DNA of 62,249 nt, counting the filler, from Dirinaria sp. TL-2023a (Eukaryota), in NCBI GenBank assembly GCA_051941275.1. It is 4 parts of 4 records of this genome, joined end to end, with 100 filler letters (N's around TTAATTAATTAA, not from the genome) between each part and the next. Parts side by side here need not be neighbours in the genome. Positions count along the whole stretch, not along the records: positions 46,772 to 62,249 come from JAVEBF010000545.1; 3 more parts are not named here. One strand, 5' to 3'. Numbering within the stretch: the first letter of the stretch is position 1; the number at the start of each line of letters is the position of its first letter. The notes beneath the pieces are model-generated. The model saw nothing but the letters and a program-made list of their open reading frames with translations, was not told where the DNA came from and ran no database searches. This document shows positions 1 to 62,249 of this stretch, one piece after another. The translations under genes were made by a program, and so were the position numbers.

Positions 1-2110
1 TTGCGGGAGTGTCCGAAGGCACAGCCAGGGTTGGTCCATTGATGACAACTGTGTTGGACGAGATTGAGACTGGTAATCGTCCAACTGTCGTTTTAAAACC
101 ATGACCTGTACCACCATTCGCTCCGGTTCCTCCACGCAAACCACCTTGAGCTCCTTGATCGTTATTGCTTGTAGAGGTTCCTTGGTTACTTGTGTCCTGG
201 AATCCGCTTGCGCTACCTCCTGAATGCGTGCCACCAGAGTTTCCTCCCGGTGATGCAGCTTCATGGCCACTGGGCGTGACTTTATGGGATGTACTTTCTT
301 GACCGGATCCACTTTGGCCAGGGTTACCACCTGCGGCCGAGCTTCCTTGGCCAGAGCCTGATTGACTAGTGTCTCCCGACTCAGGTTCCATTCCGCCAGA
401 ACTCTCACTACCACCACCACTTTGGCCAGAGCCTGATTGACTAGGATTGTTTTGTTTCTTACGCTGAGGTTCGCTTTGAGAGGCGCTTTGAGAACCACCT
501 TGCGATCCTCCTTGACTAGAGCCACTTTGACTGCTACCTTGAGGCTGTCTCTGAGACTCATCTGGCGAAATTCCTTGTGAGCCCTTTTCCTCCGAGCCTC
601 CTAAGCCAGAGCCGCTTTGACTTGAGCCGCGTTGATCGCTGCTGTCGAAACTGCTTCCAGACCCGCGATGTGCGCTTGATTTAGAGCCTTCGTGGTCCGG
701 GCCTTTTTGACTAGAGCCGGCTTGCGAGCTGCTGTGGCCATTGGAGTGAGATGGTTGGCCTTTAAGTGCAGGATTTGACTCAGAAACACCATCACCAGCT
801 GGAGCAGCGGGCGAACCCTGCCCTCCCATGGATACTGAGCCAATCAAGGGCTCAATGATTGACGGACCGACAGTTTTCTTGGGCTGTCTCACTGTCTCAG
901 TCGGCGTCAGGCCGCCACGAACAGTACTGTGAGCAAATGCCACGCGGGCTTGCCAATCGCGGGAAACAAGAAGAACTTCTACAGTCGGAGTGCCGCGGAA
1001 ACTGCCCACAGCACACCCTTGAACATCGCCAGCTCCTTGATACGCCAATTCTCCCGGGACCCCAGGATCAATAGGCCCCGTAGCGTTGGGCACGGAATAT
1101 CTACCTACCTCATTGCCCCTATATGGTTCCAGGAAAGGCACTGGTGCTGTGAAAGTCGACACAGCCATCCTCGAAAGAGATCCAGTCCTGGCTGTGATGT
1201 TCTGGATCTCAAAAATCGAGTAGAGAACATTTGGGGTTGGAAAAACAGCCGTAAATCCATATGTGTGTCCGTTTGTTGTGATGTCTGGCCGTAACACATC
1301 GCTGGGAGCGGCGAATGAAAGCGTTGTGTAGCTGGAACTTGAGACTAGCTGCGTCGAAGTGACTCCAGTTAGGGTGGCCTTATCAATGTATGGAACCTTT
1401 GTGTAATTTGCATCGCCTTGCAGGGAGTTGGTCAGCGTAAGTGTTGGATTGGTAGATCCCGAGACGCTTTTGGTAAAAGTGGAATTGGTGGTCCAAACAG
1501 GATGCCTGGTAGCGCTTAAAATAGATTGATATATCGTTCGTGTAGCCGCAGCACCAAGAGTATATGGTGCTAGAGAACTTTGTTCGATATCAAAGCTGTG
1601 AATATGCCAATAGTAGACCTGGGCACTAACGGCATTGATAGTACAAGACGCCGACGCAGTCCGGTTGGTGGGTAAATCAGAGTTCATATCAGAGGTGGAT
1701 GCGTTTTGAGTAAGATAGTTACCGCCCGTACTAACAGGAAGAGAACTCTTACGGGAGGGAAGAAAGCTGGTCGTGTTAGGATGCAGAATTCCGTTCGGAG
1801 ATGGTAATTCGCTAGGTGTTGGAAGGGAGCCATAACCGCTACGAGGAACTGGGCTCCCTGAAACTGGCTTCGAGGTAGATCGAGTAGCATAAGGGACAGT
1901 TTTACCTATCCCGCTGCGGCTGGGAGATAGTTGGGAAGAAGCAACAGCTGAAGATGATGACACTGAATGATCACTCGATAACGACAGGCTCGATGCGTGG
2001 TCTGCGGCAGATCCAGCTATAGCTGAGGAATTGCCTTGGGAATAGTAGCCCAACTCAGGGCTTGCTAAGACTGCGAATATGAAGTCTGCAAAATCTGTTA
2101 GAATTATCAT
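1..2110 (-). CDS. Ser/Thr/Gly/Gln-rich mucin- or cell-wall-like protein, 3'-partial (runs off window start)
   Basis: Manual translation gives an uninterrupted frame of about 700 codons from ATG 2110 (MIILTDFADFIFAVLASPELG...) to position 1. It has a Ser/Thr-rich part (CTINAVSAQVYYW...) followed by SQSGSGQ-type low-complexity repeats. It is absent from the ORF track because it has no stop in the window. An upstream exon is possible (ctaacag acceptor-like site near 2095). Confidence 0.7.
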   Translation of the reverse strand, partial: MIILTDFADFIFAVLASPELGYYSQGNSSAIAGSAADHASSLSLSSDHSVSSSSAVASSQLSPSRSGIGKTVPYATRSTSKPVSGSPVPRSGYGSLPTPSELPSPNGILHPNTTSFLPSRKSSLPVSTGGNYLTQNASTSDMNSDLPTNRTASASCTINAVSAQVYYWHIHSFDIEQSSLAPYTLGAAATRTIYQSILSATRHPVWTTNSTFTKSVSGSTNPTLTLTNSLQGDANYTKVPYIDKATLTGVTSTQLVSSSSYTTLSFAAPSDVLRPDITTNGHTYGFTAVFPTPNVLYSIFEIQNITARTGSLSRMAVSTFTAPVPFLEPYRGNEVGRYSVPNATGPIDPGVPGELAYQGAGDVQGCAVGSFRGTPTVEVLLVSRDWQARVAFAHSTVRGGLTPTETVRQPKKTVGPSIIEPLIGSVSMGGQGSPAAPAGDGVSESNPALKGQPSHSNGHSSSQAGSSQKGPDHEGSKSSAHRGSGSSFDSSDQRGSSQSGSGLGGSEEKGSQGISPDESQRQPQGSSQSGSSQGGSQGGSQSASQSEPQRKKQNNPSQSGSGQSGGGSESSGGMEPESGDTSQSGSGQGSSAAGGNPGQSGSGQESTSHKVTPSGHEAASPGGNSGGTHSGGSASGFQDTSNQGTSTSNNDQGAQGGLRGGTGANGGTGHGFKTTVGRLPVSISSNTVVINGPTLAVPSDTPA
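347..444. repeat. 23-bp direct repeat TTGGCCAGAGCCTGATTGACTAG (347-369, 422-444) encoding SQSGSGQ
   Basis: Exact copies read directly from the sequence, inside the minus-strand low-complexity CDS. Confidence 0.8.
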
Positions 2111-3426
2111 TCACAAGGTCCCAGAGTATGATGGTGCCGGCGGTTTCCCAATTAAATCTGAAGCAGTGAAGACGACTAAACGAGGTTTTCCCGATGTCAT
2201 GACCCGACTTCTCACGCCAGCACTGCCATCCAGAAATACGGTAGAGTACTTTAGAGCAAAGGACTTTTTCCGGGCGTTCCATGCGAGATGCGACTTACAT
2301 TGAAACCCTATTGCGAAAAAGTTGGCCGCAAAACATAACCGCATCTCTATAAGAGTCTCAATAGGAAAGAAGGGACAGTCAACTGCACGGGATAGCCGCA
2401 GAGACACACTGAATTATGGAGCAAGGCTTTTAGGTATGCGAAAGCGACAGGGGATCAGAAACGAGGGAAAAGCGAAAGACAGTTTCTGAAAGATCAATGC
2501 ATGGCCAGAAGGAAAGTGACCAGGTGAGCTGAAGAGAAGAAAAGAGATCGACTTTTTAGAATTCTAAGGCCCACCTTTTTGCCCGCTTACATATCTACGG
2601 CAGATGCAACGCTGACAGAATCAACCCTGTATGCCCCCATTGTCTCTGTGCGACCCCATATATCATAGGATCTCTCTCCGGGATTGCATGATGACGGTAT
2701 TCACAGCTACTGCACCGTTAACAAGTCAGCATTGCAAAGTACTGATATCCGCACATCCACGCTCGCGCTGTAGTCCTTGGCCCGAGGGTCCAGGAGAAAT
2801 CGTATAAATTCTGTGTTGAGCTAATTGACGGGGATAACGAAAAGGGACACATGTCCGATACGAGGATGTAGATGCCTTGGATGGTGTGGTTGCCTCGTGC
2901 TGAAAACTTCCATCTGGAATGGACCGAGGGACGGGGTTCTTTCGCCAAGAAATAAGCACATTAATTAAGTACTGAATCGCGCGCCTGAAAGCAGCCTCCC
3001 ATCCTCGCATCGTCTTTCTATGCGACCTCAGCAGCCGAGGTTATTGCAGTCTTGTTCCTAGGTATGACTACAATTGTTGTCGGAGGGTGGAGGGTTGAGT
3101 GTGCAATTCCCAGCAATCGAATATAGCAAAATCGCTCTCTAACGTGACCCGCGGTCGTGGCCGTCCTCAACTGACAATTAAAATACATCGTGTCTCCCCA
3201 AGAAGCCACGCCAAAGCCAAAACCTACCGCACATGCACTTGCCCAGTTTGACCGGTAGGGTATAATGTCGTCCTCCGTGGAGGAGGTGAAATCGACGCGC
3301 TAGAAATGCATTCCGCTTCAATGACAGACATGGAAAAAGCTCGAGCAACCGGTGCGTCTATGGCCACTCAACGCCAGACTCGCTGTCGCTCAGGGTATAT
3401 ACAAATGGAAAAAAGAGTATCGTACT

Positions 3427-6400
3427 CTACCGTGACTTCTGCTGCCACCACATTGATCAGTACGGTAATGGCGAGCAGAACATGATCATGGACACTTACC
3501 AAGCTTGCCATCGCCGCAGCCGCAGCCATGTCCGGCTTCCCACTACCGACCCTAGGCGTGACGCGCGGCAGAGCCGAACCACTGACGGTAGCTCCATTCA
3601 ACGTCTTTTTCACTCCAATGTTGCCTTGAAGCCCGTTGACAGTGGATTGACGCTTGGCCGGCAAGGCGGCTTTGATGGGCGAGCTGCTCATGACTTCCTT
3701 GTTCCGAGCCGCTGTGCTGTTCTTCAAACTCGTACTTGGTGGGTCAGGCAATGGACGACCGGCCGCGGATGTATAGGTGGTGGTGTGCCGCTTGATGGGC
3801 GAGCTGTTCGCGGGTTGCAGCAAAGGCCTTGCAACTTTTGATGACGGTTTGATTCCTGTGATGAATTCATGACGGATGGCCTCGTCCGGCTTCAGTCTTC
3901 GTTCCGGATCCCACCGCAGACATCGGGTAATGAAATCGAGGAATGCCTCGTCCTCGCATTTGAGTGCTTGCTGCAGAGTTTTTGAGCTTGGCCGCCGCCT
4001 CTTACCTTTGGATGAAACGGTCAAGCGAGGTTTGCCGAGGGAATCGAAGAAGAGCTTCTTTCGAGTGCTCTTCTCAATGAGGTGCTTCTCAGGAGGGCCA
4101 AACACTTCCATTATGCATGCTAATTGTTCCTGCTCGTTTTCTCCCGGAAAGATAGGATAGCCAGTTAGAAGCTCGGCCAAAATGCAGCCGAGACTCCACA
4201 TGTCGATCGGCATACCATAGGTCATACCTAGGATGACCTCCGGTGATCGATAAAAGCGTGATTGGATGTAGGTGTACACCTTCTCGTTTTCTAGGCAGCT
4301 GGAACCAAAGTCGATGACCTTGATTTCTGAATGTGTGGGATGGGCCAGTAGTACGTTTTCCGGTTTCAAGTCGCAATGGATGACCTTGTGAGCTTTCAAC
4401 AGGACCAAGCTACTCAGCAGTTGTTTTGCAAAGCGTCGGATGAGCTTCAGCGAGAAACCTCGGAAATCGTGACACTTGATAAACTCGTAAAGATTCATGC
4501 CGAGCAGTTCTGTGGAGATGCAGAGATGGCCTCGGAAGTAGAAGCTTTCTGTGAAACTCACCATGCTGTGTTTGTTGCGTGGATCCTAAACAAATTAGAA
4601 AACGGTTTCTAAGACGGAACCTACTTACCCAGTCTCGCAGCCTCTGCAGAATATCAACTTCTACGAGCGCTTGTTGGTGGAAGCGCTTCTTGTTCCTGAT
4701 GATCTTGATCGCCATCAGGCCACCAGTTTTGTGATCAATGCACCTTGCGACTTGGCCAAAACTACCTTTCCCGAGTATATCGATGATCTCGTACCGATAT
4801 GCCAGATGATCACCTGCGATGATGTTGTAGTCCCCTCGCTCATCGTCATATCCAAAATTTGCCCCTTCAGCGTTCAAATCTCCGATGTGCTTGTTGGCGT
4901 CCTGTGTACCGCAAAAATAGACATCGTGGTAGTCAATGATTTCTCCGCGTTCGAAGATATTCAGGTTCGCTGCTCGCAATGCTTGACTAGGCCCTACGCG
5001 TTCCTTTGGTGTCGCTCGCCGGCTTAACGCATCAAGTTCCTTTGCAGCAATTTCGGTGTCCTTGCGCTTCGATGCGAGCTTTCTCATTTCATCTTCAGCA
5101 GATAGATCATCCTTGTCAAGCTGCGAGGTCTTGGTTTCGGTTAAGAACTCCTTCAGGCTGAGGCTACTCTGTGCAGGGCCATTCTCCAGCTGTGCTCTAA
5201 GCGTTCGCTTGGACGTTGGAGTAGCAGCCGCACTCGTAGGCGTTGCCTCGGTCACGGGAGTCCCATGGATATTCCAGATGTTGCTACGACTGCGCCCGTG
5301 CTCGTCGGTCATGCTCGAGTTGGAAGCTTTCCTTCCTGATCGGAACGGATTCTGCTTACGCGTTGGGCTTGGACTTGGCATGAGTGGGCCGTTCCAAGTG
5401 GCCGAAGCTGGCAGTTTCGGTGGCGGCATGTTGTCATATTTGGGTGGTTTTGGAGCTGCTTCCGGCTCTGTATGATTGTCTGCTCTTGAATGAGATTTCG
5501 ACATGCTGCGTTTGCGTGTGAGGCTGAGCTTTCGTCGTAGTGATGTACCGAACAAGGATCCACTCGCTTCTGCCGGGCTTGAGGCATCCACGCTCAACGC
5601 ATCGTCTTTGCTACCTTTTCTCGCCTGCTGCAATCGCGGTCCAGTCAACTTGGGCTGCCTGTTCCCGGACGCTCCCTGCAGGTCACCGGTGGCGCCACTC
5701 CTCTGTCTTAAGTATCCGAAATCTCCGCTTGTCTTGGGCAGGGATGATGAGACAAACGGAGAAATGGATTTTCTCTCCTTTCGTTCGGTAGCGATCGGGA
5801 TATGTGAGCTGGTACTACTAGGCGCTCTGTACGCGGCGGAGTCCGGTCTTACGGTATGGTGCGAGCTACTGCTACGCATTTGCGGCATCCGTGGCGTAGG
5901 ATCTTCATCCCGAAAAGTTCTTGAGAAACTGGCCTTCGACGCAGTCATGGGTGTGGTGGGTGTGATATGTTGGCTAAGCTGAGGGGGAGGCGTTACTGCA
6001 CCTAAACTCATAGATCCTGCTCCATCATACAAAGCTGCGATCTTTGCCGCTGTTGGCGTACTGAGTGGGAGCAAATTTAATGGCGGCAATCGCAAAGGTT
6101 GCAGTGTCCTTCGATTGATGTTGGCGGCGGCGCCAGCTTTCTTCTCAGTGCCAGGATATTCGTCAATGGTAAGACCTCTCCTTTGCCGTCCAACTTCAGC
6201 CTTCGGGATTCCGCTATCAACCCGGGGAGGAGCCAGTCCCTCAGTGTTCGAACTACTCGGCGCGTTGCCGCTATCGAATGGTAAGCTTGTTTTGCGAGCA
6301 GAGAAGAAAGGCTGATCGGTTTCGGTTTTGGGAGATTCGTACGCTTTAGGTATCGCAGGGACAGGTGGCACTTCTTCTTCGCTAGTTGCAGGCGCGTTGT

Positions 6401-8094
6401 CGATTCGAGTTTTCAGTGTCGGCAGTCTAGAGGTCGAGAAACTCTGTGACATCCGGGCAGAACCCCCTAGGTTTATGAAAGAATTGTAGCTGGTACTTGA
6501 GGAATTCGAAATGCCCGAGCTGTAAGATTTGCGATTAATGTCCGGAGTCGTTCGAGAGGAAGTAGGCGTGGTGCTTTTCCGTGGCACAACAGAAGGAGAT
6601 GGGCCCGTATGATGTGCTGTCGAGGGAGGGGTATCTGGATGCGGAGTCGGGGGCGTATATGGCATTGGAGGAAGATTTGGCATCATTGACATTCGTTTCA
6701 GCCTTCGAGCATCTGTGGGGCTGATGGTTCGTGCAGCCAAACCTGTGGCATGCACACTGTTGGGCAAGATCGAGAATCGCTTGTCGGATGAGGGCGTGCC
6801 ATCGTCATTACCTAATCCCCTTGCAGGAGACCTGGCGGAGCCTATTACTGGTGGCATGAACTGGTCCGGAGAGCTCGAGGCAGCAACAGATTGTTCGTGT
6901 CCAAGCCTCGGCGGCGGCAATAAAGACTTGACTTCAGCATTTCTGGTCCTGCCTATACCCGAGCTCTCTTTAAACATGTTGTCAGGCTGGACCATAGCAG
7001 ATTTAACATCTGCTAATGCCCTCCCTGAAATGGCTGAGCCATGAATGTCCTCGAAACTTGGCTGACTTGGCCGGATTGTGCGTACCGGCATCGTTCTTTC
7101 TGCCACATCGGGATACAACAGACCTGGACCAACTGATTGTCTTGGTTGTCGATTTAAGGCGGTGTTACTCTTGGGTGCAGGAAAGCAGCTTTGCCGCCGA
7201 GACTTGGTATTTAAGGGAGCAATGGACAGTGCCATAGGTTCTGCCTGGCCAGCCAGTTGATTTGCACGTCGCGCCGCACTGTTCTGGCGTCTCAAGGAGC
7301 CGTCGCGGGTCAGGGTAGGCCCTCCTCCTCCTGAAGTGGCAGGTTTTCTCGGATGACCCTTCAATCGGACGAAGTCTGTATTCCCATCGTCGCTGTCCCC
7401 GTTAAATGTGGCTGCGTCTGTGCGAGGCACGGAGAATGAGTCGAAACCACGACCGTCTCCCGACAAACTTGCTTGAAGATCGTCGAAGCTGACAGGCGGT
7501 AGGAAATCAGGACCAGCCGTGTCGACCATATGCTGCTTCGTGGGAGGAGCGTTAGACGCAAAGCTGAACCGTGAAGTGCTGTTCATCGACGTTTGCTTCC
7601 TATGCGGACTACCCGGTTCAGTAGCCGATACTGAAGGCGGCTGAGTAAATCGATTCACAGACGCATCATATGCAAACCTGCAGATTAAGTCAATCACTTG
7701 GGTCAGGAAGCACGGAGTTGCCGAACAGACCTCTTCGACGGTGAAGATTGCAGCGGGGCTGAGCCTTGCTGTGCTTTCGGGTCTCTCGTCGATTGTCTTC
7801 TTTGATGGCCGAACAATGGCCTTGCTTCTGTGCTGGTTCTTACGGCATTGGAAGGCTCTGGTCTTCGGATGGGAATGTTTCTTTCAGAAATACTTCTCTG
7901 AAACCTCTTGGCTGCACGGTCTTCAGCTGCAGGACCTGTCAGCAAGCGTTCCGAAACATCCCAATGCAGGCACCCTGTCTGGCGGAATTAAACATACCTC
8001 CTGAACTCGTGTCATCCATGCCAGGCTTGTCAACAGCGTTTGATGCCATTGCCTTTGCATCATTTCCTTTACCCGAAGTTCCAGTGCTAGCCAT
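3427..8094 (-). CDS. pom1: DYRK-family dual-specificity protein kinase (Pom1-like), multi-exon
   Basis: Kinase motifs GKGSFG, AIKII, HCDLKPEN, DFG and the DYRK activation loop YTYIQSRFYRSPE, with DDERGDY (DH box) upstream and a long S/P-rich N-terminus. GT-AG introns near 7936-7997, 7679-7730, 4588-4628 and ~3442-3499. The start and last exon are inferred. Confidence 0.88.
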
Positions 8095-8975
8095 GTCGTG
8101 GACTTAGAGTAGAATCCCAAAAGGTACAGGGTTCCGAGCTCTCCAGGCAATTGACCGGCCTATTACTGCGGTATCTGCTTCGCTCCAGAGTGGGGACATT
8201 GACCAGCCAGCCAGTGGTTGTTGATGCAGCGAAACCTCCCTTACGGACCCAAAAGCGGTTCCATGCTGACTCGCATTTTTGGACGAGCTGGGTCGGAGGA
8301 CGCGAAGAGCTGGAGGATGATGCGGTGATTGACAGCAAATGGAATCTGATAGTCAAGCTGGTAGCGACTGACTCCCTTTCAACAGCCGATGTAGCATGGG
8401 TGTACAGAAGTCTCGCAGGCGTTGAGGGACCTTACGGAGCTGCAAAGAGGTGGTGGATAGAGTAGGTAGTTGGTGCTGTAGTCTGTAGGTAGAATAATAC
8501 CTTGGATTCTACTTAGTTCTCGGCAGTAGCGACAGGGGCAGCAACGGTTGCCGAGCTTGAGCCAAGGGGCGTCCCAGGATTGTTCAATACGGTAGTCTGA
8601 TTACGGTCATTAGATTGGGGTTCAAACTACGGTACATTACGAAATGACGATTGCATCGAGTGAATTTACAAATGACTATCTTAGTAGTACCTAGCTCTGC
8701 ACATCATCACTTGTTATTTTGGCTGCTGGTCCAATCTCCTGTTCCCGGGTAATTTCTCTCTGGTGTCTCTGCAAGGGGTTTCGGTTGGTCAAAGGCACGC
8801 ACGGCTGCTCCCGAGAGGCTCGTGTTCGTTTCCACGTCGATCCAACATCTTTAGGAGCAGGACTGAGGAATGACCACTGAGGATTGCAATCAATGACGTG
8901 TTCATTGCAGCATAAAAACGTCACTCATTGATAACGCCCTGGTCTTCGTATACCGGTGCATTGTTTTCGAACCCG

Positions 8976-10864
8976 ATGGCCGACGCCGACGACAAAGCAA
9001 AAGCGGAGAAGGTCGCAGCGGCCAGGAAGAAGGTACGGAGCATTAATTGGCGGGAGCATCTCTCTTGAACTGAGCCTACAGCTAATTGCGCCTACAGTTC
9101 GAGCAGTTAAAGAAGCAAAAAGAGAAAGCGAAGAAAGGTGGACCGGCAAAGAAGAAGGATGAGGCCTCGGAAGAGAAAGAGGAGTCTGTAGAGACATCTG
9201 AGCAAAACGAAGCTCCCAATGAGGCTTCTGTGCCCGACACCGATCCTGCGTCTGAACATGGCACGCCTGTATCATCCGAAAGCAAACAGGAAGTGCCGGA
9301 AAGCACAAAAGCCCCGGTGGAAGACGCCGCAGAGCCAGCCAAGGCACCATCAACCCCACACAATCGCCAGAAATCTCTGAGTCTCCAATCCAGGATGCGA
9401 TCAGAGTCCTTCCGGCGCACTTCCATCTCCCAGGATCCCGGTTCTCCTTCGCTGAACGGTTCCAAGTCACCTACGTTGCCGATCTTAAGTCCAGAAGGCG
9501 ATACAGTGACTGATATCTATCGCAAACAAGCTACGCGCCTTGACGAGCTCGAGAAAGAGAACCGGCGGCTGGCTCGAGAAGCCTCGGAAGCGGAGGCACG
9601 ATGGAAGAGCATGGAAAACGAGCTGGAAGAGCTTCGCGAATCACGCGGCGAGCTGGCAGAGCTGCGCTCAAAAGCCCAATCTACTTCAGCCAAGGACTCG
9701 GAAATCACTCGGTTAAAGGACGAAAATGCATCCCTCAATCGACAAGTCTCTCAGCTCCAATCCAGCACTTCTAAGCGCCACGCCTCGTCTCCATCACAGC
9801 CAGCATCCAGCAGCCCCTTGTCCTCCCTGCAAGCCCAGCTCGACAGCAAATCCACGACCATCGAATCCATGGAGATGGAAATCTCGACACTCCGCTCCCA
9901 ACTCTCATCCTCCACCGCGGCATCGACCTCGCATACCGAGCAAGTCAGTGCACTTGAAGAAAAGCTCCAACGTGCCGAACGAGCCGCCGGTAGTGCTCAA
10001 CGCGAACTCCTCGATGTACGAAAAAGCCTTGATCGTGCCAGCGAGAAAGCCGTCCGCGATGGCAGCGAGCGTACGAGCAAAGAGACGCAAATCAAGACCC
10101 TTACGCGTGAGGCAGAGGAGTCCCAAAAGGGCGCCGAAGACGCCGCGAAGCGTATAGAGACGCTCGAAAAGAAGCTCTCCGCACTCACGAACGTGCACAA
10201 AGACTCCGACACCCGGCGCCAAGCCTCGGAAAAGCAGCACTCGCTCCTCGAACGCGAAGCCTCGGAGCTGCGACGCAAGTTCGCCAGCCTGGAGAACGAC
10301 AATCTGCGTCTGCGCGAAGAGCGAGACCGGTACCGCCGACGCGACGCCACCGGCGACGACGGCGGCGTGGACGAGCTCGAAGACGAAGAACGCCAGCGCC
10401 TCGAGACCAAGGTCCGCGGCCTGGAAGCCGAGATCTCGGACCTGCGCCGCGGCGTCTGGCGCGAAAAGCGCCGCCAATTGAGCGGATCAGGCCCTACGAG
10501 CCCTGGGGCCGGCAAATTCGACGATATCGATCTCACGGGCCCTGTTGGCGCTTCTTCTTTTGGGGGCCGCAGGCAGAGTATGGCGTCGGGCTTCACGAAT
10601 GCGTTGAGTAATGGCTTCAGTGCTTTTACGGGCGGAGGAGGAGGAGGAGCAGGAGGTAGAAGAGGCAGTGATGCGTTGCTGAGTGATGACGATGGAGAGT
10701 TCGACGAGGAGGCGTTTCGCAAGGCGCAGGAGGAGGAAGGGAGGAAGAGGATTGAGAGGGTGAAGGAGGTTAAGAGGGCGCTGAAGGAGTGGGAAGGGTG
10801 GAGGATGGATTTGGTGGATGTCAGGGTCGGCGTTGGGGGGTTGGGAGATGTATTTGATGTGTAG
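8976..10864 (+). CDS. Conserved fungal coiled-coil protein (golgin/Bug1-like N-terminus)
   Basis: Exon 1 MADADDKAKAEKVAAARKK, an intron (~9033-9097), then FEQLKKQKEK... and a long heptad-rich E/R/K/L region. Confidence 0.8.
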
Positions 10865-11551
10865 AGATGATGCTGCTATCAATTTATCTTTGCCCCGTTT
10901 TGCAAAAAAGATCTAAGCAGTGTGTGCTGTGGGGTCAGGCAAAAAATGTCAAGGTGGATGGATTCTCTTCTGTTTCCTATTTATTTATCTCCCTGTATTT
11001 ATCTCCCTGTACATTCCCTATACCATTTCTCGAAAAATTAAAGTACCTACCTACCTACATTACCTAGGGGAATAATTTCTGATCCTCGACTAAAGTAAGG
11101 TACATGATTCTATCTATCACTTTTCATGAACGTATGATACCCCCTCAGAGAAACGAAGTTTTCTCGGGCTAATGAAATGAAATGAAGGAAATACCTTGGA
11201 TATAGATATGTGATTGTGACGACGGAGGCATATATGCTGGGAATAAGAAGAGAGATACGGGTACGAGTGGTGTTTTCTTGGGTAAGGAGAGGGCTGGGAG
11301 GGAGGTTGGTGAATGGAGTGGGGCAAGTGGAAGGAAGAGTACAGAGGAAGCCATATAGAAAATGTCTTGTTTTTTTTTTTCCGATATCACGCAGGCTTAG
11401 TGGTCTGGTAAGAAGTTTTATAAATAGCTATGGGAAAAATCATGTACATGTATGTGGCTTTCCAGGAAACTCCCATCGCTATGCATGCGTTGATAAGACT
11501 TTATTTTTGGGATTTTGGGATTTTTTTTGCGAAAAGGGCGCTGTGGTCATG

Positions 11552-12678
11552 TCATTGGAGCATGTGGCCCATTTTATTGATCTGTGAGGAAACGTTAATC
11601 TCTTGATAGAAGAGAAAAGAGAGAGAGAAAGAAACCATACCTTCGTCCTCAAATACCCTTCAATCTCCTCACTCCGGATGCCCTTATTCGACCCCTTCTT
11701 CCACGCCAGCGGCACCATAGCCACCCTCTCCCTGACCCTAACCTCGCGATTCAAGCCCTCCACCGCCCGGACTTTATCCGGATTATTTGTCAACAACCTT
11801 ATTCCCCCCTCCCCTCCCAACCCCAGATCCAAAAGCATCGCCGTCGCCATACCATAGCTCCTCGCATCCGCAGGGTGTCGAAGCAAGAGATTCGCTTCCA
11901 CGGTATCAGACCCGAGATCCTGGAGGTTGTACGCCTTCAATTTCTCGCCGAGCCCGATGCCCCGCCCTTCCTGCCGCAGGTATATGATGACCCCGCCGTT
12001 CGAGGAAGGGAGCGACATCAGTCGCGCCGCTTCGTCCAATTGCTCCCCGCAGTCGCACCGCGCGGACCATGCCGTTTCCCCCGTGTAGCATTCCGAATGG
12101 ATCCGTACCAGCGGCGGCGCAGCTATCATCCCTCCATCCGAAGATGTAGCCGTCGGCGGAGTATAGTTACCATGCTGCTGTGGGTCCATCCGGCTCGATG
12201 TCCGCCCCGCATATAACCTCCCCGTGTAAGCCCCACGGATCATCCGATCCTGCTCCGTCTCGCCCGGGCGCGCGGCGTGCAGGGAACGCGATTTGATCTC
12301 CTCCCCGAACACGATCGCCAGGTGCTCTTTCGCATCGACGTTGTTCTGGTACAGATGCAGGAACATTTCCGCCCCCGTCACGGTCGGGATCCGCGCCCGC
12401 ACGATGCATTCCACCTCCGGCAGAGTGGAGAGTAGTTTGGGACGTTTCTGGAACGCGGTGTTCACGGGCACGGATTTGGGTTCGTGGGACTGGGAGGGGG
12501 TGTTGCTGCCTGGGGTCGAGGGTGGGGTGAAGGCCGGGCTGATGAAGGTTCCCGGCGGCGGGGAGGAGGGGCGGCTGTTGCTGTTGTCATTGTCGAGGTC
12601 ATAGTGTGGGATTGCTCCTCTGGTGAGGAATTGGTGAGGTGGGTAGGCGGGTGAAGCATGCGAGGGAAGGTCTTGCAT
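11552..12678 (-). CDS. RIB1: GTP cyclohydrolase II (riboflavin biosynthesis)
   Basis: Motifs [39 protein letters not shown] and LLTNNPDK. A terminal intron gives ...[14 protein letters not shown]. Confidence 0.93.
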
Positions 12679-12997
12679 TGCGTGGGTGGAGAGATCGGAG
12701 TGGTGGCATATTTGCGGTCTGTCATGCTGAGGGCTGTGGGAGTCTCCGGCTTCTGTGACTTGCTGCGGAACCGGAGTTCTTTGCCGGTGTTTTTTTTTAG
12801 TCTCCGGGCGGCTGAGGAAGATCAAACCTTTCAGGGCTGGTGCTGAGTCAGAATTCTGGTAATGAATGACAATGCGGAATTCATCGACTTGCTGGTCTTC
12901 TGGCTTTGGTGATTTGCAATCGTTTTGATTCTGTGTTGTATACTACGTAAGTTGTTTCTATGAAGTCGCTACTCCAGCTAAAAGATAGAATGCTAGT

Positions 12998-14341
12998 CTA
13001 GTAGGCAACGCCATAAGGGTGAGGCTCAACGCTCTCAACATCAAAGTATCCAAAGCTGTAAAACCCAGTGTCATGCTTCAATGTTTCTTCCCATTTCTCC
13101 ATAGCTTCAAAGAACGCTTTCTCATTTTCTTCTTGGCTTAGGTCAATCGGTTCTTGGTCCCTGCCGATCATTCGAAGCTGAGTGCCCGCGGCCATGTTAG
13201 TGAGGGCGTAGCTGTTCTCGTCCACTCTCTGCCTGACGGCACCCTTGACGTTGCCCTTCAGAATCTCTGTGCAAAGGCGTGGTTCTTGACAAACAGGTCG
13301 TGCGAGGCCGATGCCGTCAACCGTGGTGAGAGCATTGACCATTGCACCAACCGTCTTGAAGCCGCCAGTGACATACGTTTTGGTCCTGGTCAATTCTGGC
13401 ACGATTGCCTCGGCAAAGTCAAGAAAGAAAGCCTCGCGCTTTCTGGTGCTCTCGCGCTTGTGCGAGAAGGCTAGCTCTTCGTATGTGCCGCCACTCAGCT
13501 CAACGAAGTCGAAGCGATGCGCCTCGAGGCGGACGCAGAGAGCTTTGCACTCGTCAGGGTCAAAGCCTTCGCCCTGAAATTCGACGCTGTTGATCTTGAT
13601 GCCGAGGATGAACGAAGAAGGAACACGGGCGCTGATCGCTTCGGCGATCTCGGTGATAAGGCGAGAACGGTTCTCAAGATTGCCTCCATACTCGTCGGTG
13701 CGCTTGTTCGTTGTTGGTGAGAGGAATTGCGCGAGAAGGAAACCGTGAGCAGCGTGCACCTCCATGCCGTCGAAACCTGCCTTGAACAGATACTCTGCAG
13801 TGTGTGCAAACCCGTCAACAATCCCTCGGATCTCCTCTCTGGAGGCTGCGTGGGGCTTCTCAAAGGTCATGCCCAAGATCTTGCCTTTCAATTGAATATC
13901 GCTCGCAGAGACCGGGTCCTTCTGAATTCTTGACTCGACTTGGCGTCCTGGGTGACACACTTGGACCACGATAAGGCTACCGTGGGCCTTGCTTTCAGCA
14001 GCCAGCCTGCTAAACGCTTCGAACCGTTTTCCCTCAGGCTTTGCATCTCGTGGAACGATTGCGTTACCAGCAGCCTCCAAATGGTCAAAATCTATCATGA
14101 TGTTACCTGTCAGGATCAAGCCGAGATCGCCTTCGCCCCATCGTTTGTAAAGATTGATCAATTCGTCGGTTGGAATACCGCGCGCTTCCAAATTCTGAGG
14201 ATCCCATGTCGAGAGTCGCTCCGTCATCGATGCCTTCATAAATCTATTGGGAACTGTCCGGCCACTGAACTCGAAATGCAGAGATTTGCTCAAGGGAGCA
14301 GGTGAGACATCATCTGCAGGGTAGCGTGCTGCCGGTGCCAT
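12998..14341 (-). CDS. NADH:flavin oxidoreductase / Old Yellow Enzyme family
   Basis: Motifs NRFMKASMTE, HPGRQ and AGFDGMEVHAAHGFLLAQFLSPTTNKRTDEYGG. Intronless, with likely start MAPAARYP. Confidence 0.9.
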   Translation of the reverse strand: MAPAARYPADDVSPAPLSKSLHFEFSGRTVPNRFMKASMTERLSTWDPQNLEARGIPTDELINLYKRWGEGDLGLILTGNIMIDFDHLEAAGNAIVPRDAKPEGKRFEAFSRLAAESKAHGSLIVVQVCHPGRQVESRIQKDPVSASDIQLKGKILGMTFEKPHAASREEIRGIVDGFAHTAEYLFKAGFDGMEVHAAHGFLLAQFLSPTTNKRTDEYGGNLENRSRLITEIAEAISARVPSSFILGIKINSVEFQGEGFDPDECKALCVRLEAHRFDFVELSGGTYEELAFSHKRESTRKREAFFLDFAEAIVPELTRTKTYVTGGFKTVGAMVNALTTVDGIGLARPVCQEPRLCTEILKGNVKGAVRQRVDENSYALTNMAAGTQLRMIGRDQEPIDLSQEENEKAFFEAMEKWEETLKHDTGFYSFGYFDVESVEPHPYGVAY

Positions 14342-15512
14342 GATATAGATGGATGGAAGAAATCTGAGATTTGCTGAAAGTCTCAATTTTTTGGACGAGT
14401 GGTGAACACGTAGTTCCCGAGAACAAGTCTCTATTGATATAGGCCTGCTCGGCCACGAAGGCTTCAAAGCACCCTGCGCCTTCTTAGTATCACGAGCCTG
14501 TCCAGGCACTTGTTGCATGCGCCTTTACAGCGATAATTCAGAGGATCAGCGTTCTGGTTTCCTGTATTCGACAAGATTGCGACGGCCCGGATTGCCGATG
14601 ATGCATCATCCAGCTGGGTGTGAAGATTAATTCCTTGGGGCTGATTATTAATTGCAGGTGCCCGACATGATGCTCGGAATCAATACCTGATATGTCCATT
14701 ATTTGGATGTTCTGCACATCCCCAGGCGATGGCTCTTATCGTTACTCTACAACCATTGGAATCTTGAGGCATCATCGTCGACGTCGGCACACTGCCCGAC
14801 GAGGCGTGATCAGTGATTCAGCGGCTTCTTATATCAACCACGCTATCTCTTCATCATTTCCCTGCCCCGTTCTCGACAGGACTGTCTGATAGGACCAGCA
14901 CATCGCATCGATAAACGCCTCTTAGCCCCGCCATCTTCATATTCGTCTATACTGGTTTCCAACCGCTCCAGAACTGTATCTAGGGCACTACAAGGCTGTC
15001 ATGTGCTCTTTCATCCTTGAAATTGCGTGTCTTCTTCCATGCTGTGTAACAATGCAGCCCGTTCCATGTTCTTCAATCACATCCCAGGAGAGTTTTGGGT
15101 TTCTTGGTCGGTGCGGTCAAGCGCGTTAATGAAGACAGCAATACTACAGATCGAATCTCGGGGTGGGAGCTGGCAATAGAGTCTTACAAAAGCCCTTCGT
15201 GATGGTTCCAACTTCTCTGAAAGCGCAGATCCGACGCTCTTTTCAGGCCGAAAGACCTCGCAGACATCTTTCGAATACTGCTCGAAGAAAAGTCGATATG
15301 CACCTCGATCGATGAGATCCACCAGGAGCTCGTGGTACCCACGCCTTGAGTCATTCAGTATGCTGAGCTCTGTTACACTGTACGTTCGTTCGGAATTCAG
15401 CGACCGGATTTGGTGAGATCAGGATTATAGCTCTCATCATCTTCTAGAGTGAAATCGGCGTTCCGCGGGCCGACTAAGGGATCTTTGCCAGAGCCATATG
15501 ATGGTACGAGCA

Positions 15513-15612
15513 NNNNNNNNNNNNNNNNNNNNNNNNNNNNNNNNNNNNNNNNNNNNTTAATTAATTAANNNNNNNNNNNNNNNNNNNNNNNNNNNNNNNN
15601 NNNNNNNNNNNN
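15513..15612. other. Artificial contig linker N44-TTAATTAATTAA-N44
   Basis: 100-bp N block with a central six-frame stop cassette. Confidence 0.97.
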
Positions 15613-15729
15613 AGATCTTAGGAAATGTTTATGTGTTTGTGTATGTGGTGGCTTGGGAGGTGACAGCCCGATTCTCTATACCAATGACCCATTTCATTGA
15701 ACTCAACAGTGTCCTTCTCAGCTGATTGA

Positions 15730-17884
15730 TTAGAAACCATTCGTCTGAAAACTCGTCACATCCCACCCATTCACAAGACTATACTCCCCCTCCCCCGTCG
15801 TGCCATGCAGAACCCTATAATTGCGTTCCAGGGTACAATTGCCTCCTTCCACAACACACCCTGCAACACTCTCCCCCACCGCCCTTCCCTCAAACCACGC
15901 CCCGTGCAAAAAGCCAAAATACTCCGAACTCGTCGCCTCGCCCGCGAACCAGAGCCGGCCGGCAACGTTGGCGCGCAGGTTCTGGTGCATCTCCAAACTC
16001 GTCCCCGGCGGCCAGTTGGAGTAGCTGCCGTAGGCCCAGGGCTCGAGGCTCCAGCGAGGATACATGAAGGCGGTGGGTTGGGGCACTTGGGTGGGGCCGT
16101 ACATGCGGCGCAGGACGGCGAGGACTTCTTCTTTGGTTTGCTCGTCGTTGTTGTTCTGCGATTCCGCGCGGTGGCTCTGCGATTGGACGACGGTGACGAA
16201 GAGGATGCCCGAGCCCGGCAGGAAGCCCGGCCCGTCCAGGGATTGGAAGACCGGGTAGTACCCCCGTTCGTGCGGGTCGGCGTAGAGGAAGAATTGGGTG
16301 GATGTGTTCCAGAATACTTGGTCTGGTGGGAATTGGAGGAAGATTTTCGTGTAGGTGCCCATTGCGAAGGCGGAGATGCCTTCTTGTTTCCAGGATGGTA
16401 AGGGGGGAGAAAATGTTACTGCGTCGTTTTGCAGGACCCCGAGCCTGTGGTTGGAGTAAGTACGGAATTGGGAATCGATTGGAAAAGTGCACGCATTAAA
16501 TATGCGATTTTTAACAATAGCATTAACAAATGAGCTAGAGGCGCTGAGTTGCTGGGCTTGCGGTGGACATCATTCCGAAAGCCTTCAGAAAGGCAAGTCG
16601 ATAAGGGTACATCTTGAAAGCAAAATAAAGTGGTTACTAACGAAAAGGTGCAGATGGCGTGCTCTGCTTCAATGCAGCTACCATCCTGGTTATAGATAGT
16701 TACACCGGTGTCACTGTACGATATGTTTGTGACGATCGTATTCAGAATCAGTCGTGGGTCTTCATTCTTCAAGAAAGTCGAAGCTTCGCCTTTGATGAAA
16801 GCGTTGAATCCTCTTTGATCAAAGACATAATTATTCTCATCGCTGAATTGATAGAAAGTAGTGTTCTGAAGGAGTCAGCGGAATATGTGATGGGATGTAA
16901 TGATCACACACATAATTTACGATGGAAAACTCCTGAGAGCCTTGCTCCTGTCACCAAAATAAGCCTATGTCTTCACGATTTGGTTCAATACTTACTGGGA
17001 CAAACGCGTATTCCCAGTCGTACTCCCACCACTCAACGGCCTGCTGTGCTTTGTTCTGGCGTGGCTTCCAACCTGCCAGACTCAGACCCGATCGAAAGCT
17101 CCGATCTTGGAGGTTCTCGGTAATCATATAGCCAGCATCTTGCTCTACGGTTGAGTATGCATCTTCGTACTCATCTAGTAAATACGTAAAGTTAACGGCA
17201 CCAGTCTCGTTGAACGTTTCGATCGAATCATAGTCCGAGTATCTGAGGCCTTGTCAAATTGGGTTCCTCGAAGGCTGAGGACTGGCTCACGTGTTGGTCA
17301 GATTGTACTTTTTAGCCTACCATAAGGAATTAGATACTTGATCTGTTGAGAATGTTGCTGTTTCCAAGCCTCACCAATGTCCAGATTGGGTTCTCAGGCC
17401 CGCCAGGTACTCCTAGGCCTTGGACCTACAAAAACAAGGCCATGATTAGGCAAAAGACAAGGTGTGGCGTTTGCCAGGACATCGTTCATGGCTGACCCAG
17501 TTGGCACCCAATTCCACCACATACGGAGTACCATCTGGTTTGGCCCCGAAGGTGGTGTGCGCAACTCTACCACCAATGTCACCTTGGTATTCAACAATGA
17601 CAAAGTCGTCCACTGATGCATTTGACAATGCTTGCTAGCCCGGCTTTAGCTACGTCCTTGATGGGCGGAGATCTCATCAATTCACTAACTGCTGCTGTAA
17701 TGCCTGCTGTTCCAGCACCGCTAGTAGCCTCGATTTTAGCATTTACAATAGGATCAAGAGGGGAAAACACCAACAGCACGGCGACCTTGGTTTTTTGGCA
17801 TTGAGAAGAACGCGGCAGAACCATAGCACTACTATTTCTAAAGAAAAGCACGAGAACAGTGAGGCACATTAATGGGAATCGCAT
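15730..17884 (-). CDS. Flavin-containing polyamine oxidase with predicted signal peptide, multi-exon
   Basis: Hydrophobic N-terminus MRFPLMCLTVLVLFF, KVAVL/GAGTAGITAA dinucleotide motif, EYQGDIGGRV, VELGANWV, MGTYTKIFLQF, and C-terminal WFAGEATS...GFLHGAWFEG. Several GT-AG introns. Confidence 0.88.
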
Positions 17885-20536
17885 AGAGGATGAGGAATGC
17901 ATTGTGCATTCGACTTTCGAATAGATGCAAGAGCAAGATGTCTTGTTACAATGGAAACGAAGATGGAAATTTGAGCTCACACCCAAGATAATCTTCTCGA
18001 GCTTCAGCAGAAGCTTTCGGTAAGGCAAGCCGCTGGTTCGGATTTGCCGAGTCAGATGGTCAAGATGCGTCCTACCTTACATCAAGGTATTGCCGTTTTG
18101 TAGACTGTGCTAAGGTACACTACGAAGATCGAGGCCATTCTGTACCTTAGATCCTGGCTAGCGCCATGTACGCCAAGATGAGGTTGTCTAGATGACTACA
18201 GATGGGCTTTGGCGGGCACAGGTCCCACTTAGGTAGCAATCTGGCTAATCCAGGTGGTAAGCCTGGGCAGCCCTCCGGGCAGCTTTCAGTTGATCACACC
18301 AGTGGCCTGGCCGCGCTAGCCAGGATTTATGGCGTCGACCTCCCGCAGTACATTGAAGTACCCTCGCTTTCTAAGGGCTTCATACCCTCGCTTACAAGCC
18401 AGACAGAATAAGGCAGGAGCTTGGAGTGCGGCAGGCGGCGAGTCCGAGTACGAGGACGATAACGCTTAATTAGTAAGGCACCTTGAACGTCAAAGATATG
18501 GTAGGCTAATTGAAACCGATACAGGAACGGGTAAGGCATACTTGCGTCAGGGCTCGCTTCCGCCGCTCGAGGCACTCTATAGTCAAGGACGCCAGGAACC
18601 CTCGTCCAGGGAAACAATAAAAATGATAAGGGACGCAAATTTTCCCGATAGAGCCTGCAGACCCTCAAAGATACAGTACGTAGTAGTCAGGAAAGGCTGG
18701 CAGCAGCGAGGTAACAGAGCCTTTGCAGACGCTTCCGCTCCTCCCCTCCACCAACAGGCGACATTGCACAAAAACCCGGAATCCGGGGATCAGGGAAAAT
18801 TACCGTTTATGGCGTGAACCGGTGGGGTTACCATGCAAAGGATGGCGGATTCTGAGATAAGGAGTGAGGGGAATCGAATTAGCTTAAGCAAGGCGCTTGC
18901 TTCTGCGCCTCGAATCCTGCGCGGCACCGTGGAAAGTAGTGGGTGGGCAGCGTCTAGAAGGAAGGAGGGAGGAAGGTCTCTTCTTGATACATTGACTGCA
19001 TCATGATCCATTGCATTTGCCAGCAGATTGCCAAGATCATGGAAAATGAAGAGGCGGAGTAAGAGGTCTCGAAGAGGAGATGCTGTCGAGCGCTGAGGAA
19101 ACGATCGGATGATGATCACTCAGCGAGCGAAGCCCAAAGAGGCATGATGAGATGCCAAGACTTCGAATCCCGAGTGCTGATCTTAGTCAGAATATTGATG
19201 ACTCATCGGGTCCCTGTTTTCAATTTACATGATCTCCCACTCCATCACGCGATCATGAAACATCCCCCAAGGGTTTCATCGACCAGCGGTGCGGCTGTGC
19301 CACAGAGGCTGATGCCTTCCTTTTCGCACGGCCTGTGTACACTCTACTCGGAACACGGCGCTCTTTGCACTGCTTCGTCTCGGTATGTTCCAGTAGTCTA
19401 TTCCTTCTCCCCCCCCAACGCCCACTCGCCGTGCTCGGTCCGACGCTCGAAGGATGCGAATGCATGAACATCCAGGGATCCTCGCTCTCGCAACGAGGCT
19501 TTGGCCACGAGAAATCTCTTCTCTGGAGCTGTGAACGGGAGCCGGTCGCCGGCCAAAGAATCTACCGGGGTCGCTATGAGGTCTCATCCGTCTTTCACAG
19601 CCTCGCCGCTCGCCTTTAATTTTGGCTGTTTGGGGAAAGATGAGCGAAGCCCGGTGCAGCGCTGACGCAGCGCTGATGCAGGTACCGAAGTAAACGGTTT
19701 GATCGGATTATTGAGATCGCCCCCATTGCCAGAGTCGAGGTGTGGGATACTGGGATTGCGCGTGCATCCTGCTGGGGTGGCTAGTTGGCTACATACCGCT
19801 GACCACTGTGCATAAGCTTATTCGTTTCATGGTTTTGCTTTCTTGTACGAGCTGATCTCAGATCGGTGCGCGTGCTGACCGCTCTTCGAACGTTAAGATA
19901 TGGGGGATTTGCGTGTGTCACTATGATGACTGTGGAATCCAAGGGGCGGTCATGTTGATGCTTGGACCACATGAATGTTCAATGCCGACAGAGTAATCTT
20001 ACCTTAAGGTAAGATATCGTCGTTGGTGAGTGAGCGCTGACTAAGGTACCTATGTAAGTACTGCGGTCAGGTGCCTGTCATGGCTTGGCAGGCTCGCAGG
20101 GTATTTGTGCTCGTACGTAAAACTGTCATCTTCAGGCTTCCACTTGACAAATGCGCAACCTGATACGTGAAGGATCATGTTCAAGTAAATCGCTTCCAGG
20201 CCTAAAATATAAGCTGTGTACGTCCAGCTATTTTAATACATACACCGAGAAAAAAAAATAACAAATTTGACGCCGGGGCTATGCAAAACCACGCTTGAAC
20301 GCCTGATTCTCACGGTTCGAGGATAATCCATGCAATTTTCGAGCCGGGGTAATAATTGTAAAAAATCCTTTGATCCGTAAATTGGAATCAAATGTAAGCT
20401 CCAGTAAGATGAAGTTCGATGACTCAGATGTGTCGAGAAGTACCAGATTTCTTGTTCAGGGGAGGGCAAGGGTCCTATAGAGGTGGTAGGATCGACGCAG
20501 CGTAGGAGGATCATGTCGGACATTCAGGACTTCCCT

Positions 20537-21691
20537 TCACAGCGTCCTCGACATTGGACTGCGACTATGGCTCAGAGTAGATTCCACGGGGCTGACAGTG
20601 TCCCATGGATCTGGGAGGAAGTTGTGATGTGGCTGGACAGGTACTCGTCCTGGGTGTATCTCCTCCCATTTTCGGGCACAATACTTCGCGGGCCAACGTT
20701 CTGATGCACCGAAGTCAAGCATCTAGACTTGAGTTAGCCTGGAGAACTTCTGCGAGGTTTGGGTTTCAACCTGCCTTTGCGGCAATGATGTCGAACTGGA
20801 ATTTCTCCCAGTAGTCGTATGCTTGCTCGAGCGCTTGAACCTACTATCAGCGTCAGAACCCACACGTTATGTAGATCATATAGAAAGAAAGGCACGCACA
20901 TCAGTCTCAGTCCAGCTCCGCATACGCTCTCGCAGTCTCTTAAATCGCATCTGCAGTGCTGGTACCTGGTACGATTTACCGAGATCTGTCTGGAAACGAG
21001 TGGCAATGTCCTTCCAAGGGAGATTCTCCTCCTCCTTGAGCTTGAGAAGCAGCTGTTCTTCTTCGTTGAGCTCGAGTGGACCAGCTTGAGATGGTGTTCG
21101 CTTTCGTTTCTTTTGGATAAAGTCGGAGTGCTCCTCGTCCTCTCGCAGACGCTTCAGAGCGTTCATCTGCCGTACCCCCGCTGGATCTGGAGCAATAGGA
21201 ATTGGAGCTGCTCGGTTCGGTGATGCATTTGGATTTGTGGCAAGAGAGAAATCAGATGGGAGGTACGGGCTGTGAGCTTTCTGGGACATTGCGGCTGGTG
21301 ACATTGAGTAAAGTGGATTAGGGTACCCTTCATCGCCCTTGATCCGGAAAGGGTTCTCTGGGAAAAGGAGATCCTCCACATTAGGGCCAAAAGTACTCGG
21401 GCTACTTTTGGGTCGTGCGTAGTTCATCGCATGTCCGGGAAGCGGCGAGAGTTCGATGGGCGGTGGGATGGTCGGTGCTGAATAGGCGTTCTCATACTCG
21501 CTTGGATGCAATGCCGCCTGCATTTTGAATGAATACACAGCGCCTTCGACGGCGGTAGGGTGAGCAGTTGCAGAACCACTTACGATGTTCGAGGGGTTCC
21601 AGTCCGGCTCGGAGAAGGGAAGACTATTCATGATATGATTTGGGTAGAGAACCTCTACACCAGCACCACCGTAGATGTGGTCCGAAGGCAT
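20537..21691 (-). CDS. Myb/SANT-like DNA-binding domain protein
   Basis: EEEQLLLKLKEEENLPWKDIATRF...LQMRFKRLRE, then after two introns WTETDVQALEQAYDYWEKFQFDIIAAK/MLDFG...CARKWEEI (two Myb-like repeats). NLS-like KKRKR. Confidence 0.8.
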
Positions 21692-24567
21692 AAGGCAGTA
21701 GGTAGAGACGGAGGAAGCGTAATGTACTCGGCAAAATTAAAGGATCTGGATCCCAGCCCAAGTCGACAGGTGGTCAAACCCTATGAAAAGAATTTCCATG
21801 CGCTGAGGCTGAACCCCCAAACGAGATAAGTGGTCAGAAGTGGTCAGAAGTGGTCCGGGCGTCCACGTGCATTCAGGTTCACCTCCAGGTCAGATCAGGT
21901 CTGAACGACGGAAAGAACGTGGAGTAATATGCAGGAACCGGAGGCTGAGCGTGATGGTGTCCAGAGTAATTGGTGATGCGTGTTTATAAGAAAGGTACAA
22001 GTTACAACGCCGGCAACCCGGACTGTGCCAGCTGCTGCGGACTGGTCGTTGATTCTTCGAAGATGCGGTGCGTCGCAGCTAGACTGATATATGGATAATC
22101 GCAATCAAGACCATCGTGGTTAGTGTGCTTAGCGTATAGCTGGGCTGGGGGCGTTTCAGAAAAAACCACTTTAAGAGCCATTTAGCGTTGGCTTCGCTGT
22201 GCCATAACTTTGGGTCCCCTCGGTCATGGCTTTGCACGAGGCTAAAAGCTGCGGAGGATGAGACAGAGATAGTACTACTACTGGCTATATTCTATGCCAG
22301 GAAGTGCGTGGAAGAAATGCCTTTTTACTCAGATATCTCATCCATATATTTGTACTCCCTGCACACTGGCACCGAAAGAGATACAGATAAGCCAGCAAGG
22401 AAAATACGTAAGCGCCGTTGGAGGTTAATATAGTACGTAAACGCTGAAGCCACCTCTAGACCTGCCGTAATCCGCTATCGGATCCTACCGTGGGTTCAAC
22501 ACGAGCGATCCGCCCACTGGCAGTCGCCATTTCCGGAAGGTAGTGACAGTTTTGGCGTGCTCTGTGCTGTCAGTAATCCTATAGTCAACTTAGATACCTC
22601 CTCAGAAGCCACAGGCATCAGTATTACGATGGTAACTCGGATCCCGCAACATGCTCCAGCATTGGCTGAAGCAGCTGAAATCGGCCAAGTCCAAAAGAGG
22701 TCGGAGTTACCGCAGGCTATAGAAGGACATGGAAATAGCTCCTGCCCATATCCACAGACCTCATATTACATGTATGCTGTAGCATGGTTGAGGCAGTCGC
22801 TCGCTCGCTCAAGGGTGATATGTCTGGCCAACCAGAGTCCCAAGACGAAGGACTGTTCGCCTCGCTTGAACGGAGCATAAGGTAAGATAGTCTCGACTTC
22901 TTAGAATGCATCTTCACGAGGATGCCTCACCAGAGGTCAGGCTGCATGAGCCTGCAGGTCGACTCGGTCTTCGCGAGGTAACATCAAGGCGCCGCTCGTT
23001 GATGCTGTTCTTGACCGCATAGTTTACAGAGATTTCTTTGCTGATCAAACAGCTACCCGGAAGTGGGGGTGACCGAGCTCGTCACGCGCGGGCACGGTGC
23101 ACTTAGCGGCCATCATCAGCTCAGCTCAGGTCAGGTAGTAGTGTATTTGGATCCGGGCATAAGGCGAACCCGGAAAAGCTCCTTGGGTGCATAGCGTCTC
23201 TTTCAGAAAGCATCGCTTGGCTGGATTTGGGATAGAGATCGCTTTCGTTGGCCTGAACGTGGTACGGTCGATCGTTAGCTGCAGGCTTGACGGTGAGTGG
23301 GAGGGATTGAGCAAAAAGTAGGGTTTCGCAAGATGCCTTTTGGACGCCACTAAGTGACTAGACGCTTCGGGCCCTTCAAAGATCGACCGGGTCTGGGTGC
23401 TGGCGTCTACTACTGAGGAAAGAGTGGTTTAGCTAAAACGGTTCTCACCCGCGCAGTGGTAACATCACCTTCTACCTTCAACTGCGTAATCATCGAGACA
23501 GCTGCTTTTGGCAAGACAGCAGCGCTTAGCACGGTAAGGGAATGTCGTTCGGACCTCGGACAGAATGATGGAAGGCATTGATGATTCACTTAGAATGGGG
23601 AGATGTGGGGCATAAGCCACATACGCTCACGAGGTACAGCTTCCATTAGACTTACGGTAGACTTAGCATAGGATACAGTAATATTAATTAAAAAGGATTG
23701 AAAGCCAAGAATCAGCGCCCATTTTGAGTTTGTTTTTAGACTTTTACACGTGTACCCCCCTCGGGTCTCCCTCCCTTGCTAGTTGTGTGTATGTATGTAC
23801 TCCGTACCTGACCTGACCTGACCTTTAGGTAAGGTACCTACCTTACTTACTACTGTAGGTAGGTACGAGTACCCGGACTTTACTCTATGCAGCCCCCTCG
23901 CGCCTATCGTTCGTTTCAAATAACGCTGTTCCCACGAGGCAACCATCAGCGAGGGCGGTGCATTATCTGAAACCGTACCTGAAAGACCATCCATCCAACC
24001 CTCTTCCCAAACTACACTCCCATACACAGTAGATCTTCGCTACTACCTTACACTACTGTCGCATCACTCTGCATAACCACGTGTTAGGCCATCGGCATTT
24101 GCATCATGGTGATGGCCACCCGGAAGATACGGGGCTGCGAATAATGCTTAGCGAGCCATGCGATTGATCTGCGAAGCCACAGAGCTCGACTCGTCCTCGT
24201 CGACCAGCCCACCTGAGGTACGGTGGAGCTGTGGATGCTGAAAGCTCTCTCCTCGGAGTAGTGTCGGCCATTTGCTGAGGGGACATCATTCTTAAAGTAC
24301 CTTACCTAAGGTATGCTCTTCGAAACAGCTACTGCCGGCGCGGCACGATTGCGTCAACGACGTTGGCGATCTAAGCTCAATAGTCATGTCGGCCTTCGAC
24401 TAGGCCAGAGCTTGGGGTCTGGCCGAAGCATAGGTAGATCTCGAAGGATGCTAAAGCGAATGCAAGTCGCTCGAAGTGTCTATTACACAGCAATACTGAG
24501 CATCGCATATTTCATGATTACAATATGAAGTAAGGTAGTAGTTCAGCCAGTCTCACAAAGTGGAGGG

Positions 24568-25669
24568 TCACTTGCTCCCGCCTCGCCATTCTGAGCCGTC
24601 TGAGAATCCTTGCTCCACACGATTTGGCTGGCTTCTGGAAGAGGAAACATCATCGTGTTCCTCATCTGCCAACCCTTCCAGAAAAGGTGCCCGTTCGTCT
24701 GGCTTTCCACCCGGAGACTGGCCTTGGTCCAAGACTTGGTCGTCTGCAGATATTGAGATGCCTCTTGTGCCCCATTCGCCTCTCACTTTGGATGCACCGC
24801 CTCGCGTTCTGCCTTGCGATTCCCCTCTTTCTTCGTCCAAACTGTCACCACTCCGTCCCAATATACGACTGACCAGCCATCCACGACTGAGATCTTCAGA
24901 GTCTACCACACCGCCATTCCGTAGTTTGACTCGCTGTCTGGTCCAATAGACCCACGCAAAGTCAACGTAGAAGGCCGTTTGCACAATGCCAAAGATAACA
25001 ACGATTGGATCGAAGAAACGCTCCTGCGCACCACGAAGAATCCAATTCAAGATATAGAAAGCTCGATAGGAGCCTAGAGTCACAAGATAGAAGGAGTCTA
25101 TCACGGTAGGTACCGTCGTTTGCCGCAGCAGAAGGAGCTGGGGCAGGACGCAGACCGATTCAAGGATGATAGAGAAAGCCCACAGAATCTTCACTCTGTT
25201 AGCTCATAAAATCGCTGTACACTGCTGCCAGCCTACCTCGAAGAAGTTGGTTGCTTTGCCTTGGAATATGAGCGTGACGAAGGGTGCAGCAACCAAGGCC
25301 CCAGCGAAACAGATACCGCCAAACTTCCAGGCTTTTTCTCTTTCTCTTGTTCGCGGGAAAATCCTCAGCATAGCAAGCACAATGTAGAGCGAAGAGAGAA
25401 TGTAGAAGAGTTTCAGGACAAAGTTCCACCATGATACCGTCGGGGAGACCCAGAACAGGTCCAGATAGCGTGTAAGAAAGACGGCAGCGTAAAGCATTTG
25501 GGTTATCAACGAGACGCCTGAGGAGAAGATGATCAGCGCTGCTCTACAGATTTTCTCTGTTGGATATACCTTCCGCGCTTTGGTTGGTGTGAATCGCCCA
25601 TATCAGTATACATTTGGACGCTGTATGGGAAAGGTCCCCCAGGATGCGGAAGATGTTCATCGTGACCAT
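24568..25669 (-). CDS. ERD2: ER lumen protein-retaining (HDEL/KDEL) receptor family protein with long C-terminal tail
   Basis: Motifs MNIFRILGDLSH, GVSLITQMLY..VFLTRYLDLF, LWAFSIILESVCVLPQL and YRAFYILNWI. Two introns. Confidence 0.9.
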
Positions 25670-26531
25670 ATTAAACTCCCTTGCACTCTGCACACGGTTC
25701 CCACGCCAAAAGGTTTGCTTAGAGCGATTGACCTGATTTCGACCCAACGGTAGTCTAGCTTCAGCTCAGTGGAAGCTGCGCAACAGGCAGCAAGGTTGCG
25801 TTGGGGACGTTCGATGTGCTCGACGCCTGCTCACACAGGGTCTCGTTAGAACATGGACGTATCACTGAGCAGTGGGCTCCATAGTTCCAAGAATCTATGA
25901 TCCAGCTTTTGAGAGTTTGCGAACAGTGAGGGTTCATAAGACGGTGTGATAGGTATGATAAGGTACGAAGACTGCACATGACCTGTTTGAGAAGGGTCTG
26001 GGGTGTGTATCGTACGAGTACGGAGGTCGACACCATAAGTCCTGGCTAGCGCGGTCAATGCTACAGGTGGGGTCAACTGAAAGTCGCCTGGGAGACTACC
26101 TAATATTATCACCCGAGCCTTCCAATTTGTTACCTAGGCATTGCAAAGTCTACCTGTAGTCACCTGGACGACTGGTCTTGGCGTACATGACGCTAGCCAG
26201 GAATTATGGTGTCGTCCTCCGTACCTTAGGTACTCCGTACGACGGGAGTGCTCGTACAAACCGCAGCTTAGCCGCATATGCTCAGAATTGACCACCTCAT
26301 GCGGGAAATTGCCATGGACGCCTTTCGGGAGTTCGCCAATTATTACCTGACTTCAATCATTTACTGGTAGTCGAGCTCGAACATACCAATTATTGTCCAC
26401 ACGTAATTGGGCACTTCAGGAATTGAAGATCTCGGTATTCTGATCTAGGTCAAAGACCTGGTCGGGCCGTCCGAAACTCTACGACTCCGCCGCCTCGCCA
26501 CAAAAGCCGAGCACACTATCTGATCACTATC

Positions 26532-27128
26532 ATGCCGTCTCCGGTCCGCATCGCCCAGGTAGTCGGGATTACAACCTCTGCTTACGTAGGAGGTAAACCT
26601 TACCCTATACCGTTCCAAGTTTTCTTACTTCTACCAACCTTCGACTAACCCTCACTTACAACAGGAGCAATCACCTCATTATCATTCCTCGCCATCCCAC
26701 CTCTCTTGCTTGCGCCAGCCCCTCTCGCAGCACGCCAATGGCGACTGTTGTTCGAGCACGGCAGGGTCTCGGCGCCTCCGCTCGCCTTCCTGTCAGCATT
26801 ATCGTTCAGCTATCTGAGCTACAAATTCTACGGCACCCTCAACCACACCAAAGCAGAACTTTACGCGCTCTGCTCGGTTTTAGGAATCGCGGTTATTCCA
26901 TATACCATCGTAATGATGTCAGGCGTCAATGCAAAGCTCAGCAGCAAGGCTGAAAGCGCGGAGGCAGTAGTTCTAGAGATGTCGGCCGAGGTTGCGGCGC
27001 CCAAGGGGGATTCGGTGAATGAACTCTTGGACCTGTGGGCTACTAACAATTTCGCCAGAGGACTTTTTCCTCTAGCAAGTGCCGTACTCGGGCTCTGGAC
27101 AAGCTTGTCATTCAAGGCGGCCCGTTGA
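26532..27128 (+). CDS. DUF1772 / anthrone-oxygenase-like small membrane protein
   Basis: Exon 1 MPSPVRIAQVVGITTSAYVG, an intron, then AIPPLL...ARQW...G, IPYT..M..VN.KL and LLDLWATNNFARGL, a pattern typical of DUF1772. Confidence 0.75.
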
Positions 27129-27356
27129 GGTTGATGATGCAAGGATTTCGCGATGGCGATCGTTGCCGAATATGCGGAATGGTTAAAGACGGAGTAACAG
27201 ACTCATAAACAATCACAGAATAACACGCCTAGAAATGGGCGAACGTCGACTTACAAGGGCAAACGGCTGCTTCACTCAGTATAGGGGATTTGCTCAGATA
27301 TTGTTAGCTCATAGGTACATGCGAATGGCACGCGATCATATTTGCATCTTTTTGAA

Positions 27357-28553
27357 TCAGTTATCATTCGGTTCACGTCCTATATCATGATCCGAATTGT
27401 CCTCTTCCTCGTCAAGGTCATCCAGCGGAAAAGTCAGAACGGCAGCGATACCGCCGAGACCGTCCAGTTTCTTCCCACTCTCATGCTCACTACTCAGTAC
27501 CCTGACTTCACCACCTTCAACGTCTCTAACTTTGTCCACCAGCCTCACCCACCGCCTACGTACTGCAACGTCCTGCGCTCTAAACAACGCGTCGGATATT
27601 AGCAGCACACCACCCCCTCTGCCAACCGCCCCTCGATCCACCGCTTGCTCGACCTCTCGAGGCCCATACCATGCTCGTCCGTCGTCGATTCGTAACATCG
27701 TCATGAAATCGTCCATTAGCTTCGTTTCTCGTGCGTATTTCGTGTCCTTCAATTTCGCCAGTACCTCGGGTGACTGCAGGATTTCGTTGAGCGCGTAGAG
27801 ATGTCCTGAACTTGCATGGACAACAACAAGGTTTGCCTTCTGCGCTAGCAGCGCCTTATTGCCAGTCCTTGTCGCGGTTTCCAGTAGAAACTTCTGAAAA
27901 TTCCGGGCTGTATAGCCTGGGCTAGCCAGTAGGATTGGCTTGGATTCGGCAAGGTCGATGTGTCTTAATAGGGTGTCGAGGACAGTCTGAAAGAACCTCG
28001 CCATACCCTTGTCGTGTTCTCCTTGCGCTAGGCCTCCTCGCTTCCTCGGCACCTTGCCTTCGACCCTCTGCCTCAGTACAGTCCTCGATCCAGTTAGCAC
28101 GCAGAGGTTCGCTATGCCCTCTTCCATGACTATAGCCCAAGCCTCCGAGCTCTTCACTGGATTGCATGCTTCCTTTACCAGATTCCTCGCGACACTATCC
28201 CACCCTTCCGCTTTCTCAAGCGTGAAGTTGCGATGCAGCTCAAGATCCAAAGTGTGATATTGGCCAACTTTGGTGTACTTAGTCTCCTCAGCAATGCGGC
28301 CGGAGACATGTAATTGCGCGCTCTGAGGGTCGAAATCCAAGCCTGTGACTCGGATTGTGAGGGTGGTGTGGATGCGGGTGGAACTAGTGGAGCCAGTTGA
28401 GGATTCCGTCGTCACGCGGCGAAGAGCAGAGGCGCGGAGGGTATCGGTGGGCCGGATGAGATTGTACGTGAACCACATATCTTCTTGTTCTTCGGGGCAG
28501 AGCGTGATTGTGCCTGAGCCATCGCGTTCGATGGACTGTTTCACGAGACGCAT
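27357..28553 (-). CDS. DOM34: Pelota/Dom34 ribosome rescue factor
   Basis: Motifs MRLVKQSIERDGSG, EDMWFTYNLI, GQYHTLDLEL, ASPGY, AWYG and HESGKKLDGLGGIAAVLTFP. Confidence 0.95.
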   Translation of the reverse strand: MRLVKQSIERDGSGTITLCPEEQEDMWFTYNLIRPTDTLRASALRRVTTESSTGSTSSTRIHTTLTIRVTGLDFDPQSAQLHVSGRIAEETKYTKVGQYHTLDLELHRNFTLEKAEGWDSVARNLVKEACNPVKSSEAWAIVMEEGIANLCVLTGSRTVLRQRVEGKVPRKRGGLAQGEHDKGMARFFQTVLDTLLRHIDLAESKPILLASPGYTARNFQKFLLETATRTGNKALLAQKANLVVVHASSGHLYALNEILQSPEVLAKLKDTKYARETKLMDDFMTMLRIDDGRAWYGPREVEQAVDRGAVGRGGGVLLISDALFRAQDVAVRRRWVRLVDKVRDVEGGEVRVLSSEHESGKKLDGLGGIAAVLTFPLDDLDEEEDNSDHDIGREPNDN

Positions 28554-29294
28554 GGTGTATGTTGTAGGAGCAGTACGAGACCAATTGCTTCCGTTGGGTT
28601 CAGTAGAGCAGCTGAGTAGATATTCGTGAATGAGCAATAAGGGACGAATGGGAAAGCGCTCTTAAATGGTAGTCTCTCTCAACATAACAAGTAGAAATCC
28701 CTCAAATCCGCTCAACGACCCATCGTGTGGTACTGATGAAGCCAAACTTTCTATTTTCTGATGATGGTGAGTCATCTTTCTAATTGTTTCCATCCGTGTT
28801 TTCACATGGGATGAACCGTAGGAGTTACCTGTAAAGAAGTGGCAGGTACCGTCCTTCGACATGCTGCACATCAATTTTGTTCAATCTAGGGCTGGTTGAG
28901 GGCCTAGCAAGGTACCCTCCAAGTCCCCGACGGGATCCCTCGTACCCTTGGGACGACGTGAGGACGTGAAACCGTTATCTTATCGATCTTACCATGAAAA
29001 TGTACGGTACAGTACTTGTAGATGACATCATCAGCTGAAACTGGTCGAATTCCACATCCTTTCGCTATCAGCGGATTTACGCTCTTCATACGCTTCGAAA
29101 AGCCAATTGTGGGCACGGCAAGACGTCTTGAGTATCTTGAAATAATCCCACTTTCTCTCCTAGAAGATATTTTAAAGCCTTTTCGCGCAATTTCAAATTA
29201 AATCCGTATGACAGCGGTACTTAGGCCGACCGTATCTAGATCTTATTGTGGTTTGAATCAACGTTTATGGTCACGAGCGTTCGCATCTGCAAAA

Positions 29295-30512
29295 ATGACG
29301 AATGTGCATGCCCTTGACTCAAAATCTAAAATGCTGTCGGGGTATGAGATACCTGTACTAGGCTACGGTGTAGGTGTTATTTGATTCGCTATTTCTCGGC
29401 TTTTATATTTTGCATCTCCTTGAAACCAAAATAAAATATCTACCGCAATGTGACCATGGTCAGACACCCGGTAATATTCGTTCTCATAACTAATTTATTT
29501 CTTTCGAAGGTCTACCAAACGCAAGCTTTTACTTCGAAAGTATGAGTCCGACCCACTAATCATCCTCTAGGCCGGCCGATGTGGCCGAAGAAGTAACGCA
29601 ACATGCTTTCAAAGTTGGATACAGACATGTAAGCAGGGTAGTGCTTACGAGAAGCTTGATAAAGTCTAACCAGGCTTCGAAAGGTGGATTCAGCCAGAGT
29701 ATATCGCAACGAAGGGCCATGCAGCGAGGCCATTAAGAAGTCAGGGCTTCCTCGAAGCCAAATATTCTTTACGACTAAGGTTCCTCCACGGGCTATGGGC
29801 TACGATCAGGCGAAAGCTTCAATAGAGTCGAGCTTTAAGCAGACGGGGCTGGATTATATTGACCTGTGAACAGCGCCTCCGCTTTACCTGACATTTTCGA
29901 TCTGACAATAGACATTAGTTACTTGATACATGCCCCTTACGGGGGAAAGGAGGGTCGCACTGGGGCCTGGCGGGCCTTGGTTGAGGCCCAGCAAGCCGGC
30001 AAGATACGCTCTCTCGGCGTGTCGAATTACGGCGTCCACCATCTTAATGAGTTAGAGGCCTATATTAAGGAGCTCGAAAGTCAGAATGGTAAAGGTAAGG
30101 GCGGGGAGATCAGTGTCGGCCAGTGGGAACTTCATCCCTGGCTCACTCGCCCTGACATCGTCGGTTGGTGTCAGCAACGTGGTGTCGTTTGCGAAGCATA
30201 TTGCCCTATCGTGCGAGGGGAGAGGTTTGAAGATCCTATGCTACAGTCGTTAACCAAGAAATACGGAAAGACGCCGGCTCAAGTATTGATCAGGTGGAGT
30301 CTGCAAAAGGTTGATTCGACGATAGATCGCAGTCGGATCTTGATACTGACAGGATGTAGGGCTTCGTACCGCTACCGAAATCCGTCACCCCTTCCCGGAT
30401 CAAAGAGAACGCTGACGTCAGCGACTTCGAGCTTTCAAAAGATGATATGGAATCGCTGACCACTGACGAGTATTCGCCTTGTTCGTGGGATCCGACAACC
30501 AGCACTGATTGA
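29295..30512 (+). CDS. Aldo-keto reductase, multi-exon
   Basis: Motifs IPVLGYG, GYRH/VDSARVYRNE, IFFTTKV, GLDYIDL/YLIHAP, IRSLGVSNYG, Q.ELHPW, TPAQVLIRWSLQ and PLPKSVTPSRIKEN. Confidence 0.9.
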
Positions 30513-31092
30513 GCTACTCGAAACGTAAGGATAAGAAGATGTGACGATAGATTTTGCCAGCAGACAAGCATTGTTAAGGGTGGCAGTGGACAATTTGTTT
30601 TTTGATTTAGGATCGAAGGTGCATTTCTCAATCAATCTGGACGTAGGCTGTTATATATCTGGGGACACGATTGTGTATGCAACGATTTACCATTCTACAG
30701 GAATATACGGCTTGCAGCAGTTTCAGCTGTATCCACAGATAAACATTAAGACTTCATCTCGCAATCAGATACTCCAACCTGCTATAAAATGACGGACCTT
30801 GAATCAACAGCGTCCAAACCAATACTGAAAAACTTTTCTTTTTATCGACGTTGTGCGCAAATAGAACAATTGTCCGATCCGATCAAATCTATAATTTTCC
30901 TCTTTTCCCTTCCATCACATCTCATCTGCTGCCAGAATGACCTAGCCATCCAGCCAGTTCCCAACTCCCTTTCCATCAGAGTTCTAAACAAATAAACCTC
31001 CCCCCCTAATGTTTCAATCGAATAACACATCCGAAAGCAGGTCCACCAAATCAACAAACCCAACACGTATTCCCAAAGCCCCCCCTCAAAAA

Positions 31093-31192
31093 NNNNNNNN
31101 NNNNNNNNNNNNNNNNNNNNNNNNNNNNNNNNNNNNTTAATTAATTAANNNNNNNNNNNNNNNNNNNNNNNNNNNNNNNNNNNNNNNNNNNN
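31093..31192. other. Artificial contig linker N44-TTAATTAATTAA-N44
   Basis: Identical to the linker at 15513. Confidence 0.97.
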
Positions 31193-31239
31193 ACTAATTG
31201 TCCGTCTCAAAAATCCGTATGACGAAGAAAAGAAAAACT

Positions 31240-34200
31240 CTAAACAACAGCAACACACTTCTTGATCAACCCACCCAACAACTTCGCCCCCTCGCCCCTC
31301 GTAATCGTGAAATGATTCGAGGTCATCGCATTCTCAATCTCAATCTCCCCCTCAACAATCCTTTCCCACCCCCGCGTCGAAAAATCCGTTTTATCATCCA
31401 TCAAAAACCCCAGGTCCTCGCTCTCCTCGGGCGTCAGCAGATGGCGGTAGGGGAAACCCGCCAAATTATCCGTGCCCTTAGCCGCCCACGCGAGATACGT
31501 TTTGGGGGACTTCCCCTTCGGAAGTGGGGAGGCGTTGTACCCCCTCAAGCTCTCGTTGACGGCTTTGAAATGGTCCATGAGCCAGGACGGGAGCGGGCGG
31601 TCGGCGACGATGCCGCCGGGCTCGTGGATCGTGCGCCAGTAGTCGAAGAAGATCTGCGGCAGTTTGCCCAGGCCGATGGGGCAGGGCGCGTCGATGAGGA
31701 GCAGCGCTTTGACTTCCTCGCCCGCTTCGAGCAGGGCCCGTGTTGCGAAGTGTGCGAATGCCCCGCCGGCGGACCAGCCGCCGACGTAGTACGGTCCCTT
31801 GGGCTGGCGGCGGCGCACCTCGGCCAGCAGCGCGTGCGCGATGTCCTCGAAGCTCCCGCGCATGTCCTTCGGGTTGGTCATGTACGGGCAGTTCATGGCC
31901 ACGACGGCGATGTCTCCGCCTAGGCGTGGCAAGTGCATGTACGAGGTTGCGGAGCCGGAGCCGTCGGGGAACAGGAACATGGTTTTGCTGGTTGGGGTTA
32001 GGCTTCCTTGGAGGATGATGGAGGTGGAAGGCGGCATTGGCTTTTCACTCGGCTTCGCGTCGTCCATGTTCTTCTCCGGCGGAGGAGTTTTCGACTCGTC
32101 AGATACACTGGATGCGTCGGAGCTTCTTGGGGTTGCTGAGTCGGATGTATTTTCAGACGTGTCATCCGAGATCGGCGAGTCGCCCTCGCTGAAGTACGCT
32201 TTGATCGCACCGATGGAGTCCACTTCCATGAAGAAGGACGGATCCAGATCGAGCATCAATTCCTCGCGGAAGCGACTGGCAATGACCAAGATGAGAAGGG
32301 AGTCGATGCCAAGGTCACCGAATCTATCTGTGTCTTTCATCTCCGACTTGCCAATACCGGACTCCTCGGAAATAATGGACAGAGCTTTATCCACTTTCGA
32401 AGGACCGGTTTGCGTCTTGACGGCTGGCAGCGCGCTGGGCCCACTCTTCATTGCCGATGCCTCATTTGTAGGGAGTGATGCTGCTTTCGTGTCTACCTTT
32501 GGTCTGAACATGACGTCCATAAGACGGCGCGGTACGCGTTGCACTCGCACACCCTTGATGCATCCAAACAGGCTGTTGTTCTTCATGATAGCTATATCGC
32601 CCACCGCGTTATCTTTGTCCTGTGCAGTCATCTTCACATAGGTCTGATAGTCATCTTCGGCAGCCAGAATACCGTCAAGGAACACGCTGTTCCAGCCGCG
32701 AACGACATACACCTCCTGCTCAAATTGGGCGTTTTCGTTGGCGTTCAGAACAAAGGTCGCTAACTGTAGTATAGAATCAAACACGCATGGATGAGCCGTG
32801 AAGTCGCCCGCAAGACGGTTTTTCTCGGCCGTGGAAACCAGTGCACATGCTTCGAAGGTCTCGGAATTCAGGTAGCATTCCTTCACCCCTTTGTGAGACG
32901 CATCATAGTGCGCAAGCGAAGCCACCATTCTGTAGGCCATCGAAGTCGTGAAACGCTCGGTCGTGCCATCGGCAGCGTCTTTTTTCAGTGAATCGACTTG
33001 GGTGGCAGTCGCGCTCCTCTCCTGCTGGAGAATTTGCTGCTCCTGTTTCCTGTCTGCGAAGACGACAGTGGCTTTGGCATGGAACTTAGCAGTCTGGTCT
33101 TTGCCCGAGCAAATCTGGACCTCGACTTTCTTTTCCTTCCAAATGCAGTTGGCTTCAATTCTTATGATTTGGGGCTCCGGGCTGTCATTGATTATCATTG
33201 CTTCTTGCATGTCCATATCTTTGATGATGAGCGTTGTGTCGGCCGTGTCATCCAGGAAACACTCCAAAATTTTCTTTGCTGCAGAAACAGCCATGTCCGC
33301 GTAGACAGCCTATAGCATATTAGATAAGACGACCAGGGACGGTGACCGGGAACACCTACACCAATGCAGACGGCGATACCATTGACCCTGTGACCTGCCA
33401 CCACTGGCTTGAGTTCCTTTGATTGCAAGTCTGATTCTATAACGGCTTGAACAGTATCGCCCTGTAGAACAATTAACGCGGAGAGGAGAGATCAGTAGTG
33501 AGTGTAGCTTACCTTGAACTGTGCGGAAACAACTCTCTGGCAAGAAGTTGTGGCCACATCTAGTCGAGAATCTGGCGATGCTGCAACAGGCAGTGGTTCG
33601 CCTTTGCGCAGCGACCAGTCGTGTACGTACTGCATCCAATAGTCCTTAAGATCCCAGGAATAAGAAGGGAGTGGTACCACTGCATGCTCGTAGTCTCGGT
33701 GATACTGGGCCCAATTAACGTTGCATCCAACGCGGAATGCAGTTGCGACGCTGCGGCTAAGCACCAGCCAAGAGTCCTGTTTGGGCTCCAGTGATGGGAT
33801 GATGGTCAGCGACTTCTCCAGTGTACGCTGGATCAGCCTGGCAAGAACAAGACTTGGTCCTGTCTCGATGATATGAGTCCTTTCATCGAGCATCGAGGCA
33901 GCTTCAGCGGCACGAACAGCGCCGATCAAGTTCACGCTCTCACGGGTTTGTCGCAGAAGATAGTCCTTGTCTAATGCATCACCAACTTTGATGACCGACG
34001 ACAACAAGGGACTAAATATTGGTATCTTCGGTGATCTCAATGTCAGTCCATCCAATGCCTTTGAGAAATCTTCCATGATTGGCTGGACTTGAGTGGAGTG
34101 AAAGGCGTATGGGACTTTGATCCGATTGCATTTGATTCCTTTGGACTCTAGCTGCTGGACCGACAACTCAATGTCTTCAATAGTACCACTGACGACAGTC

Positions 34201-37200
34201 TCGCGAAGACTATTGATGCATGCGACCTCAACGGCAATACCAGTGAGACTGGTAGTAACCTCCTCCTGTGTTCCGCGTGCCGCAAGCATGGCATGTGTTC
34301 CTGCTTGACAGTGTTTTTCCAGCAGCTTGACTCGCTGTCCACAGATCCAGAGGACGTCGAATTCCGAAAGAACGCCTGCGTAATTCAAAGCAGCATACTC
34401 GCCGAGGCTGTGACCGACAACGGCCTTTGGTACGATACCCCAGCTTTCCCATAAACGAGCAAGCGCCATCTGGAGAGATACATGAGCGAGCTGCACCGTC
34501 GTTGGGGACGTTTCGTGAAAGTTGTCCTCAACACCCTGAATGTAAGGTAGGATCGAGTCAAAGCCTTGGCTTTGGATAATCGCATCAAACCGATCGAGGT
34601 CCAACTTAAAGGTGGTATTAGTATTGTAAAGGTATTTACCCATGCCAGCATGATTAGAGCCCTGGCCGGAAAAGGCGAAAACCATTTTTGGTGCACCCCG
34701 AGCTTGTTGCGGTGGGTTAGCGACATCCTGCTTGAGGCTTTGAGTTAGGTCTTCGATCGTCTGAGCCACGTAGGAGCTGCGGAAGTTGTAGTGCACCCGC
34801 CTCGCCGTTGACGTGTAAGCCAGATCAGGGAGGGATACGATCTCGGAAGTCTCAAGGAACTGCACTATCGAGCGAACATTGGCTTCCAGTGCCGTCTGCG
34901 TCTTTGCGGAGATAGTCACCACATGAGCAGGACGGGTATCTGGGCGTGGTATTTTGCTCTCAGTAGCCGGTCGTGGGCCATCTTCAACCAGGACACAGGA
35001 GTTCCCTCCGGCTGCAGAGAAATTGTTGAGAAGGACTCTTCGAGGTTTGCTAGTTCTCGTCCAAGGAGTCGCTTGCCTTGCAATCTTGATACGGCGCTCA
35101 TCTAGATCTGATGGGAAGGTCTGATTGATCTTTGTCTTGATACCACAGTGAGGTGGAATCTCATTCTTTTGCATCATAAGCAGGACCTTGATCAAAGCAG
35201 TCACTCCAGCGACTGATTCTCCATGGCCAACGTTTGCTTTGACAGAGCCTACGTATAAATCATTGGGACGGCCACGTGGGTCACTTGTCGGCCACGGCGC
35301 GAACGACTGTGAGACTGAGGTCATCTCTCGGCCATCTCCCGCCTGCGTACCGGTTCCGTGCATTTCGACGTAGCTGACATCATTTGGATGAACGCCTCCC
35401 TTCGCTAGTACCTCGGAAAAGAGTGCCTGCTGCGCGCCAACATGAGGCCTTGTGATGGATTCGGCCTCCGCAGAGTGATTTGTGACTGCAGAGAGAATGC
35501 AGGCGTGGATAGGATCATTGTCAGCCTGAGCATCTTCCACACGCTTCAGGATCACAATCCCTACGCCTTCTCCCCGGCAATAGCCATCAGCACCGTCGTC
35601 GAAGGTCTTACAGTTTCCAGTCCTGGATAGGAAATGACCGCGGTCAAGACCCGCGGTGACATCAGGATTAGTTAAGACATTTGTGCCTCCCACAATGGCC
35701 GTGTCGATGTCGTGTCTCCAAAGAGCATTACAAGCTAAATGCGTTGCCGCAAGACTTGACGAGCACGCTGTGTCGATGCTAAAACTCGGACCGCTAAATT
35801 TAAAACAATAATTAATACGCCCTGGGATGAACGCACGATTGCCACCCGGTATAAAATAGAAATCAACATCTTGTGCACTATTGGTCTCGCACCAGTCGTT
35901 GCTGGTGGAACCGATAAACACCCCAACGCGGCTTCTCATCGTAGATGGAGTTGCGTCCGGGACAATACCAGCCATCTCCACTGCTTCGTAAGCGCACATC
36001 AGAGCAAGTCTCTGCGCAGGGTCCATTTGAGGAGCTTCGCGAGGTGATATGGCGAAAAAAGAGCGATCAAACAGGCCGGGTTTATTGAGCCAGCAGCCGT
36101 ATGGGGTTGCGCTGGTGTTCTTGCGTTTCAAAGCCGAATCCACATGAGTTTTGACGTCCCATCGAGTTTTGGGCGTCTCGGAATGCGTGTCAACGCCACC
36201 ATGGAGAACATCCCAAAACTCATGAATGTTCTCTGCCTCTGGAAATCTGCCGGAAAAGCCTGTGATGGCGATTTTGGGCTGTCTTGCTTCTTGTGAGGTA
36301 GAGACCCTGGCCATGATTGTTTGGTTGTCCACATAGGTTACAGTATCAATCCCAGAATCGTAATCCTGGATCATAGCTGCGAACCGAGAACCAACAAGCG
36401 TACCGATCGAGACAACTGTGCAAGGCTGAGCAAGCTGAGACTGCAAAATATCCTTGACAGATTGCAGAATGCCGTCTGATGCTATATGTTCTCGCAAGAT
36501 GGACTTCACAGCCACGGTGAGAACCGAATGCAGAGTCTGGGATGGCACAGGCTTTCCATCTCGGTGGGACAGCAAAGTAAGCTTCGATGTCTTGTCCCCA
36601 AGCGATGGGGGAAATGATCGAACAATGCGCTCGACATCGTTATCTGAGTAGATATGTGCTCCATGAAATGGCGCATAAACATCAGATTCAGATGCATTCA
36701 GCTTGTAAGTAGTGGTAAATTCGCTAAGCAAAGCAGGAATTCCACTAAGCATTACGGAATCGCTGGACACGCAGCTCACATACGGCTTTGACCATGTAGG
36801 CAGATTCTGTTTTCGCAATTAGCCTTTCATCACGCATGATTCGAGAGAAAATACAACCTTTTGGTTGCAAAATGCCTCGAGTTGATGCAGCACGGCGTTT
36901 GTCTGGTCAGTCTCAACTCTTACCCGCCATGGTGCGAGGTTCTTCCTGTCCAGAAGAATTTGGTCACGGGTATCAGCGGCAAGCAGTCCGACTCGAAAAC
37001 TAATGAGAATGGTGTCTATGGCCACTGGTAGTAGCTGCTCAGGTGTCGAGCAACAGCTTACGGCGGCCGCTGTAAGCAGACCGGTGCCGAAGCCAAATGT
37101 ACAGCTGACATCTGGAGATCTAGGACTTTCAATTTCGGAGGTTCGTTGGCTGCCTCGAAGTAAGCAGTTGAACGTTTCATATCTCAGTCACCGCGCTCAC

Positions 37201-37487
37201 CACAAGAACAAGGAAAACTGGTGTAGAGAAGATAGAGCCAGTTGCAATGCTGGATGCAGTGGTTCAGAGGCATCGATGGCTAGGAGATCTAGAAAGTTGC
37301 AGAACGAAGGAAATCTATCGCGCTGAGACCATGACAGTGATTGAATTTCTTGACGAAGAGATAAAGCTGCCTGATCGAAGAGCTTATTCAAAACAGGGTT
37401 TCCTCCAATTAATAGCAGCGCTCCCAGATCATCTCTGAACGGGCAAGTCTGGTCACCAAAAAGGTAGAGGGACAGTGGAGGCGACAT
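31240..37487 (-). CDS. Iterative non-reducing polyketide synthase, SAT-KS-AT-PT-ACP-TE
   Basis: N-terminal LYLFGDQT; KS DTACSSS, EMHGTGT and NVGHGES; AT GHSLGE and YAFHS; PT GHRVNG and HPCVFDS; a single ACP LGIDSL; TE GGWSAGG and NHF. Introns near 37150-37201, 36810-36857, 33455-33511 and 33310-33358. Confidence 0.96.
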
Positions 37488-38705
37488 CTTGTGATGGGCC
37501 TGGACAGCGGTGATTAGTTGTACAGAAAAAACCTCTGCAATGATCTCAACTGGTAGATGGGACTGAGCCTCGCCTTATAGCATTACTGACAGGTTCGACT
37601 TGATTGCGAGACGCCGATAAGCTATCCTCCCAGTACCAGCCTAAGTACCAAATATGAGATTCTATAGGAGACAGGATTAGCTCAACGGCATTGTCGCATC
37701 CACAAAGTCTAACAGAAGGATAAGATCACGTCACATTAATGGTTCTCCCCCCGCAGCCTCCCGTGTTCCAGTTCTCTAAGAGCTTCGGTGATCGCCCAGT
37801 TGGAAGAATGAGTTCTTTGATTGGTGGTGCACAATGGTCGGCCCATCCACTCTCGGTAACAGTGCTTGCTGACGCCCAGTGTACACAGATTCAACACGGC
37901 TGATGCAAGCCGCATCATCCCAGCTAGCTCCGGACCTTTTTCTGCAGTGGTCAGATCACGTAAGGTACTTGACAGCGAGCTCATGCGCTCCCCACTTTTA
38001 CATTTTCTCCGATGAGCCAGTCATTGGGTGATCTGCGGGTTCGAGACAAGCAAGACCAGTGCTAGCCGATTCTGTAGACGTTGTACGCTATCTAGATCCA
38101 TTGGTAGAACATATCATAGTGTGAAGATGTGCACGTTCAAGATATCTGGAATGGCAATCATAGCGCGACGTTGCACCAAAGTCGATCACTTTCTATCGGG
38201 TCCTTGCTCGTAGTCTGAGCTAAGACGAGGAATCTTCCTCTAGAGACCCTATCCGAGTTTCACGTGTCATGGTAGTACACAAGTAGGATTAGCTGCACCT
38301 GTGCTAGGAAAATGGATCACCGATGGATTCTATCTTGCTACACGTATAATGCTTTATCTTTTGACCTATTGTTCTCAGGTATATACTCTTCTCGCACCTT
38401 CAAATCACTAAAGAGAAAAGGAAGATACAGACATGGGTAACTGATTGTGTGAAAATGGAAAGTATAACCTAATTAGAGTAAAAGATGAATATGTGAAGAT
38501 GTGGTACATAAAGGATAGGGGTATGCGTATTAAAACAGAGATACCGATGCTATGGTACCTGACATGGCTGAAAAAGAACAAGGCTGACTGACCTTACTTG
38601 GTATAGTGTGCCAGTGTACTACAATGCTTACATGTAGGTAGTGTCCCAGACTATGGGCTTTTCACTACCGGGAAATGTGACGGCCTCGACTGTTTAGCTG
38701 CATAT

Positions 38706-39014
38706 TCGGTTACCGACTTATTCTGAACATTACACCACCGTGACTGCATGGGGTGAGAGCGATCTCTCCGACGTCAAATTAAAGATATCCCAGGATCTCC
38801 ATTGGAAAAGATCAGCCTCTAAGATCTCACACATGTTCGGGGAAGCCGATGAGCGAGCGAACCGCCCTTTTCCGAACCCGTTACCGCTTAGAACCCCTGC
38901 ACACACTTCGACTATGATCCTGCAGGGGTTTCTCGGACTAATATGTGCGTTCCTGCATCGACGCTTCGTCGAGAAAGTGTTAGCAAACCGGTAACACGGG
39001 CTATCGGCTCCCCG
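38706..39014. promoter_or_regulatory. Two TCGG-N3-CCGA palindromes (38706-38716, 39004-39014) in the divergent PKS/monooxygenase promoter; putative Zn2Cys6 (AflR-type) sites
   Basis: TCGGTTACCGA and TCGGCTCCCGA read directly. Both match the AflR consensus TCG-N5-CGA. Confidence 0.6.
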
Positions 39015-39197
39015 ATAACATGAAACTTAGACCGGCCGCAGGAGGGTTCGCTACCACTCCCAGAGGGATACCCATTAAAGTAGTAGTAGAAGCACGATTA
39101 GGCGTAGATTGGTTTAAGCGTGACTGCCCCACGTCTGAGCATCTCTTTGGTAGCTACGTCTATTGAATTGCCAATCATTAAGACTGTATTATATACC

Positions 39198-40908
39198 ATG
39201 GAAAACCAGATTCCGCTCGAGGTTGGTGTAGTTGGTGGAGGTATTGCGGGGCTCTCAGCAGCCATTGCGCTGAAGAGAGCAGGGCACAAAGTCGAGGCGA
39301 GTAGCCAGATTCCACTGTCGTAGCACCTGGGCGAGAGCCTCTCCTGGTGAGCTGCGAAAATAGTCGCTAATTCGTATTGGTAAAGCTTTTCGAAAGGACA
39401 AGTTTTTCCGGCGAGTCAGGTATCACTCTTGCCATTGCGCCTAATGCAGGGAAGGTGTACGACAGTTGGGGCTTCGATCTCGCGAGCGTTGGTGGGGTTG
39501 ACGCATTTCAAGTACGTTTCAGTAGTCTCTGGAACTGCATGACTGGACTGTGGAAGTCACACATCGAGCCTACGTGCTGACCTTAGACAAGGTGCGCCAC
39601 TTGAATGGAGCAACGACTGAAACGACATGGCACGACGAGTTCAATGATGTTCGCGAGAGATACGGTGCGAGCCTGCGCTTCTTGCGTCATGGAGACCTCC
39701 ACACCGGGCTGCTCGAACACCTCAAGGCAACAGAAGGCTATCCGGTCAAGCTCAACCTTGGTACGGATATTGCCGGAATAGACTGCGAGAACGGTACCAT
39801 TCGGAAGCCAGACGGCGCTCTGGTGCGGAAAGATCTCGTCGTGGTCGCGAATGGACTCGGGGTAGGGATCTCAGACCCCGCGAGACTCATATTTTTGTGT
39901 GGCTAAAAATTTAAAGTGCCGTTTTCTCGACATTATCACGGGGAACGAGTGTCCGATGCTCGACACTGGTCTTTCTTTCTTCCGGTATCTCGCGCCTGCT
40001 CAAGAAATTTATGACGATCCAGAAATCCGGCCACTGTTTGAAAACCAGCAGAGCGAGATCTGCTTTTTCCACAACTTTGCTGCGGGAGCATCTATCGTGA
40101 CGTATCTATGCGAAGGGGGGAAAACCCGTGCTATCAATGTTTTTGCTAAAAGACCGCCGAGTAAAGGAGCCAAGGCCGGTAAGCAGAGCTCACTGTGCTC
40201 ACGAAACACATCGTTGGAAGCTAACGGAACAAAGACCGAAGCGCCCGCGTGAATAGAGAGGATCTGCTTGATATTGCACGAGATTTCCATCCGAGAATCA
40301 AGGCCATCTTACAGTTTGTTCTGATCCTAATCCCAGTCTGGATAGCTGCCTAATCCAGACTTGTAGAAAGGCGCCTGAGCAAGGGATCTTCTCGTATCCA
40401 CTTCTCGTCCGAGATCCGCTAACGCAATACGTGAGAGGTAAAGTGGCCGTCATTGGCGACGCTGCTCATGTCATGAGACCGGTATGTCCCCGACCTGATA
40501 ATCGTACCTAACCCCTACCAAGCTCATCTATGTATAAAGCAACAAGGTCAAGGCGCCTCCATTGCCATCGAATCGACCGGATGCCTTGAAGTCCTCTTCA
40601 ATGGAATTGGAAAAGAAGACGTCCAATCAAGGTTGGCGCTCTTCGAAAAGCTGCGACTTGGCCGATGCGGGCCTGTTCACGTGTTTTCGAACATGCCGCT
40701 CAGTCCTGATGGTTATGCCTGGATGACGGAGAAAATCAAGCCTTTTTGGGATCCGTCCAAGCCTCTGCCTCCGCCGGGCTCCAGACCGATTTCGTTGCCA
40801 TTCCGTGACTTTATATATAGCTACAATGCACAAGAGGAGAGCAGGAAGGCGCTGGCCGAGCATCAGAAGCAAATGCCGTTAGACACGTACACCAACGGTA
40901 CGAAGTAG
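39198..40908 (+). CDS. FAD-dependent monooxygenase (salicylate hydroxylase-like, group A), multi-exon
   Basis: VVGGGIAGLSAAIAL, then LFER, DLVVVANG, and the VAVIGDAAHVMRP/QQGQGASIAIE fingerprint. Confidence 0.88.
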
Positions 40909-41383
40909 CGCGTCTGCCAGCGGAATCCCCGATGACAGCGCTTTACAATGTTCGCTACCAGCAGTATTTAGAGAGCCTCACTCGCTTGCTCGGTGCTTGA
41001 TGATGGACGGTGCCCAGCGGAATTGGGCATTGCCAGTCCTGACTCTGGATGTACCACTGACGTATCACGACGATGGCGTCTGCGCAGTCGGGTTTCAGAC
41101 GCTAGGGCAAAGGTGGCAATTTTTTCTCTGAATACCAAGTAGTCGAAAATATCAAGGCTGGTTCGGTAGAAGCTGGAGGATAATTAAGCCACAACATCGC
41201 CAATTCTAGCACATAATCTCTCTAGACTTGATTGTCTAAATATGAGTTTCACCTATGATCTGCCACTGGTGAACTTCTCATGGTGCCCCCTTAGTCAGCT
41301 TCCTTGGGAGCAGATCCGAATCCTCGTAATCGTGTAACCGCGATCGAGAGATCTGTAGCAGCTCCGCTCGTAAGCCATGGTGC

Positions 41384-41515
41384 TCGGTACCCGAAGACAA
41401 GATCATTTATGTTGCAGCGCTGCACAGCTGCTGCTTCGGGGTAGATCAAATGCTGTAGTTCCACATTCTCTTAGCTGCACTGAAGGTGCCCAAAACGGGA
41501 CTACTCGGTTGCCGA
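41384..41515. promoter_or_regulatory. Two TCGG-N3-CCGA palindromes (41384-41394, 41505-41515) upstream of the O-methyltransferase
   Basis: TCGGTACCCGA and TCGGTTGCCGA read directly. Confidence 0.6.
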
Positions 41516-41788
41516 GATGGTGTTGCTCCACGCTGTAGTCTGTCTGTTGTGCAAGGAAGACAGAATGAGCTGATCAGTATGCGGATTTGCGGCGCTGCTT
41601 ATCTAGTCCAACCTTGTGAAGGATATGCGAGGATGTGCGAATGCCGTGGAGCAAAGCCGCTCGTAATTGTATTTATGATCTCTCGAAACCACGGCCACAA
41701 GGTCAGTTAATCATTGAATTTGTATCCTCAAATCTTTCTTTCCGTACTCCCACCACTCTCTATCCACTTGTCTTTGTGACTCTGCATC

Positions 41789-43131
41789 ATGGCAACAACC
41801 TCTACAGACCTCGAGACACTCGCGGAGATCTGCCTTCAATCGGCCAAGAACGTCAAGGCTTCCCTCGCCAGCCACGGTTCTGGCAGACTTGGATTCGACG
41901 CGCTAGCAGCCCCTACGTTCCCCAAAACCGACGAGGCAACGGAGAAGGCGAGAAGCGATTTACGGAATGCCGCGCGGACGATGTACGATCTGGCTACGGG
42001 GCCGCAAGAATGTCTGATGGAGTCATCTTTGACCTCGGTGAGCCCAACGAGATATTCCCCCGAGAGATATACGAGACCTATTCTCACAGCGTCCAGCTTC
42101 AATACCTCAACTCCATGAGATATTTGTGCCATTTCAAGGTTCCCGATTTCGTGCCCGAGACGGGAGAGATCGATTACCACTCGCTGGCCAAGCAATGCGC
42201 AGTCGACCCAGCCCAGCTGAAGCAGAACCTGCACTTTGCAATGACCAATCGAATTTTTTGTGAACCCACTCCACAGACTGTTGCCCATACGGCAGCGTCC
42301 CGTTTAGTGAGGGAGGGTAATCCGATGCGGCCGTTCGTGCAATGGCTGACGGAAGACTGTGCACCCATGATTGCTCATCAAATTGATGCCATTGACAAAT
42401 GGGGCCATGGTTCCCAAGAACCGAACCAGACTGCCGTCAATTACGCGTACGGGGGCAATGGCCCATTCTATTCCTTCATCAGCGCGGACCCCGTGCGGGA
42501 ACGACGCTTCGGGACGACGATCCAGCAGGTCTCCCAGCAATCTGCGTCCTCATTTCAACATATTCAGGACGGGTTTGACTGGGCCTGCCTGGGCGAAGGA
42601 ACGGTGATCGACGTCGGCGGCCATGTCGGCTACTGCGCGGTCGCTATCGCGCAAGCAGCGCCCAAGCTGCACCTGATCGTCCAGGATCGACCGGAGGTGG
42701 TGGAAATGGCACAGGACCCCAAGACCACGGTTGTCCCCGCCGATATCCAGAACCGATTTTCCTTCGAGGTTCACGACTTCTTCCAGCAACAGAAGACACC
42801 CGCAGACGCGTATTTCTATCGCAAGACCCTGCTCAACCACACCGACAAATACTGCGCCCAGATCATTGGAGCGCTGTCCCCGGTGTTAAAGCCCGGCAAT
42901 CGGCTCCTGATCATGGACTTCGTGCAGTCGGACGGGACGGTCGATGCGACGACGACAGAGCGGTATTACCGAGCTGTGGACCTGCAAATGCTGCTGTACT
43001 ATAATTGCCGGTACCGATCTCTGGACGAGTGGAAGGAGGTCGTCTCGCAGGGGGATTCGCGGTTGGAGTTTGAGTCGATGTGCACGCCACCTGGAAGCCA
43101 AATGCCTATCATGAGCTTCATTGTTCGCTAA
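41789..43131 (+). CDS. Fungal O-methyltransferase family protein (Methyltransf_2)
   Basis: Exon 1 MATTSTDLETLA...DLATGPQE, intron ~42038-42089, SAM motif VIDVGGHVG, VQDRPEVV, HDFFQQQ, LKPG.RLLIMD and RSLDEW. Confidence 0.88.
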
Positions 43132-44407
43132 AGGCTGTGGGACGCGATTGATGTATGTAGTCTGGGTGAGAAGAGGTTAGTTGAGACGTGAAAGCGTAGC
43201 CTATGTAAGGTAGTGGTTGTAGCTCACCAGGTTTGCAAACACTGTAGCTCTTCGAATGACTTTGGGAGATGCGCAGTCCTGCAGGTTGAAATATTCGTGC
43301 CCAAGCCGAGTTCTCGTCGTCAACCGACCGCGTCTTTTCCTTGAATTGTAGACCGCTAGGGCATCCTGAGCGTACGATTCGTTCTTGGCATCACCGACTG
43401 ACATCTTCCCCCTAATTTTATGCATAGGGATAGCGTGTATCTGGAGTACAGTACGAAGTAATGTAGATGGTTATGCTGGATAAATAAGGTAGAAGGAAAG
43501 TCCTGCCGAACCCCGTTAGCAAATTATGTCAGCATTGCCAAGGGTATGAGAGCAGTACCATGGACTGAGAATCCACCATCGATTCACCTAAAGTACAAGT
43601 ATTCGGTACCGCTTTGCATAACCTGCATAACCTACCTTACCTTCCATTATGCGCTCACAGCTCTGAAAGGATCGTCAAGCCTCCTGTCTGTTTGACGGGA
43701 ACTAAGGAGCTAAGCTCCTTTACCGTCTGACCAGGCTTGGCACACTACCTTACCGTACTTGTCGGCGGCCCGGACGTTTGCGGCGCCGGGAAGACCGGAT
43801 GACGTGTCTTATCAGCTCGGTGCCGTAACAGACTCCGCGACCGAACCAGGGCTCAGGAGCAGCAGGAGGAAAGGAAAGATGGAAGATCGAGGACGAAGAG
43901 GAAGGGAAGAGGGTGTTTCGGGGTATCGGTGCCGATAGTCAGCCGATCGCAGCTACGCCCCATCCAGAGACTGTACTGTAGCTTGACTCACTCACGTACT
44001 GCAGTAACTGCACTACGGAGTACTGTCTGTCCCTTTCTTCCACTGGGTTTCTGTCCTCGGCCTTCTCTCTTACCGACCACGGTATCTAGTCTCCTTGGTC
44101 TTCTCTACCTTCTTGTCTAACAAGAGGCTCGCCTGTCTCCCTGTCTGCCCATCTGCAATCTACCTTAAGGTACCTTAAAGCAAGGGACTTGATTACATAC
44201 ACCATCTGCAGTTTTGCAGCTCATCCAACCCCCCACTAGACCCTTTCTAGCACTACCCACTACCCACTACCCATCTTACCTCACCTCAACCTACCTGACA
44301 TTCTCCATCCCAAACCACTGGGAATTTCTCCCTTACATCCAGAAGTCATTTGCATTCCTCGCCTTTTCCCACATACCCATACCCGTACCTGTACCAGACC
44401 TGCCACA

Positions 44408-46014
44408 ATGTCTGACAACAACCCTCCGCCTCAATCGTTTGCTCTGCATTCCCTCCCTGGCTCCGAGAAGTCGGTGCGAGAAACAACCTTCGACGACGAC
44501 GACCGCCAGCTGACCCGCCCCTCTCACGATGTCGAGATGCCCGAACCCCAAAAGCCCGCCGGAAATCCCTGGATGGATCCCAAGGCCTTCCCCGACGGCG
44601 GTGCCACCGCCTGGCTCACCGTCGCTGGCGCCGCCGCATGTCTCTTTGTGTCCTTTGGCTGGATAAATTGCGTCGGCGTCTTCCAGGAGTACTATGGCTC
44701 CCACCAGCTCAAAGAATACACCGCCTCCGAAATCGCGTGGATTCCGTCGCTGCAAAGTAGGCCATCCTTCCTCCCATAGCCATCAGTTGCAGCTCGCTGA
44801 CATCCGGAACAGTCTTCTTCATGTTGTTCGGCGGACCTTTCGTGGGCAAAATATTCGATGACTACGGGCCGCAGTCCCTCCTGGCGGTGGGCGGCTTTAT
44901 GCATGTGTTCGGCTTGATGATGGCTAGCATATCGAAAAAATACTATCAGTTCCTCCTGAGTCAGGCTGTCTGCTCGGCAATCGGTGCCTCGGCGGTCTTT
45001 TACCCCGCCTTTACCTGTGTAAGTTGGAGCCAGATTCCGTCGACGTGTCATTTGCTCACTAGATCTTTCAAGGTATCGACGTGGTTCTTCGCGAAGCGAG
45101 GCGCTGCTCTCGGTCTCGTCGCAGCCGGCTCGTCTTTGGGCGGTGTCATTCTGCCGATTATGGTCATCAAACTGATTCCGGAGGTCGGCTTTGGTTGGGC
45201 CATGCGGATTTGTGCCTTCTTGATTATGGCACTGCTGATTTTTGCAAATCTGACGGTGCGCTCGCGTATTGCACCGACGAAGCGCCCATTTAAACCCATG
45301 GCGTTCATTACACCTCTGGCGGAACCGCCGTTTGCGCTCTTGACAGGCGCCATCTTTTTCTTCTATTGTAAGCCTCCACTTTGACCGACCGACAAGCTTG
45401 AATTAACAATTGCAGGGGGGATGTTTATTCCCTTCACCTTCATCGTTGTCGAGGCGCAATCGCACGGCATGTCTGGTCGACTGGCAAATTACCTCGTTCC
45501 GATCCTCAACGGTGCAAGGTTAGTCACCTCCTATCCCTCCGCCAAATCTAGTATCCTCTTTTCGTGTCCCCAACTAACTATTGACAGTGTGTTCGGTCGA
45601 ACGGTTCCCAACGCCCTCGCGGACAAAGTGGGCCGTTTTAACATGATGATCATCATGTCGACCTTCACCACAATCCTGCTCCTCGCTCTCTGGATCCCAG
45701 CAACAGGGAACGTGCCTCTGATCCTCTTCGCTGCTCTGTTTGGTATCGGATCCGGTGCCGGGATCGGTCTCACGCCCGCTCTCTGCGCGGGAATTTCGCC
45801 AATCAAGGACATCGGAGTGCGGACAGGGACGACCTTCGCCATCTCGTCGATTGCAGCGTTGACCGGCTCTCCGATCGGAGGCAAAATCATCGGTGATAGC
45901 GGGGGCTCGTTCAAATACGCCGTCGTCTTCGCCGGCTGCAACTGCGCTGTTGGCACGCTGCTTTTCCTGGCGGCGAGGATCTCGATTGGTGGACTGAAGC
46001 CGGGGAAGGTTTAA
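44408..46014 (+). CDS. MFS transporter, monocarboxylate-transporter-like, multi-exon
   Basis: Motifs FPDGGATAWLTVAG, FGWINCVGVFQEYY, GKIFDDYGP, STWFFAKRGAALG and ADKVGRFN. Twelve-TM hydrophobic pattern. Confidence 0.92.
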
Positions 46015-46671
46015 AGGGAAGAATGGCGAAGCGCCAAACCCCAGGCACACGCATATTTAATTCGAGCTTCAGGACGTTCGCCGTATCTGATCTGGATGCT
46101 CCTAATGCTCCGAAAGCATGTCTCCTGTCTCTCTCCGTTCTTCAGTAATATGTACCATAGGTATCATAACATTTTAGATATCATCAAGGCTAGAAAATCA
46201 AAATAGAATTCCCATAGAGAGAGGGAGAGGAATGGAAATAGAGACTCACGCCCAAAGCCCTAAATTGTGCCTAGCCCCATTTCGTCCCCCCGGTCCCCCG
46301 TAAGTAAAAAGGGCCGATTCGAGGAATGTAAGGTAAGGTAGCATTGGGGCTAGGTAATTTAAGCGCGGATATAAGGTACGAAGTATGTGTAGCGAGGTTG
46401 GATCGAACGGGGGAGGCGTTCGAGAAGAGTTTCATTGGATGAAGGACCCTGTGTTTTTTTGCAAGCCACCGGCACACGCATATATCAGCCTCTATTATTT
46501 TTACATTATTACAACCCTAAGTAAGGTACACATTGCTTATGAGTGAGGATACCAGGGAGGGAAGGGAGATTCAGGGGGGGAAATAAAAGGAAATCTAATA
46601 ATAGTAATGGTAATGATATTTTTCCGTCTCTGTGCAGAAGGCCTTTTGGTTTGAATTTCGCTTGAAAATTA

Positions 46672-46771
46672 NNNNNNNNNNNNNNNNNNNNNNNNNNNNN
46701 NNNNNNNNNNNNNNNTTAATTAATTAANNNNNNNNNNNNNNNNNNNNNNNNNNNNNNNNNNNNNNNNNNNN
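46672..46771. other. Artificial contig linker N44-TTAATTAATTAA-N44
   Basis: Identical to the other two linkers. Confidence 0.97.
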
Positions 46772-47464
46772 GTCTGGGGTTTAGAGGTTTGTGCAGGGAA
46801 AGAAAAGGGGGTTAATTGATGTGCGGCTGCACGTATATATATGTAATGATAAGTAAGTAAAATAGGAGGAAAGGAGGTATAGGGACATATAACGTTAAGG
46901 GCAAGAGATATAAACAGCTCGCAGCCAGTATTGTTGCCTTTGCTTTTTCCCTCTTTTTTTTTTTTCCTCTTTTTTCTGTGGCGCTTTCTGCTTTTGAAGC
47001 TAGTGAGATTGAGAGATGGTTTTCTTGCAGGGGATTTCGAGGAACGTGTGCGTGTGGAAAAGCGGAGAAGTACAGGAAAGGAGTTGAGGATGAAGGAGAA
47101 GGGAAGGGAAGAGAAGAGAAATAGTAACTGGGTGATTTTCCGTGATAAAGGAGGGAAATACGTAGGCTGGCTTCGGTTTAGGTTCGTGTTGTGGGTGTGC
47201 ATGGAAAATAGATTGGGCAGATGTAGTTGATGGAGTGCGGACTCGAGGACGGGGGCGGATGGGTGAGGGTAGCTATCACTATTTTTTCTTGTCCGAACAG
47301 GCTTAATTGAGGCAATTGCTATGCTACTAAGGACGATCTAATTGGACTACTTGTGGCTAAGCTGCAGCAAAACCCCCGCCATCTATTCTTCTATCGCATC
47401 ATCTGCTCGGCATTCAGGCAATCCCCTCCAGATCTCGTTGCTCGGGCTCGCTGGCAATGGCACG

Positions 47465-48144
47465 TTACTCCGAGTCGCTAATCGCTTGGATGGTCTGGGC
47501 GGACATTGTCAGCTATCGTTGCTTACGAAGTAGGAGGACCGGAAGTGGAGACTGACCTTGGACTCGCGATTGGCTAGTATGTCACGCTTCTTAGGCTGAG
47601 GTTATTTAGTATGGAATTGTTTAGTAGAGAGGGGATGAAGGTGAAAACCTACCGGTCCATCAACACCTTCGATGCCGTAGAAACGACCAGGCTCAGCTCT
47701 ATCTACATCACGCTTGGTGGGCTGACATTGTCAGCAGAGACTTTCCCAAGAGAGGGAGATGAAGGAAAGAACCCACCGGTCCATCAACACCTTCAATACC
47801 GTAAAAACGACCAGGCTCAGCTCTATCGACATCACGCTTGGTGGGCTGACATTGTCAGCAGAGCATGTCCCAAGAGAGGGAAGACAAAGGAAAGGACCTA
47901 CCGGTGCATCAACACCATCAATCCCGTAAACACGGCCAGGCTCAGCCCTATCGACACCACGCTTCTCAGACTAGGATGGTCAGTAGGGAAGCATACACGA
48001 GAGAGGTGAGAGTAGAGAACTAACGGTATCGCAGAATGGAGCACCGCAAGAGTAGGGGTTCTTATCATCTCCAGCAACCGGGGCAGCGAAGACTCCGGCG
48101 AAGCTAGACCCAAGGGCCAGCACGGAGAGGAGGATGAACTTCAT
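47465..48144 (-). CDS. Secreted KEX2-processed repeat protein (KEP / putative peptide or RiPP precursor), 131 aa, six exons
   Basis: Exons 48144-48025, 47970-47902, 47845-47777, 47721-47653, 47595-47557 and 47494-47465. All introns are phase 0 GT-AG with CTRAC/CTAAA-like branch sites. Spliced protein: MKFILLSVLALGSSFAGVFAAPVAGDDKNPYSCGAPFCDT-SEKRGVDRAEPGRVYGIDGVDAP-PTKRDVDRAEPGRFYGIEGVDGP-PTKRDVDRAEPGRFYGIEGVDGP-PKKRDILANRESK-TIQAISDSE*. Confidence 0.85.
47648..47975. repeat. Tandem repeat of about 124-125 bp (69-bp exon plus intron), three exon copies
   Basis: ACCGGT[C/G]CATCAACACC...CCAGGCTCAGC..TATC.ACA.CACGCTT recurs at ~47651, ~47775 and ~47900. Two copies also share intron sequence (CTGACATTGTCAGCAGAG...CCCAAGAGAGGGA). 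Confidence 0.9.
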
Positions 48145-49299
48145 CTTGAGATTTTGTGTAGTAATGGTTCTAGGTTGTAGGGATTTATCTTTGCAGGAGG
48201 ATTACTTGGGATTCGAAATGGCAGAAGACGGTTCTTGGGTGGATTGAAGGAAGATGGCGAAGAAGATGGAGACGATGAGGGAGAAGAAGAAAGGGAGGAG
48301 GAGATGGAATTTAAAAGAAGAAGAAGAAGATGATGATGATGACGAAAAGCGGTGAAGCGAAAGAAGTGGAAGCGGTTCCAAGTCACCTTGTTTTACTCGG
48401 CCAATGAATCGAACATGTCGTCACCCGCTTCATCCGGCTGGCTCCACTGGCGAGGATACTTGATGGAGGGGGATCGAAAGGAGGGTGGGGATTAGGGCAC
48501 GGGATGTTGAAGATGCCGAGCTGCCGAGCAGAAAGTGTGGAGCACTGGGAGGGCATTGGTCTTTTACAGCGGTGAAGAAGACAAGGGAAACAAGGAAAAT
48601 CAGGGAGGGCAAGTGTCCAGCCTCCACTGCCTGGAGTGAATTAGTGGAGTCTCTTGTCTTGTGCACCCCGATCACTCATTGCAGACTGGAGGCTGTACGA
48701 TTACGCTCGTACCTCTGCTAATTGAGAGAATAGAGCATGTGAAATGGAACTGGGAGGGACAGTGTTGTACACTCTTCATGGTAACTCGACTTCTGATTGC
48801 CTCGGCTCTGTCCACAGCGATCCCGGTAATCGTATTGGTTAACGCCTTTGAACAGAGATCCATAAAGTAAAGTAGCTACCTTACCTACTTTACCTTACAC
48901 ACAAAGGAAGCTTTCAGCAACAGAAGCTCGCTTGCATGCTTGGATGCCAAGAGGTACAGATGAGGAAGTCGGGGGCTGTGGGTAAAGGATTCAGTACCTC
49001 CCATGTAAGGTATGCTTGGTAAGCCAAATAGTGGAAAGTAGTGATGAGACTTTAAGGGTTGGAGAGAGACAATGAGTTAAGTACTGTACGTAGTTAGCAA
49101 AGTGTTGGAGTGTCTCTCATCACTCATCAGACGATTAGCGCAGCGCTCGCTTCGTTAGCGGCCTGTTGTTGATGGTTACTATAAGATCACCCCCGTTTCG
49201 ACCGACTCCCCAAACAACCACAATCTCAGACTCCAAATCGCAACAATATCTCAATCGTCGGCCCAACTTAGAGCATTCAACCGGCATACCAACGCCAAG

Positions 49300-50104
49300 A
49301 TGGACTTGAGCTTTATTTCGTTGGACGAAATCTCTCTCCGAAAAGCCCTCATCGGCTTCGCCATCATGTTCATAACCATCTTCTTCCTATACGGCTTTCT
49401 TTTTTCTCTTTGCCTGGGAATTCTATACATCCGTATGAAGCTCGAACACAAACCCTGGAAGCTGCCCTTTTTTTCCAGTAAGTCTTGCCTTCCTCTCATA
49501 CCTTTTTCGCAGGCTCGGGGAACCTGATCATCGTCAGATGGGACTACCGAATCCCAACTCCTTGACGCGAATAACAACATGCTGGAGCTCGAGAAGTTTG
49601 TCATGGCGAACAAGTGTATGACCAAGCAGGACACCGACTACCTCCACTATCTGGTCCGCGACAAGTGCAGGATCCACCAACACACTGCGTGTGTCAAGTA
49701 CTTCATCGAGAAGCAACGTACCGCGCCGCCGAAATCAGCCCTAGTCACTGCCTCCAGACAGGATGAGCAGGACAATCGTTCTGCTGCGGTAACTTCCATC
49801 GTCTCTGAGTCGAATGCCAATTGCGATCCCGCCGACGAAGTCCGAGCGCTCCGGGCATCGATCAACGAAATGGCGCGCAAAGTGAACACGATTGTCGGTG
49901 CTGAAAACAAATCCACTCAATTTCCTACAGCGGATGGTGAGCATCGTCCGGTCAATCGTGGAGTTCCAACCTAACTTTTCTCTTCAAATAGGCCCCAAGG
50001 ATTTGATAGTCGAGGTCGAAGGTGAAGTCACGGGAAATCCTCTCCCGAAATTCAAACCAGAGGATTTTCCGCTTGTTAAACGCACGCGCGAGCACTCAGC
50101 CTAA
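49300..50104 (+). CDS. Hypothetical protein with N-terminal transmembrane segment, three exons
   Basis: Exon 1 MDLSF...ALIGFAIMFITIFFLYGFLFSLCLGILYI. Intron gtaagt 49478 to cag 49538 joins in frame to the 49579 ORF. A second intron (gtgagc...ctaac...tag) joins to GPKDLIVEVEG...HSA*. No family recognised. Confidence 0.55.
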
Positions 50105-50807
50105 CTTCCATGGGCTCGTCGGAGACCTGCCCGATGGCGAGTAGTTTGGTGGACGCGCAAGTCAGTCACCCTCGGTATCCGCCTACTAAGCTACGTTGCA
50201 CTCAGGGGTACAGGGACCATAAGGCAAAGCAAGGCTGAGCTCTCCTTTCTTCAAGCGATAGTGATCCCGAATTAAGTATGCGAAGCGAACGATTCTTTCT
50301 TTCGATAGGGTAAAGGAATTCAGATATTACCTGAAGTTCAAACTCAGCCACTGGCTTTGTATAATTCGCTTTCCGATGGTTCCTCTCCCCGTGATAAACG
50401 CTCGCACTCTTTTCGGCTCGCGCCTCTTCCCCTAATTGGTTGCCAACCCTTGTAAAGCTTTTTCCAAGCTATTATCATGGGCGCTGACTATCATTCATCG
50501 TTCACTCTCTCCATTTACAAGATCTGCCACTCTTTTATTGCCCAAACCTTCCTGCCTGTCTTAGGCTAGTATTTCGTTCTTCAAATGACACTAACGAGCT
50601 GATTTTGGCGATCAAGACGCAGGAATGAGGCATTTTCTTTCATCTAGCGCCGTCCGAAGTCGGCACGTTAAAAACTGAATTTTACGTATAGACTGACTTT
50701 GCTGGTCTTGAAATGGGAACAGAACAACCGTGATATAAACCTGACAGTGAGAAAATCGAGATAACGTGAGCAAAGGGTAAGAGAGTAAAAGAAAATATTT
50801 ACTGGCA

Positions 50808-51899
50808 TCACCCTCTCGCCGTTTTGCCCTTGTCTGGCTGCTCTCTGTCATCCTTCTGCTTTTTGTCTGAGTGTGAATGTTTTGATTTGTGCTTGTGGTG
50901 CGCGGCTTCGTCTTTCAAGGCTTGCTCGTGCGCCTCTTGCTTCCTGGCCTTTTCTCTCCGCTCTTCGGCTTCGACCATGTCTGTACCGATGCTCGTTAGC
51001 AAGTTTCCCCTTGAAGCTGTGTGAACGGGAATTGATACCTTTCCACTGATCTTCCCCCACATACTCCTCCTTATGCACCTTCTTATCAATCAGATGCTTA
51101 TGCTCGGGATCATTCGGATCGACCACCCGGATTGTCTCATATTTTCCCTCGCCCGATCTCTGATCCCCAATCTCGAACGCCGCCGTTGCAATCAACACCG
51201 CCACTGTCAGCCCCTGCGCATACACACGAGCTTGCACCAGCTTCTGCTGCGTCGATAGGTATGGACTGCGTCCTACGATTCCCAGCGCTACTGCCATAGA
51301 AACGACCCATGACGCGCCCACGATCGGGTACCGGTTTTGTTTTCCCCAGCTCATGAATTTCTCGTAGTTGGTTTTCCTAGCCTCGGCTTCAGCACGGGCT
51401 CGAGAGGTCTCGTCCCGATACCCTTCATCTGGGTGGCGAGAAGCTTCGAAAGAGCGGGAAAAGTGGTCCGCAGAGACAATTGCTAGGAATTGGGATAGTG
51501 TAAGCCAGAGCTCGCCACGTGTCTCCTATCAATCAAGTCCGAGTCATATATGACTCCGCTAGGAGAGATCCCTCGCCAGATATTCAACTGCAGCAGAACA
51601 GAAATTGCACAGATCCTTGAAAATTGCGAATCAATGGGTCGATGACTGACATACCGCAAAAAGTGCTAGCCGAAGTGAGTAGAAATGCCCGTAAGGGTAC
51701 CGTCAACTGCCGGAAGGCGGGATAGCGAACGGTGGCCCCATAGACACCTACAGCTCCCAGTGCGAGGCCTACAACGCCGCCGCCTATGCCACCTTTCAGC
51801 GTAGCACTGTGCCCAGTCAGTGATAGGGTAGCTGCAGTGACGGGTGGGATGGGAGCACTTGTAGTGGGCTTGTTCCTCCTCCTTCGTTAGGATCTTCAT
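50808..51899 (-). CDS. RCF2: HIG1-domain mitochondrial respiratory supercomplex factor (Rcf2-like)
   Basis: Motifs MKILTKEEEQAHY, NRYPIVGASWVVSM and QKLVQARVYAQGLTVAVL. Multi-exon. Confidence 0.85.
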
Positions 51900-52367
51900 G
51901 GCGGGCGACTAGAATGCTGATGTTAGATTGTTACTCGTGCGATTGGCATGAGAAGGTGAGTATTTCTCAATGGCTGGCAAGAGTGAGTCAAGGAACAGTT
52001 ATTGAAGTTCATCGACCAGTGATGCTGGTGAGGAGGCGGGCAAACTCGCCGGCTTGGCGGCATTCTGAGGAACGAGCAGTGACGTAGCGTCAGATCCAAA
52101 AGCTGGTAGAGAATAATTGGTGACAGGACTACTACTACCATTTCCTTAATGTATAAATACTAAGGTACTTCACAAGTGTCTTGGTTTTAGTTGAGAAAAG
52201 CTTCATACGCTCATTTTCATCTCTATGTTTTGTGGCGTCACACTCGTCTAGGCAATTGCAGTAATATCGTCCTGTGACCATTGCCCCGCGAATTCTCAGC
52301 CTGAGTCCTTGCACTGAACCAACATCGAAATACAAGGGTGGCATATATCCATCGATACAGAAAGCCT

Positions 52368-54449
52368 TCACGATTTCTTCTTGCCTTTCAACTTGTCTTG
52401 CACCTCTATCCAATGTCGATCGACTCCTCGCTTCCCCAACGCTCTAACTACAGCATCCTTCTGCGGCCCTTGAACCAGGATCTCCTGCACAGGATTCTTA
52501 GGACTGCTGCCCACCAGCTGGTTGACGCTTGTTGAGCTAGCGCAGGCTCTCTGCAGCTCTTCAGCTAGCGGCTGAGGATTGACATGAAAGACTTCGACAC
52601 CAAAGAGTCTTGTCATCGTCTTATTTCCGGAACGAGTCTCCAGGATAATGTTGATCTTGGGGGAATGTCCTGCCTTGGCTTTGACTGCGTCGCGTGTCTC
52701 ATCGTTGCGCAGTAGAGCCCAGAACGGTGAGCAGCTCTGGGTGATGCGCTCGATAAGAGCGTCTCTTGGCACGGTTCCTTTTGCCAGTACCTCTCGATCA
52801 AGAGAGTTTGAACCATCAAAGACGGCATTGGCAAGCACTGGGTCAATCTTGACCAGGCGCTTGTTGGTGTCAGAGACCAGGTCCTCGGAGTCAATGTACG
52901 CTATGATGGCAGTTCGTAGCTCTGTGGGCAAATAAAGGTTTCTTACATCCGCCAGCGACGCTTCGAAAATAGGCGCTAGCTGCGATTTTGGCCGGTAGAG
53001 ATTAAGGAGCTTTAGTCGTTGCCCTACTGAGCTGTCGTTCGGCGAAGAGCCAGCCACAATCGCCTTGCCGCCTCCACCTCCGCCACTATCTGCTCCTGGA
53101 GTGTCCTTCTTCGGCAGCTTGTAGGGGACAAAGTTGATCACCTGGGTATCGTCGAAATCAATGTCTAAGATAACACATTCTCCGCCATCGCGGTCCTTTG
53201 ACTTCACAATCTTTGCTTTGTCGAGAGCTTTAATGAATTTCTTCACATTCTTCCAGCTTGTCTTCTTAACCTGCAAGGAGGATGCTTGCCCTGGCGTTGT
53301 AATAGGCAGGTACGGTAGGACGAAATTTGATATGACTAAAGATTGATGGATTGGGAAGCTGACGCCGTGATTGGGATCACTCCTGTTTGTGTTTCGGTGG
53401 TGTTGCACGGCATACAGAAAGGCTTTCCAAAAGATGTCGTCAATCTCTGCAGGGTCGTTAGATTTATAAATAACGCAAGAACTCCATCCTTGATCTAACC
53501 TTGCGCAGTTAGGGTTTTCTCGATCACCTCTATTTTCTCGTACGGCTCGCCGCCCTCGCCTTCGACATCTTTATTATGAGGCTCATAGGAAGTTTTTTCC
53601 TCGATCGCATCGCCTACAGGCACGCCTCCTGGCGGGTCTTCTTCGTCGTCGTCTTCGACAGACAAATGCTTAACCCCCGAGCTGACAGTTGTTGCCTCAT
53701 CATTGACGTCCCAGCCATTGATCTCCTCAGGTGCAGCAGTACCACCAATTCCCGACTGACTCCACACCCAGATCTCATCACCTTCCCAATGCTGGCCACG
53801 AACGGCATGACCTTTTGCGCCCTGAACTTGCTGCAGCGAAGAAATGTCAATCTCGCAAGTGCCCACCCACTTGGGCACGCTAGGCTTTTGCACACTCGCA
53901 ACAGCCACTACTGCGCCTTTCTTCGCCTTCGAGGGAAATGGAGGGCCACGCGTAAGGCCCGGAGTCATTAGATCTGCACCACCTTGTAATTTGGGCAAGA
54001 CGATGTCTTGCGTATAAAGTAAAGGTACCAACTGTGGGTTTTTCCACAGCGTGTATACCGTCGGAATGAGCTGATCGCCGACGCTAAGCCACAGAACCCT
54101 CTGCTCGGCTCCTGGATGGGCGCCTACGTATACTGTACCTGAGACCTGTTTGAGGTCCGGCCCAGCAGTTGTGGTGAAGCGAGCGGACTGTGTTCCTTCT
54201 GGCAGAAGCGAGTTTCGAACGGCGCCTAGACCCACGGCTCCAGCAGCTTGTTCGCCTTCATTGTTGCTGTCTTTTACTTGCGCGTCATCATTGTTCGGAA
54301 TCTCAACGTTGAAATTGGAAATGATCTGGTCAGCTATCTTCCTTCTGTCCGAAGACCGTAAGGGTGATAGGGGCTTGATCTGGTTGTTCTTAGTATTGCT
54401 GAATATCTAGACCAGAGCATTCACGAACAGTGGGCTTCTTCTTGAACAT
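52368..54449 (-). CDS. TMA64: Translation factor eIF2D / Tma64 (PUA, SWIB, SUI1 domains)
   Basis: MFKKKPT/IKPLSPLRSSDRRK, PTVYTLW, GADLMTPG, VKKTSWKNVKKFIK, and a C-terminal SUI1-like ETRSGNKTMT...CASSTSV...VQGPQ. Confidence 0.9.
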
Positions 54450-55124
54450 TTTCACAAGTGGAGCTTTCCAAGAATGTAGAAAAAGGAAACCTTGAAGGAG
54501 ACGAAAAGTGGCACAATAGACGAGCTTTCAATGAGAAGGAGAAGGATTGAGAACTGGAGCAGCGACAAACAGTAGGACAGGAAAAGGCGGGGCCCAGTAA
54601 TTTGCGGAGCTCCGCAAAGACCTGAAGGGCTGGAGAAGGGAACGCTTGTTGTTGGACTACCTTAGTACCGTGTTTCGCGACGATAGTTTTTCAAGGTTGA
54701 TGTACCCACAATACCTGATGAACAGTACTCTGGCATATCACAGTAATGAAGGTACCTTACCTTAGTTGATGGCGAGTGACGTAGTAAGGTAACGTAAGAT
54801 TACCTTAGTTTCAGGCTGGTGTACGTGAGGTGTGCGCGGAAATCCGTCACTGGGAAATCTGTCACCGGGTTTTGAACGATCGGCTATACTTTCCTTCCCC
54901 ATGAGTCGAAAACTCTCCGCCAGCACTCTGATTGACCCGAAGACTGACTCTAGACTGGTTGGCCACACCAACAGTCCTGCGTCACGCGGTTTTTGAATGC
55001 TTAGCGTCCTTTGGTACATGTATACTGTCAATCCACTATGGCCGCAACTCTTTCTCCTCAGCGCTCCTCCACCAAGGAGACCCGTCCATCCACCAATCCT
55101 CGTCATCCTACAGCTCCGTCCATA

Positions 55125-57866
55125 ATGACCGTCAACGGCCATTTCGCCAATGTCGGCGAGAAGCCAACGAAAGAGCAATACGAGCATGGTATACAGGTCA
55201 TCAATGAGGATCAGGAATTCAAGTACGCCCCCGCCCGCCCTCAGCATGGCCAATCCTAATATGCATCAACAGTCCCAACCTACCAAATTACCTCTCGTTC
55301 GAGAAAGTCGCTTCGGCCGGCTTCAATTACCACCTGATATCCGTCTTCGGCTCCCAATCGACCGGCAAATCTACTCTCCTCAACCACCTTTTCGGCACCG
55401 AATTCGGAGTCATGTCCGAGGCCGACAGAAAACAGACCACAAAAGGAATATGGATGTCAAACAACAAGCGGGGCGGAGTTGACGGAGTGGCAAAGCAAAT
55501 GGCGGACAACATATTAGTGATGGATGTCGAGGGTACAGATGGCCGCGAAAGAGGGGAAGATCAGGACTTCGAACGGAAAAGTGCGCTCTTTGCGCTGGCC
55601 ACAAGCGAAGTCTTGATTGTCAATATCTGGGAGCATCAGGTCGGTCTGTATCAGGGCGCAAATATGGGCCTACTCAAAGTCGTCTTCGAGGTTAACCTGG
55701 AGCTGTTTCTGAAAGGCAACAAGTACGCTGGATCATGCAGACCGACGTATATACGCTGACACACCCAGGAACAACCCACGCTCACTGCTCTTCTTCGTCA
55801 TTCGGGATCACCTGGGCACTACACCCTTAGCTAACCTCCGCAACACCCTCATACAAGATCTCCAACGCATATGGTCGGGTTTATCCAAACCCCAAGGCAT
55901 GGAAAAATCGAAGCTGGATGACTATTTCGATATGGCTTTTGTTGCGCTACCCCACAAGATACTGCAGCCAGAAAAGTTTGTCTCCGAAGTTTCCAGGCTC
56001 GGTACGAGGTTCAGGGAAGGGCATCGAGAGTCTAGAAAAGAGGCTCTGCTTGACGACCAGGAGATGGGCCGTGGTATTTTCTTGCCTGAGTACCATCGTC
56101 GTATCCCTGCAGATGGCTTTTCGATATACGCCGAGAATGTCTGGAACCAAATAGTGAACAACAAAGACCTCGATCTACCTACTCAGCAGGAGCTCATGGC
56201 TCAATTCCGGTGTGATGAAATATCTCGTGAGGTGCTCGTAGCCTTTGATGAGGTTATTACACCTTTCGAGAACAAGCAAAACGAAGGCGTACGGTTAGGA
56301 ACACCCGAGGTCCTCGGTGGGCTTGGCTCAGCTATGCGTTCCGCCAGGATGAAGGCGATCAAAAATTTCGAGGTCGAAGCGAGCAGGTACCATAAAGGAG
56401 TATACACTCGGAAGAGAGGTGAGCTTGAGAGTAAGATAGACGGGCGCTTGAAGATTCTGTTCCAAGGTCAACTTTCCGCAGCAAGTAAGGCCGGTGTGCG
56501 GGATTTCAGCGAAGCGGTGAGCACTGCTGTCAAAGCCGGGCAAAAGAAAGGCGCCAGCTACGACTTTGCGCAGATTGTGGATCAGGAGAAGAAGAATGCT
56601 ATATCGAAGTATGACAAAGACGCCCGGGGCGTATTAGTGGAAGGTGCGCCGTGGAGTAATTACAAGCAAGAGATGGCTCTCTTTCAGAAAGACCTAAACG
56701 AGGTGAGCGGACGCCTGAGAAGAGACGAAATGCGAAGACTGGCGACGCGGGTAGAGAGGTGGGTGCGATCACGTCTTGGTGAATCTATCGGACTTGAATT
56801 CAATGCACTGGGCTCTGGTCGGGGCGGGTCAGGAGATTCTGGCCATGACGATAAATCTCCCGAGAAAGGCATTTGGGACCGGATATGGAGGGTTTTCACG
56901 AAGACCGTAGAAGAAGCGGAGCGAAGATTTACCGATCGTGCCAAGAGCTTTGATGCCAGCCCAGGCGAAGTTGATGTTGGGCTCTGGCGACTGCGACGGA
57001 AGTCATGGGGTGTGTTGCGAGCCAAGGTTGACGAAGAGATGATGGAAGGCAACTTGCTCCTGAAGCTTCGAGAAAACTTTGAAGACAAGTTCAGGTACGA
57101 TGAAGCTGGTGTTCCCCGGATATGGCGCCCCACGGACGACATTGAGGGCATCTACACCAAAGCACGCGAATCAACCCTCACACTCATTCCTCTTCTATCG
57201 CGGTTTCAGTCAAGCCATACGAGCGATCCACCGCCGCTGGATGATTGGATTGGGCATGCGCCGGAGTCTATGACTGCAGCAGACGAGGAGGACCTCGCGC
57301 CCATTGGGGGTGTTGATGAGGACGAGGGCAAGAGCTTAGAGGAGGAAATGACAATATTAACGGATGCAAAGAGGCAAGACATCACAACGCGCTTCAAGAA
57401 GACTGCGGATGGCGTCTACGTGGAAGCGAAACGAAGTGCGATTGGAGGAATGACGCAAGTACCATTGTATTTCTACGGGCTGTTACTAGTACTTGGGTGG
57501 AATGAGCTTGTAGCTGGTAAGTCGCCCACATTTGCCTGCACCGAGAAATTCTTTTCTTTATCGGCGCCTGATGCTAAAAGTGCCGCAGTACTTCGAAACC
57601 CTCTGTACTTCGTCTTTCTACTTGCATTGGCTGGCGGCGCTTGGGTCACGCACTCCCTCAACCTGTGGGGCCCGATGCTGCAAATGGCCAATGCGGCTTC
57701 CGCGCAGGCGTTGGAGGAAGGAAAAAAGCGGCTCCGAGAATTCCTAGAGGCTTCGGACACAGGCCGACAAGCCATTGCTATGTCGGGTCGTGAAGACATT
57801 GTCATGCAGAAGCTCAACGGGCACGGCAAAAGGGCTTCAGTAGAAGAGGAGGACGAGGAAATATGA
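55125..57866 (+). CDS. SEY1: Dynamin-like ER fusion GTPase Sey1 (RHD3/atlastin)
   Basis: Motifs [31 protein letters not shown] and [26 protein letters not shown], plus a C-terminal TM hairpin ([14 protein letters not shown]). An alternative in-frame ATG lies at 55038. Confidence 0.96.
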
Positions 57867-58524
57867 TACGTGGCCCTCTAAAAAATGATCTTTGCATTGG
57901 ATAGAAGCTCAAAACTGCCTCGCCACAGATGGATCATCTTCAACAGCCCTTTGTGGTTTTGCTTTCCTGACCTGGGCTATTTTGTCCTTCACATTCGTGT
58001 CCCAAGAAAGTGATACCTCCCAAGAAAGTGGTACAGCTCTCATACTATTGTCGAATCCAGAATCCTCCGCACACGGGCTCACAGAGAATGTTGTGTGTTA
58101 TGTGTAAAGTAAGCTCCCTGGGGATTTCTCCGACATCTAATGCAGAGGCATTGCTGCATTTTCGGTCTTAGGGCTCTGCTAGGGTAGCAAATCGCAAGGG
58201 TTGGCCCGGCCGCAGGGAAGTTTTACCTCGGCACACGCTCGTGAAGGATTCAGCTTTGCGGCTGTGGTCAGCTTCTCCAGTTTAGCAACCAATCTTTGCA
58301 AGATGTGTGTCAGGTAACGAGTTCAGTTTGCTGCCTATCTTATGGCAGCATCTGTCTTGACTTTCTTCCTCTTCAATTTTCATTTCCGTTAAGATCCGGC
58401 GTTGATCAATTGACACCGGGCCTCAGTTTTACCGTATCATCAATTCTTCATACCTCTCGTTCATTACTTTTTATACTTTCGCTGAACGAGTAAATAGCAA
58501 TATAGCTGCCTTCTGGATATCTTA

Positions 58525-59658
58525 ATGGCCTTCGGTCTCGATATGGAGAGCCTCCGTGCTCTACTTGGCTACTTTGGTAGCGTCAACTACTGGAAAGTGC
58601 TCGCTGTCATCTTCGCCATTTTCAATCTCAAGAACCTCCCATTCGCGTGGCATGTAAGTCGCCTTGTGCTCACCCGCTCAGTTGTGGAACATCGCTCATC
58701 GATAGTCTAGCTCCGCGTTCTCAATGCCTTCATTACCCATCTCTACCATACCCGCTCCTCGATCCCGCCCCCCTCGTCTCCATCCCGACTATTCCAGCCT
58801 ATGATCATCAAAACACGCGTCACCAGCATGGACTGTGACTGGAATCTACACAAATCGAACAGCACCTACTTTGGTGACCTGGACATTGCGCGCGCTCATC
58901 TTGTGGCGCATATCTGCCGACGTGGAATGGTAAAAATACGAGAAGAGCTCAAAGCCGATAAGGGAGGGCTTGGGTTGGGACTCGGAGGCGTGCACTGCAG
59001 TTTTCGGAGGGAGATCAAACCATTCGAGCGTTTCGAGATTTGGACGAGGGTATTGGCTTGGGATCGGAAATGGTTGTACGTCGTAAGCCATCTGGTGAAG
59101 GAGGGCAAGGTAAAGCCGAAAGCGTACTCTCTGCAGCCTTGGAGGAAGGTTAAGGGGACACGAAGCGACAAGAAGGAAGAGGGCAGCGCCAGTGTCCAGG
59201 CGAATGGCAACAGCGAGGCACCAGCACAACCTCACCCCGCCATCTTCGCCTCCGCAATAGGGAAGTACGTCTTCAAGAAGGGCCGCCTTACTATCGCTCC
59301 CTCCCGCATACTGGAGGCATCAGGATACCTACCGCCTAAACCGGCCGACGTGCCTACTCCGGCAGCCACACCATCGCCCATGCCTGAAGGAGCTACCAAC
59401 ATCCCCGACTCAACGTCGCAAGAGCCCGCCCTAGCAGCGGCAGTCGAGGCTCTGTCGTCGAAGAAGGCTGATGGGATAGTAAATGGCTCGTTGTCTGCGA
59501 AGACGAGAACGGACGGAGTGTGGGATTGGTATAGAGTCGAGGATGAGAGAATCAGGGGTATGAGGCTTGCAGAAATGTTCAGCGGACTTGATGGGCTGAG
59601 CGGCGAGTTCCGCGGTGAGGACGATGATGCCTTGGGTATGTTCAGGGATCTATTCTAA
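58525..59658 (+). CDS. Hot-dog-fold thioesterase-like protein (THEM6/YBR096W-like)
   Basis: NLKNLPFAWH, an intron, then DCDWNLHKSNSTYFGDLDIAR, FRREIKPF and TRVLAWDRKWLY. Confidence 0.8.
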
Positions 59659-60282
59659 AGTGTGGGACGGAATGCATGATAGATGCAGTAGATAGAGTGG
59701 TCCTTACCGCTTGAGCGTCGACAGCCTGTTGTTTACGGAACACTGCATAAATCATCAAAGGTCAAGTATTTGTTTGCTCTTCTCGTACTCGTACCTACAT
59801 CCGCTGAACATCCGCCCAATGAACCGAGTAATGGTAGATGCATCCCACGAATCCTTCGACGTCACCCGACGCATGATTCAAGTAAGGTAAGGTCAGTCGT
59901 GCTGGCATCCTGCAGGAACCCTTTGCAGAGCTTACCAATCCCATGCAAGATCCCAACGCAAGATGGCGCATCCAACCGGATTAATTCCCCGTCGAAGGAC
60001 GCGCGAATGTAGAAGCTCTTCCCCGCACCGTTGTGCACTGGATCATGGGAACCGTCTCTGCTCCGTCTCTGCTAAATACCTTAAACCCTGCTTGACTGCA
60101 CATGTTGACGTACCAGCTGAGCTTAACAAGCCTCTACTCTTATTGCTTTTTGGGGTACCACTAAAGTATAAAGTATAAGAGATGGCTGGCCCCTCTCATA
60201 ATACCGCTTTCACGGCGGCGCAGTGTACCAGCTTCGAGACACAAGGCTTCGAGGCAAAGATTCGTGAGCGCGAAGTCGAGCG

Positions 60283-62249
60283 ATGCTCTCCTTGCTCCGT
60301 CTGCATTTCATCATGCTATCTCCTTGTACTCTCTGCATTCTGCTCCTCGAGCTCTTTTCCGCCGTAGCTGCATCTCCTTACAACGGCAGGCCATTTGAGT
60401 CACTGCGGAATAAGCGTCAGCTGATACAGAACACGTCTGCCAATGGGCTGGTTGTGGATCTGGGCTACGAGCGCTATCAGGGTGTTGCGAATGCCAGCAC
60501 AGGATTAAACACTTGGAAAGGGTACACGACATTATTGCATATGCAGCACAGAAGGGCACTGACTGGAGACAAGCATTCGATACGCCGCTGCACCCGTTGG
60601 GCCTTTGCGGTGGCAACCACCGCAGCCACCAGCTGTGAACAGGGACGATGTGCTGCGAGGCGATACCCTGCCGCAGCGGTGTCCACAGAGTCCAGACACG
60701 CCAATACCGCCCGACTTCAATTTCACCGGCAACGAGGACTGCTTGTTTTTGAGTATATACGCGCCCCAAAACAAGACCAACCTACCGGTTTTGGTTTGGA
60801 TCCACGGAGGTGGCTATGGAGAGGGCCAAGGCGATCAAGACCTTTCAGCGATTATCAATACGAACAACAACGGTTTCGTCGGCGTAGCCATCCAGTACCG
60901 ACTCGGCGCCTTTGGCTTCCTATCGTCTGATGAGGTTTATCGGTATGGGACTGTGAACGCCGGGCTGAAAGATATGACTTTTGCGCTGCAGTGGGTGCAG
61001 TCGTACATTGGACTTTTTGGCGGCAACGCTTCAGCTGTCACGATCAGTGGCCAGAGCGCTGGAGGTAGGTCTTATACTGCATATATTGTGTGGAAGCAAT
61101 TGCTGAAACCGTTAATAGGCGGAGCTGTCATGCTGCAGACCATGGCTTTTGGAGGAGAACTTGGGAACTCACTCTTCAGCCAAGTGAGCCCTTTTACATG
61201 TTTTGGTATTGCGAGGATACAAAAATGACAATGAACAGGGAATCTCCGCGTCTCCGTACCTCCCGCAGCAATGGTCCTACGCGGATTTCGTTCCCACTCA
61301 GAGTTATTACGCGTTCGCCTCTGCAGTAGGCTGCTTCAACGGCGAGCCGCAAAGCAACATCACCAGCACATCCATCTTCCAATGCCTCGTCAGTAAGGAC
61401 ACTGTGACCCTGCAGAACGCTAGTGCCGTTGTCTCTGGATCCGGGCGGTTCGGGACTTGGGGCTTTTTACCGGTGACGGATTATAAGTATATACAGCAAT
61501 TACCGAGCCAGCAGCTATTGAAGAAGCAGGTCAACGGAGTCAACTTGCTTGTGGGGGTTCGTAGCTCGTCGCAAGAAACAAGTACTCGAGATCGAGTCCG
61601 CTGACGAAGCGACAACAGAACAACGCAAACGAAGGCCCATTATTCACTCCCCAAAACATCGTCTCAGAAGACGACTTCATCACATTCCTGCGCAATTCCT
61701 TCCCCCTGTTCACCGAGGACGACATCTCGAAACTCCTGCTCTACTATCCTTCATCCAACGACTCGGAAATCAGCATGCCTGGGTTCGCCACTTCCGGGAC
61801 CGCGAACCCGACCGCCTTGAACGAAAGTACTTTCGGGATTGGCCAGCAGCAGAGAGCTGAGGTAAGTTTCTTTCTCTGGAGCCACATGTTGGTCGTAGTA
61901 CACACGAAAAAGACAGCTATTAACGAGCAACATGTGTACATAGAATGTGTACGCAGAAACCAGCTTCGTGTGCCCGTCCTACTGGCTCGCCGAAGCCTTC
62001 ACCAACAACGGCCGCGTGGCCTACAAATACCAGTACTCGGTCATTGGCGCCGAACATGGATCAGATGTCCCCGCCATCTTCGGCCCACCGACCCCGAACC
62101 AAGGACCCGATTTTGTGAAAGCGTTCATGAGTACGTATCATACATATCTTTTCTGCTTTCCGTCCCTAAATCAACCAAGCCCAGAAAAAAAAAAAACATC
62201 CAGAGAAAAAAAAAAACTAACCCCCCCCTCCACCGCAGCACTCTGGGGC
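60283..62249 (+). CDS. Secreted type-B carboxylesterase/lipase, 3'-partial
   Basis: Signal-like N-terminus, VDLGY, IRYAAAPVGPLRWQPP, EDCLFL, PVLVWIHGGGY, QYRLGAFGFL and catalytic GQSAGG. Runs off the window end. Confidence 0.9.

Follow-up and report, generated by a model that had tools for sequence, protein, structure and literature searches.

A predicted KEX2-type repeat peptide precursor in the lichen-forming fungus Dirinaria, with its near-identical peptides on separate exons

Background

What is encoded near one end of a short contig of Dirinaria sp., a lichen-forming ascomycete of the Caliciaceae (Lecanoromycetes), where no continuous reading frame betrays a gene: the precursor of a set of secreted peptides, and if so, peptides of what kind? 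A preliminary description of this locus had proposed a hidden, six-exon gene for a secreted, KEX2-processed repeat peptide precursor (KEP), in which a signal peptide is followed by four KR sites that bound three near-identical 21-mers not recognised from any characterised precursor, and had raised the possibility of a new RiPP system. Peptides derived from KEPs are among the least understood of the molecules that fungi secrete, and the KEPs of lichen-forming fungi have hardly been studied; Umbilicaria is the only one of six lichen genera sought that appears in a kingdom-wide KEP survey, with three to four KEPs per assembly (PMC7329392).

The window, by which we mean the whole stretch of 62,249 bases that was analysed, is composed of four pieces of about 15.5 kb each, joined by linkers of 44 N, TTAATTAATTAA and another 44 N at positions 15513-15612, 31093-31192 and 46672-46771. 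The candidate gene lies in the fourth piece (46772-62249), which is a whole contig of 15478 bp, the exact length recorded for the single contig that carries the gene's product. Between its stop codon and the end of this contig there are only 693 bp (46772..47464), containing no ORF with a Pfam match, and the downstream neighbourhood of the gene is consequently outside our view.

Results

A six-exon gene with conventional introns

The gene occupies the minus strand from 48144 to 47465, with its ATG at 48144 and a stop codon that ends at 47465, and is divided into six exons by five introns of 54, 56, 55, 57 and 62 nt, all of which begin with GT and end with AG. Their donor sites read GTTAGT, GTAGGT, GTGGGT, GTAGGT and GTCAGT in order, their acceptors are all YAG, and at a distance of 8-13 nt before the acceptor there is a CTGAC in four introns and a CTAAA in the other. 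Splicing yields a coding sequence of 396 nt, that is, 131 amino acids and a stop in one open frame. No stop-to-stop ORF extends across the gene, which is represented in the unspliced sequence by pieces of 73, 79, 48 and 42 aa, and reading through retained introns runs into stop codons. In these respects the preliminary description was exact, both in its coordinates and clean splicing and in regarding the gene as invisible in a track of ORFs.

Exon 1 (48025..48144, minus strand, as are all the features that follow; 120 nt) carries the start codon, the hydrophobic, signal-like residues 1-20 and a pro-region with C33 and C38, and it is followed by intron 1 (47971..48024, 54 nt, GTTAGT...CTGAC...TAG), which introduces an in-frame stop if retained. 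The next three exons are each 69 nt long and of phase 0-0. Exon 2 (47902..47970) encodes the first KR and 19 residues of peptide 1; exon 3 (47777..47845) closes peptide 1 with its last two residues and goes on to a KR and 19 of the residues of peptide 2; and exon 4 (47653..47721) likewise closes peptide 2 with its last two residues before a KR and 19 of the residues of peptide 3. They are separated by intron 2 (47846..47901, 56 nt, GTAGGT...CTGAC...CAG) and intron 3 (47722..47776, 55 nt, GTGGGT...CTGAC...CAG), and intron 4 (47596..47652, 57 nt, GTAGGT...CTAAA...CAG) again supplies an in-frame stop if retained. Exon 5 (47557..47595, 39 nt) holds the end of peptide 3, the fourth KR (within KKR) and the start of a non-repeat C-terminal tail, and looks like a degenerate fourth unit; after intron 5 (47495..47556, 62 nt, GTCAGT...CTGAC...CAG), exon 6 (47465..47494, 30 nt) completes the tail and ends in a TAA stop.

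Candidate introns that join the frames of conserved neighbouring genes, namely those for Sey1, eIF2D, a carboxylesterase and a KDEL receptor, are 46-55 nt long and have CTGAC or CTAAC near their 3' ends, so that the introns of the KEP gene appear to resemble the genome's own. The 131-aa product is also identical, letter for letter, to a protein already in NCBI (KAL8825764.1, hereafter P0001), annotated as 'MAG: hypothetical protein Q9191_004210 [Dirinaria sp. TL-2023a]', which means that the annotation pipeline arrived at the same gene model. The gene can hardly be called hidden, then, since it had been deposited as a hypothetical protein, but its model would seem to be supported both by the splice signals and by agreement with ab initio prediction.

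The predicted precursor and its peptides

The N-terminus of P0001 is strongly hydrophobic, with a mean Kyte-Doolittle value of 2.15 for residues 3-20 compared with -0.96 for residues 21-131, and the signal-like segment (residues 1-20) has a Lys at position 2 and a site of small residues near residue 20. Judged by hydropathy and by eye, this is a predicted signal peptide, with no further transmembrane segment in the protein, which agrees with the preliminary description. KR pairs occur at residues 43-44, 66-67, 89-90 and 112-113, i.e., at intervals of 23 residues, and cutting the protein at these sites in silico produces five fragments, three of which are 21-mers; the four sites and the three near-identical peptides are thus read from the spliced protein just as had been claimed. 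The 21-mers differ from one another at between zero and five positions, and the second and third are unlike only at their last residue. Together with its cleavage site the full unit is DVDRAEPGRFYGIEGVDGPPTKR, and the three 23-aa repeats account for 63-69 of the 131 residues (48-53% of the protein). Five residues of each 21-mer are acidic and two are Arg; Gly and Pro are abundant and Cys is absent, and Tyr-Gly-Ile is present in all three. Ahead of the first KR there is a pro-piece of 22 residues that begins Ala-Pro-Val-Ala and holds Cys33 and Cys38, and the last KR is followed by a tail of 18 residues.

A Pfam scan of P0001 at E values up to 10 returned nothing above threshold and only a sub-threshold match to EF-G_D2. 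From the single sequence AlphaFold2 predicted no fold with confidence (mean pLDDT 48.7, pTM 0.13), and this fits a disordered precursor, although as evidence it is weak.

A tandem module of exon and intron

The repetition in the protein has its counterpart in the DNA, where Tandem Repeats Finder identifies an array of exon plus intron at 47626..47964 with a period of 124, 2.7 copies, 88% matches and a score of 515, and where self-BLAST gives 88.9% over 216 bp. The repeated module is therefore a 124-bp combination of exon and intron, and each unit has its own 69-nt exon of phase 0-0. The repeat exons begin two codons ahead of the KR, so each peptide is completed by the exon that follows, and because all of them are 69 nt long and in phase 0-0, modules could be gained, lost or skipped with the frame left intact.

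Comparison of the copies suggests which part of the module is constrained. Between exons 3 and 4 there are four differences in 69 sites, all of them synonymous and none nonsynonymous (pS 0.235, pN 0), an outcome with a chance probability of 0.0037. The introns that flank these exons have diverged further than the exons themselves, with 48 of 56 positions identical between introns 2 and 3 and 38 of 57 between introns 3 and 4. For exon 2, which is older, pN/pS is about 0.56 in comparison with exon 3 and about 0.33 in comparison with exon 4. This is the pattern that a peptide frame under purifying selection would produce, albeit from few sites, there being just four in the comparison of exons 3 and 4.

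Membership of the KEP class

KEPs, of which the yeast alpha-factor precursor is the prototype, combine a signal segment with short, near-identical tandem peptides bounded by KR, and P0001 is built in the same way, with a compact repeat block that makes up about half of the protein. Two computational definitions of the class have been published. That of Le Marquer 2019 asks for a signal peptide and no further transmembrane segment, at least four fragments between KR or RR sites, at least three of them similar, and repeats that make up at least 15% of the length (PMC6339444); P0001 has such a signal peptide on hydropathy assessed by hand, the five fragments and three similar 21-mers, and roughly half of its length in repeats. 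The definition of Umemura 2020 requires three or more repeats, each 8 aa or longer, between Kex2 sites (PMC7329392), and P0001 has three tandem repeats of this kind, none longer than 100 aa. Both definitions accordingly place P0001 in the class to which it had been assigned. Three repeats is nevertheless the minimum that the KEP pipelines accept; the majority of described KEPs have four or more, and three was chosen as a cut-off against false positives (PMC6339444). The 21-aa unit falls inside the size class of 9-24 aa that is commonest in Dikarya (PMC6339444).

The class itself is large and very diverse. One survey reported 1193 KEPs in 226 species (PMC6339444) and another 7878 KEPs in 1345 of 1461 strains, 2560 of the 7878 being stand-alone KEPs without a homologue (PMC7329392). 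With so many stand-alone examples an orphan KEP is a common thing, and the Dirinaria gene is in itself ordinary. What distinguishes P0001 from known KEPs is that it has no repeat relative in the searchable catalogues, only three units, no STE13 dipeptides after KR, and units that sit on their own 69-nt exons, split by introns. The word 'intron' occurs nowhere in the main texts of PMC6339444 and PMC7329392, and among the matches listed in our literature search we found no KEP with one repeat on each separate exon. The sequence evidence supports the view that the Dirinaria KEP adds to a known class a new member, an orphan in sequence, with a neat layout of one exon per peptide.

Relatives in other fungi

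Searches for relatives of P0001 returned little besides the protein itself. P0001 forms a singleton cluster; a word-index search made with one repeat ORF, at the 'longer' length setting, yielded nine candidates and a 'near' protein search with P0001 yielded 472, and the one that counted in each case was P0001 itself. Five proteins were matched at E values up to 0.001 when phmmer was run with P0001 over 1,835,955,588 representatives, and the only KEP-like one other than P0001 was P0002 (E 2.6e-07), a hypothetical protein of 211 aa from Rhypophila decipiens that is itself a KEP. The other three (P0003-P0005, 1107-3311 aa) are unrelated long repeat proteins whose matches reflect chance periodicity, and they were set aside. 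A profile made from P0001 and P0002 recovered three of 8000 scored candidates, these being P0001 and two Rhypophila proteins, of which the one added to P0002 is from Rhypophila sp. The hypothetical KEPs of Rhypophila decipiens and Rhypophila sp. are P0002, P0006 and P0007 (NCBI KAM7216616.1, KAK4213080.1).

BLASTP aligns P0001 with a Rhypophila KEP at 31% identity over 121 residues, and there are several points in common: Ala-Ala-Pro-Val at the start of the mature protein; units that contain an aromatic or aliphatic residue, a Tyr and a hydrophobic residue two places further on; and a unit end of the form Gly-Pro-Pro-x-Lys-Arg. The Rhypophila KEPs differ, however, in having 6-7 units with a core of the type Leu-Tyr-Ser-Leu-Thr, compared with three units in P0001, and Rhypophila is a sordariomycete, distant from the Lecanoromycetes. 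The score of the whole mature P0001 against P0002 is 117, far above the mean of 32.3 and the maximum of 59 obtained from 1000 shuffles between KR sites, and when a real P0002 unit was permuted and repeated five times, the observed score was reached by 0, 3 and 0 of 1000 permutations. When one unit was compared with one unit, on the other hand, 392, 97 and 93 of 5000 permutations reached it. The likeness of single units is marginal, and the E value of P0002 for this reason owes most to a weak match that recurs from unit to unit. That P0001 and the Rhypophila KEPs descend from one ancestor is no more than possible on this sequence evidence.

Beyond Rhypophila, a scan of JGI metagenome contigs produced 575 pattern matches, none of which was confirmed by tblastn, and the best ESM Atlas score was 0.88, for ascomycete clusters without names, which is below the level at which that tool offers more than a lead. 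Short peptide motifs from the repeat have no occurrence in the supplements of PMC6339444 and PMC7329392, a weak negative given that the large table there shows accessions and has no sequence column in its visible header. No orthologue of P0001 was found by phmmer, the 'near' search, the profile or the metagenome scan, and cross-species conservation thus lends no support to a function. The protein search that the preliminary description had proposed therefore ends with P0001 and the marginal Rhypophila KEPs, and its failure to recognise the repeat from any characterised precursor agrees with the lack of a named relative in the phmmer, 'near', profile and Pfam searches.

The neighbourhood of the gene

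The contig offers one flank for inspection, which extends for 14.1 kb and contains six genes. The nearest, at about 49301-49971 on the plus strand, is transcribed divergently from the KEP gene; its product is a membrane protein without a match in Pfam and, for the large exon, without a usable match in the Atlas. Beyond it, all recognised by Pfam, are genes for HIG1 (50851-51525, minus; one sub-threshold MarC match overlaps), eIF2D (52371-54406, minus), Sey1/RHD3 (55208-57863, plus), a 4HBT thioesterase-like protein (58711-59655, plus) and a carboxylesterase (60563 to the contig end, plus). The visible flank of the KEP gene thus consists mostly of housekeeping genes.

The preliminary description had called for a search for DUF3328/UstYa genes nearby. 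All stop-to-stop ORFs of 55 aa or more on the 15478-bp contig, 144 in number, were scanned against Pfam, with E values up to 0.01 accepted for DUF3328, and none matched DUF3328/UstYa, a tyrosinase or a methyltransferase; the result applies to the visible flank, the other flank ending after 693 bp. The remaining three contigs of the window, which are unlinked to this one, contribute 94 ORFs of 110 aa or more, and none of these matched DUF3328 or tyrosinase either.

Discussion

We consider, with somewhat more confidence than doubt, that this is a real nuclear gene encoding a KEP and that linear or minimally modified secreted peptides are its most likely products. By analogy with the pathway of alpha-factor and other KEPs (PMC6339444), the prepro-protein would enter the ER and be cut by signal peptidase near residue 20; the Golgi kexin Kex2 would then cut after each KR, and Kex1 would trim the basic residues. 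Should Kex1 act here as on alpha-factor, the final Lys of the third peptide would be lost as well. The outcome would be the release by exocytosis of three peptides of about 19-21 residues, acidic, rich in Gly and Pro and free of Cys, accompanied by an N-terminal pro-peptide of 18-22 residues with a C-x4-C pair and by the 18-residue tail. In agaricomycetes, mass spectrometry has revealed KEP peptides that are linear or minimally modified, and the functions of KEP-derived peptides are described as 'largely unknown' (PMC9769878). To judge from their composition, the Dirinaria peptides would be unlike cationic or amphipathic lytic peptides, and they may act in signalling or in interaction with the lichen partners. 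Such a role is more plausible than a lytic one, and there is a loose precedent in MiSSP8 of the ectomycorrhizal Laccaria bicolor, likewise a small protein secreted by a mutualist, in which the repeated motif contains a kexin site (bioRxiv 10.1101/218131). MiSSP8 is, however, unrelated in sequence and from another phylum, and it has been studied through expression, knock-down and in vitro Kex2 experiments, while P0001 is known from its sequence alone.

The absence of DUF3328 and tyrosinase genes among the contig's 144 ORFs favours linear peptides over the alternative that the preliminary description had raised, a dikaritin-type RiPP precursor in which a DUF3328/UstYa oxidase, with or without a tyrosinase, would cross-link the Tyr of Y-G-I to the side chain of its Ile as in ustiloxins and phomopsins, at about the time of Kex2 processing or later. 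As a claim for a new RiPP system this finds no support on the flank that can be seen, where neither the oxidase nor the tyrosinase or methyltransferase that may accompany it was found among the ORFs scanned. The survey data can be read in both directions: a DUF3328 gene lies within 15 genes of 30.1% of Ascomycota KEPs, and Tyr is found in 65.6% of repeats with a DUF3328 neighbour as against 38.2% of those without, but these neighbours peak adjacent to the KEP gene, at a mean of 3.09 genes away (PMC7329392), and here the six nearest genes are the unmatched membrane protein, HIG1, eIF2D, Sey1, 4HBT and carboxylesterase. The same tension is apparent in the precursors themselves. UstA, PhomA and AprA are KEP-type precursors with Tyr-x-Ile in every repeat, as in P0001, and a Tyr-containing core, Tyr-Gly-Ile, is present in all three Dirinaria units; in the cores YVIG, YAIG and YVIP it is the Tyr and Ile that are cyclised (PMC7329392). 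Yet the unit of P0001, at 23 aa, is longer than theirs, it is repeated only three times and hence in far fewer copies, its core is away from the KR, and DUF3328 and tyrosinase are equally missing from the 94 ORFs scanned on the unlinked contigs of the window. As the contig breaks off 693 bp beyond the gene, the absence of DUF3328 from the visible side is no refutation, and the enzyme genes could be situated beyond that end or, unlinked, elsewhere in the genome; a survey of 111 lichen-fungus genomes reported UstY-like genes to be widespread and no precursors (PMC12048977). Our estimate is a rough one that starts from thirty per cent, rises for the Tyr and falls for the six non-DUF3328 genes on the visible side, ending at a fifth or rather less, which makes the RiPP precursor unlikely without being negligible. 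The fit of Tyr-Gly-Ile to the ustiloxin and phomopsin cores is the one positive point for it.

The other alternatives concern whether the protein is cut, whether it is expressed at all and what the peptides are for. If the KR pairs were incidental, the product would be a secreted repeat protein left whole, as a protein of the cell wall or thallus matrix or as an effector, and its three repeats stand at the lower limit that the KEP pipelines set against false positives; moreover, MiSSP8 matters for hyphal aggregation and its cleavage in vivo is unproven (bioRxiv 10.1101/218131). Against this, KR recurs at the same place in the three full units, before the first of them and in the degenerate fourth, which is the layout of a precursor, and P0001 has no predicted fold, belongs to no Pfam family and shows no feature of a GPI or wall anchor, so that we regard an uncut protein as decidedly unlikely. 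We give still less weight to a non-functional locus, be it a young tandem duplication that splices to an open frame by chance or a gene model that is never expressed. The orphan sequence and the computational nature of the support for the gene model would allow for it, but five introns with consensus signals, start and stop codons, a signal-like segment and synonymous-only divergence of repeat exons would all have to coincide, and we think it very improbable. The slightest prospect of all attaches to an alpha-type sex pheromone precursor of the Dirinaria fungus, a special case of the linear peptides that we favour. Its architecture would be the same, pheromone sequences diverge strongly between ascomycete classes (PMC6339444), and an MF_alpha Pfam cluster ranked fourth in the Atlas feature search with a score of 0.83, below the level at which that tool provides more than a lead; but every KR is followed by Gly-Val or Asp-Val instead of the X-Ala or X-Pro of STE13 dipeptides, 21 residues is at the long end of the range, and neither MF_alpha nor MF_alpha_N was matched in the Pfam scan of P0001 at E values up to 10. 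The two pheromone types of Pezizomycotina have either a Cys pair (and Trp) or PYGxPxG (PMC6339444), and the repeats have none of these, Tyr-Gly-Ile-Glu-Gly being unlike the latter motif.

Were the RiPP reading true after all, P0001 would give the UstY-type genes of the 111 lichen-fungus genomes, found there without any precursor, their first candidate for one, and its gene would be modular, with one exon per core and a copy number that could be changed by duplication of modules or by exon skipping. For the secreted linear peptides that we prefer, the immediate interest is that a 21-mer from a lichen mycobiont is easily synthesised and represents a testable candidate signal between the partners of a symbiosis. 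The array itself would have grown by tandem duplication of the 124-bp module of exon and intron, and with one exon for each peptide the gene is a tidy example of how KEP precursors can grow.

The N-terminal pro-piece and the upstream region

Between its likely signal cleavage site and the repeats, P0001, the 131-aa database protein identical to the spliced product of the gene for the Kex2-processed repeat protein (KEP), carries an N-terminal pro-piece comprising residues 21-44 (48025-48084, minus strand). This segment opens, directly after that cleavage site, with two dipeptides of the STE13 type, Ala-Pro and Val-Ala. Within it, a Cys-x4-Cys pair lines up with repeat 1 of the Rhypophila KEP. 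Possibly the pro-piece is a first unit that has degenerated, or it could be released as a fourth peptide. On the same strand, 90-200 nt upstream of the KEP start codon, lies a CT-rich tract (48230-48345) that includes short repeats of CTT/CAT; pyrimidine tracts of this kind are common in the promoters of well-expressed genes in filamentous fungi.

The nearest neighbour described here is a divergent gene on the plus strand (about 49301-49971), whose start codon is separated from that of the KEP gene by approximately 1.15 kb. It encodes a membrane protein with a hydrophobic N-terminal region and probably contains a 60-nt intron near 49479-49538. The protein had no match in Pfam or in the ESM Atlas feature search, and no HxxHC motif was seen in it by eye.

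Other loci in the window

The window consists of four joined pieces, each of about 15.5 kb, rather than a single stretch of chromosome, with linkers of the form N44-TTAATTAATTAA-N44 at the joins (15513-15612, 31093-31192 and 46672-46771), and co-occurrence in it does not imply linkage between genes on different pieces. The third piece carries a non-reducing polyketide synthase (31243-37574, minus strand), whose SAT, KS, AT, PS-DH, ACP and TE domains are spread across several ORFs, and near it an O-methyltransferase (41620-43128, plus strand) and an MFS transporter (44761-46011, plus strand); together these are likely a gene cluster with which the lichen fungus makes an aromatic polyketide. On the second piece, an ORF of the anthrone-oxygenase family (26649-27125, plus strand), a flavin amine oxidase (15733-16569, minus strand) and an aldo/keto reductase (29863-30456, plus strand) are surrounded by housekeeping genes, including those for eRF1 and the KDEL receptor.
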